Shown: one piece after another, positions 1 to 64,000 of the stretch
Layout: every line of letters starts with the position of its first letter
How positions within the stretch are numbered: position 1 is the first letter of the stretch
Source: Isurus oxyrinchus
Taxonomy: Eukaryota
Assembly: GCA_026770705.1 (NCBI GenBank)
Contig: JANJGN010000019.1
Location: 105,090,001 to 105,154,000 of the forward strand
DNA length: 64,000 bases
Direction: 5' to 3'
Translations under genes and position numbers: made by a program
Notes under the pieces: generated by a model
The model's input: the letters and a program-made list of their open reading frames with translations, nothing else
Told to the model about the DNA's origin: nothing
Databases searched by the model: none

Positions 1-215
1 AAAAAAGCCTGTAATTATCCACACTTTTCTGAATCCCCCCCCTTAATGTTCATTATTTAAACCAGCAGCAATTACAAGTTCAAAGGGGTTTAGGAGGCTA
101 GCAACCTGCATAATCACTGCCAAATTAAGCAGGACTCATTCGTCACAGAACAGTACACTCTGAGCAGTGAATCATGCATGCAGTGACAGGCACTGATTTA
201 CATGAAGACAGAAAG
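1..215. promoter_or_regulatory. Candidate intronic enhancer with adjacent Meis and Pbx-Hox sites
   Basis: Multiple TAAT/ATTA cores. TGACAG at 184-189 is followed after 4 nt by TGATTTAC at 194-201. Confidence 0.4.
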
Positions 216-290
216 CCGTGGCCTGTGAGGTAGGGTTGAGCAATTCTCCATCCGCCAGTATCCTGGCGTGTACCCTATTCAGTTTGTTTT

Positions 291-354
291 GGGGGGGCGG
301 GGTGGGGGTGGGGGGTGGGGTGGGTGGTGGTGGGGGAGGGAGGGTGGAGGGTGG
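291..354 (+). repeat. G-rich low-complexity tract (G-quadruplex potential)
   Basis: Many GGG+ runs separated by single T/A/C. Confidence 0.8.
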
Positions 355-944
355 AAATCGCAGCTATCACTCGCATGCAGGTAAATCCATTAAGCAATTG
401 TAATTTATACTTTTAGCTCCTGGTTTACTCGCCGTGTTTAGCCGCACAGCAATCGAGTGACACACCGAGCACTTTGGTTGATGGGCACTAACTGAACACT
501 GCGTGCGTGCCCTTAGCTTAGCTTCCCGCAGCTACAGAGGTACTGAGCACTGTCTATGGCATTGCCTTTCAGGTGGTGATTGAGCATTCCAGGGGAGAAT
601 CTCTGTGAGATCCTATTACCACAGCAAGTGACCAGGGTCACACAAAAGAACGCGACAAAGAGAAAAGGAAAAAGAGACAGATCTGGGTTTTATCAGGGCC
701 CAGGTGTTCCTTTTTCTCCGGTACAAATCTGACAACTTGCGCCACCCAGCTTTCTCTAATGTTAGGGGGCCCTTTGGAAACCTTTCTGCCTGAAATTCCT
801 TCATATGAATCTGCCCCCTGCTCTGTAACACATATCATTGTATGATTTGTGCAAACCATGTAGCCTTTTTTTTGTGCGCAGGAAGTAATTTTTCAACTTA
901 TTTTTTTCAAAAACACAAAGAAGAGCTCTCTTCTCCCACCTGCA

Positions 945-1006
945 CCGCCCCCCCACCAACCACTGCCCCCCACCCCCCACCCCCCCCCCCCCCCCACCCT
1001 CCACCC
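945..1006 (-). repeat. C-rich low-complexity tract
   Basis: ccgcccccccaccaaccactgccccccacccccccaccccc... Confidence 0.8.
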
Positions 1007-4000
1007 TATACACACTGTCAGGAGGTTGAAATGGTGCCCACACTGTCAGTACCTCTCATTGGTTGATTTACCAGCAGGCACATGGTGCAAAGTGAGAAGG
1101 AACTCCCTGCCCAAGCAGTTTTACATTCCTTTTATAGACGAGTGACCGAGGCATGGCAAACTTGCCCCTTAGGGAAGCCCCAAGTTCAAATGTCAAACAT
1201 AACTGAGAGTCAAACGCAGATTTCCTGCTCGACATTCCAACGTTGTGGCACGGACTTGCCCCATTCCGAGACTACCCAAAGATTTTCCTCGATAGGTACC
1301 AGCCACCTTGGCTCAGCTTTTGCCTTTGTACACATAAAGACTCTTACTGACCACAACAGTTAACAGCATTCTCTTGCAGAAAGGAAATTTAAGTATTCCT
1401 TGCATAGCATCATCACTTCCGAAGACTTGTAAATCAGATTAGCATTGAACTTTGACAATATATGCTTAGGAATCATTCTTAATAGTATGAAAGTATGCAT
1501 TAGAAGATATATTTTGCATACAAATTTAAAACCTTAAAATGAATGATGCCAGTACCTATTGCAGTGAGTTTCCAATTCACTATACTTTTCAAATAGCTTT
1601 TGATGGATGTGGAGATTTGAATAACAAGCACCTTTATGTTAATTAGGGAGAACGAAGATGCTTTCTGAGAGAACTAGACATGACTATTAAACACAGCCAG
1701 GTCAGAATATGACTCAGACCAAGATGAGTAGAAATCAAAATGTTGCAAATCCTGTCTGGTAACCTCAGAATATTATACTATACAGTAACTGTTCGCAGTT
1801 ATAAGTCCAATAAATGTGGTTCAGCACAACAGGCAGCCAGTAAGGGAAACAGGAATAACAGTTTGAGACAATTGAGTTTCCTTCATGCACACCTACTCTC
1901 TTACGTCAAAAAAGGGTTATTATCCTGAGGGGCCATTACAACTGGTGCCTGGTTTGAAGGCATTAGTTAAGCTAGTGCCTGCTGGCCATAGTCTGCAGTT
2001 GATAGCTTGATTACTTCATTAATTATTCCGATGTCAAGTAAAAACCAACAGCTGTCTTCTACTTTTAGTCAACTGCAATTCAACATATGCTGTCGAAGCT
2101 ATTTGGGCTACTTCTGTTGCTGGTTTTGTTCCTTTCTTCCTATATGATTCTGAAAGTTGTTGAAAAGAATTGAGACACTTGTCAACAGGAAAGAACTTGA
2201 GGTTTATCAAATCTGTTTCAGACCTATTATATATCCAGCTCAAAGGCTAATGACCTGCTGGTGTGCTCAACAATTTAGTCAGCGTTACTGGGGTTGGTAA
2301 TGATCACAATGGTTGAAGATCAGTATTGTTATGCTAATAACAAAGAAACATAAAAGACCAGCAGCTTTAGCTAGGATATGGTAGGACAGTTGCTCTTTTA
2401 TTATCTTTTGTAATAAAGGATAATTTGATAGAAACCAAAGGGTCAGAGCTCTTGTGTGTTACCATTTTTTCATTGCTGTAAGCTGAACTAGCTGATGAGC
2501 AGCCTCCAGGGAGGAGTCAGGATCACTTTAGACTTCCTGTTAGACCAGACTGGGAAAACAGTTCATGAAAGAAAACAAGCAAATGCTGGTAGTTCAGGCG
2601 AAAGGTAATTGGTAAGAACTCAGATATTTGCCATGCATGTATGCCAAAAGATTCCTTGATCCTGATAGCTCCCTTAATGTCCTGTTTTTATTGCGGCTAG
2701 CATGATAATGTGTGAGCTTTCATTTTTAAATATTAAATTGCATGATACAGAAATGAGCTTTATACAGCATTACATTTGTTTTAGCTACACATGATCCCCA
2801 TTTACATTCATAGACCCATAGAGACTGCAGTAAGTTTGTTTCATCCAAAGCAAATCCATTTCCCTAAGTCAGTTCACAGTAGTGAAGAGAGGTGTTAAGT
2901 ATTTTGCCCAATATATTTGCTGATTTTTCACTTCCAGCTGAAATCAGCAATAGAGGAAGATGTGTGATATGGATCTTCTTCTTCATAGTGAGAAAGAGCT
3001 GGGAGTGAGGTGGAAGTTTTTGCTACAGCAGTGATGAGTGCTTGTTTCAGTCAAGGCTTTTAAATCTTAGAATCCCCAATTTAATCTTCTGAAATTGAAG
3101 TGTTGGACTAGCCTTCTGTGTTCAAGGACTATGGCACATGTGCATCCCCTTCATAAGTCTTCCAAGGATCAGATCTACACAGCACAAGACTACAGACTTG
3201 CATTCCGCAATACCACATAACTCCTTCACTCTCCACCGACTCACCCTCCACTGACACAATAGCAATCAGGCCCCTTTCTACCACAAGAACAAATACTGCC
3301 CTTCCAGTAGACCAACTGGTTTCAGACTTAAAAATGAGGTTCTGTAAAATGCATCACACTAAGATTGGGGTCCACTTCCCTCTTCCCATTCCACAAAGCT
3401 GCCATAATATCATAGCAGTAAAGTAATTGTGGAAGACTGACAATGACATCATGCATGGTTTGAATCGCAGGTTCCTATTCTGATGATAGGAATTTGGGAC
3501 TAAATTTTGCAAATATATAGTGACTGGAATTGTTACTGATCATTGTTTTGATGCTGCTTTCTGACGACTACTACTCTAATGTCAACAAGCTTTGGGTTCA
3601 TTGACAGAGAGAAGTGCCACAGCTCATAGTATCCAACTAGTATACTCTGACATGTAATTAAAACAGTTGCTGTAATAATTTTCCTCTTGTATTCCTGAAG
3701 CTTAGAATGGACATAGTACTGCCCTTGCTCCTGCTCACACTCACCAGTGACTATAAAGCTTTCAAATTCTGGCCCCTCCATTATATTTCCCACACTCACC
3801 AACAGTTCAGTCTACAGAGGATTTAATATTGCATCCAGGCTTATCTCGCAATATCTCTACAATGCTGGTCTCTCTCCCCCTCTCTCTCTCTCTCTCTTTC
3901 TATCTCTTACCCCAGTTCTCCTCTTTATCACCTTGCTTCCACCTTTTGCACTTACCCACACCTCTCTCCTTCTGGTCCCTATCTGATCCACCTACTCCTC

Positions 4001-4734
4001 AACCAATTAATAAACACATTTTATTGAGTCAGCACTATTCCCAGCAACTGGGTACATTTCATTTTTACCTCATTGCCATTTCTGAGATTGCAGGATGTTC
4101 AGACTGTACATTCCAGGGTTCCAGACAGATGGATTGCAAATCATACTGTCAAGAAATAATTTGCTTATTTGCAAATGCATGCTGGATTTCACTTATTTCA
4201 AAGGGACCGAAATATTTCAAAATTTGGCACGGTCCGTATTTGGCTAAATTTAATATTTTTTCCTAGCTCAAATTGGATTGAACACTGATCCCCCATCCTT
4301 TATTTAAACGAGGCCACATGCTGCAAATTAAGTTTAAATATTGAGCAAATTGCTCCTTGTTGATTGGCTTGGAAATATTCATGTAAATAGTACCAAAGTG
4401 GGTTTTGTTACCATTGTTCAGCCCAACGGTATACGTACTAGCACACTTATTTAGTGAACTAGAGATTCCAGTTAGACTCTAAATCATATAAAATAAAAAC
4501 AGAACATTCAGCCCAAGTATTACATTCAGTGTTTATGCTCTACGTGTTACATTGTTGTTGCCATAGCCATCAACAATTTGCATTGATATAGCACCTTTAG
4601 TGTAGAAAAAGGATCCAAAGTACATCAGAGGTTTAAAACCCTGTTGATATTCTTGGGTTTCGCACACCGACACCTCCCCCTGCAACCCCGCTGCTCCCCC
4701 CACGACCCCACCAATGATTTAATCACTTGTTCTT

Positions 4735-4962
4735 TTTCACACAGAGATGGTTTGGGTCTAGAATGCGCTGCCTGGAAGTGTGGTGGGGGCAGGTTCAATT
4801 GGGGCATTCAAGAGGGCATCAAATGAGTTTTTGAATAGAAACAATGTGCAGGGGTATGGGGAAAAGGCAGGGCAATGGCACTAGATCATAATGCTTACTT
4901 GGAGAGCCGGTGATGGGCCGAATGGCTTCCTTCTTTGCTGTTAAAATTCTGGGATTTTGTGA
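4735..4962 (+). mobile_element. CR1-type LINE 3' end fragment
   Basis: Typical CR1 tail: ...tagaatgcgctgcctggaagtgtggtgg...gggccgaatggcttccttct...ttctgggattttgtga. Confidence 0.75.
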
Positions 4963-7900
4963 GGTAATTCTTTACTCAGAAGGATGGACAATTTATAAAA
5001 TCCTGGTATGCCCTCATGTTAGAGTACTAACCTTATTAAAAGAAAAGGCCAGGAGTGCAGGTTTCCCGTGAAGCTGAAAGCTCCATCCATGCCCCAGGTG
5101 AACAGCTGATTAAAAAAATAAATCCAAACTTTGCAAGTTGCAGCCAAATATTGGGATATAGTCCTGCAGTCATCCTGTTCTACTACTTCAAATAGTTTCC
5201 ATAATTAGTCAAGCAAGTTGACTAGCTGGGACATTATAGTTGTGTCCAGTAGGTGTTTTTAGAAGGAACATGTTGTATTATTTCAATAAGTTGAAAGAAA
5301 GTTGAGCCCAGCTTCGCTGGGAGATGTTCTGTTGTGCAGAGTCTGACATTTTTCACCCAAGATGCCGTCATAATGATGCATAATGATTTTGATCCTTTAT
5401 GTTGACAATCCATTGTTCTGTTGTGTGATCGTGCTCTTTATTTGATGCGCTGTAAGCAGAGGTTTCTGATGAAACGCCTTGTAACCGCTGACTTGAGATA
5501 ATTCATGTGGAAACCACTCCTCTATTTGTGGTTACTGCAGGCTTTTCTATGAAATTAAGATAAGTGGATTCCTTGTGTGCATGACTTGTAAACAAAAATA
5601 CTGAACACTCTTTCTAGGAAAAGGTTTGATCTACAGTGAGTATGAAAACAAATCAAGCTATAACACAGGAGCAAAATGGCCTTCTCTAGATAAAGTTTGC
5701 TGTGTCAGTGTTTATCCTGTTTTACTGCCTGTGCAGCAGGCATGCTGAAATCACATCTCCTGCATTCACAGCCAGGGACTAGTGTTTGCTGTGTTCTGCT
5801 GGCATGTAATAACGCGATCTGCTTTGTGCAGACAAAATATATTAAAAGTATGGAAGAGTGAAGTTTGTGCCCCAGGGAGAAGGAGAGATAATGCATTGAA
5901 ATTGTTCAGAGGTAGTTAGATGCCTAATGGTCTAATATGTGAGCTATGTGAGGTCCACTGTCTGACTCTCATAAATTCTGGCTACACTGATCCAGTAATT
6001 TAGGGTACAGGATGGAGATGTCATCTCTAGTCATCAGTGCTTGGGATCTATGATGCTGGCTCTTTCTGTTGAGTTTTTTTTTCTCTCGGTTTTGTTTAAA
6101 GTGAGGAGCAGTAGGTGGTTTAAACTTCTCTTTGCTCCTGTGGAAATTATTCACCGTAGCAACTTTTTTTTTTCTCTTATTGGTGAGAGGCAGTTTTAAC
6201 ACAGGGTTTTTTGGGGGAGCCACATAAAAAGTGCACAAAATGGTGCAGCATTTTAACCGTGATTGTAATGGACAGTTACGGTTACACCCTCCATTTGTAC
6301 TGCTGTTGCCCTGGTGAATTTGCTACTTATGCTGAATCGGCAGTTTCTGCAAAATTGGCAGAGTTCCAGCACACATTTGGTATTGGTGTACATGAACATC
6401 AAGCATGCAGAATAACTGGGACACAAGGTATGTGGTTGTAATCATTTATGTAGATGGTAACATAATCTCCAACTATGTTTATGTCTGAATGTACTGCTAA
6501 AATAAAACATGTCCTCGTGTACAATAAAATACCTTTCAAGTACTGTCTGTTAAAATCGTAACTGAAAAGCTCCTGCATTCTCTAAACCTCCAAAATCAAA
6601 AATTTCCAACATTTATTTTGCGCTTTGCGTACACTTTTCAAATCCTTACAGTAAAAAGTTTCAACTGTTCTGTCAAATAGGGAAACCTTAGTGCAAGAGC
6701 TCAGATAGAGCCCCTTTCCGATGTGAGGTAGGGTTTGTTTGATTTATCTGATTTGCCTCTGTTGAAATTCTCTGGTTTACAATGTGTGCACAAGCCATTA
6801 AATTGATGTTGATGTTTATTCAGAGGACTGGCTGATTGAGTGTACTATGCAATTTCTACAAATTTATGACAGGGTAGTACAAGTAATTTAGAGAATGTTA
6901 CCTAGATTCAGTGAAAATTTCACTTGCGTTAAAGCTATATATTAGGACAATAATCAGACACTTGAATCTCCCCATATTATACATGTATGAACACACTAGG
7001 AAATGACAAAACTTCACCTTAACCTCACACATCAGTACTGATAGATTTCGGTATGAGGCCTCAGACATATCATCTCAAAATATGGCAGGCTACGGGCTCA
7101 ACTTGGAAGGCAGCTTGATAATAACGTTGCTCTAGAACCTTGCACCAATTCAGTGAACATAAATTAATGGTGTAGCAAACAGGCGTCTGGCTGGGAGCCA
7201 GGCAAGAACAGGAGAGATGCCAACTATTGTTGAGGGGGCAGGACTGTATTCTATGGGGGAGCCCTGTTCACAATAGCACTACATAGCTACTGGGTTTTGA
7301 GCATGGCCTTTGAAGTGTATGAAATGATAACTGTTTTATTTCTCTAGACACAATCATGAAGGTCTTTCACTGGAGCTTCCATAATTGTTATTCTGTAGCC
7401 TGTAAGCACTGTTGAGGCAGCAAGCAAGTGAAGCCATTTGCTGCAATTTGAATGCCTGTACTCACTCTCCATGTTTAGTAGTACAAGCCTGTGAGGCCAA
7501 GTGAGTCATGCAGCATTCCTGCCTGTTTTGGCTGTTGTCAGGAAGTAGTAACACTTAGATCTACATACAGTGCAGCATAAATTGACTATGCCAGTTGAGA
7601 GTTAAAATAATTAAACTTGCACTGTGAAATGTATTCGGTGTTAGATCACTGGCAGTTATTATTGACCACAATGCTAAGACAGAGTATTAAATTTGTAACA
7701 GAGGAGATGAAAATTAATATCTAGTTAAAATGTACATACTGTGTAGCTACCATTTCACACCTCTGAGAGCTTCATCAGTGCAGAGTGGTTTCAGGACAGC
7801 CAAACCTATGACCTGTGTCCTTAATTCACCACAGTCTGGTTCCACAGTGATGAAGTGATCCATCATCATTGTTACTATATTCTAGCATGTATTCCACTGG

Positions 7901-8837
7901 GGAACCTCAATTGCTGCAGGATGGCTGTACCAGAAAATGAATGAGTTAGAGATTTCAAATGGCCATACACATAGCATAACTTCATCACCTGAAGGTGTGT
8001 TGATTTTTCCCTACAATAGTTAGTCTTGGTTTTATATTGACATCTTATTGTCATCTGTACTGGAATACTGGCTTCAATACAGATGGAGCTAATACTGACA
8101 GACCATGTAGAAAAAAAGTAAATACATATCTTGATGGTGTATGGTAAATAATATGTTTGGGGCTACAGTGCTGAGCCACTTGAGATGTACTGAGAAATTA
8201 TTCTACAACATATAGTTCAGCCATTTAAAATGATCATTTAAGCATTTTGATTTCACCCACTGCTCTTCCTGATGAAACATCCTTTTTGTTTGTCTAAACC
8301 ATTAATTATCTTCATTACTGAGTAGAAAATAAAGGACAATTACATTGTTTGGATGAATTCTGGTGTTAGGAAGCGTATTTATCACAGTGGCATAGTGCAG
8401 CACCTGACAGCGGACGATTGATGACCAAGAGTAGTCCAACTGGATAAGGCAGCCTTATACAATGTAAATTACCAACTGTGAATTTAGATTCATCCTATTC
8501 ATTTCTTTCGCCTCTGCTGAAAACTATTAGTGGTTTAGTAGTAGCAAGGGGTCATTACTAAAATGGACAGGATAAGTTGAGGAAAGCCTCCTGCAATTAC
8601 GTGGCTTTCAAAGGGCTAGAGGCCATTCCAAAAAAGTGTCAGAACCCAGCAATCAAAATAACTTATTTTTTTCCAAAAAAAAAAATCCAGATTAGGTGAG
8701 CATTACTTCTTTTCCATGCGCTGGATATTTTTAAAATGAAGCCAGCAGTCTTCTATAGTTAGACTGAATTTAATCACTGTCATCCCCTGTTTCATGGCTC
8801 TCAACATCTCTTGACTGATATTTATGTTTTTGTGCAG

Positions 8838-8914
8838 CATCCGTACCCATCAGAGGAGCAGAAGAAACAGTTAGCTCAAGACACGGGGCTCACAATCCTA
8901 CAAGTGAACAACTG
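8838..8914 (+). CDS. MEIS2: MEIS2 coding exon (homeodomain middle; equivalent to mammalian exon 9, 77 nt)
   Basis: Acceptor tttttgtgcag|CAT and donor TG|gtgagt. Translates [25 protein letters not shown](W), the TALE 'PYP' loop and helix 2/3 of the Meis homeodomain. Confidence 0.98.
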
Positions 8915-9670
8915 GTGAGTGAATTATCTCTGCCTTTTATTACTCTAGTGGCACTCTTTGATTTGTAACTAACCCCGTCTTTTTTGAGATGAAAAACTAC
9001 TTTGCGCACAAAAGTGCAACTTCAGCTCTGTGCTGGACACGCGTCCATTGTCTCAGTTCAAAATGAAGGTGGTGTTTAGAATAGGATATTGATATTCTAT
9101 TTTTTGATTTTTTTTTTAATATGTATTTTTCTTTTCCATTTTACACGTGTAGTATGATGGATTACTGCCACCACAGTCATACTAGTTGTCCCTTTGTAGA
9201 TGGCTTAGCACATAACTTTGAATGACGGAGGGGCTGGGGTGGGTGTGGGGGGAGGGCTGGTAGCAAGGGGAATGTGGAGGTTGGATTAAATAAAATGATC
9301 ACAGTACCAAAGAAATGATACAGGAATTACTTATCAAAATACTGGCCCGAGCTTTATCTGCAGCTTAATTTTGTTCAGTACATTCTCGGGTGATGTTCAG
9401 ATTAATTGAACTGACAGTTTCCTTTCAAAATTCAGGGAAGGTATTTGCACGGATTTCAGGTCTTATACAAACTTAATTACATGGAACCCCATTTTATCAT
9501 TATAATTCCATGTAGCAGAGGTTGTATTTACAAATGAGAAGACTTTCCTTTTATTCGCAGCTTTCCTTAATATATTTATCAAAGCAGGTTCATTTACAAA
9601 GTGCTCTATCTGTGGGACACAGGCAGGCAGACATTAACGAAGCTTTTAGGTTTATCGGACTCCATGCCTG

Positions 9671-9904
9671 NNNNNNNNNNNNNNNNNNNNNNNNNNNNNN
9701 NNNNNNNNNNNNNNNNNNNNNNNNNNNNNNNNNNNNNNNNNNNNNNNNNNNNNNNNNNNNNNNNNNNNNNNNNNNNNNNNNNNNNNNNNNNNNNNNNNNN
9801 NNNNNNNNNNNNNNNNNNNNNNNNNNNNNNNNNNNNNNNNNNNNNNNNNNNNNNNNNNNNNNNNNNNNNNNNNNNNNNNNNNNNNNNNNNNNNNNNNNNN
9901 NNNN
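9671..9904. other. Assembly gap (234 N)
   Basis: Run of N. Confidence 1.
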
Positions 9905-11249
9905 AAAGCTTAGCCACGGCCTTTTCATGCTAGTGCTATGTAGAAGGCAATGTGCCTAGCTACAGAGCAGAAAATTGAGTTGCTTAGCTTCTGTCAGGGT
10001 GACTTATGCAGAAATAAACTGCTGTACTGAAGATCAAAAAAATTACTGAATTGTTTTACATTTAAAAAAATTCACCTTTCATAAAACCCAATAATTATGT
10101 TTGTGTTTGAAACGGTTTCATGAATGCGCTGAGTTCAAGGGCTGTTAAAGCTGTTGGCTCCATTTAGAATTTTAATTTTGCCGGTTTACATTATGTTAGA
10201 TATGATGCATTTTGTATCAAATTAATAATTTAGTATATCCTAAAGAACTGACAATGTTAAGCGCTCAGCTGCTCAAACATTAAAGGTTCCCCGTTTATCA
10301 GCTGACATTGTCATTTCTGAACAAAAACTTGGACGTACAGCAGTTTGTATGTGTTGGCAAGCTGAAGGTCAAAGGTGATGCAAGGTCTGCATTGTAGACA
10401 TTGGGCAGGTTATTTCATGTACTTGACCATATTCTGAATAGACACCACAGAAGTATAGGGATCAAACACTACCTTTCAAAAATGAGAAAGGCTATTAAAT
10501 AACTAGAAAAATACATGTGAATTAAAATCATGTTTACCAAGCTGAAGGGTATTTTGCAAAGTGCTGTAATCAAGTTGAACAGCTTCCTTATTTGATATCA
10601 GCAAATTAATGGTCAGTGACAGTGGACTGAAGCAGTCATTTCTAGTTTCCAGCAGCCACATGAAAGGAGGTGCTGAATCATTCCTTTGTTTCCACAGCAC
10701 AATCAAGGCTTGGAGGAGCCACAAGGATGCTCTGTTTTGATATTAGCAAGTGGCGCATCATTCTCATACAGCTGAAGCACTAGGTTCAGGATCCCTCGGA
10801 GTTTACCTAATGTTCAGTTGTTAGAGGCAAAAAAGATAGCAAGCAATGTTTAAGACTGTGCTGCATAAAATGAAGTTAACAATGTTGTGAAAGCTTCTGT
10901 GCAACAATAAAGAGAGAGGTAAAAGATTGCATTTTATGTATAACGAGATGCAGTTTTGCCTTATTTATCTTCTGTTTCAGTTCTCAACTTAGAAAGAAAG
11001 ATTTACTTAATTCTGTGGGGTGTGCTCACTTAGGGGAATTTTAGTACTATATGGGATCTTAAATCACATGATACCTGAAAACTGAGGTTTTGCTCTATAG
11101 TGTCAAATTACTGTTTCATTTTGAGTTTATCTGATTGTTGTGAAAACATCTTTAGATTCAATTATGACTCATGGGAAAATATTGCAGTGGCTACATTCAG
11201 GCTTTTGGCAAGAATCAGTGTATAATGGTACATGGTGTGAAATTTATCT

Positions 11250-13060
11250 TATCCTAATTTATGATGAATGATGACAGATACCAAATTTTGCATGTCTGTA
11301 CAGATTCAGTTTATCTTTCTGGGTTAGGCAGTAGTTAGTATATAGTCTAAACGGCAAGCCATGCAATTGAATAAGAAACGCTGGTAATTTAATTCGCCTT
11401 TGTTAATGTTAACAGAACTGCTAATGCTCTAAATTGGGCTGTGCAGTATTGCTCCATGTGGTACAAAGAGATTGGGCTTTCTTGCTTATGCACATTATGA
11501 TAGTTTATTTGACGAGTTTACCTGGCAGCAGTATATGCCTTTTAATTATCTAATATTCGATCTTTTTCAAACTCTACACAAGATGACAGTGAAGGAGCTT
11601 AGATATCTATAATAAACCTCCACTTTAAGATTTAATATGGTAATTAATCAACAGTTTTCTTTTGAGATTTAATATATTAAAGGCCTGTTATCACATTGGT
11701 TATTAGAAAGCACTTAATATCGTCATAAATGTAAAAAGTCCCATTTTATCCCGCAACATATTACAATAGGGGGTAAAAATTAATAACCATTTTTTGCTAG
11801 TTTTTTTTATTCTGTCCTGAAAACAGAATCTTCCCATTTTTTCACTGGAATTACATTATCAATTATATAAAAATGAACAATGATTGTTATTACCCAATCA
11901 TTATTAAAATATGGCTCCCACTTCAATATTAATAGATTGTTACCAAAACGATATATCAAATAATTAGCATTGAAAGACGGTAATAAGTAGCTTATTAAAA
12001 TCCATGGAAAGAATTTCTGACCTTATCGCTCTGAAGAATACATATCACATGACAGAGAAGTCATCTTGCAATATAAGCACCCTCCTTGTGCTCCCTGTTG
12101 GATCACCTGCCAATGACATTTAATAAGCTATATGTATGATTTATTGTGTGCCCTTTTGACAAGATCTGAAAACTGAAATGTTATAGTCCTTGCTGGCATC
12201 TAGTACTGCTTTCATTATACACTCATCTAATGGAAGTGTTACATTTAGTCAAATGGATTATATGTAGAGCTGTGCAGATCTTGCACATTCCCTGTAGTCA
12301 TTGTTCAGAGCATAATAAAATTATTCTATCAATTTGCCATAAGGGGAACACTAGAGTTCAGTGACTTATACCCCAGTGTGTTTATACTGCAATCTGCTAC
12401 ATCTCCAACTTGTGATGGTGCAAACAGCACATGGATTCCATTTACTGACTTCTTAACAGTAACTAAAGAATTATCCAAGTTGGAAGCCTATATATATAAA
12501 CAGAGAGAGAGAGAGAGAGAGACTAGAAAAGGTTATAATAACTGTCTTAACTCTACGCTAGTGACTTAGTGACCTAAAGGCACTCAGTGAAATTGAAACA
12601 TTGTGCAGATGAAATGATCGGCCTCATTTTAATAATGCTAATTGACAGCTAATTAGGGGATTGCGTTGTTGTTAGGTCATTGTGCTGAGTCCTCGGGTTA
12701 ACCCAATCCTTTTGCTACGAAACTGTAGCACTGTTACAAATATCACTTCCAATATTGCAGTAGTCATTACTTTGAAAAATGGAATCTTAACAGTAAATTA
12801 CAAAAAAAAGTCCAAAAATAGCTGCCAATTACTCTTATAATTTCCACCTGAATTGATGTAATTAAAGTGCCATTATTCAGAACCTGAAACGCCTCATCTT
12901 AGCCAGGCCAGGTGATTAGTATCTTAGTACGTTCCTCTGCATCCGTTGTCCACAACAGTTGGTTCCAAAATCTTTGCTGTATCGTGACAACTGACAGCTC
13001 AAGCCTCATCACCTACTCTGTAATTTGATCCACTTGCCATCCATGTTAAAGCTTCCTCAC
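11250..13060. promoter_or_regulatory. Cluster of candidate conserved non-coding elements in the large MEIS2 intron
   Basis: Free of recognisable transposons, AT-rich, dense TAATTA/TAAT cores. TGACAG at about 11272, 12050, 12642 and 12992; TGATTTAT at 12137. Conservation is inferred, not measured. Confidence 0.5.
12502..12522. repeat. (AG)n microsatellite
   Basis: agagagagagagagagagaga. Confidence 0.9.
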
Positions 13061-13920
13061 CAAGACTTTAGCTTTCTGTCCATAAAACTCATATCTTTCA
13101 CTCACTCTCACACACAATCTCTCTGTCTCACACACACACACGTGTAAATACATCAGCACAAGAATCAGAAGTTAAGTACCATCTTATGCTATATACAAAG
13201 TTATTTTTGAACAGATCAGTCTGAGCTGAATGTTGAATCATTCACATCACTACCATTTTGTCCTGGCGTTCACATAGTACTTGCACCCAGCTTCCCAGTC
13301 CACACAAAGGGCTCACTCAAATTGAGGAGACGGGCGGTGTTGACATTGGACTTCTCCATGGGCTGGGTGTCATGGCTGCAAATCGGGTGGTCAAGCCCCC
13401 GCCACACCCGCTCCCCGCCCCTGGCGCATCCATAAATGGACGATGATGTTGGGTCAGCAATCTGAAATCACAGAAGGCAAGCGGGTGCGGAAATCAAAAG
13501 CCTGTCCGCCATTTTGAAATGACCAATTCACAAGCTATTGAGCTCGTTAAAGAGCCAATTGCACGCAATTTTTTGCTGCCCACTGCGCTTCCTGGGAGTT
13601 GGATGGGAAAAAAAAATGTTTGGAGTGTTTTATGGCAGATTTGAGAAGGTGGTACCAGAGTGGGAGAAAAGGCCTTCTGATTGGAGCACAGCTGCATGTA
13701 GCAGCAGAGAATTGGGGGTGAAGGTGGCAGCATTTGAATGTTTTTTGACTTCATTTATTTTTGAGTTCATGTTTTGTGCCTGCCACACAGAATAAGGAGA
13801 GATTGAGAGGGCAGGGGGTCTTTAAATTGGCGGCTGTGACCCACTTTTGGTTCACGGTTTAACCCCTCATCCACGTGACCTAGATGCGCGATCGGGGACA
13901 AAGCCCCCCCCCCCCACCCG

Positions 13921-14030
13921 GCACCGCTAATTGGCCACCTTCCCACTAGGCAGCCGCTGATTGGCCACCTTCCCACTAGGCAGCCGCCGATTGGCCACCT
14001 TCCCACCAGGCAGCCGCCGATTGGCCATCC
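13921..14030. repeat. 30-bp tandem repeat, about 3.7 copies, each with a CCAAT box
   Basis: Units start at 13921, 13951, 13981 and 14011, consensus cagccgcygattggccaccttcccacyagg. Confidence 0.95.
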
Positions 14031-14377
14031 CATGCTCGATTCACCGGGATGAGCGGGCCACTCACTTTCTGTTCTGCCTTCTTCACCCTGCTCCAAACCG
14101 TAAACTCCAGCCCTGCGCCTTTTCCAACGATAAATCAGTGTGAACAAGCGAGAGGCCTCATTCAGGTGGGAAAAGACAGAAATTCTCAGTATCCTTTGCC
14201 CTCGAGAGATGCTGGAAGTGTCTACTGTGCCTCCAATCCAGAAGCAGCAAAACACACTGAAAAAAAAGCAAGAGAGTTCCGCTAAACTGAGTACATTTCT
14301 GGGCCGCAGCAGCATGCATTTATTTAGCATCTTTAACGTAGAAAAATGTTTCAGGGTGCTTCAATGGTATAAGCAAT

Positions 14378-14685
14378 AAAGAGCTTGCATTTCACTTCCT
14401 CAAGACATCCTATAGATTTTTCATTCAATTAATTACTTCTGATGCTTTATGATGGCAGGAAATTGTGGAAGACAATTTGGGCAAAGTGGCGATGAGATAA
14501 GTGGCCGGATAATCTATTCGACTGACATCAATTGAGGGATAAACCTTGGCCAGTTTTAATGGAAGGACTCCCCTAGTCATCTCTGAATGGTGCCATGGGA
14601 TCCTTTAAAGCCTAACTGAGTGGATTATAGGCTCAAATCGCTGGAATGGGGCATGAACCCACAGTCTTCTGGCCTGACAACCAAT
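14378..14685 (-). mobile_element. Degraded Deu-domain tRNA-SINE (SacSINE1-like)
   Basis: Aligns by eye to the copies at 15636-16048 and 62581-63025 (ttgagggataaa..ttggccag, gtgccatgggatc, tgaacccacag). Confidence 0.7.
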
Positions 14686-14917
14686 AAGGAATTGGTTAAC
14701 CTTTTGCCTTTCTTATGGTTTCACTTTTGTGATTTATTTCTGCATTTGCTAATGTATTATAGCCCCCAGCGCCATCACCCAGAAACATAGGTGAACAGCA
14801 CTCACCCTCCTTTTTCAAACCTGTAGCTGTTGCTTCAACTCCACGCCTGACGTTAGGACCTAGGTGAGATAAACTTTCTTTCCAGTTTAGCATGGTATCA
14901 GCAAAACCGAATTCTTC

Positions 14918-15390
14918 GGGCAGAATGCTTCACTGGGCCTGCAGGTGAACGAGCGTCCTGACATCATCGCGCACTCGCACAATATTTTGGTTGGCGGGCG
15001 CGCACTAAACCCAGAAGCTTGCCCGCCGACAATTAAGAGGGCCGTTAAGCCCATTAGCGGCGCATTTAAATGAGATTTTTCACTGCCCGCCCAACCTTAC
15101 AGTTTGGCAGGCCAGACAAATCGGCCAGCCGGCCTTTGTGTTTTCTTTTCAGGAAACCTCATCCGAGGAGGGGACGAGGTTTCTGTCGTTAAATAAAAAA
15201 TAAATAAAAACGTTTGGACAGGACTTCAATGCTGCATAAGTGGAGGTGACTGTTTCTGATGTGTGGGCATATTTTCCTGGTTTTTAACATCTCCATTTTT
15301 TTTTTGGACTTAAATTCTTCAGCTCCCTGAGGCAGCTCTCTGCCTTCGGGGGGCTTTCATTTCACGCTCCCCCACCCCCCACAACCCCAC
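14918..15390. mobile_element. CpG-rich DNA-transposon-like fragment (possibly a PIF/Harbinger terminal region)
   Basis: Abrupt CpG-rich block starting gggcagaat..., resembling recalled shark non-autonomous elements. No partner terminal repeat was found. Confidence 0.35.
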
Positions 15391-15635
15391 ACACACACCT
15401 GGGGGATGTGGGCATCACTAACTCGGCTAACATTTATTGCCCATCCCTAGTTGCCCTTGAGAAGGTGGTGGTGAGCTGTGGAACTTGGGTCACTGTTCAA
15501 ATCATAACTGAGCTCCCTTAACCACAAATACCCCTCGTTCCACCTCCAGAACAGGTAAAAACCCAATCTAATTCACATCTTTAATCACAATTTCTTTACC
15601 ACTCCCCCACCCTCCCCATCATCTAGATGCCCAAT

Positions 15636-16048
15636 AAAGAATTGCGTTTATTTAGCATCTTTCACAACCTCGGGATATTCCCAAAGCAATTTACAGCCAA
15701 TGAAGTATTTTTTGGCACTATTGCAACGTAGGAAACATGGCAGACAATCTGCGCACAGCAAGCTCCCACAAACAGCAACTTGACAATGACCAGCTAATCA
15801 ATTTATTTAGTGGACTCATTTGAGTGATGAATATTGGCCAGGACACCAGAGAGAATGCCATGTTATAATGCCTTCGGATCTTTTATATTCACCTGAAAGG
15901 TTAGAAGGGGCCTTTGATTTAACATCCCTTTGAAATGATGGCACCTCTGACAGCGCAGCACTCCCTCAGAACTGGATATGGGCGTAAAGCTCTGGAGTGG
16001 GGATTGAATCCGCAATCTAATGACTCAGAGGTGAGGGTGGCAACAAAT
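15636..16048 (-). mobile_element. Deu-domain tRNA-SINE (SacSINE1/AmnSINE1 superfamily)
   Basis: Reverse complement matches the copy at 62581-63025: tail aaagaattgcgtttatttagc, core tgacagcgcagcactccctcag, tRNA-like head gggattgaatccgc...tgactcagagg. Confidence 0.85.
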
Positions 16049-16229
16049 CCCCTTCCCCAGAAATTACTACTCTTTCAGAATGGCTCAACTCCTGCCTTTA
16101 ACCTGCATAAAATTCCACACTCCCATTGCTCATCTGTACCAAACTCCATTGGTTGGCTTCGCCCTAGAGAATTGAATGCAAAATCCTGATCCTTTCTGGC
16201 AAACAACATGAAATGATCCCGCCAGCCTC

Positions 16230-16575
16230 AGCTACCCCCTCCAGCCATGTGTTCTGCAACTCCATTCTCTCATCCCAACCATTGGCAGCCACTCTTTCAA
16301 CGCCCATATCCATACTGTTTGGAACCCCCTCTCCCCATATCACTCCACTTTGCTGTCTCCAGTTTTCCTATTAAAAAGGCTCCTAAAAGACTCTTTCCTT
16401 CAGCCATGTGGCTAGTCTCAGCCTGCTCCGCCAACCCCCCTCCACTTGCCCCACCCGCCCAGACCAGTCCCCCTCTTTGCTCAGTGCCTGTTGTGTCCCA
16501 CTCTGCTGTAAAGCACTTGGACAACATTCTCCCTGTACATGGTGAACGCTGTTACAAGTGCAGGGTACTGCTATA
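16230..16575 (+). mobile_element. Degraded L2-type LINE 3' end
   Basis: ctctttccttcagccatg...tgtaaagcacttgg...gctgttacaagtgcag resembles the L2 tail seen at 62190-62357. Confidence 0.5.
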
Positions 16576-18529
16576 AGAAAGGCAAAAAAAAATCTTGCAC
16601 TGTGGAACAAAAAAAGGACCCAAAGTACTCACAGTGATCTTTACATCACACAGCAATAAAAATGTTGACTGCTTATAATTAGCAGGAATTACCCACCTGT
16701 TACATTGCTGTTTTGTTATTTCACTGGTGTCCAACAACAGTAAATCAGGGGGAAGCTGTGGCCTCCAGAAATGGTTACCAAGTACTTTTAGACATGGGCA
16801 CTCATTATGAAAAACAGGTGGCAGCAAAACAGCTTTGTAGGTATGTGTGCATCTTGTATTAATAAAATGTTCAAATAGCCCAAGCAAAAAAGGCAAACTG
16901 ATATTTAAAGGGGCAGTATTGCCTTGTGGAAAGAGGTGCAAATGATGCCAGGGGCAGCTTATATCAGGTTCTCCCGTTTCCCCAACCATAAGGATTGTGT
17001 GACACTATCGATAGGGCAACAGTCTTACTGCTTTGGTCTGAAGTCACTCTTCAAAAGAAAATTGCCCGAATTTCTTTACTGGAAGCCACACGGCTTCTAG
17101 TCATTGTAGATTTATTCGATGTAACCACGCTATTTCCCGTTGAACAGCATTGTCAATGTGACAATATCAGTGTACTGTACACAAAAACTGATGCCTTGTA
17201 AACCTAGGATATCTCAGTACATGGGCCCTTTAATACTTGTGAGCAAGATATCATGATATTAAAAAATAGTGAACCTAGAAAAATTGTTCAGTCGCTTAGA
17301 GGCAGGTCAAAATTATGGGCTAATGTTGCAATATTATTATATCTGAACAGGGAATTGTATATTAAAGCTAGATTTTTGTTTCCTTGTTTGAGGTACCAAG
17401 CTTTTTCTTATTAATATCTAGTAGCGGCAGTTGTGTGATGTAGCACATTGAGTCAATATGGAACAGGTTGTATGCATAAATCAACTTTAATTTTAAGGTG
17501 GGTGGCAGCAAGGAAACAGTATTGAATATAGACAGAGAAAAATAGACTAAAACAGAGTGAAGGATGCAGTGTACACAAATAAGCCGCTTAATGCATCTTG
17601 GCACACAGTGTAAGCCTTGTAGGAGCTCAAAGAGCCTCAGGCAATCTGTGAGTTGAATAGCAATTTTATTACTTTGTCATTAAACCAATTTCACAGCAGT
17701 ATTGTTTGTTAATGAGCAGCAGCAAACGAGTGAAGATGTCACATAGTGGAATAGCAGTGAGATTTGTGACCAAGGACTGCATCACTCAGATGAAAAGGCC
17801 ATCGAAGGCTATAAAAAGGAACAATTTAGGGGGGGAAAAGGCAGCCAGTCTGATATTTTTGAGCTAACAGCTGTAGGAATAATGTCAAAATAAAACTTGC
17901 TAAAGCAGATACAGAGAATGGCAGAGCAAGTTGTGCTTTTACACTGCTGTTAAGTGAGGGGAAAGAGCATCTGTTCGACTTGCCTATGTTATCTGTTACA
18001 TTTTGTGAAATAACATATTCTTTTGCTTAATGACACTTGCATTACCAGAAGTCTTTGTGGAATATAGAACATCAGTTTGGAAAATGCCTTACTGAATAAA
18101 CAAATAGCCTTACTCTCACTAGCTGCTATCTTTTCTTTGTAGAATATAGAGTATAGATGTCTCCACAGCAACACTTTCCCATCCTCTGAGATTTGTGGTT
18201 CAAACTATGAAGTTTGCTTCAGCACAAAGAGGCAGATTTGTATCAACATAAATTGCAACTGGTGTGTCACCAAAATACACCTACTCAGTAACGTGTACTG
18301 ACCTCTAGAGGGCAAGCTCACATTGCTTAGGCAGTATAACTGCAGTCTAAGATGGTACTTTCTGCAGAGAATGCTAAGTGGAATATTGTACTGAATACAT
18401 TCAACTCTGATCCTCAGACTTGTGTAAAGAAGGACTTTAACTTTAAAAGTCAAATTTGCATTGAATGGTTGTGAATTATCTTCAGGGAAACTCTTATTTT
18501 TAAAATATGCTTAGACATCCTCAAAATGG

Positions 18530-18955
18530 GGATAAGTTAAAGATACCTGGCTTGTATTTCCTTGAATATAGAAGATTGAGGGCTGATCTGATTGAAATGT
18601 TAAAAGGATTTGGGAGACTAGATGTGGAGAAACTATTTGCTTTATGGGTGTCAAGAACACAAGGATATAAAATTAGAATAAGGACATTTAGCAGTGATGA
18701 AGTGATTGATTGCATAAAGAGTACTAGAAATCTGGAATTCTTCCCCTCCACCCCCACAACTCACCCAACCCTCCAAAGACTGTGGCTGCTAGCTCAGTTG
18801 GTGCTTTGAAAGTAGAGATTGAGGTTCAGGTATCAAAGGATATGGAGCTGCACTGGGTAAAGAGAATTGAGGGACAGGTCGGCCATGATCTAATTGAATA
18901 GTGGAGCAGGCTCAAGGCAGTAAATAGTCCTACTCCTGTTCTTAATGCTCCTATT
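18530..18955 (+). mobile_element. CR1-type LINE 3' fragment
   Basis: ORF LYFLEYRRLRADLIEMLKGFGRLDVEKLF (CR1 ORF2 C-terminus) followed by a CR1 3'UTR ending cctactcctgttc. Confidence 0.85.
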
Positions 18956-19656
18956 CCAAACCACGGCAGAATTGAGATAAAACCGTATTGCTGGTATCAT
19001 GAGTTTAGGGCGTTGAAAGAATATGATTTTCTGGGTTAATATGCCCACGTGATTAAAATCTCTCGTGAGCCAGTGCTCATTTTCAGGATCCTGGGAGTTC
19101 AGTGAGACTTTTTTATGCCTGGCAGGTCAGAAACAACTGGCTGACCTGTTCTAGTTGGCAACTTTTCAAGCATATCTTCCTCCCGGGGTACAATTGGATA
19201 GAATTGCCAGACGGATCAATTCACTTTTAGATTCCTGCCATTATATATTTTCACTGCTCTTAAGATAATACTGTATAGCAATTGCATAAAATGGTGTATT
19301 TCAGAAGGAAAATAATCCACCCTGTTGGTGTTAGAAAGGAAAGGGAGTACAGAGTCTTTAAGGAATTTGCTTGCATTTGTTTACCAGAGTACCTGCCGTT
19401 TCACAAGTGAGAGCATATTTCAAAGTAATTGGTAAAGCTAATGATAGTCAGCTTGTAGCAAACAGGCGTTTAAGCTGGAACACCGTGTTTGGTAAAAGGT
19501 GAAGATAAATTGAATTAAAGAGGATTCCACAAAAGGTCTGATGTTATCAAACCTGATCAGACACTCTGATAGAGGCTGTGGTTTGTAAATGTGTTAATTA
19601 AACTCTTCCAGAGGTTGAGTGCTGCCTATAGGTTTCTATCAGTCAGGTAAGAAAAA

Positions 19657-20242
19657 CGCAAACTGGAGGAACAACACCTCATCTTCTGACTAGGCACCTT
19701 ACAGCCTTCCGGTCTGAATATTGAGTTCAACAACTTTAGGTCGTGAGCTCCCCCCCCCATCCCCACCCCCTTTCTGTTTCCCCCTTTTTCCCCCTTTTTT
19801 TTTCCCTATAAATTATATAGATTTTTCTTTTCCCACCTATTTCCATTATTTTTAAATATTTTAAAATCTTTTATGCTCTCCCCACCCCCACTAGAGCTGT
19901 ACCTTGAGTGCCCTACCATCCATTCTTAATTAGCACATTTGTTTAGATAATATCACCAACTTTAACTTTAACACCTATGTGTTCTTTTGTACCATTGTCG
20001 CTGACATCTTTTGATGATCTGCTTCTATCACTGCTTGTTTGTCTACACAACCACCTCTCTCTCTCCCTATCTCTCCGCCCCCCCCACACACACACCTTAA
20101 ACCAGCTTATATTTCAACTCTTTCTTGGACTCGAACTCAAGTTCTGTCGAAGGGTCATGAGGACTCGAAACGTCAACTCTTTTCTTCTCCGCCGATGCTG
20201 CCAGACCTGCTGAGTTTTTCCAGGTAATTCTGTTTTTGTTTT
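19657..20242 (+). mobile_element. Penelope-like retroelement (5'-truncated) with GIY-YIG C-terminus and pLTR
   Basis: Starts RKLEEQHLIF*LGTLQPSGLNIEFNNFRS*, the E..I..L.TL.P.GLN end of a GIY-YIG endonuclease. Flanked by an AGAAAAA duplication (19650-19656 / 20243-20249). The 3' end is nearly identical to the inverted copy at 60334-60412. Confidence 0.85.
20140..20178 (+). ncRNA. Minimal type I hammerhead ribozyme-like motif (variant core CUGUCGA)
   Basis: AGTT-CTGTCGA-A-GGGTC(atgag)GACTC-GAAA-CGTC-AACT: stem I AGTT/AACT, stem II GGGTC/GACTC, palindromic ACGT stem III, putative GUC cleavage triplet. Confidence 0.6.
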
Positions 20243-23200
20243 AGAAAAATGTGTCCGTTGACAAGATCAGCTCAGTTTTGGTTAAGGGGGCTTTTATTTT
20301 TTTTTGCCTACGGTTGCCAAGTTACTGCAATAAGGTTTTTGTTTCACCTATTCTCACAAAAAGTAAGCTGGCCTGTATTGTTGGTTGAGCAAGTGTTTGG
20401 AACAAAATGTGCAAAAATTAATGATGAATCACTAGATTGTTAGTTAACAGGCTGCCACCATGGGGACTAGGACTAATAGTCACCTGTCTTAAGTGCTTAG
20501 GTCTAGACATCAGTTTCTGATCCCTTGTCTGTGAAACTTTGGTCTCTGCCAATATTGTACCAATAGTCTACAAAGGGGAAAGAAACAGCTTAATATTCAA
20601 AATTAAGAACTGCTTGTCCAGTGCAAGAAAAAAAACGTGGAAACCATTCATAAAATAATCTGATTTAGTTGCTCTCCTGATGTTCAGCTACAGTTGAGAA
20701 TTTGTTTTAAAAAGTACGAGCCAGTACTGTCACTATACCCAGACCCCAACTTCAAGAAAGAAAATCACAAGATATGGAGGAATTTAGAACTTCGGTACTT
20801 TATTATCTTTTATCTTTTACTTGGATATGAGAGTTTATCAAAGTAAGTCAACTTCTTCACTTTCTCTTTACATGCTGAAAGATAAGGCATTTGTTTGATA
20901 GTCCAGCTACAGTGCTGATGAAGCTTGTAGAAAAATTCATGGTGAGACTGACAAAGGGGGTGATATCTAAAATATCGCCCCCTTTAGGATATTTCAGATA
21001 TTATCACTTTAACCCCATCTAAACTTGCACAAATTATCCATGGATTTTTCTTTTTTTAAAAAAAACTGATGTATTGACATAATTTGATGACACAGAGATG
21101 TATGTGCGCACATTATTATCTTGATATCTGGCGGTGTTGTGTAAACCCACTGTTTGTGACTTTAGCAAGTGGAGAAGAGGCCAATTTGAATGGTACCCAT
21201 CAGTCATGAAGATGTTAGTGAGTCAGCGATGGCTCATTACATCACGTTTATTCTTCTGCTCTAAAACCATGATGGTTGGGCAGGTCACTTCAAACTAGCA
21301 GCAAGGAAGCTTTTTCTGTCAATTGCAAAACCTAGGTTTTAGTAACAGAGATTGGAGAGTGAGAGGTGAGAGGAAGTCATTTTGGGCAAACTATGTTCGA
21401 TATATACTAACACCAGGTCCAGGAGTATGGGTGCTTCCTGTTTGTGAGAAGTGACTCATCATTAGAACATAACTTTCTGCGGTGTTCTTGCTAAAGTGTA
21501 GCTGCTGCTAATTCTTTCATTTAGAAGAATTAAAACAAGTTAGTGCTTGGAGAGGAGTAGGTTTCACACATTTGAGATATAACAGGAGTGCAAAATAGAG
21601 CAAGTACTGTACACCACCGATGTTGTAAGACTCTGAAAACTTGATTCAGTGGCCTAAGGGATGAAGCTGACACACCAGCTCTACAACCAGTATCTTCTTT
21701 CATTCGCACCTTCTTGACAGTTAGGCTTTGTGGCTTTTGCCTTGGGATTTGTGAGCAGTCTGACTGGCCTGTTGTTTCAAACCAGTGCTCTACCAGCAGG
21801 TACAAATATAGCTCTGATCCCACTTTCATGTCGAATGTTTGTATTCAATTCTGTGTTCAGCTCCTAAAACACATTTTATAGCACCAGCTCGAGCATTAAT
21901 TTTGACGCACCCCAATTTTGCTTCTCTAGCTGCATTCTTTTGGTCTGATTGTTGAAGATCGTAGCTTGCTAGCCGTGCAGACACATCCTTATGTAGATGT
22001 CACTTACAGAGGCTGAGGCAAATTGAAATGGCTGTTCAGAATGAAGTTTGAGTAGGGACTGTTGGGCATGGGAATGATGTTGGGTGTTATTGATCAAACA
22101 ATTATCACTTTACCCTTGACTTGTATAGAATTGCCCTGCTGCTGTTGCTCAGCAAATAATAATTTTAAACTCTGCTGATGCACAGAGCAGGCTGCTTGCT
22201 GCCCACTGTAATGACAGAGCAACAACTCTCTGTGGAGCCAATCAGTCCCATAATTGAGATATTTTCCACTCTGCTCCTGATTCAGTGCCCTTATTTTAAA
22301 TGACACTTGCAGGAGTACTTGGAGGTCAGGCACTTCAGTTTATTGACCTGAACTGGTGGTTTTGAAGATTTGTAAGGTAGACCAAGCAGCTGAGTATAAA
22401 AGATAAGCAAATATATTATTTAATTTTGCAAAATATGAAATACTGTATTAAAAAATAAACCATCTCCTGTACTGCTATTATGCACAACATTAAATCCTGA
22501 ATATCTCAACATTATATTGAATTAAATTTAAAACTTGAGACCCATCCCAAAAATTTTGAGTTCAGGATTTATTGTATTTAAATCCATTAATATAATCTCT
22601 AATCCAATCAAGTAATTTAACACGACTGAATGAAAGTAGGGTATTGATTATATTTGGCGTTTATTATCATGGATGATTAATAGCAAAGTATCTTAACCAC
22701 ATCAAGTTTATCTGTAACGGAAAGATATCCATTGAGTCATCCAAAATTCTTTCATGGAAACATCTAAGTGTGCTGTACTCCGTGAACTACAAGCTAAAGT
22801 GAGAGATGTGCATGGTGACATATGGTAATGGTGAAGAGGCGATTTTACTTCAGCAATATACATGTCAAGATATCAAGTGTCAACGTTTTTGGACTTGGGT
22901 TAATGGAGCTTCCCCTAGAAAGGGATCTTCATTCTATTTGTTCTATAGATCCTGAGAGATGTTTTTTTCTGACTGACAGACAGACAAATATAAAGTAACC
23001 TCTTTAATCCGCATTCTTTAGGTCTTATAGCCTTAATAAATAAAAAAGGAAAAATGTTCTTGACTGCGAATAAGGCTTTAGAGGTCAACAGAAAAATGAA
23101 GTATACTTCAGGCAAAATTTGCCATTGGGGAGGATAGAGCATTCTTTCTTGGTATGGAAATGGGTAGTGTGTATGCAGCTTGGACGAGATGGTTGCCACA

Positions 23201-23329
23201 ATAAGGCTCCTTTCATACAGGTGTGTTTATGCCCCAGGCATGTTGGCCACAGTCCATTCAATGTACAGAAGTTAAATTGAACAATAACAACTGAATCTCG
23301 AAAGGTGAGCATTAGAAGAGATGCCTGAG

Positions 23330-24480
23330 AGCTGTCTCCGAGCCAACGAAAGCCTGTTGCAGTTGTCAGAGCTTGTTGATGTTGCAGTGAACAGAGCAGT
23401 TTTGCACCAGATTTTGTGGTTCTGCCTTAGGAAAGAAAGTAAAATAGAACAGAAGAACAAAGTCCTGGTACATAAATCAGCAGCTGCTCTTTGCCAGATC
23501 AAAGGAGTGACATTCTCGCTCCTGGTCTGCATGTCCACTTCAGGTGGTTGATAGACAGCTAGCAGCTGGCCTACTGTTGATGATAACTGAGCCATGTTTT
23601 CTTTTGTGGAATTAATAAGGAAATTTATCATGATTGAAATGGAAAAAGTTAAAGGAAAAGTGAAAGTATTAAATTATGTTAACACCATTACTTTAAGGCC
23701 AAACCTTGGAGGAACTAATTTTCCTCCTCTCACTAATTATTACCAAACTACATCAGAACTTTATCCGCTAATTTGTGCTACTCGTGTTATTAAGCCAAGA
23801 TATCAATGTTGTCATGTCAAATTTGCCTCTGGAGCAAATAAACGTGTTCAGGTATTATGGTTTAAATTATTTTACTTCTGTTCACTTCTCAAAGGGCTCC
23901 CACACTTTCCCAATCAAGGCGTCATTTGATTTGTTGTATTCCTTAACTGTAATTACTGTGTCTCATCCTTCCGTATCTTCGGTAAGGTTTTAAAAATATA
24001 TGCTTTCCCAGACAAATGGTTATCTTTAAATACTAATAAGCCAAAACACACTATTCTGCAACGATTCTTGTCAAACTACGGGTAAGGTTTGTTGGATCAA
24101 ATCACAATTTGCTTTAAATGCTGTATTTGCAGTTTTGGAATAAATTGTTTATCTTGAAAACCTATAAATAATTAACACAAAAAACTGTGGCAACAATTTA
24201 ATTAACTGTATTGAAGTAGAGTTGTACATGATGTTATTTTCATTACACTAATCCAAGTAATTTTTGGAGCACAAAATGTTTATTAAATATAAGTCTGATT
24301 AATACATTAGAACTGTAATCATCCACAAATTAAAATGCAACTGCATTAAAAATCTAAGTAATGACAAATTTCAAAAGACAAAAAGTAATTAACACAATTA
24401 ATTAAAAGATCAATGAAATAACACTTTTTAAAGAAATGAATGAACTTTCATAAAGTAAGGTGTATTTAGTTGATTAATTT
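23330..24480. promoter_or_regulatory. Candidate conserved enhancer block
   Basis: ATAAATCA (Pbx-Hox, reverse) 23472-23479, CAGCTG E-boxes, AGATCAAAGG (optimal TCF/LEF) 23496-23505, and many TAATTA cores. Confidence 0.45.
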
Positions 24481-26403
24481 AATTTATGAATATTACTTCT
24501 GGGAGGTTGAAAATTATTTTATGAATAAATTGATATACTTGAATATGAAGATGAAAGAATATAGCTTCCCTGTAAGTGAGTCTCAGTTAATAAATTGCCC
24601 AATTTCTAAAATTAAACATGTTTATTCCCAAATTTCTGTTCATATATATCACCATAGCTGTTGTTGACAAATACTGTCTTTACATCAAAACTGTGAAAAT
24701 TCTAACATTTTCCAAGTTAAACTTGTCCGACCAACAAATTCGGTGGTGGCATCTCAACACTAGAATTACAGCGGGCAGAACTTCCTCCCATTTGCCGCAG
24801 CTGTCACTTGATCACGCCCCAAATCCCAGGGATTGTAGTTGTTTGAAAAATAACAGGAGGCACCCTTGCCTGTTGTGGTATAACAGAGGCACCTGCTGTG
24901 TGGTGCAGTACCCCATGGCCTGAAAATTAAGCTTTTTGGGAACTACATTAGAGCTCCCTTTGCGCTGGCATTAAATTCTGTTCTGTGGGGGCCTCCAATA
25001 AATTCAGGGGAAAAAAAGACCGGCACCAGCTCTCAGCAGGTGTAGGTTGGGACAATGAGAGGCATATGGGATAGGATTTCCAAGGTAGCCAGAGAACACA
25101 CCCAGACAAGCCCCCTGAAGTGCTGGCAGGACTTAACCAGGGCAGTCGGAAGAAGTGCATGCCTCACCCTACACTCCCCATCCCCCTGTCCTCAGCGCCG
25201 CCATTGAGATTGTTTTTTTTCTATAAAGGAAGAGTAAACCCCAATGGATTCAGGTTCAACCCATTTTCTGATTTATGACAGAATTGCATTGAAAGTTGAA
25301 GCCATTGCCCCATGATCTATGGGTGTTGAGTTCACTCTGGTACCTCATCCAAGTGACCGTTATTCATGAATGGGCTTAACTAACATGAAGAGTAACATTG
25401 CCAAACCTAATCCTGTCCTCAGCCGGCATCTTTGCATGTACTTTCCAGCAGAGATCACTGGATAACAGTCAGAAGTGGAACGCCTGGCTATCTTGCTGAT
25501 TAAATACTTTAGTGTCACAAGATGCAATTAGATCACCACTGAGCCATCAGGTGGACAGGAATTTTTCTTAGTGCAATATGATTTTGCAATATGTTCAAAA
25601 TGTGACATAATCAAACTGCATTTTGACATTAGTACGTGTACACTCTCTGATCTTACCACTAACATTTAGTGTTATGTGTACTCTCATATCATTCCTACTC
25701 AACATTAGTATTAATTGTTCATTCACATTGCTCCTACTGCCTATGACTCTTTTTCTCAATTACAAATGGAATATTGAATTTACAGCTATGAAATAATAAA
25801 GTGACCTTTAACCAATCACCAATATCATATTTACATGTTAACCAGCTAACATCACTTTTTCAAAAAAAATTTGTTTTATGCTGGAGCTTTATAATATTCT
25901 TGATGTAGGAATGTTGATAATTCGTTGAGGTGTTGAATAAATATAATTTCCGTGATTCAGTTTTATTTAATGTTTATATTTGTAACATAAATTGTGAGGA
26001 TAGATTATGAAAACATGTCATAATGTAAGGGCAGGATAGCTATTCTACCGCACAATGTGTTGTGTTGACTTTTCCAACTTCCTGATGAAGTTTAAATCCT
26101 TTAAATATTTAGTTGGAAATATCTCAAGTTTGGGGTAACTTTAACTGTTTTCATACTGCGATCACTAAATATAGATTTACTATTAAAAGTCAAGTACCAT
26201 TATTACAAATCTGTTTGTAAGTTGTTGAAATATAGTAGATTCACATTACATACCCACATGTAGGACACGCAAAAACACTGCTTAATTGTAGATTTGCACA
26301 AAACAGGAATGACTTTACCAGTACGAATCACAAACAAGTTGGGACCTGATCAAAATGTGCTAGCCACCTTCATTTCTGGCTCAGCATATAATGTAGGCAT
26401 ATG

Positions 26404-26500
26404 AAGAAAGAACTTGCATTTATATAACACCTTTTCACATCTCCTGGGCTGTCCCATAATGGATTACTCTGAAGCACAGTCACTTGTTACTGTGCTGCTC
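26404..26500 (-). mobile_element. SINE 3' tail fragment (same Deu-SINE family)
   Basis: aagaaagaacttgcatttatataacaccttttcac...gtccc. Confidence 0.6.
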
Positions 26501-27534
26501 AATGCAACAGAAATCATTGGGAACATTTGGACCATTGACAGAGTCTGATTATGTACACATAATGCCCTCACAAAGTAGATTTGGTGTCATTCTCTTGTAT
26601 TTCCATTATATAAAACGGCACTCCTCATGGTACGCCCATGAATCTGTGGTGATCTTTTAAAGCAACTTGCATGATGAAAATGATTACTGCAAGCAACTTC
26701 ATGATGGATAGTAGCCCATGGCTGTAATTCTGTCAACCTGGTGCCTGAGGGGATTCTATGAGATGGTATTAGTACATCACAGCATTCTAAAGGGAAACTT
26801 GAAGATTGCCACTTTTAACAAAGGGTCGCATAGGCATTACACTTATCAAGGGAGATGAGTCATGATACAGTCGCAGGAGCAGAACAATATCCACTATCCC
26901 AGGGGTCAGGTCCTTGCACCAAGAATGAGTAGAGCAGAGATCAGATTTTGCCGTTCCATGAGCCTGCAGAAGACGAGTATGATGTGGTCCCAACCATCGG
27001 AGGAGATTTTGGTGCTTTTTAATTCATTCCTGGAATGTGGGTTTTGCTGGCAAGACCAGCATTATTGCCCATTGCTGGTTGCCCTGCAGTATTTAATATC
27101 ATGCATGATATGGTTAGTTCTGTGAGCAAACACTGCCACAGGATCAAGGTCTTTGGCACTTTATAGTAGTGTTCCAGTGTCTGAGTACTGATCCAGAGTT
27201 TTGGGAATGATGCAAAACTCTTGCGTAAGAGGTGGATGTGGTTAATATAGTGTTAAGCCATTTGTAGGAGACCACGCGTACATACATTAACACGGAAGCA
27301 CCACCACTATTATTACAACATGCGACTGCTTTCACTATTGACAACATAAAGTCATTTTCCGAAACCAATTTAGCCAGAGAAATGAATGCTGGGATTTCTG
27401 CTGTCTGGGTGGACATTCCACCTTGGCAATTGGGCATAAAAGGTTTCAGCCAGTTAAGTTGCAGTTGTTTAAAGGTTCATTTGGCATTCTGCAAAAACAT
27501 ACTATATCTAAGTCATCTTTTGCTTAATCGCCTG

Positions 27535-28175
27535 TACAACAACACCTTGCATTTGTGTAGCACCTTTAACACAGTAAAGTGCACCAAGGAGCTTCTCAGG
27601 AAGAGATCAAATAAAATTTGATAAATCACATAAGGAGATATCAGGTCAGATGACCAAAAGCTTGGTCAAGGAGGTACGTTGTAAGGTAGATCTTAAAGGA
27701 GGAGAGGACGGTAGAGAGGCAGAGAGGTTTAAGCAAGTAGTTCCAGATGCTAGGGCCCTGGCAACTAAAGATGCAGCCACTAATGATGGAACGATTAAAA
27801 TCAGAAGATGTGCAAAAGGCCAGAATTGCTGGGGTACAGAGATCTCAAATGCTTGTAATGCTAGAGAAGATTACAGAGATACAGCGGGTCAAGGACATGG
27901 AGGGATTTGAAAACAAGGATGAGAAAATTAAAAGCGAGGCCTCGCTCGGTTGCATAACAGTGTAGATCAGTGAGCACAGGGGCCAAGGGTTGAATGTTAC
28001 TCGGTGCAAATTAAGATACAGGGAGCAGAGTTTTGGGTGATCTGAAGTTTATAAAGAGTTGGAAGATGGGAGGTTGGTGGGAGAGCATTGGAACAGTAGA
28101 AGTCTAGAGATAAACCAGGCACCAATGAGGGTTTTGGTAACGGATGAACTATTACAGGGCTGGAGTGGGGCAATG
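27535..28175 (-). mobile_element. L2-type LINE, 3' part (interrupted; continues at about 33535-33625)
   Basis: Tail acaacaacaccttgcatttgtgtagcacctttaac. Minus-strand ORF LDFYCSNALPPTSHLPTLYKLQITQNSAPCIL is L2 ORF2 C-terminal-like. Homologous to 61865-62357. Confidence 0.85.
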
Positions 28176-29944
28176 GCATGGAGATTCATTACTGGATCTG
28201 GTCCTGGGAAATGAGGTGGGTGAAGCAGCTCAAATGTCAATAGGGGATACTTAGGGGACAGTGATCATTGTATCAAAAGGTTTAGTTTGACTAAGGAAAA
28301 GGACATGGGAAATCAAGAGTAAAAGTAATTAATTGGGGGAAGATCAATTTCAATAGGGTGCGAATGGAACTGGCCTAGGTAAATTGGACTCAAAGATTGG
28401 CAGGCAAAGCTGTAACACAACAATGGGCTTCTCTTGGCAAATAAATAATAAAAGGGTGGTAAAAGGAGAAGCGGGGTGGATTATGAACCAAAAAGGCTAT
28501 TTATGTATGGAGCTAGAGGGCATGGCTGAGGTACTAAATGAATGCTTTCCTTCTGTCTTTACCAAGGAAGAAGGTGCTGCCAATTTCATAGTGAAAAAGG
28601 AGGATATTGAGACACTGAATGAGCTAAAAATGGATGAAAGTATTGGAAAGGCTGGCTGGCTGTACCTGGACTGAATGAGATGCATCTGGGGTACTGAGAG
28701 AAGTGAGAGTAGAAATTGCAAAGGGACTGGCCATAATCTTTCAATCCTCCTTAGATACAGGGGTGGGGTCAGAGAACTGGAGAATTGCAAATGTTATACA
28801 CTTGCTCATAAAGGCTGTAAGGATAAACCCAGCAACTACAGGCTGGAAAGATTAACCTCAGTGGCAGGAATGCTTTTAGAAACAATAATCTGGGATAAAA
28901 TTAACAGTCACGTGGACTGATGTAGATTAATTAAGGAAAGCTAACATGGATTTGTTAAAGATAAATCATGTCCAACTAACTTGATTTGAGTTTTTTGCTG
29001 GGGTAGCAGAGAGGGTTGATGAGATTAATGCAGTTGATGTGGTGTACATGGACTTCCAGGCAATTGATAAACTGCCACACAACAGGCTTGTCAGCAGAGT
29101 TAAAGCCCACGGAATAAAAGGGACATTTGCAGCATGGATAGGTAATTGGCTGAGTGACAGGAAACAGAGAGTAATGGTGAACAGTTGTTTTTCTGACTGG
29201 GGGACAGTATATAGTGGGATTCCCCAGGTGACGTTATTAGGACCATTGCTTTTCTTGATCTATATTAATGACCTAGACTTGTGTGCAGGGCACAGTTTCA
29301 AAACTTGTGCTGTCGCAAAACTTGGAATTATTGTGAAGTGTGAAGTGATAGACTTCAAGAGGTCATTGGAATGGGCAACTTGTGGCAGGTTAAGTTTAAT
29401 GCAGAAAAGTGTGAAGTGATACATTTGGTAGGAAGAAAAATGGTGAGAAAATATAAAATAAAGAATATGTTTCTAAAGGGAACACAAGAGCAGAGGGACC
29501 TGGGTGTGTCTGTGTCCAAATCATTGAAGGTGGCAAAGGCAAGCTGAGAGACAGTTAATAAGGCATGTATGATTCTGGGCGTTATCAATAGTGGCATAGA
29601 GTAAAAAAGGAAGTCACAGTGATCTCTTTACAAAGGATATGAAGGCATTAGAGGAGGTGCAGAAAAGATTCACAAGAATGGTTCCAGGGGTGAGAGACTT
29701 CACTTATGTAGACAGATTGGAGAAGCTGGATCTGTTATCCTTGGAGAAGAGAAGGATGAGAGCAGATTTGACAGAGCAGATGGGGAGAAACTGTTCCCAT
29801 TGGTGGAAGGGTCAAGAAACAGAGGACTCTGATTTAAGGTGGATAGCAAAAGAATCAAAGGCAACATGAAGAAAAACAGTGAATGGTTAGGATCTGGAAT
29901 GCACTGCCTGAGAGTGTAGAGGAGATAGGTTCAATCACAGCTTT
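28176..29944 (+). mobile_element. CR1-type LINE, decayed endonuclease end and RT (3' tail resumes at 33388-33532)
   Basis: ORF pieces AEVLNECFPSVFTKE, KGCKDKPSNYR..LTSV, VYMDFQAIDKLPHNRL, SGIPQ..LGPLLFLIYINDLD and LEEVQKRFTRMVPG; frameshifts and stops present. Confidence 0.95.
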
Positions 29945-30174
29945 TGTTGTAAGGTGTTGGGCATAGTTCGGTAGGTCTTATTAAGATATTCATGGTCGTA
30001 GGTTGTTCAACAGTAAGTATTTATTAATTACTAGAAATTATATACATAGGTACAGTAAAGGTCCAAGCTAGGAGGTGTCTCCATGCTTGCTTTTACACAC
30101 ACTGACCCCTAGATGTGTGTCATGTGTTCTTACACCACTGTGTGGCTGGTACTGTACTCAGTCCCACATCAACA
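29945..30174 (-). repeat. 3' LTR
   Basis: tgttgtaaggtgttggg...gtcccacatcaaca; direct repeat of 33128-33387. Confidence 0.92.
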
Positions 30175-31213
30175 TGCCAGACCCTTATACTATACCTCTC
30201 CCTAAGTCTTTATCCAACATATTTACAAGTTATCCCAGTTTATCCTATGTATTCCATCATTACCTCTACCCCATCTGCCCCCTCAAGCCTCTGAATACAT
30301 AGGTTCTGGTGGTCTGGAAGTCTTATAACCCTTCCATATTGTGTTCTCATTACTGTTGGAGGAGCGGTAGGCTCTGTCACTGCAGGTAAACAATTGGTTC
30401 AATTGGAGCGTGTTCAGACATCTGTGTATTTTCATCCTCTTTTTCCATTCTTTGGCCTTGAATCGCTATTTGTTGATTCCCCAATTGTATTGATTAATGA
30501 CGGTTGGTTCATCTCTGTCTTTCCGGGGTGGATGAACTCTGGGCTCGTCTCTATAGTGTTACTTTCTCTTCCTCCTTTTGGTGCGGCTTGCCGTGATGCA
30601 TGCTGGGATGGAAGATGGCTTCTCCGGTTGTGAGGATGTGACTTGGTGGTAAGCTCGCCCTCACATTTTTCTGTGTGGTGTGTTGTCATCAATGGATGGC
30701 TGCTACTCAGTTCCAGCATCGTTTGTGGCCCTGTCTTGCTGGCTGGGGATTGCAGCACCTGCTCTGTGGTCTCAGGGTTTTTCTCTCCAACTGGCATTGG
30801 AGGCAGAGGTTGAGGCTCTTCTCATTGCTGGTTCCTCTCTTAACTGTCATCTACTCGAGATGTTGTGGTAACCACCTGAGGGGTAGGCTGGTCTGACCAA
30901 TGAGGGGCTTCTGGCACCTGTAATGAAAGGAGACAAACCTGCTCTGCAAAGAGAGAAGACAGTTCAGAGCTGAAATCCCCGTTGAGAGATTCTTTCTTGT
31001 TGGAGCTGTCAGGAACTTGCAATTCTGTTTAATTGACGACACTGGTTGTCTTGACATCATCTGCCATTTTGAGGAGATTCAGGGCTACACAGGTATCTGT
31101 GCTCAAGAGAGAAAAAGACTGATTAAGGATGATTTGTTTGCTGCAATACCTTAGTGGTTCCAGAATCATGTCTATGACTGGAAGTCAGATTCCTCCAGGG
31201 CCATAAAGTGATG

Positions 31214-31374
31214 TTTCGAGTCCATATAACTCTTCCTCTGAAGAAGAGTCATGCAGATTCAAACATTAACACTGTTTTTCTCTTCACAGATGCTGTTAGA
31301 CCTGCTGAGTTTTTCCAGCATTTCCTGTTTTTGTTTCCGATTTCCAGCATCTGCAGTATTTTGCTTTTATTTTA
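31214..31374 (+). mobile_element. Penelope-like pLTR fragment with inverted 5' piece, inserted in the LTR element
   Basis: ctgaagaagagtcatgcagattcaaacattaac...cagatgctg..agacctgctgagtttttccag is related to 20144-20240. 31211-31235 is an inverted copy of 31243-31266. Imperfect flanking duplication ccata(ca)aagtgatgt. Confidence 0.75.
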
Positions 31375-33127
31375 CCATACAAAGTGATGTGTCTGTTGTT
31401 TTCATAACCAAAGGTCTCTCAGCCACAGTTCTTTGTCTGACAGGACCGTACCACTGACTCCCGTGTCAAATTTAAAGGTTGTGAGATGGCCATTAACCAA
31501 GATGTCCGCATTCCAAAACAAAAATCCAGGATCTTTGACCTCATCCAAGAATCATGGTTGTGTGCCCACTTGGTGTGCAGTCTCAACCTCGTGGATCCTC
31601 TTAGGATCTCCTGTGCTTTTTGATGTTTTGGCTCCGCACAGCTTCCCAAAGCGTCTTATTCGGTTACATTGAAAGCATTGAGCTGAAATTGCCAGATATT
31701 GATCACAATTGTGGGGACGCTTTGCTCTACAGAGCTGGGGTGGTCGCTCTACTGGTTGGTTAGGGTATTGCTTCGGTTAGCCTGGAGTGTCCCTATTTCT
31801 GTGCTGCTTCACCAGTTGGACAGTGGTGTTTCCTTTGTCCCACAGTTTGCTTTCTCCCCTTCAGATGGATCTGTGCTGCAAACGGATTTCAGATCGCCTA
31901 ATAATCTGGATGGTTTTCTCAGGGGTTAGATTTTCCTTCTGCTGAAGCATGTCTGAGAATGCATCGTCTGCCATTCCTACAACTATTCTATCCCTGATTA
32001 GTTCAGATTTCAGGTCACCATAATCACAGCCTTCAGCCATTCTGCACAATTCAGTAATGAAGGAGTCGACAAGTTTTTCCAGCTGCTGGACACATTTATT
32101 AAATCGAGCTCTTTCAAGGATTTTGTTACTTCTAAATTTAAAATAAGCATCGAATGATTTTAAAACTTCATCAGATTTTGCAGGTGATTAGTTGATTCCT
32201 TGTCTATCTGTTATATCATCGGCTATTGGGCCTACTGAATAAAGCAGTGTGTTTAACTTGTTCAGCTTCTGTCTTTTTATTCAGACCTGAAGCAATCATG
32301 AATCTAAGGAAGCTCTTTCTCCAAAGTCCCCGATTTTGTGATTGATCTGGGCCATGGATAAGTCCAGACTGATCTGGAAGAGTGGGTTTCTGATCCATGG
32401 TTAAAAATTTTTAAATGCAGGTTCAGCTTTAAGAGGTTTTCCAAAATTCCAAGAAGGCACCACCGTACACTTCTGTACAAAGAGAATTCCTGCAATTACC
32501 AGTTTTGGTGGACCTCCGCAGTAATGGCAGCCGCGATCCTAGCGTTTAACTTTTTTCAACAATGGCTGCCTGGATCAGCTGGTTAGAAACTTCCCCACTT
32601 TGTTGCAAAGTTTTTGAGTCTCGGAGACCTTGAATTCCAGCTTTTGCTGGGTGTTTAAAGCTGCCCACTCAGACACGATTCATTTTCAATTGTTAATTTT
32701 GTTCTTTGTTCGGAGCAAGCTTGACCATCAGGGCGCCGACTAGGGATTCAGATTTCTCAGAGTGCGATTTAAATGGCAATTTCTGACCACTCCAGTATTT
32801 AACTTTTCTCAGGACTTGTGTTGTCCAGGAATTTTAATTTTTTAGCTCAACGCTGCTGGGTCTGCTGATTCTGCACACCCTGGGTATTGAAGCTGGACTT
32901 CCACGGAATTCAATGGAGTCTGCTGCTGCAATGAGGAATTTAATTTCTGCCTTCAGCTTCCAAGCTTTTCTGTGGAGCTTTTCCCTGGCGAGTTACTTCT
33001 GCGCCTTCATTTCTTGAGCTTTTCTTCAGGTCAAAATGCTTCTTTGGTCTTTCCTTGAGTTTTCCAGGATTTTAATTTTCTTCTGCAGACTCTGCAAGGT
33101 TTGGCATTGTTCCATTCGCTGCCACCA

Positions 33128-33387
33128 TGTTATAAGGTGTTGGGTATAGTTTTATAGGTCTTATTAAGGTATTCGTAGTCTTAGGTAGTTCAACAGTAAG
33201 TATTTATTAACTACTAGAAACTATATTCATAGGTACAGTAAAGGTCCAAGCTAGGAGCTGTCTCCATGCTTGCTTCTACACACGGCTCTGCCCAGCACTA
33301 TATTGACCCCTAGGTGCGGGTCATATGTTCTCTTACATCATTGTGTGCGTGGTACTGTACTCAGTCGCACATTATGTTCAGACTACA
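33128..33387 (-). repeat. 5' LTR
   Basis: tgttataaggtgttggg...; adjacent PBS at 33117-33127 complementary to a tRNA-Leu-type 3' end (...CGCTGCCACCA). Confidence 0.92.
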
Positions 33388-33532
33388 GCTTTCAAAGGGT
33401 AATTGGATAATTATCTGAAGAGAAAGAAATTGCAGGGCTACAGGGAAAGGGAGGAGGTTTCGGACTAACTGAGGTGTTCTTGCAAAGTGCCGACACAGAC
33501 ACAATGGGTCAAATGGCCTCCTTCCGTTCTGT
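33388..33532 (+). mobile_element. CR1 3' tail (continuation of 28176-29944)
   Basis: gctttcaaagggtaattggataattatctgaag...atgggtcaaatggcctccttc continues the CR1 sequence across the LTR insertion. Confidence 0.88.
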
Positions 33533-33534
33533 GT

Positions 33535-33625
33535 TTTTAGGTGGAAGTGGGCAGTGTTGGCGATGGAGGGGATGTATGGTCATCTCAGTGTCAAATGTGA
33601 CACCAAGGTTGCAAATAGTTTGAAT
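33535..33625 (-). mobile_element. L2 continuation (joins 27535-28175)
   Basis: aggtggaagtgggcagtgttggcgatgg...tcaaatgtgacaccaaggttgcaaa; the minus frame reads NLGVTFD, an L2 ORF2 motif. Confidence 0.75.
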
Positions 33626-36600
33626 GTAAAGCTTAATATAACATAAAAGATAAGCCTGGATGTTCCTGTGGCAGATGTCTGGAGGAAGAGGAAATTTATG
33701 TCTGCTCCATTGATGCACCCTCAACCTATTTCAAGTGAATATACCTTAGGCAGGTACCTGTGTCACATCTGGTGGAATGGGGGTGAGAGCGAGTGATATT
33801 ATTGCAACACATTGCCATAGCAAATTGATTTTTTCCAGTGGCAGTAATCACTCTGTCAGCAGTTGACATTGGGGAATCAGTAGACCACACTTTCACCAAG
33901 TGGAGGCGCTGGCTTCCTAGCATGTCTGCTTCATGTATTGTATTGAGATAACAGAGACAGAAATGATAAGATAGCCAGTGTTAAGGATTTAACCTATTTG
34001 ACTCTATGAAAGCTTTAAAAATTTAACTCAGCTAAAAGCACAAATAGAAATCCTTTGCAAAAGAGCAGAGTGAGACAGCATTAATTTCACACTCACATAC
34101 AGACACAAAGGCCTTGACGAGACACTTTTCCAGACAGGGAGACAGATAGTGCTGCACCGGCTTTTTTTTAGGGAAAATCATGTTTTGCTTCTCAAGAATT
34201 ACTCAAAGAGGTCTAACTGTAAGGTACACAGCAGTTAGGTTATTCTAAAGGCAACACATTTTCTTTAAATAAGAAACTTAGGTAAACAAGTCAGTCAGCT
34301 TTGTGCAGCCATCAGAGAGCTATCAAGCTGAGACAAAGACAGCAGCAAACTATACTTTTATACTTTTGACTGTGAGTATATAAAAAAGTTATTTGTTTGA
34401 GTATCCTACATTTGTTTTCTAAGTGGATTTGAACCTTTCAATTTTAAGTAAATTTGGATTATGTATTTATACATAGATGAATCAGTTACATTTACATTTA
34501 CACTTGCATTTACACTCTGTAATATTCATAATATTATTAGAATAAGCTTATAGTAAAGAATTATTAAGTAACAAGTATAAAACCATGTAAACACATTCTG
34601 TAAATCTCACGGACCCAACTCTTCTAGAATTCTTCCTTATGGGCTTCTAAGGTTCTGAGAAACGTAAACTCTTCAGTGAGTTAATTTCTGCTATAATATA
34701 CCCGTATGTTTTGTTCTGAGATATCTTTGTTTAATCTAAGTTCTCCTGGGAGAGAAGGCACTTTCTGTTAAGACCAAGTCCATAGCCAGCATAGTTGACT
34801 TAAACTCTCATGATGATTTAAAATCCCTTTGTTTTTGAGAATTTAAACTGACAATAAGTTTGACTGAATAAATTTACCTTGCTGTGGGGGGGTTGGGGGG
34901 GGGGGTAAAGATAGTAGAACCCTAACACATGAAGATGTCATTGTCCCATTGGTTCAAATTATTGTTGTGAGGTCTGCATAGTAAGAAGGCCAGACACAAA
35001 ATGCAATCATTCCCACTTGTAGTAGAATTAATACAAATGCCATAAGAGCCCAGTGAAACCTGAATTCCCTTACTGCCCAGATTATGATAGTGATTCACCC
35101 CTTTGACCCCAGAACTTTCATCCTTGTTATGTCTTTACTATCAGATAGAAGGATGTGGCGAAGTATATTAATCGCTCCAATCTTACCTCAGTGAATGTGA
35201 GGATAGGATTCATCCTAATTTTTCAGCCACAACTGCAGTAAGGTCCATTCTCTGAGACTATAGTGAATGTAAGTGCTGGTTTCAATAGCATTAGAATGCA
35301 ACCAGTGTTTTCTTTAAGGTTGGATTAATATTCTGCAATTTAGCAAAATTACATCTTGGATTATAGGGAAAAGTTTCACAAAATGGCTGGTTAAGTTCAG
35401 GCAAATTCTACATGCTCTGCGAAGGGAATAGGCTTGTTGGATTGCATGGACTTCACTCATACTACATATTATGTTTTTGTGCTCTGAAGGAAATAAAGGC
35501 ATGCAATTCTGACAGCCACAGATCTTCTCTTTTCATAAAATGATATTACTTTGATAAATGGCATATGATATGTGAGAAAATTAACAAGAAAGTAGATCAT
35601 CCACTTTTTGTAATTAATTCCTGATAACTTTTGAAAAGTAATTTGAACTTCCCGTTAAAAGCTGAAAGCATGACATGATAAGATTTCATGTTTTAAGACC
35701 TTTACTGTAACAAAAGATTAAAAGCAGTATTGACTAAACACTACCTTTGTAGTGCCTACTTTGTAGGCAACTTATACTTTAAATCACAGAATAGAAAACC
35801 GCCCTTTTTATCTTTAGAACAAACAAAAAAACAATCTTCGCAGGTATATGTTACACTATCCTTTAAGTAGACATTCCGTTCTCCTAAAATCAGCCCAAAA
35901 TGATTCCTGGCTGCTAAGGGTTAACTTCTGTTCTTTTTCTTTCTCAGCCTGATAACTTCTAACCCCAGAACTGCCCTTCACAGTGAGAGTGTTCCTGGAG
36001 ATAATCCCTCTAGTGCAAGCTAGGTGAATCTTCCAGCCTTGTTTTACCTTCCCACAAATTTGGTCTTTTCAATCTGATCATGAGTTTGGACCCACTTTCC
36101 AGCACAGTAGCCTTTTGGTGCGCTCTCTCTCTCCCAGACCCTGGAAGACTGCCTGTGTTTTTTGAGGGATATCTTAGAAATTCTTCCCCTCTCAAAGCCA
36201 ATTTCCATGGCATTGTGAATCACATGGACCTTGTATCCAGGTAGAAATGCTGATTAGCTATTCTTGAGAGCCCAACTCTCTTTCATCTTGGAACTAAATG
36301 GACAGCTTAAAGTACAACTGTTTACATTCCCAACACTTTTCTGGGACATTGGAGACTAGGTTTGTCCACTGATAGCACACAGGCTGCTGCTGTTGTCTCC
36401 GAGTGTTAACGCTTTGCATTTTCCTCCAGGTAAAACAATCTAGTCCTTCCTTTAGTCTTCAGCAGCCATCAACAAGACCTGTTGTCAGGCAAACCTCAGT
36501 ACAGGCCACCTGACCCCCTTTATTTTCACCTAAATTTAAAGACACAGTCCCAGAACAAAATAAACTTACAAACACCATAATCATAACACTTTGAAAAGAA

Positions 36601-39544
36601 GTACAATGAAATGATCTTCTAATTGCCGAATGTTCTCCAGACCAAGGTCTGCAGAGAATGAGTTATTACATTATTTATTAATATTTATTATGTTAACAAA
36701 TTGGATATGCAAAATACTAATTTTCTGAATTTTGTTAATGTAAGTGTTCAGCAAATTGTTTTCTTTTTTAGCAAACAGGAAAAATCAAATCCATACTTTA
36801 AATTTCTTCACATAACCTTATGCTACCCAGGTCAGAATAACTAAGGAGAGACCACATGAGGGTGCTAGGGCCTGGGAAAAGGAAGTTATATGGTACAGGA
36901 GGAAAAAACTCTTAAAGGGACAGACAACCCTTGTGGTCTCCCCATTGGATTATCTGGCAGGTGTCGGAAAAGATTACACCAAGCTACCAACCAGGGCAGA
37001 ATCTATTCTCTTCATCATCTTATTAACCCCAATCAGATCATCTTTAACCTAAATCTATGCTAGTCTAAAGTGGAGAGTCCTAACTCTTTTAGTCCATCTT
37101 GATAACTAAGATACTTAGTTCAGCAGCCTTTCTAAACTACAAGGGTACACTGGTAAGGGTTATGATGGGATTTAGCGATAGATAGCAAGCTGTGGGGCCA
37201 TTGGTTTATCTGGAATGCAGCAAATGCTGGAAGAACAGAGGTCAGGAGCACCCTTTCCAAATGGGGTTGTCCAAATTTCCATTCATTAATTTACAAAGAG
37301 GTTTCTTTGCATGCAGCGCTTCTACCTAATCAATATTAGTGTCCAGGTGATCCAATAGTCCTGGTGGCAGAAACAGAGAAATCAGGCTAATAAGTTTACA
37401 GGAGCTTGTAGCTCTAGTAGCTGAACTGGTTTTCCCAAGGATAAACAATTAATTACACCTCCTATCAGTTTGAACTGTATTTGTTACGACCTATTCAATA
37501 GAAGATTCAACAGAGGTTATTAATCCTTGCTGCTTACTTAAGCTTCAAACATTTATATTTCTGTATAGGGAGATATCAAATCACGCTGCATCCTAGCCTG
37601 TCAAAGGAAGTAAAACACATTTTACTGTTTTAAAATGTTAAAGTTCATCAACGTGTTCTTAGTAAGCCTTTCTATCTGTGACAGGACCTAATAGGCATGC
37701 TATTCAGCCTATAGGCTGGATCCCAGTTATCAGCTACATGGTTTCACAAACCGGTTAAGCAACTAGTTTTGGAGGATAGTTTGCTTAAGTAGAAATGATG
37801 ATCTAAATTGGGCTGTGTTCCAGATAAATAGGATTTGGCATTAAGATTTCTCATGGCAAGAATGCTAAAAATAGGAGTACATTGCCAGGTGCGGTTTTTG
37901 AATCAATGAAGCAGAAAACAGGGTAGTATGCATAAAGGAGCACTAAGTTCCATAAAACTTGAACACAGACCCAGGAGAATGTTAACTCTACACAGGCACC
38001 ACACAAAGTCATGTTTCTTTCTTAAAGGTAACTACAGAGGAATTACTCCTGGTATTTTTGGGATCAGTTAGTGTTCAGTGTTTCAGCTTTCAGGATTATT
38101 TATTTGTAAGTGTATGTTACTGTTTTTGGGTAGCTTTTTAAAGTGCCCATTTCTCATTTTTAAAACCTTGGAAACATTTTTTAAAATCTCTGCATGTTAA
38201 ATGAACCACTGTCCGTACTAATGTAAACATTCTGATGAGTATCCAAAGATATGACCTCTATGTGACCCCTTAACCTTGCCTGTAATTATTTGTTTGAAGA
38301 CAGTATGAAGTTCTCATGCTGAGAGGGACTATAATGGTTTGCAGCTCTGTTCAGCTCTATGTGCAAGTGTGTACGAGAGGAGCAAGAGAGACTTTATAAT
38401 AAGGAGACTACCAGATGTAAATAATAAAAATGGTTGGGGGTAAAAAGAAAAACCTAGTAATTTAGTCCAGCCCATTACTTGGAGGGCGGCAGGGTGAAAT
38501 GAATGGGGGAAGGGAAAGAGGAGGGTGCATTACTCTGTGATGTGATACAGGAGCGCATGAAGTCTCCTTCTCATCTCTGGAGTTTTTTTGTTGTGTGTCA
38601 TGTGCACACACCATTAGCGGCTCTTGGGAGGAGAGAAAACAGTCTTATCTGCTTGGTCTGATAATCTCAATTGGCCGTATTCTGATTGATAAAAGGGAGT
38701 GTAGCTACAGAGCTTTGAATCAACTCCCAAAGGGACACAACACATTAGTCTGCCAGCGAGTCTAGTATGGAGAAGGTTACTGTGTTCAAAATGAGCAAGT
38801 ATGGACACCAAAAGATCTGAAGCATAATTTACACTACACCTAGCACATCTTTCCCCACTTGACATCTGAAAAAGTAACCCAAAAATTTTAAATGTTAAAG
38901 TATAATCTTAAAAACTGAAGGAAATGAAAGGACAGTGCTTTAGATGCCACAATCCTACTGCATTTTACACCACTTGTTCCTGACTTCAACCAGTTATATT
39001 TGGATGTGCTTTCCCATTACTGTTGTTTCAAAGCAAAATGTGAAGTACACACAGTGCGAATGAATGTACTCCAGTGTTAGATCAGAGTACAAATACCCAC
39101 CTTCTAATGTCACTTTAAGCTCAGTTTGTAGGGAGGGTGGGGAGTAGCATTATGTTGATAATAGGTTAGATCAGTCTGAGATGTTAGCATTATCACCGTA
39201 AGACCTGAGTAAAATCAAAGGGAGCTCCAATCATGCTACAGTGTATAACATGTTAGACAAGCAGTATCTGGTGCTAGTGAGTATTAGTGGGACAGATTTA
39301 ATCCCCTGTTTCTCTGTCATTCTGCCAGAACTGACATCAGCAATGGTCACTGAGCAAGTGATGCACCCTTCCCTCTTGGGCACAATAGACACATAGTCTG
39401 GCATTACTTGCAAAGAGAAAAATTGGAAAGAGAATAAAGGGTAATGTACAGCCATGAACAAATACATGTCCTTAAAAAAAAAATCAAAGAAACTTACTGG
39501 GATTTAATATTAAAAGTTATTCCTAAAATTTTTTTCTTCTAAAA

Positions 39545-39700
39545 GAAATCATAGAATCATGCAGCACAGAAGGAGGCCATTCAGCCCATCATGACTGCCG
39601 GACCTTTGAAAGAGCTATCCAATTGTCCCACCCCCTTATAACCCTACAAATTGTTCCTCTTTATGTATCTATCAAATTCCCTTTTAAAAGTCTCTCTGCT
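39545..39700 (-). mobile_element. CR1 3' tail fragment
   Basis: atcatagaatcatgcagcacagaaggaggccattcagcccatc...tatctatcaaattcccttttaaaag. Confidence 0.8.
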
Positions 39701-40739
39701 TTAACTTGACCGAGGGTTGTCTGTTCTTCTTCCCGAAGTAAGGCTTAAACCTACAATTAATCTTTTGCAAGACATTGAACATTAGTGTCTGCCTATCTTT
39801 CCCCTTTTAGTTTGGTACTGGTTGCACCTGTGCGACACTTTCCTCCATTAGCCAAGAGCTCAGAACACTGAAATGCAGAGCTATCCACTGTGGCCATGAA
39901 TGTTGATCTGTGATTGGACAATGGAAGACACAATTTAGTGGGCAGGACCTGTCCTGCTAGTTTTTTCTTCCACGTGGGTGAATAAACCCTGCTCTTGCAA
40001 AGTACCCCATCTACTGGCCTGTCTATGAATTGACAACCACTTAAGTATCATTTAAAGACAGGTTTCACAGACTTGGGACCTCGGATTACAAGTCCAGTCA
40101 AACTGCTGGCTGGAATGACATGCCTCATATTGAAAAAAAATCATCTAAAAGCTTCTATTTGAAAATTACAGTTTCAAAACTACCCATGAGGTCTCTAAAA
40201 ACTGAAGTGAGTGTGCATTATGACCATCCTGCCACATGGCCTTCATTCAGATTTGACTTCAAAGTCCAGTGAATGAAATCAAAAATATATCTGCAGAAAC
40301 TCATGTCACATGTATAATTTAATATCACATTGAGCCTTGCTGCAATTCAGTGTGGTGGCAAGCCTGAACATGGGATAAATTGAAATCAGTTTGGATGCTG
40401 TAATCATAACTGAACTGGTTCTTATTCTGAACAGGGTCACTCTGTGTATTCTGACTGTGGAACAGACATTTGTTTACCGCCCATTTGATTTAATGATATC
40501 TGCACTGCTTGTTATAAAGAAGTCTCACCATTTCCCTGAAGAACATTTCTTTTCTTCGGTTGCTTAGCTAGTTTTAATGCCTGAAGCAGCTTTTCAACTG
40601 AAGCTTAGGCAAGACAAGTAATTGTGTTGGGTGACATTTTTTTGACAACAAAGATAGAATGCAAATCTTTGGAGGATTTCCCTTCAATAATCTGTATATA
40701 GATAGAAAAGAATTCATAATGCATTTGCTAAAGCATTGG

Positions 40740-41290
40740 TAAAATTATTACAGCCCTCTTAGAAGGTACATTCTGAAATAAGAATGCTTACTTTGGAATA
40801 ATAAGCAATTTGACTATGGTTATTTTGCATCAGATTTGTCACGAGGCAGTTTTTTTGAGCCCCTGGTTCACTTTCTTTCCCCCCCCATCCCCCAATGTCA
40901 CAGCCATGAGACATTTGTTACATGCCATTCGCATGAGTTGTATTTCTTGCACTTACTTGGACATAAAAGACAGTGGAGTAGCTTGGCTCCATTTCAAATG
41001 CAAACATTTGGCCTCCGCATAGAGATTGCTAACATTTCAGATAGTAAAAAATGCGAGGGGTTTTTTTTTGGATGAAGGGTTGGTTTGGCTGGGCAGGCGG
41101 TGCAGATAAATTAAAGACAGGCTCACGATGATTAATTTCACAGCTTTTATGAAGTGATACTAACTGGGCTGTTTGCGGAGAACAGGAGAGTGGCAATTTT
41201 CTGCAACAGTGAAGGATGGTCAAGGTGTGTCATAATTTGACGAACCCAAACTGAAATCCAAGGTTGCCAAATCATTTTCTTACAACTGCA
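40740..41290. promoter_or_regulatory. Candidate conserved non-coding element upstream of the exon at 42117
   Basis: Repeat-free, with locally retained CpGs and TGATTAAT, TTTTATGA (posterior Hox/Cdx-like) and GATAA motifs. Confidence 0.3.
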
Positions 41291-42116
41291 GCACTTTGCC
41301 GGTGTTCTGGAAGGACAGACTTTTTGATATAAGAAGTTTGCACTTTTAGGTCTTCCAGAAAAATGTTCATTTTAAAGACTGTAATGGACTCGTGACCCCC
41401 GCCACCAGTTTTGATTTTTCTCCATTATTTGTTTTCCAAAATGGCAAAATATAAGTGCCTGAGTGCAAACATATCATTAATCTTAAAAAAAAGTGTCCGT
41501 TTCGACCTGTAGAAAGAAGTCATCTATTTTCAAATGTCTTTTAGTACCCACATTCCTGATGGGCATTTGTCTTTTTTTTCTGCCCTGGATGTAGAAATCT
41601 TGGTTGAAAAGGTCACTGTTGCCAGTCGCTAACCTCTAAATGACCCCTTGACTTTACAGTCTAAAACTGCAGGAGCTGCGAAGGAGCAGGAGCCTTTCTG
41701 TACCAGCACTTATTTGCTGCTGTGGTGATAAAACTTCAGACAGCCTAATTGATGGGCTTGCTGACATAACAATACCTTGTGAAAGCAGAGAGTGGCAAAC
41801 GCCTGGTCTTCATTTATGGATGGCTGGAAGGGGAGTTGCACCCCCTATGAGCAGAAAGCAACCTATTTGAAGCAATGAACTTATACCATGTTTGTGACTC
41901 TTGCAGAGGCAGACATTCAGTCTTAAACACTAGCATTTAAAATAGCCAATGTAAGAAGCCTTTAAATCAATGGGTGTCAAGTATGCTGGTGTAAAGGTGT
42001 CTTTTTTACACCTACAGCAAATTTAAATGATGCGAAAATGTGAGTCCTAAAATTGAGCTTAAGAGAGCAATTAAAGCTAAGAAATTAAAACCTACCCTTT
42101 TTCATGTTTGTTTCAG

Positions 42117-42175
42117 GTTCATTAATGCCAGGAGAAGAATAGTACAACCCATGATCGACCAATCAAATCGAGCAG
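42117..42175 (+). CDS. MEIS2: MEIS2 coding exon (homeodomain recognition helix; exon 10 equivalent, 59 nt)
   Basis: Acceptor tgtttgtttcag|G. Completes the TGG codon from the previous exon and reads (W)FINARRRIVQPMIDQSNRA. Ends at a non-canonical GC donor, CAG|gcaagt. Confidence 0.97.
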
Positions 42176-43609
42176 GCAAGTCCTAAGTTGTAACTATATT
42201 ATAGTCCCACAGGCACAAATCATCATCAAGTTATTCTTCAGGAATTCCTTCGCATGGTAAATAAACGTGACAGCCCGGCATTCTGGAAGGGGTTTAATTC
42301 CAGAATCCCAAATGCAGGGAGCAATCTCGCTAAATTGGTGCCGAGTAGATTTTCTCACTCTCACTTTCCAGAAGCTGCTTTTATTTCTGTTAGCAATGGT
42401 AATTGGCCAAATACCCTTCCACCACAAAGAGCTTGCTGAGTGGGTGCTGCTGCCGACTGCCTGGTTGTGTTTCTCAGCCACTATTGCTTTCCTTACTGCT
42501 CACAACCCCTTGGCGAATGCACTTACTTAATTCATCAAAGCTGCTGTTTATCACCAATACTGATAGCTGCGGATTGCTTAAAAAAAAATTAAAATTCACA
42601 GAAATGCATTCGCTGTTTACCAGCTGGTTGGATGAAACATTAAGAAACATATTTTGCTCCACTCAATAATTGTCCCAGAAAAAGCAGACATCAGTATAAA
42701 GCAGCATTCACTAAGGGACTTCCATGTCTTCTTATACTTTTCCCAAAGTTGATCAATGCAGGAAGATTGTCCCTAGTTTCTTGTTACATTTGGTTTATTG
42801 AAAATTAAAACTGGTTTGACATTATACATTTCAAATTAACCCCTATTGTAATAACGCTGAAAATCAATTTGATTTTTTTTTTGATTTGGCTTATTCACAA
42901 TATTTAATCAAAAGGCATGTTGTGCTGACCACGGAGCTGTGTCCTTCTGAATTGGTTTGGGAAAAGCTTTATTGAAGTTTTGATTCTCACTCACACTGCT
43001 TTGATTTGATGTTGATTTGCACCCGCTGCTTTCCTTCAATTTATAAAATGTTATTTGTTCATGGGAATTGTGTGCAGTTTGCCGAACATGCTTCTCTGTT
43101 GGGATCAAGAATGGTATTATAGTGTGAAATAGAGCAGGAAGACCAGAGCACTTGCCTTAAGTGCTGTGATAGTCAGAGAGAGTTTGGATTTTATTTGGCA
43201 GGTTAAAAATTAATCTCACTGATGTACAATAAAGATCAGTGAACTCTAAATAGCGTAAGAACATCTTCTATGCTCCCTCTGCTGACAGCACTGACTTTAA
43301 CTGGGGTTTAGATCCACAGGTGATTTCAGATTACCGTGCCCAAGTGACTTCACGTATGAGTCTGTGCAGAGATTGTTGGAAGGCTGTTCAGGCTTGTGAG
43401 ATATTGAAGCCAAACCTAATGCTTTCATTACCCAAAATCCACATATACATCCAAGAACATATTATTGCAAAGAAACTAGGACTGGGAGGCTTGGCTGATC
43501 TTTAAAAACAATTCCCCTTCACCCTAGCTCAGGAATACTGAAGCCATTTGAAGTGCCTCTTCCTTGGCTCAGATCACCTAGCTCAGCACAGACCATTGGT
43601 TGAATCCTC

Positions 43610-43745
43610 AACAGACATCAAAAGGGAAGGTGATTAAATATGTTTAAAAAGGAAAAAATAAATGGATATTGGATAGGGACAGAGAGCTGGCGCGTGCATA
43701 ATAAGCCAAATAGCCTCTCACTGTTCTGTAAATTCACGATTCTTT
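43610..43745 (+). mobile_element. Short CR1 3' tail fragment
   Basis: catcaaaagggaaggtgattaaata...gccaaatagcctc...ctgtaaattcacgattct. Confidence 0.55.
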
Positions 43746-44404
43746 GATCCAGGAACCTTCAACTCTATCAAGTTCAGTCCCATACTGGAGAATGCACTTA
43801 ATAAGTGTAAGAGTTGAGGAACTGCCTGTATGATTTATTTTTGATCACCATAATGTTAAATTGTTGCACAATAATGATAGGCATTGTGTAACACAGGTTT
43901 GTGTAACTTGATATTTGAATAAATACATTAAAAGTTAAGCTGAATGTCTTCATACTTAGGATGCAATTAAAGAAAGTCTTGAAATTAGTCATGTTAATTT
44001 ATTAAGAAAAGTCTGGGCACAATGCCCAGCTTTGTAACCTTTGGCTTAAAAGATATGGACTCTCCAAGCATAAGAAATGTTTTATTCTTGTATAAAATAA
44101 GTTTCCAAATCTTATAGGTGTTGGGAGGGGAGCTTTGCTTTGAAACATTACATTTTACACTCTTTGTGCTTTTGCAATAAAAGACTGCAGCTTTGGTATG
44201 TTTCTACCTGTCAGGGTTTTTCAGTATGGGGAACTTGTGATGGGGTGTGAATGTATCGGGTGCTAAAACTTATTTCTTTAATGGTACTTGCCATTAAAGT
44301 TTCTGGTGTTTGACAACGTATTGTGTTTGCTGTTTCAGGAGTAACTGCTGATTGTTTGGTATGTCTTTTCTTTCTCCTCTGTGTCCACGTTTGACTACAA
44401 TCAG

Positions 44405-44515
44405 GTTTTCTTCTTGATCCTTCAGTAAGCCAAGGAGCAGCGTACAGTCCAGAGGGCCAACCAATGGGAAGTTTTGTATTGGATGGTCAGCAACATATGG
44501 GAATTCGACCTGCTG
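44405..44515 (+). CDS. MEIS2: MEIS2 coding exon (exon 11 equivalent) with alternative acceptors at 44405 and 44426
   Basis: Reads (G)[36 protein letters not shown](G); donor G|gtaagc. A second acceptor ccttcag|TAAGC 21 nt downstream keeps frame. GFLLDPS and [21 protein letters not shown] are MEIS2-type rather than MEIS1-type sequence. Confidence 0.96.
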
Positions 44516-44780
44516 GTAAGCTAAGTCCAGTCCTTCCATGCCCTAAGTGTAGCGTCATTACTTTCTCTATCCCTCCCATCCACTTCACCTGTCATGCCCA
44601 CCATCACAGGGTTTTCCTTCTGCCTGCTGCCTGCCTTGCCTGTCTTCTTTGCACCCACGGGGAAACAAATCCTTCAGACAAGAGATTTGTGAGGAATTTA
44701 TCCACCCCACGGATCCTAAAATACACACAAAAAAAAATTATAAGGGATCTTTTTCACTATCGAGTAGTCGACCTTGCTGA

Positions 44781-44876
<96 letters not shown>

Positions 44877-47256
44877 CCTTCATCTAGTTAACCAATCGCA
44901 AAGCACGGGGGAAGTAAGTACGATCGGGCTGTTTATTCTGTCTATTACTGTAGTGCAATTTTTTTTTTAATTCCCACCCAACCCCCACCCCCCCCACTCC
45001 AATTTTTTTCTCCTTGCCCGTATTTGCATGCTATTCCAATAAAGGGCCAGTTGTAATGATTTATCTCATGACATTTGACACCATTTCGCAAGCTGCAAAA
45101 GGTCAGCTAACTAATTTACAGTATACAGAGCAAATTAGGTCTGGAGTAATTCTGTTTAATTATGAAGCCCAGAGAATCAAACTCAAGCAGCGAATGAACA
45201 ATTGGGACATTTAAGGGAAAAGAAACATCTTCAGGGCACCAATTGACTTGAGAGAAATTAACCAGGCTTCACGAAGCGATAAAAACGAGAAGTGAGACTG
45301 TCCTTTGAGTGACATAAATCTGTCAGGAAACGATTGATGCATGAATTATCTTATATGCAAAAATGAAATGTTGCAGTTCGCAATCTGCAGTCTGGATATA
45401 TGGTGATACAACACATTCCTCACTGGGAGCACCCCACCAACGCGCCCCCACCCCCACACCCCCACCCCCCCCCCCACCCCAATCCCAGGCTTGAAAGTAT
45501 ATCCATCGCCTCCTGTGTGAGATTAAAATAAAGAGAAAGGAAAATGTAAAACTAAACAGTAACAGACATTAAGAGATGACTGCAAGTGAAGGAATGGAAC
45601 CGGCAGAGAAGCTGATTGGCTGCAGTCTAAATAATCCATCAGTTGGAGTGTGTCCAATGTATGTGATGTTTGAGGAATTCAGATACATCAAACAGCAATA
45701 CATCACATCACTAAGGCATCAGAGCATGAGGTTTTATTTAATAACTGAAACTCTTTGCTACCATTGAGCTTAATGCTTACATTTGAAAAAGAATGGCAGA
45801 CTATTTCATTATTAAATCATCTTCAATCCTTTTGTACTCAAAGTTGTATATCCTACCCACAAAAAATGACTTTCCCGGCAGTCGCTTAATGCCCACTAGG
45901 TTGTTTCAGATTATTTAAAATAATGGTTATAGTTTTGTGCAAGATCTTTGAGGGGGTTACCTTAGTGCATTAGTGATGGAGTCAGTATCTTGCCTTCCTT
46001 TCTTTACTAATGCAGTCAAAAAAATGCTAAAAGCAGTGTTCCCTAAAACAGCCATTGAGACAACATTTTCTCAGCTTGGATAATTCTTAATATAGGCCAT
46101 ATAATTTCTGGCCTATTTAATTACATAACATATTTTATGCTTCATAACCAATTACATTAATGGCTTAATACAGATAATATTATCCTCCTTTTATTTGATT
46201 ATGGAGCCACACAATATGGTATATTTGGTACTTAATTATCATCATCCAGTGAGCATGCTGCTGTGCTAGAATAAACAGAGCTGAGTTGGACTTATTACAC
46301 AGCGCAGACAGTATTATTGTCTCAGTATGGTTTTACCACTGTGGTTACTAATGTACTGCAGATCTACTTAAAACAATGACAACAGCTTACAGGTCTTTAG
46401 ATTACCAGCTTATAGTGTCACTAAAAACTATTCAGCAATTAGGTTGGTAAATGCTAGTGGATGAATGGAGGTACAGTTAATTCCCTCTAATTTAGCTCTG
46501 CATTGCAAACTATATTGATAGTTATTTTGTAATAAAAGTTAGCTCTAGTTAGATGGATGGAATCAATGATCTGATTAATATTTGCTGGCAGATCTTTCCC
46601 AATAAAAGCCCATATCCCACGCTCTCAAAGCAACAGGTATGACCCCCTTCTTCCCTTTTCTGCTTCAAGTTTCAGTTTTATATTAAGGAGAGCCCAATCC
46701 AAATGTCCCACAATAGTCGTAAAAACGTTCATTAACTGAGGAGCATTTTCCCAGCTTACCTGAAAAGACTATTAATTTGATGTACTTTTCTTTATTTGGA
46801 TCAACTGTTTGTGTGAAAGGGAAAGACCTCATTGCATCAGATTTCTTGCATATAAATATCTTCTTGCTCCCTTGCCATATTTCCTTTAACAATAACTTCT
46901 CTGGTTCTGCTTAATCTTCAGCTTTTTTTTCTATCGGTCCCTCTATTCTTTTTGCCTGAAACTTGATCTTTTTTTCTTTCATGAACCGATGTATCTCCTG
47001 TGACCTATGAGTAAGATTGAACGCATGGTTATTGAATTAATCATTGTGACAAGTGTCTTTGATTTATAATTATAAAATATCTGCAAATATGTAATAGCAC
47101 ATATACATCAATAATACTGTAACTCTATATGCACAGGGAAGAATGCACCCACCATATAAGAAAACCACTAATGAGTCAAAAGAATAAGCTCTTAAATAAT
47201 GCTTTTTTTTAAAGAAAATATTAACACATTGTAATGGTTTGCTCTTGTCTTTTCAG

Positions 47257-47543
47257 GTTTACAAGGCATGCCAGGGGACTATGTATCTCAGGGTGGTCCT
47301 ATGGGTATGAGTATGGCACAGCCAAGTTACACTCCTCCCCAGATGACCCCACACCCTGCCCAGTTAAGACACGGACCCCCAATGCATTCCTATCTCCCGA
47401 GTCACCCACATCACCCAGCCATGATGATGCATGGAGGACCCACGCCTCACCCTGGAATGCCAATGTCAGCACAAAGCCCCACAATGTTGAATCCTGTAGA
47501 CCCCAATGTGGGGGGACAGGTTATGGACATCCACGCCCAATAG
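47257..47543 (+). CDS. MEIS2: MEIS2 terminal exon, long C-terminal activation domain (coding only when the cassette exon is skipped)
   Basis: Acceptor cttgtcttttcag|GT. Reads (G)LQGMPGDYVSQGGPMGMSMAQPSYTPPQMTPHP...NVGGQVMDIHAQ-TAG (ORF track 47268..47543), matching the recalled MEIS2 long-isoform tail. Confidence 0.97.
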
Positions 47544-48645
47544 TATAAGGGAAAAACATGAGAAAAAAATGTAAGACTTTAAAATTTGAACAGATGTTGA
47601 CACTTAATGGAATTCCAGATGAGCTGTGATTTTTCTTTTCACTCAACGCCAGCAGAGGACCAATGGCAAAGCCAGGCTAACATGGAGCCAAAAGCTTTCT
47701 TCACCTGAAATTAACTCCAATGTAAAGTTCCTCTGGAAAAAGACTGAAAGATTTATTACTACTGTAGCATAAATATAGGAACTAAGTTAACTTGTACATT
47801 TCTGTTGATCACTCTATTTCTGTTGCTTCCAATAGTTTTTAGAAAGAAAGTTATCCTTTTTCCACACTATGTGTGTTGTTCTCAAAATGGTTGTCCTCGT
47901 ACAGCAAATGGAGCCACGTTTCAGACCAGGTTGCCCAAGTCCAGCCAACTTGCCATAGAGGAAGAAGCTAAGATGAAGATCCATGAGACACTTTTGGATG
48001 CGGCCATAGGTGAAAGGTTTTAAGAATGCACTAACATACCTGATTTTTCTGGAACAAATGCGGCCTGTAGTGACAAAGCCTACCTGGTCCAAGTGAAGGG
48101 CCTATGTCTGATCATGTTCAGGATTGACTCTTCTCCAGAGAGCTTGTTGATGGAAACCTGAAGATGAATTAGCAGCTTCCTGCTATGCCTGTGGGCCACA
48201 GCATTGAGAAAATGTTGTCACACAAACAACTCAGAATGCTCTTGGGCAGACTTTTCTTAATGAAATTTCCTTTTGCTGGTCTTGCACCAAAACAGAGACC
48301 TTTTTAAATGAACTCAAACTGCTTGGAACAAGCAACGACAAAACAAATCCTGTAACATACTTGGTACAGAGAGTTCAGTATATTAATTGTTACATGTTAG
48401 ATATCTATGTGTTTACCTCAATGAGAAATAACGAATGTTTTGCTAGTATCAAATCTGCTGTGGAATTGGTATTGTATGTCAATGAATTCCTTACTTTTAT
48501 CAGCACGTTGTCACTAGAAGAAAATGATGTTTCCCTTGCGAGCTTTGTCAGATTACATAAATACTTGTATGAGGACTGTGACGTATGTTTAAAAGGTGTT
48601 CAGTCACAAAATGCCGTAATAAATATTTCATTTTTAGATTTTTTT
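47544..48645 (+). other. MEIS2: MEIS2 3'UTR (to the proximal polyA site)
   Basis: Follows the TAG stop and is free of recognisable repeats. Ends just after AATAAA at 48618-48623, followed by T-rich sequence. The exact cleavage site is not determinable. Confidence 0.75.
48618..48623 (+). terminator. Polyadenylation signal AATAAA (proximal)
   Basis: gtAATAAAtatttcatttttagattttttt with a downstream U/GU-rich tract. Confidence 0.7.
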
Positions 48646-49542
48646 CTGTTTGATAACACACCTGTAATCGCTTCAACTTTCTTGGGATTTTGCAACAGAC
48701 TCCTCCAGAAGTGTCTGCAGCTAAAGTTTTTGTTTTGGTTGTTGGTTAGTTCAATCCTGTATGGTTCACATTGAATCCATTGATGTGAAGTTTTATATTT
48801 GATCGCAGGCACCGAGTGATATTTGAAAGATGTGGTCGTTTGTGTCCCTTCTTCAGATGTGGGCATTGTTTAAAAAAAAAGCAGGAGGATTTTATTTTTC
48901 TTTCTATAGCAATGAGCAGAAAAGCAACTGGGGATTATAAGCTCAAAGGAAAGGAAGCGTGTGGAGTATTTTAACAGGGTAACTTCTCTACAAAAAGAAA
49001 TCTACATGTTGTACAGTGTTTCCAACACCAACACTCACCCGGAGAATATGAAATCTGGCCTTTTGAGTGGGACAACTTTATCAGTAGGTATTGAGTTTAA
49101 ACAAATTTGAAAAAATGATACGAGCCACCATATCCAACTTTACAAAATCTTTTCTATAATCGGCGTCTTGTGGTGTTTACATCCCCCTCCACCCCCCAGA
49201 ATTGTACATTTATTGATTTTGAAGTGGTGGAAGTTCATTTTTAAACAGGCCAAGCCTCGAAACAGCTCTATCCACTCCTCCCTATCCCTTACAGGGCTCC
49301 CACCAAAACCAGCTGTCAAAAACACACACAAAAAAACCCCCCAGCTGATCTCAAACCCTACTTCTGATCTTTAAGTCAACGGGCCTGAACTGTTCCAGAG
49401 TTTTTGCAAAGTCAGTATGGTGGCAGGATGGGGAATAAACCTATTTATAGAAATGTGGAAAATCAGATCGGGCAGCATTTGAAGTGAGTTATATTGTATT
49501 TAAAACCCTGGAGGTTTCTCCTTTTTGTTTACAGAGCTTCTT

Positions 49543-49548
49543 AATAAA
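49543..49548 (+). terminator. Candidate distal polyadenylation signal AATAAA
   Basis: cttAATAAAagtttattt, followed by ATTAAA and a GT-rich ctgtgttatgt within about 55 nt. Confidence 0.45.
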
Positions 49549-49699
49549 AGTTTATTTAAAAAAAAAGAGCCTGGGTTGATACCATTAAAACTGTGTTATG
49601 TACAGAGAGGAATGGCTGAAGGTTTTGGTCACGTTTCGATATGCTGCATAGTTTTGACTGTGGGACATGTATTTTTTTGCGTTGTGAGAATTGGAAACT

Positions 49700-52600
49700 G
49701 ACCATCTGATGTGTTTACTGGTAACCTTTTTTTGGAGGCTCGTCTGTAATGAACATCAGTCACGTTCCTCTTTCCCTTTCATTCACAGAGAGAGAGAGAG
49801 AGAGAGGGGCATTATCTTCGCATTTCAGGAACTAACCTAACCTTCGGCGCCTGTTGCAACACAGCGATGGAGGTGCTCGCTGCATTTTCTGCGAGATTTT
49901 CTGGCTTTGATTCCAATATTCAAACTGTTCATCTCTGCTGGCTCTCCTCCCAAAGCATTTCCACTCACCGGCTTTTGGAGTTTCAGTTGAACTTTTGTAA
50001 CTTTTCTGGGTGCAATGCAGCGGCAGCCGCTGTACGAGTCCCTCCTCAATATTAACTGGGTTCCTGTGACCTGTCTTCTCTTAAGTTCAGACGCTTAAAA
50101 AACACTTTTCGAAAACTTGAGAGAGAGGGAGAGAAAAAAAAAGCACCTGATATTTTCTTGCCGTTAACCCGGGGACAGGAATCCATTTGAAATTATCTCA
50201 TTTTTATTATTATCGTTTACAACAGTCGATCTGAATCTTGGAATTTTTTTTCCCGGTTAAATACTTGTTATTAAATGAGAACAAGACTGTGTTATTTTTG
50301 CCAGTGGATTTTTTAAAGCAGATAGGAAATAATTCTCCTGATAATTGTTACATTTCAAGTCCCGCTGTAGGAGTGTTAGTTTTAATGAATGACGCTGGTC
50401 GCAAAATCAGCAACCGGGTTGCAGTTTAAAACTGAAAAGGTTTCTTGCCCCGTTGATGTTGAATAAAATCACAAAGAATGAGTTTAGACCACCCCCACCA
50501 CCTTTTTTGTGTCCCCTTCAGCCTTCTAAACCTTATAGATATCACTATTCTAACCCCTTCCCCTATGATGTATAGTTTTACAATCTTTTCACCCGATCTT
50601 TTTTTTCTCTCTAGTTGAATGTGCAGAGTGAGATTGCGGACTGCACTCCGCCAACGCGAAATTCATATCTACCGGAGAAAGAAGCCCCACATTAACGGGG
50701 GGGGGGGGGAGGGGGGGCGGTGGAAATGTTTAAGAAACCGCCTTTTGTCCTGACGGCGAGAACATCTCGTTCTGGGGACGAGCCTTTGTGAAACTGGAAA
50801 CTTCAGTGCAGATTCGGTATCGACTCCCCTGTTAAATGTATTCTTGGGGAAATTGATTGAAATGAAACAAACAGTTCCACTAAAGTAATTTAAGGGCGGA
50901 AATCTATAAAAATCAGAGTCCAACAAAAATTCCATTTACATAATTGACAACTGCAAATGCAAAACTATATTTTTTATCGCAATAAATAAGGGTGGGGGTG
51001 CGGAAATCAAGACAAGTCATCACATTTCTTTAGATTTCATTACTGGAACCCGTCCCAGATAAATTACTACTGAAATGAATAACGAGGCGGCTCATTTCTT
51101 AACTGCGAACTCTTTTACTCTGAAGAATGTGCTCAGACCAGCGGAGGAAAAGGCAGTAGCATTTGAATAGTTTTTTTTCACATTTATACATTTTGGAATT
51201 TTTAACCAACCATTTTAGTTGTAAACATGTTACTATGGAGACTGCGTGTATCCCAACCCCTAGAGCCCAGTGTGGGTCAGAGAAAACGCTGCTATTTCTT
51301 GAAGATCATTTATCACTGTCACAAGATAATGATTCCCGCAGCAACCTCCTATTGATGTTTATAATTGCATTATCTCATATGGAATGATCAATGAAAACGG
51401 GAGCCAGGCATGGGATAATCAGGAAACGCTCCCAAACAAAAAAAAACTTCTTGGCTCTTTTCAAAAGATAGTGTTTAAAAAAAAACCCTGCTTTATATAG
51501 TCGATTCAGGTCTCTATTTAGTCCTGGTCAGGTTTTATCTTCCAAATCCAACAAGGTTACTGTTCCGACGCCTGAGAAGTCCCCAAATAACCAACATGAA
51601 CAGGGGAAAAGGAATCAATTCGGATTGTGTTACTGCCTCTCACGGAAGTTATGACAAATTACTTGTGAACGCTTTCTGAAGATTCTTGGCTTTTAGCGCA
51701 TCGCCCGAGTAAATCAATGCAAATGAATGGCCGAGCCGCAGTTGTCTGTACCTCTCTGGGTGTGCACACAAATACCCAAAATACAGCCTGTTTCTTCTTA
51801 AAATTTGCCAGCTTTGATTTGCTAATTTGTCAGTGTTTTTGTACATTCTTTGATTTTTTTTTTAAAAAAAGGTGGTTTATTTTTCAGCCTTTATAACCTC
51901 CATTAAATATTAACCAATTGAAAACGAACGCAAATCTCTTCAGAACAATTTAGAGAGATTGACTGGTTTGATTTTGTAACCCCCGACACTTGGAAACGCT
52001 TCGCAGTTAGAATCTTGATCTAAAGCCCAGGCAGAAGTGTTTACCATTATATTCTGGAGCACTTTTTGGTTGTGGAATGAAATCGCCCCTGCAAAACGGG
52101 GCACAGAACTCACCAGGCCACACGTTAGCTGAACTCGCGTCTATTACACGCCACTTTTCCTAGTTTCTCTTCCGTGAAATGGATGGGATATGTGGGGAGG
52201 GGAGGGGGGGGGGGGGCGAAGAAACGATTAATCTTTTGATAAGTTTTGCAACTGTTGTGTTAGCCACGTTTAATACTACATTGCATTCAGTCAGAAGCCG
52301 TTAGATCAAAAATTGGCAACGGAAGATTTGGGAACGTTCGCATTATTTTTTTCCCCCAAATCCAAATTTCTGCTTCCCCTGCTAATCTACTCTTTTAAAA
52401 AAAAGTCTTGATCTCATCGTCGATGCATTCAATGGTTATTCATATTTACCCAAGTTGCGGGTGAAAATGTATTGGTTCTTATTTTATTCGGTGCAATGAA
52501 GCTTAGTTAATAGTTTCTGATTGTTCTCCGGGAACGTCAGGCCGTCTTTATGTGTTTTGCTTCCCTTGCGATCCGCTTCTTCCCGAACCTGCACCTTGTG

Positions 52601-55600
52601 TACCGGTTTCAAAAATCAGCTGGCAACAATATCCTTATAACTGGGATCCTTCCAATCTTACTGAGGGGATGCCTCAATATCGGGCTATGGTATATATCGG
52701 GATGTCTGGGACACCATAGTCACAGTATAGTGAATAATAAAGGAAAGCGGGCGAGTTAGAACTGGTAGGATGTAATATTGTTATTAAATATATAAATACA
52801 TGTGACGTCAATTTATATTAGTTTATAAAGGCGTCACATTTGTTTTTTATTCTGTAGGAGACTAGTATGTGTATAATAACAGCCTAACCAGACTGAAGTA
52901 CAACTAGTGCTCAAGGAAACGATGTTGTTCATTTCAGGCTTGTAGAGAGCGGGTCTGATTTTAATCATGTCTTTATCTCTCCTGTATCTACTGTAGAAAG
53001 CTTGAGTGACTTTTACCTAACGGGTTGTATATGGAGACATTATACATTAACTTGCAGAACGGATGGATACAATATGAAGCAGGATGTTGGGGATGGTGAT
53101 CGCATTGCGCTATCACAACTGGAAGGTTAGGTTCACGATAGATGACAAATAGTTAGAAGATGGAGAGGGGGTTCCGTATTCCTCGCAGTATAAACAGTCA
53201 TTGCTTCATCAAATCAGTTTACTGGATCTCAGTTCTTATTTGAAACAAGCATTTTATAAATATATATATATATTTAAATATAAGCGTCAACAGATTATTC
53301 CCCGCGGGAAGTTCCGAATTTTTTTGCATAATTATCCCCAATGTATAACTGCCAACTCCTGTCTGCATTTGAAAATCAAGGAAAGAGAGGGGTTAACAGC
53401 GAAATCAATCTATTTATCATTTGTAATATTTTCCACCTTTACATGTAAGATTTACAGGTCTGTGCAGACTCTGATGTGAAAACAGATGTAGGCAAGAAAT
53501 AGAGAGAAACGAGTATCATTGAAACCCTCCTGTTAGGGCGACTCGATAAAACTCCCTCGTTATTTATAAGTGTCTTAGAGCGGTTTCTCCCCCCCCCCCC
53601 CCCCCCCCCCCCCTTTCCCTGTTGGCAATGATTTTATTAGAAAGAAATGCAAATAAAATTAAAAACGCGCATCATTTTTCCATTAGCAATTTGATTTATA
53701 AATACGCATGACCAATCAACAAAAGTACGCAGCTTGATCTTGCAGAATACTTACTATCAATATTACATGGGCGATTGCAAAAAAAAATTAAAGTCTGCTA
53801 TAACAAGGAAACCAACGAGCTATTAGAAGCCCTGATTAATAACTAGCTGGATAATGTTCACAGCCTTTTCTGCCCGACTGCTTTTTGAATTAGAGACGGT
53901 TCCACACTCTCCAGAGTGTCTATCTTCTAGAAGAATGAGTGACAGATATTTTTCCCTCTCTCTCTCCTCGAACTTAATGATGTAAATATTCTAATTAGTA
54001 AATCACATTTGCTGAAGACTAGACCATGAGGGTGGAATCGGCGTCTCTCTAAAAAGGCGGCCAAGTTAGATGATAGGAGAGACTTCTTTTTAAAAAAAAA
54101 CAGGAGCGTATAAAACTTGAGATAAAGTTTTGCCCGGAGCTCAGGAAGTTGGGCTATTTTCAATCTACTAAGATTTAATTAGAAGCCTCAGGCGCGACGC
54201 TCGAGTGAAGACCCCCTTTTTTCTCATTAGCTTCTCCTCACTAATCTTGGGTGTTAGGTTGGCTTAAAGGTTGTCAACGTTTGACCGATTCCGTGAAAAG
54301 AAAATATATCATCACTTCGGGAGTCGTAGAGCAGGGCAGGCAAATCGTGCGCGAACCAGCGGAACTAACAGGCGCAAAAATGTTGATAATTTATCGTTGC
54401 AAATTGCTGTTATTTTCGACCAAGCATTAATATTTTTCATCCCTCTTGCAAACAAAAAAAGGTTATAAATATCCCGCGGGTGGTTCAGAGCTAATGTGGG
54501 TATTTTAATTGCATCAAGATTTCATGATGAGTGTAAATAAGGGTCCTGGATTGAGAGCCCGGTTTTGTCCACTGACCGAACGGGGAGAGGTTTACCTTCA
54601 GATAGTAGTCGCTCATGGTCAATGGAGGGAGCGACATCCGAGCGCCCCCAACAGGACAGTGCGGACATCAGACAACTGACCGGCAGTCCCAACACGTGGG
54701 GGCGAGCCTGAGAGATCAACAATCTCTTCATCCATAATGTTTGTAATCAGGACAGTTTTAATCATCAATTATGTACAAACACACACCCAGGAATGTGCAC
54801 ACCAAGCGGGGAGGCACTGCAGCCCAGAATCTGATCATATTACAGACCTGAGAACCCCATCCCGGCAGGTATGGCCATTTCGGCGTTTGGTTACTCGCAC
54901 TGTAAGTGCGGTTGCAAATATTTTACAAGACAGAATTAGAATGCGCCTTATCAATGTGGAAGCACGGTCCTTTTTTTATATATATATAAAAAAATAGTGA
55001 GAATCCTCTAGGAAGCAGGACTCCGGCTTGGAAAGTGGAACATGATCCATGTACCGTACCTCCCAGAAAGGATCAGGTTGCTGATTCCGAGACGGAGAAA
55101 TGCAAAAGTTACTGACATCGTACATGGAGGCAGCCTCTGGCATCGTAGGCGAAAGTTAATATTCTGGAACATCACACAGCTAGAATGCAGCCCCGTCTCC
55201 GGGGGATGACCTGTTTACCTACGCAATTAATCCAAACATAGTTTATCAATAATAAAAAAAAGCATATCTGATCGAGAACTGGCTCACGCTTGTTTAATGT
55301 CTGCAAAAGAGACGTTTTGGGAAAGAATGGCAGCTCAGCCCCATCTAGGTCTTAAAAACTTTATATTTAAAAAAAATGCGAATTCCATTACTCATCTAAC
55401 ACCAAGGGGGAAATGAATGATCAAATCACACGTTCAGTTAAATTAATGAAAAAATACAAAGGACCCGCCCAATTCTAAACCACACTAATGATGAGCTGAA
55501 AGTACGTGCTTGCTCGCTAATGAGAAAAGGGCGTTCGCCCCTCTCCTGGTATAATAGCGAAATTAGTCATCGAGCAATCTTAGAATATTATGCAAATAAC

Positions 55601-56200
55601 AAAGGCATTATCAGAATTTTATCGTTTAACTATCAACCCACGCCCTTCATTGCGACAGTTCTGATCACTTAACACCATCTTCGCTCAGGTTAAGGCTGAA
55701 TGAATCACAATGCTGCTCATACTCTTAAATAGGCAGTAAATTCTATTGTTACCGTTTACGTACTGGTAACTATAGAGGCTTGTCGGAGAACACAGAAATA
55801 ATCCACGTTAAGTGGATTGTAAGAAGTAACTGCATTGCAGGATATTTAAACACAAACATGTTGCATTCATTTGTTTGTTTTGTGCGATTGATTTGCAGCC
55901 AGCATCTCCCCACCCCCGTCACGGAAAATAAACAATAATTTCAATTAGTATTCAACATTGTTCTGTAAAATATTATGCCAACCTTTGACTTTGTCCCCGA
56001 AATGTTTTGCCAACTTAAATCATCCTCTCTTGCAGATACGGTGGAAGCAGTTGATAATCGAATCTTGCGCGACGATTGTTTTAAAATTATTAACTTATCC
56101 GTCACGCATCGTGAGATAGAACCCAGAACAGTAAAAAAGGATGTTACTCAAATCGCAAATGATAAGCCGAAGAAAAAATTAAACATGGGAGAAAGTTAAA
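49700..56200. promoter_or_regulatory. CpG-retaining, transposon-free domain immediately downstream of MEIS2
   Basis: Hand count: 19 CpG in 54121-54480 versus 1 CpG in an equal-length intronic stretch, 36481-36840. CpGs stay frequent across the interval despite moderate GC. Confidence 0.7.
49787..49806. repeat. (AG)n microsatellite
   Basis: agagagagagagagagagag. Confidence 0.9.
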
Positions 56201-59200
56201 GGGAGGAATGGTTTCAGAGATTTGATTATAAAAGAGCCGAAGAACTAAAATTACTAGGGGAAAATGGTTTGGAGAAAAAGTAAGCGTAATGTTCAAAATC
56301 TTACTATGATGGTAAATAATATCATTAGAAATACATGTTAATTAAAATAGTCATGTAAGTTATGTGAGACACTGGAATTAATCCATTACAAAAAGAATGA
56401 GCCTAAAATCTTTCAGCGGAAGATGTAATGCATAGTAACTATATTATTTGCTTTGCATATCTGAATTCCATAGAGTCATCTTTGATCTGTTTGAGGTTTA
56501 TTCTGTGTAAGCAATTTACACGTTGGAGTTAATACCAAGCAAAGAGAAATTTAAACAATGCACTGTAAGCCTTGTTGACATCTTTAGAAAAAGGCCAATC
56601 TACCTGGCTGCTAACCTATCAAGACATAAGCCCTAAACAGCATGAGAGATCAGGATATTTTATTCACAAAATAAAAATGCTTAAGTTCTTTAATTACGAA
56701 AACAGGTCTGTGTCATTCAGGAGCAATGATGAGCCATTAAGCATTGACTCAAATGTTTAATTGTCAATGATACTTTGCAAGAAAAGCTCAACGTTAAATA
56801 TGCTTTACGATTGAAGGATTGAGTAGCAATGCTAAGTACCATAGCCTCAGTAACAATAACAAGAGATATTAATACGCTGGAAATAGATGCTAGAAGGAAG
56901 AGTTTTAAAAGGGAAGCCACATTTGGCAATGAGGACCCCCAGTTAGCAGCCGGAAGCATTGGTGCTGAAAAGCAATAGCTGGTGACAGGAACTTTTTTAA
57001 GCTTCAAAGAGTGCAGCTGACAGCAATATATACTTTTCTAACAACAGTTAGTGGTAGAGTATAGTTTACCATTCATGAAAAGCAATGCTGTCCATAGCTC
57101 CATTAATTTTGGTATTACAGTAAGTTAATCTTAAATGACTATGTCATAAGGATATATGATAACTGACTAGAAATTGAGAAAAAAAAGGCACAAAAGTACT
57201 TGAATGCATTTACGAGGGGTATCAGCTAAATGAACACTGATGCTCAGCACTTTCTTTCTGCTTTGTTTATGATCCAAATGATAAACAGCCTTGCTCTGGA
57301 TCACATCCAGTTGACAATTATATTTTTGATTTGCTATTGGACATACAAAAGCTAACATCTAGAAATATTTAATTGAAAGCCATGGGTAATTTGCCATTGC
57401 ATATGTACTGATATATTGCATAAATGTCCATCAAGTTATATTCCTTAGGGGGAAAAAAATCATCAGGCATTTTTAAAAATCCAAAGGATATATTTATTCT
57501 CCCAAATTTTGTTTCACTATCACTCCCTTCCAGTTGGGAGGGGGGGAAATGATAGAGCTATAGATTTCCCATGGCCACTGGGTTACTTCATTGGCAGCTA
57601 ACAGGAAACATGAATTTAGTGGGATTTGGAATGCCATTCCCTTTCTACCGTCTTCTCTCAAGCAGTAGGTGGAATCCCTTACGTATCTCTTACAATCTTG
57701 CAAAAAAAGAGTAGGGTCAGAAAAAATAAGAGCTGGCAATACAGGACCTATCCATTTGTTCGATCTCATGCACCTCCCAGCCCACTCATTAGCTCCTGGT
57801 TGGGGGAACAAAACTCCAGAGAAACCCTCATCTGGTTATCAGGCTGAAAACTGGCCAATGTCACTTCCTGAGGTGAGCAACTATGAGTGACAGGCTGGCT
57901 GTGATTTGAACTCTCGACTTTCTGTTTGGGAGTAAAATGTCCTACTGCTTGAACAGTTGGTCAGTGATTTGTTCACATAAGCCACCTATTGAACCAGGGT
58001 GGGGGAAGGATTGGTAAACAAGCAGGAGGAGAAAGAAACAAACAAAATGGTTTATCAAAAAACTGGATACCTTTGCATTCATATCTTTCACTGTACAGTA
58101 CCACTTCCGAAACATCTGCCTTTGATTTTTTTTTGCAATAAATTCTGCAAAGTTAATCCCTTTAGTTAAAATGAAAAGTCCATACGACTCTCATTTGAGA
58201 CCATTCCTGAAATCAGAAAGTTACAGGTATTTATTTGCTCCTGTAATATCAAAATGTTCCCTGCTGCTTCCCCAGATGCATATTCCTCGCCCAACAATTG
58301 AATTTCATTTTCCTAACTCATATACTTAATCTCATCTCTCAAGAATGCTGTGCTCCCTTTGAGTACTATGCTTGCAAAGGCATGGTGGGGAAGGGGGGGG
58401 AGGTGGTGGGGGGAGCGGGGGTGGACAGAAAATGTAAACAGGAATGTTGAAAAACCAGCTCAGGCCTTACCTTTTCACTCAAGGTCACCTGCCAATCTGC
58501 AAATGACCTTTAGTTTCGCAAATATAATCCAGCTTGATCCATGCTGGACGTTTCTTGCCCACTGCAACTTAATCTGGTCACTGCAGAACTAGCTGGTATT
58601 CAGGAAGTACGGGTATGTTTCCTTGCTCTATTTTCTAGCTGAGCTCACTGTCATCACTTCATAGTCACTCATCACTTTCCTGTTTGCCTGCTCTTCCCTC
58701 TTTGATCCAGCCTTTCTTGTCATCCAAACACAAGTATAATTAATAATACTGCAAATACCAGTTTATGCCTCCTCCCCAAAACATAATTAAATATGATTTT
58801 AACAGAGTTATTTGCAATTATTTACTCATTCAAATCCCTTTATGGGAAGGTGCTTAACTGCTAAGCAATTTCTTTTTCAGATTTATATTTGTCTGGTTTA
58901 GTCCTACCATTGCATTAAAACTTTATTATATAATTAGAATCTATACTTGTGAAAACTTTATGTTTAACAAATGCTCAAAGCAAATAAATATGCAATGCTT
59001 GCATAATGGAAATTTGAACCCTTTTTAAAATCCCGTTCTCAGTTAAGCTCCGGTTTTCATGAGGCTCCTTTCTGGCAGTATGTCATTAGCACACATCTGA
59101 CCATTAGTATGCTGACCCTGCCTCTATTTCCAGGGTCAGCCTAATTTACATTCTGTGGCCAAGCTCTTGGCATCAATAATGCTTCTCATTGGAAGTTTGC

Positions 59201-60333
59201 CTTTTAGCAGGAATCTCACCGCAACGTTATATTAAGCATATATGCCAACTAATACGTTCACAACAAATATACATTCCCTTAAGGAATAAAAAACCCCATG
59301 GGAAAAGTGATCTAACTGTGGCTAACTAAAGAATTTAAAGATAGTGTTGGATTAAAGGAAGAGACTTATAACGTTGCCAAAAAGAGTAGTAAATTTAAGG
59401 ATTAAGAGGATTTTAGAATTCAGCAAAGGGCGACCAAGAACTGATAAAGAAGGAGAAAGTAGAATTTGAGAGTAAACTAGCAGGAGGCATAAAAACAGAT
59501 CAAAAGTCAACAAATCCCCTGGCCCACAACCTAGTATTAAAAAGATAAGCGGATGGATTGGTTTTGAGCTTTAAGAATTCCCAAGATTCGAGAACAGTTC
59601 CTATGGATTAGAAGGAAACAGAACATAATACCGCTATCGGAGGAAAGGAATGAGTGAACACAGGAAACTATAGGCCAGTTAGCCTAACATCAGTAATTGA
59701 AAAATTGCTAGAATCTGTTGTTAGGGATATGGTAAGAGGACATTTAGAAAATCATAATGTGATCGGGCAAAGTCAAAATGGATTTATGAAAGGGGAGCTG
59801 TGTTTGAAAAACCTGATGGAACGGTTGAGTTTGAAATAAGCAGAGTAGGGAAGGGGGGAATGAATGGATATAGTGCATTTGGATTTTCAAAAATCTTCAA
59901 TAAGGCACCACACCAGAGGTTAGTATATAAAATTATGGTTCCTGGGATTGGAAGTAATATGTTCACACAGATTGAGGATTGGTTAATGGATAGATGATAT
60001 ACAGAAATAATCAATGATTCATTCTTGGGTCGGCAGTTGTAACCAGTGGATACTGCAGTCAATGATCTAGATGAGGAGACTGAGTGTAATGTATTCAAGT
60101 TCCTGATGGTACAAAGCTGGATAGGAAAGTAAACTGTGAGGAAGTCACAGAGAAGGTGTATAGGAAGGTTAAGGGAATGGAATATTAATAGTAAGATGGA
60201 ATATAATGTTTAGAAATGTGACATTATCCACTTTGGGAGGGAAAATAGAAAAGCAGAATTTTTTTAGAATGTTGAAAAACTGGGAAATGTTGGTATTCAT
60301 CAGGATTTGACTGTTCTTATGCACAAAGTTACC

Positions 60334-60416
60334 AAAACAAAAACTGAATTACCTGGAAAAACTCAGCAGGTCTGGCAGCATCGGCGGAGAAGAAAAGAGT
60401 TGACGTTTCGAGCCTT
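60334..60416 (-). mobile_element. Short Penelope-like pLTR insertion with 10-bp TSD
   Basis: Near-exact reverse complement of 20164-20242, flanked by CAAAGTTACC (60324-60333 / 60417-60426). Confidence 0.9.
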
Positions 60417-60996
60417 CAAAGTTACCATGCAGGTCAGCAAACAATTAGGAAAATAAATGGCATATTAGCCTTTGTTAAATTGTGATTGGTGTACAAGAGT
60501 AAAGGCGGCATAGTGCAATTATATAGGACCTTGGTGAGATCACACGGGGAGTACTATGTACAGTTTTGGTCTCCTTACCTAAGGAAGGATATACTTACCT
60601 TAGAGGGCTGGAACAAAGGTTCACTAGACTGATTCCTGGAATGCAGGGATTGCACTATGAGCACAAATTGTGTAGGCCAAGCATATATTCCCTAGAATTT
60701 AGAAGAATGAGAAACAAACTCATTGAATCATATAAAACTCTTTAAGGGGCTTGACAGGGTAGATGCTGGGAGGATGTTTCCCTTGCTGACAAATCTAGAA
60801 TTGGGCTCAAAGTAAGGGGTCATCTAGAACTGAGAGGAGAATTTTGTCTTTGGAATTCTCTACCCCAGAGAGCTATGAATGCTCCAATGTTGACTATATT
60901 CAGAACTGAGGGCAATATGTTTTTTTGTATACTAAGGGAATTAAGGAATATGGTGATAGTGTGGGAAGGTGGAGTTGAGGCAGTGACCTTATTCAT

Positions 60997-61435
60997 TATT
61001 GCTGAAAAGAGAGACATGTTGCTGAAGCTTTTAGTCTTGCACTCATCAGGACAAATGCAAGAATGCCAAGTTTCAAACATTCACAACAATTTATTCTACA
61101 GGAGGAAAGGGTGCTGATTGGTTGGCAAGTCAACTCTGAGTGGCCGAGGCATTGTCATGGAGAAAGCAATGGGAAATGCTTGGCTCCCCAAGTTCCCGGG
61201 TAATTCAAAAAAGGCACAAGGTTTGAGCATGTTCCATTTGTTTGCAGAGAATGGGTCCGTGTATATGAATTGATGTCACTTCTAGCAGGTGTAAATGAGC
61301 CACATTACAAGGTCTAATTATTTTCTTAAATTGATTGCTAGAGTAGCTATTAGCACACTACACTCAGGATTGTTCAGCAAGTGCTTCAGCAACATGTCTC
61401 TCTTTTCAGCAATATTCAAGTTCTGTATGACCAAG
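60997..61435 (-). mobile_element. Second Penelope-like family fragment with inverted pLTR ends
   Basis: Minus strand reads HLLNNPEC...NQFK...NVAHLHLLEVTSIHIHGPILCKQ (GIY-YIG C-terminus). Perfect 32-bp inverted repeat 60997-61028 / 61383-61414. Confidence 0.8.
61019..61054 (-). ncRNA. Degenerate minimal hammerhead ribozyme-like motif
   Basis: Minus strand TTGTC-CTGATGA-GT(gcaag)AC-TAAA-AGCT-TC-AGCAA: canonical CUGAUGA and palindromic AGCT, but GAAA has become TAAA. Confidence 0.55.
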
Positions 61436-61864
61436 TGACTGATCTTATTGGATAACAACATAAGGGGCTGAATGACCTATCCCTGCTGCTTTTTAAAATC
61501 TTCTTCTGTAGAGTTACACTCCATAAGAAACCCTAACTAGGAGGACATCCATTAGCCCTCATTTTATTAAATGTTTTGAGAAGGTAACTCAGCTGAGACA
61601 CTATTGGAGGGGTAATGGTTAAAAATTTTCAGAGCTTTCACTAGATTTCTCATTGCCCTTTTTGTTCTCCCTTGAACCTAGTCACTTAGTGACACCAGTG
61701 GGTCCATTGGAGCTCGATTCCATGATGCTCATTCTGCTAGCTACAGCTAAAAAATTCTTATCAAGGTAATATTTGTAATATTGATCTTCTGCTGTTGTGA
61801 CAATTGGTATTCAACAGCCAGAACAATCTTACTGTGACTAGGTTGTCCCAATACTCATCTGGCT

Positions 61865-62357
61865 GGCTTCCCATCTTCTATCCACCATAAACTTATCCAA
61901 ACTTTGCTGTCTGTATCCTAACTCACACCAAGTTTCGTTCACCCATCACCTCTGGGCTCATTGACCTACATTGGTCCAGCAACACCTTAATTTTAAATTT
62001 TTGCATTCTTGTTTTCAAATCCTCCCATGTCCTCATTTCTCTCTATTTCTGACTTCCACCAGCCATATAATCCTCCGATTTCTCTGTGCTTCTCCAATTC
62101 TGACCTTATGTGCATCCCCTATTTCAATCTCTCTCATGTTGATGGCTGTGATTTCAGGAATTCCTCCCTAATGTCTCCCTCTCTCACCTCCTTTAAAATG
62201 CTCCTTAAAACCTACTGCTTTGACCAAGCATTTAACATCTTCCCCATCATCTTCCTTCATGCCTCAGTCAAATTTTGCTTCCTAATGCTCCCTATGAAGT
62301 GCCTTGGGGAGTCTTGCTACATTAAAGGTGCTGTATAAATGCAGGATGCTGTTGTTG
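61865..62357 (+). mobile_element. L2-type LINE 3' end
   Basis: atcctaactcacaccaag...cacccatcacc...gacctacattgg; tail attaaaggtgctgtataaatgcagg..gttgttg. Confidence 0.85.
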
Positions 62358-62580
62358 TCTCAGGTATAAGCAGCCATTAGAGGGTTTCCCTCCTCACCTC
62401 CGACGGACCTTGAATCTTCTGAGCACCTTAGTGTCACATTTGGTCAAATGTTGTCTTAATTTTAAGGGCTGTTACTCACCCCTCTCTTGCATCTTGCTGT
62501 TTTGTCAATGTATTCAATAAGACTGTAAAATCGTACGGGGCAAGCATGTGAATTGGTGGACAGGTGCCATTTGATGCTGT

Positions 62581-63025
62581 GTCAGTCGTGGCTCAGTTTG
62601 TAGAGCTTTCATCTCTGAGTCACAAGATTGTGGATTCAAGTCCCACTCCAGAAATTAAGTACAAAAATCAAGGCTGATATTCCAGAGCAGCACTGAGGGA
62701 GTGCTACACTGTTGGAGGTGCCACCTTTCAAATGAGACATTAAACCGAGTGTCTGACCTCTCAGGAGAACATAAAAGACCCAATGAATCTATTTCAAAGA
62801 AAAAGCAGAGGGGTTATCCTCAGAGTGCTGGCTTTAACCAAATACAAAAAAATCCAGGAATTATCTGGTCATTTTCACACTGCTGTTTCTGGGAATTTGC
62901 TTGCACAAATTGGCCACTATGCTTCCTACAACATTGACTACATTTTGAAAAGTACTTCATTAACTGCAAAAAGCTTTGGAACATCCACCGTTGGGAAAGA
63001 CGCTATTTAAATGCAAGCCTTTCTT
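62581..63025 (+). mobile_element. Full-length Deu-domain tRNA-SINE (SacSINE1-like)
   Basis: Pol III A box TGGCTCAGTTTG (62589-62600) and B box GGATTCAAGTCC (62632-62643); core actgagggagtgctacactgttggaggtgcc; L2-like tail gctatttaaatgcaag. Confidence 0.88.
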
Positions 63026-63499
63026 GACGGCTTCTTCCATTGCTTCAACAATAACAGTAATTGGACAGGAAGTGGGCAGGGACAGGCCAGATTAGGCTCT
63101 GCTATATAGACATTTAGCAGCTCAGATACTTCTGCCACTGGAGGATCATGTCACCTCCCAGGAGAACAAAACAATAAAGATGCGCAGATCACATTTAGGG
63201 AAGTAATGCCTATTTGCACTGAAGTTGTACTGTGTCCAGATGTTGGAGACTGTAAAAGCTGGTGGTGGGATTTACAGTTGTGGTAGCTCAGTGTTCGCTG
63301 TGTGGGTGAAGACATATTTATGAGGATATGGTCAAATACAGAGGACTCTTGCATGGGCCGGTAAGTACTTAGAATGTGAGTACCTCAATGAGACCATGAT
63401 AAACAGCTCCAAAAATTGGCAAATGTACTTCAGCAGCTGCACCTTCAATTTCGTCATCTCCTTGAGGTCATTCTTTGCTGTTCATTGTCTTCCTCCTGT

Positions 63500-64000
63500 G
63501 GCTGCTTCAGGTTCTCACCTTGTTGAATGGCAAGTTGGTGTAGCAGAGCTTGTTGAGGAGGAAACTTTGGCTAGATTGTATTGCAGGAAGTCATCTAACC
63601 TATCCAGGTCTTGACACCTCTGTAGCACGTTTGATGACAACTTTGGTTGATGCATCACCATATAAATAACCATGCGTGACTGTCAGCTGGGACCACAGAG
63701 GGTAGAATCAGTCCCTTAGAAACCAAGCACTCTTCTTTCTGGGTCAAATAATGGTGGCATGATTGATTACCTTAAAATAAAGGCATCAGGATTGCTGCGT
63801 GGGCAGCAATCACTCACCTGTATGATCCTGTGCAGATGGTAACACATTAATAGAGGAGTAATCCCTTGTTCATGCTTGAACAATTGAAGCACACAGGGCC
63901 ATTTGGGTGCCATCAATAACACCCTGGACCTTGGGTAACCTTGCTCCTTGTAAAGCTGCTGTCCCTCCTCATGCTGTCTGCAGGGAATGTGAAATGCTAC
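63500..64000 (-). pseudogene. Decayed PIF/Harbinger (HARBI1-like) DDE transposase
   Basis: Minus-strand fragments in the expected order with frameshifts: PKVQGVIDGTQMAL (IDGT at 63906-63917), RIIQV...DAFILR, LDR....LQYNLAKVS and LHQLAIQQG. Confidence 0.75.

Follow-up and report, generated by a model that had tools for sequence, protein, structure and literature searches.

MEIS2 and the CpG-retaining domain behind it

The window analyzed here, a stretch of 64,000 nucleotides from a contig of Isurus oxyrinchus, carries the end of the MEIS2 gene followed by a domain in which CpG dinucleotides have been retained. The main features of this region are:

47257..47543, + strand: last coding exon of MEIS2, ending in ...MDIHAQ, with the stop codon at 47,541-47,543 (protein identity, tblastn exon chain, synteny)
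47544..49548, + strand: 3' UTR region, with candidate AATAAA signals at 48,618, 49,434 and 49,543 (poly(A) signal scan)
49626..56175, no strand: CpG-retaining domain, likely a non-methylated island, single-copy and at background GC (composition, uniqueness, CpG transitions)
54465..54818, no strand: GC/CpG peak of the domain (200-bp windows positive by the Gardiner-Garden rule)

The last exon shows 91% identity to Meis1 of Carcharodon and Cetorhinus and 98% to Meis2a of Chiloscyllium, and the latter value, together with synteny, supports the assignment of the gene to MEIS2 made in an earlier note on this DNA. A PDB search using this exon gave no matches, which is uninformative as this tail is disordered. 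Within the 3' UTR, MEIS2 has in common with MEIS1 and MEIS3-like genes a short motif located +307 to +355 past the stop codon. The domain begins around 80 bp past the third candidate AATAAA.

The limits of the domain, 6,550 bp in length and located at C19:105,139,626-105,146,175, were set by a change-point fit. It contains 216 CpG, with an observed/expected ratio (o/e) of 0.80 and a GC content of 0.405, vs 0.27 and 0.399 in the remainder of the window, in good agreement with the CpG jump over about 6.5 kb of not very GC-rich DNA described earlier. At the background rate around 73 CpG would be expected (Poisson P 4e-42, for boundaries picked post hoc). When the sequence was divided in 360-bp tiles, a mean of 11.8 CpG was found in the domain (range 6-19, n=18) vs 3.8 outside (range 0-19), a contrast of around threefold, in such a way that the 19 vs 1 CpG per 360 bp counted previously reflects a real contrast, but represents its extremes. 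TpG and CpA, with o/e of 1.27 and 1.28 outside, fall to 1.04 and 1.05 in the domain, and the o/e of GpC is 1.02 inside vs 1.09 outside.

No window of the domain passes the Takai-Jones rule (500 bp, GC >= 55%, o/e >= 0.65), so this is not a classical mammalian-type CpG island, and the Gardiner-Garden rule is satisfied in 200-bp patches of the domain only. If the domain has a promoter-like core at all, the peak at 54465..54818 is its likeliest location. A scan with a loose CTCF-like consensus gave 23 matches in the 64 kb, one of them in the domain (54,655, minus strand), which does not exceed chance.

A high o/e at background GC over several kilobases is also the composition of the non-methylated islands of fish (Long et al. 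2013, PMC3583005), of which 45-89% of the broad ones carry H3K27me3, a statistic that refers to gene-spanning islands and not to 3' orphan ones; neither Meis1 nor Meis2 is mentioned in the main text of that paper. Germline hypomethylation, already proposed in the earlier note, is very likely the cause of CpG retention, as suggested by the loss of the TpG and CpA excess and by a lower number of CpG transitions, the latter in a small sample. In the comparison with a relative, transitions affected 3 of 78 CpG in the domain vs 3 of 9 in the flank (p=0.013; six events drawn from 39 of 113 differences, with nine flank CpG). Substitutions and transcripts were scored on 51,450-64,000, a span that starts beyond the 3' UTR, element 1 (see below) and the initial 1.8 kb of the domain. 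Total divergence from the relative is similar in both regions, 1.1% in the domain vs 1.25% in the flank, and therefore general constraint would not explain the apparently rarer CpG transitions.

The domain is single-copy. A genome-wide DNA search with 47,600-58,000, which passes over very common words, gave four matches, one being a paralogous element at MEIS1 and the other three corresponding to 33 bp located at an (AG)n run, and BLAST against 464 kb of DNA matched only this same MEIS1 element between 47,555 and 60,099. The depth of the relative's contigs in two runs was mostly in the tens over 51.5-56 kb, with a maximum around 360, whereas most bins of 59.4-63 kb had depths between hundreds and millions. 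Coverage by a presumed-RNA run of the relative is minimal or absent between 55.2 and 59.4 kb, and no weight is given to this gap. No tandem array past (AG)10 and C25 runs was found in the domain, none of its eight stop-to-stop frames (81-108 aa) matched Pfam, and Rfam gave no matches within 47,500-58,000. These data support the earlier description of the domain as devoid of transposable elements and of credible open reading frames.

CpG-rich repeats do exist in this genome, as among 30 arbitrary 10-kb loci a single one reached o/e >= 0.6 over 5 kb, and it was a satellite. However, the single-copy nature of the domain and its lack of longer tandem arrays speak against a young CpG-rich repeat, while the absence of Pfam matches and the orientation of the next recognized gene (PF14811), which is directed toward MEIS2 and whose closest matched exon lies another 36 kb away, speak against the promoter of an unrelated protein-coding gene. 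Both had been named at the outset as outcomes that could overturn the first reading, and neither applies; this explanation is largely refuted and we consider it extremely improbable.

A twin domain and shared elements at MEIS1

In 264 kb around MEIS2 there are only two broad CpG-retaining domains, the 3' one and another of 15.2 kb (CpG o/e 0.77, GC 0.44) that covers the first exons of the gene, at around 118 kb from the former. The same arrangement is found at MEIS1 in the same genome, where a promoter domain of 15.3 kb (o/e 0.72) is accompanied by a 3' twin domain of 7.7 kb (C2:123,144,301-123,151,975; o/e 0.62). Conserved elements in collinear order are present in the two 3' domains, +3.75 and +6.43 kb past the stop codon. 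The paralogous matches lie at offsets of +44, +23 and -24 bp across 8 kb, and both domains lack recognizable transposable elements and end in sharp 3' edges (+8.6 and +8.1 kb relative to the stop). Around 140 of the 6,550 bp are alignable between the paralogs:

51292..51384, no strand: duplicated conserved element 1, 82% over 93 bp to C2:123,147,654-746 behind MEIS1
51306..51321, - strand: abutting MEIS/PREP (TGACAG) and PBX-HOX (TGATAAATGA) sites with gap 0 (motif comparison, PMC4489388 supplement rows)
53974..54017, no strand: duplicated conserved element 2, which matches the MEIS1 3' domain at 75% over 44 bp
55925..55962, no strand: candidate for a third paralogous remnant, close to where the domain ends on its 3' side (weak; its score was reached in 11 of 300 shuffles)

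The match of element 1 has a genome-wide E of 7.9e-15 and its score was reached by none of 300 shuffles. Element 2 lies at an offset within 21 bp of that of element 1, and 1 of 300 shuffles reached its score in the band. By contrast, the MEIS3-like locus has neither a 3' domain nor element 1 (best nhmmer E of 2.3 in 150 kb), and the metagenome contigs searched for vertebrate MEIS loci gave 36 pattern matches, none of them confirmed. Because MEIS1 has a homologous domain, the 3' CpG domain of MEIS2 must go back at least to the gnathostome ancestor to which the earlier note assigned it, and likely predates the MEIS1/MEIS2 duplication.

Unique and collinear non-coding similarity between these two loci is what characterizes the duplicated conserved non-coding elements (CNEs) of vertebrate ohnologs, which were reportedly treated by McEwen and colleagues in 2006. 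The only MEIS1/MEIS2 pair in four supplement files of another such study (Matsunami and Saitou, PMC3595034), at chr15:36,985,668 and chr2:63,268,471, is a different element.

The 16-letter core of element 1 is that of human meis1.1705 and differs by one mismatch from the MEIS1 copy of the same genome; it matches meis1.1705 of human, mouse, rat and fugu. The latter element presumably lies a few kb 3' of human MEIS1, and its link with the C2 element is based on the 16-mer, its layout and the coordinates of the human gene, in place of a full alignment. The element meis1.1705 (CRCNE00001705; Grice et al. 2015, PMC4489388) is an enhancer of hindbrain and spinal cord with an identical gap-0 core. 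It drove GFP in the hindbrain of every GFP-positive embryo (96 of 96), and its activity requires both sites. It belongs to MEIS1, whereas the shark element is its MEIS2 paralog and a candidate enhancer, whose activity as such appears fairly probable.

At human MEIS2, no gap-0 pair is present within chr15:37.16-37.19 Mb in the PBX-HOX/MEIS table of PMC4489388, where two rows with other spacing are found, and positions 47.5-58 kb of the window hold, in gene sense, no near-match (up to three mismatches) to the motif pair at human chr15:37,180,411. The absence of a gap-0 row suggests that the core may have diverged or been lost at mammalian MEIS2, and therefore weakens the tie between the shark element and the mouse site discussed below.

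Predicted Polycomb marking and promoter contact, and alternative readings

According to two reviews (PMC8594714, PMC10120301), a RING1B-binding site (RBS) located downstream of the mouse Meis2 poly(A) site contacts the promoter and is evicted on activation, midbrain expression being under the control of a different enhancer, MBE, so that the RBS acts as a tether and not as an enhancer. The shark domain also lies downstream of the candidate poly(A) signals of MEIS2, in keeping with the location at the 3' end given in the earlier note. The likeness to the mouse site, which belongs to a different vertebrate class, is in position only, and the TALE enhancer core that the shark element has is not mentioned in the passages of these reviews on the RBS (Kondo et al. 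2014). On these positional grounds the equivalence of both elements is reasonably probable. Judging by the behavior of its class, the domain would quite probably carry Polycomb marks through CxxC-type CpG readers, and its contact with the MEIS2 promoter may be somewhat favored over its absence.

Orphan-CGI poised enhancers carry H3K4me1 and H3K27me3, followed by H3K27ac upon activation. The PBX-HOX and MEIS pair present in both paralogs provides a conserved core for transcription factors of the kind found in such enhancers, and MEIS2 has the broad CpG-rich promoter expected of their targets. Orphan CGIs are reported to strengthen the contacts that poised enhancers make with CpG-rich promoters (Pachano et al., bioRxiv 10.1101/2020.08.05.237768). 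An enrichment in orphan CGIs also characterizes distal Polycomb tethering elements, of which the one at Hoxa2 never turns into an enhancer (PMC13376775). Like orphan CGIs and non-methylated islands, the shark domain lies away from a coding promoter and beside a developmental transcription factor gene with a broad promoter island. All these classes are defined by methylation, histone and contact data, whereas the shark domain is defined by its sequence.

Our preferred reading, with a probability of around 0.55, is that the domain is an orphan non-methylated island that predates the duplication, harbors a TALE enhancer core for autoregulation, is poised, and is Polycomb-marked and looped to the promoter when the gene is off. 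It is built on observed features, namely CpG retention, uniqueness, paralogy, the motif and a promoter domain of like composition. In cells where MEIS2 is off, the island would be marked by Polycomb and would touch the 15-kb promoter CpG domain, and in hindbrain and spinal cord the binding of HOX-PBX-MEIS would likely switch it on, in a form of autoregulation.

The earlier note had proposed a Polycomb tethering element. As a pure tether or silencer, the domain would be the orthologue of the RBS, with constitutive PRC1 binding and a loop to the promoter in its silent state, and the TALE motif would be vestigial or act elsewhere. The position shared with the mouse site, as far as this is described, the CpG-rich partner at the promoter around 118 kb away, the precedent of distal tethers such as that of Hoxa2 and the lack of a matching human MEIS2 row in the PBX-HOX/MEIS table all fit this model, but the two paralogs have each kept the pair of TALE sites intact, the likely orthologue of the MEIS1 copy is a motif-dependent enhancer, and retention across the whole-genome-duplication interval speaks for use. 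The 3' position stands, while the MEIS1 twin and the PBX-HOX/MEIS core, both missed at that time, favor an enhancer-bearing island over a pure tether, which we regard as unlikely. The passive persistence of hypomethylation, inherited or spread from protein-bound conserved elements and involving neither looping nor Polycomb recruitment, is very unlikely: the small alignable fraction between paralogs and a divergence from the relative near that of the flank are consistent with such a relic, but not the sharp 3' edges at similar distances in both paralogs, nor the absence of recognizable transposable elements in either domain.

Another possibility, also raised in the earlier note, is that the island is unmethylated as the promoter of a lncRNA, Polycomb and looping being secondary. 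The human MEIS1 promoter loops to that of LINC01798, 3' of the gene, zebrafish meis1b contacts its own 3' conserved elements, and a partly conserved zebrafish transcript exists (bioRxiv 10.1101/2025.08.05.665539). The LINC01798 region is also a 3' element in contact with a MEIS promoter in human and zebrafish, which fits the promoter contact predicted in our preferred reading; it differs in belonging to MEIS1 and in its reported active marks, in a paper that contains no H3K27me3 data. In the shark, the GC/CpG peak at 54.5-54.8 kb and the low-depth contigs of a presumed-RNA run of the relative at 51,450-51,731, 52,877-53,127, 54,030-54,190 and 55,023-55,192 would fit a lncRNA, but these contigs are unspliced, with depths of 2.8-6.6, come from a run not recorded as RNA, and are equally well accounted for by MEIS2 read-through or DNA carry-over. 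Two presumed-RNA runs contained fractions of 0.09 and 0.05 of the words of 49,600-56,600, which speaks neither for nor against transcription, and no GT..AG splice falls within the domain among the 15 joints listed of 501. A lncRNA promoter also leaves the TALE core unexplained. As the main explanation it is quite unlikely, although it is compatible with the enhancer-bearing island.

Implications for the evolution of MEIS loci

The classes of elements considered here are already known; what is new is the twin at MEIS1 and the evolutionary link that it provides. A broader scenario, speculative and unlikely as a whole, is that the mouse Meis2 RBS and meis1.1705 trace back to a single 3' element, a CpG island provided with a HOX-PBX-MEIS switch, which already formed a loop with the promoter when the genome duplications of vertebrates took place. 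In cartilaginous fish both copies would remain complete, with their spacing preserved within 70 bp over 8 kb, whereas mammalian MEIS2 would have lost the enhancer core and kept only the tether.

The layout of a promoter island plus a 3' island at MEIS genes is likely older than the MEIS1/MEIS2 duplication, and hence than the most recent ancestor shared by all jawed vertebrates. It also links the Polycomb tether of Meis2 with the PBX-HOX/MEIS hindbrain enhancer of MEIS1, for which no joint treatment was found in the literature searched. If the loop is true, a Polycomb tether would have outlived whole-genome duplication with almost no sequence conservation beyond a 93-bp core, and the MEIS1/MEIS2 pair offers a natural test of whether poised enhancers give rise to tethers.

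The MEIS2 locus and its 3' CpG domain

Three MEIS genes were found in the 4.98-Gb genome of Isurus oxyrinchus, on contigs C19 (that of the window, which spans C19:105,090,001-105,154,000), C2 (91%) and C31 (71%). The downstream neighbour on C19 is a PF14811 gene, of what we take to be the C15orf41/CDIN1 family, placed tail-to-tail with the MEIS gene of the window, and on C2 the MEIS gene is followed by ETAA1. In published descriptions, c15orf41 is placed downstream of meis2 (PMC3261376) and MEIS1 is flanked by ETAA1 (bioRxiv 10.1101/2025.08.05.665539). From these neighbours, the C19 gene is assigned to MEIS2 and the C2 gene to MEIS1; the C31 gene is, by elimination, MEIS3-like. The features considered are:

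47,257-47,543: last coding exon of MEIS2 (98% identity to Chiloscyllium Meis2a in a protein match; 91% to Carcharodon and Cetorhinus Meis1)
49,626-56,175: CpG domain, a CpG-retaining block 3' of MEIS2
51,292-51,384: element 1, a conserved stretch in the CpG domain with a counterpart behind MEIS1

The CpG domain behind MEIS2 is real. A change-point fit bore out the jump in CpG without high GC claimed in the earlier note, with 216 CpG at an observed/expected ratio (o/e) of 0.80 and GC 0.405 inside, against 0.27 and 0.399 in the remainder of the window. The samples of 19 and 1 CpG per 360 bp were extremes, the tile means being 11.8 inside and 3.8 outside. The excess of TpG and CpA outside (o/e 1.27 and 1.28) is gone inside (1.04 and 1.05), and GpC does not change. 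AATAAA signals are located at 48,618, 49,434 and 49,543, and the domain begins around 80 bp past the third. As had been proposed, transposable elements and credible ORFs were not found: the domain is single-copy, its tandem content is limited to an (AG)10 and a C25 run, and none of its eight ORFs of at least 80 aa matched Pfam; Rfam gave no match either. The domain does not satisfy the Takai-Jones rule; fish non-methylated islands likewise show high o/e at background GC (PMC3583005).

In the 264 kb surrounding MEIS2, two broad CpG domains were detected and no more: the 3' one, around 118 kb past the first coding exon, and a 15.2-kb one (o/e 0.77, GC 0.44) that spans the promoter and first exons. 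The sole further peak above 0.75, at C19:105,064 kb, was GC-rich and 1 kb wide (o/e 1.25); the surrounding patch (C19:105,062,000-105,066,000, in a MEIS2 intron upstream of the window; GC 0.55-0.64, low-complexity tblastn matches) is probably a tandem repeat. MEIS1 carries a 15.3-kb domain at its 5' end (o/e 0.72) and a 7.7-kb domain at its 3' end (o/e 0.62). Measured from the stop, this 3' domain runs from +0.4 to +8.1 kb, and that of MEIS2 from +2.1 to +8.6 kb. The MEIS3-like gene has no 3' domain (best downstream 5-kb o/e 0.42) and no 15-kb promoter domain, with peaks of 1-2 kb only near its first exons. Among 30 arbitrary 10-kb loci at round-number coordinates, one had a 5-kb stretch at o/e of at least 0.6, a satellite array. 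This satellite fills all 10 kb (C8:100,000,001-100,010,000), strand-skewed, with units of about 31-35 bp and CpG o/e 1.13. An intronic stretch at 13,000-15,800 also shows raised CpG (o/e 0.50, GC 0.47); it is partly multi-copy among the compared loci, and therefore probably a younger repeat.

Apparent sparing of CpG sites

Because methylation is global in the genomes of cartilaginous fish (PMC5437953), CpG retention is informative here. As a proxy for hypomethylation, window 51,450-64,000 was compared with contigs from a related species, 40 of the 113 differences being listed and 39 used, leaving out one within a repeat at 62,108; a CpG site was counted when either species had it or when it was inferred for the ancestor. 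At least 25 differences fell in the domain (2,313 bp covered, 78 CpG sites), including 3 CpG transitions, and at least 14 in the flank (1,120 bp, 9 CpG sites), also with 3, in such a way that CpG transitions were rarer in the domain (Fisher p=0.013, on small numbers and possibly incomplete difference lists). Since total divergence among the differences listed was similar (1.1% in the domain, 1.25% in the flank), the CpGs of the domain appear to be spared specifically, on few events.

A putative TALE enhancer and rival readings

In element 1, a predicted MEIS/PREP site abuts a PBX-HOX site (51,306-51,321), a pair present in both paralogs with one mismatch between copies; the 10.4 kb past the MEIS2 stop contain two MEIS/PBX-HOX pairs within 40 bp, this being one. 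The MEIS1 hindbrain/spinal-cord enhancer meis1.1705, presumably situated a few kb beyond the 3' end of MEIS1, is matched to the shark elements by motif and layout only. The identical 16 letters, with gap 0, are found within it at human chr2:66,805,839-854, conserved in human, mouse, rat and fugu. Of 117 embryos injected with its reporter, all 96 that were GFP-positive showed hindbrain GFP and 90 showed spinal-cord GFP, and mutating either site lowered hindbrain expression from around 90% to around 30% (PMC4489388). The table of that paper lists no gap-0 pair at human chr15:37.16-37.19 Mb. The core may thus be gone or changed at human MEIS2, which counts against a simple story.

We favour, with a probability of roughly 0.55, that the CpG domain is an orphan non-methylated island with an autoregulatory TALE enhancer. 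In silent cells its unmethylated CpGs would draw CxxC-type readers and Polycomb, as is the behaviour of the class (PMC13376775, PMC3583005), and the island would favour contact with the MEIS2 promoter island; orphan CGIs aid the contact of poised enhancers with CpG-rich promoters (bioRxiv 10.1101/2020.08.05.237768), and contacts with elements 3' of the gene are described for the human MEIS1 promoter and zebrafish meis1b (bioRxiv 10.1101/2025.08.05.665539). In hindbrain and spinal cord, the Polycomb state would give way to HOX-PBX-MEIS activation.

The earlier note had proposed a candidate ancient Polycomb tethering element, and the mouse RING1B site, located past the poly(A) site of Meis2, does contact the silent promoter (reviews PMC8594714, PMC10120301); with a predicted MEIS/PBX-HOX pair inside the domain, a pure tether is doubtful. 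Four unspliced low-depth contigs lie within the domain, among the contigs listed for one run presumed to be RNA, and read-through, enhancer RNA, lncRNA and DNA carry-over all fit them, so that they do not separate these origins; that the domain is a lncRNA promoter is unlikely. A passive relic is quite improbable, and a repeat or unrelated promoter, in a single-copy block, is hardly credible.

Homology with the MEIS1 3' domain

The classes involved (orphan islands, poised enhancers, Polycomb tethers, duplicated CNEs) have been described before, as have two of the elements compared, the mouse Meis2 RING1B-binding site and meis1.1705. The literature search found no report of a common MEIS1/MEIS2 3' island or of a MEIS2 copy of meis1.1705, though McEwen 2006, Kondo 2014 and bioRxiv supplements may cover part of this. 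The MEIS pair in PMC3595034 is a different element.

Other stretches outside the CpG domain were observed. A second non-coding duplicate with MEIS1 lies in the last intron (46,067-46,207; 77% over 143 bp, E 5.5e-17). An alternative penultimate exon with an early stop, plus flanks (44,770-44,921), has 95% identity between the MEIS2 and MEIS1 copies and 85% with the MEIS3-like gene, conservation far above that of the adjoining coding exons. A short 3' UTR motif (47,850-47,898, around +307 to +355 from the stop) occurs in all three paralogs, possibly as a miRNA or RNA-binding-protein site, and a stop-to-stop open frame of 188 codons in the 3' UTR region (48,208-48,774) has no Pfam match.

Both 3' domains share three matches in the same order: the 93 bp of element 1 (82%, E 7.9e-15 in a genome-wide search), 44 bp at 53,974-54,017 (75%) and a weak 38-bp match at 55,925-55,962, with offsets of +44, +23 and -24 bp reckoned from the stop codons. 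In 300 block-wise shuffles, their scores were attained within the band 0, 1 and 11 times, respectively. On these alignments, the MEIS1 and MEIS2 3' domains are judged homologous, beyond mere likeness, from which it follows that the 3' CpG domain is older than the MEIS1/MEIS2 duplication, which we take to be part of the early vertebrate genome duplications.
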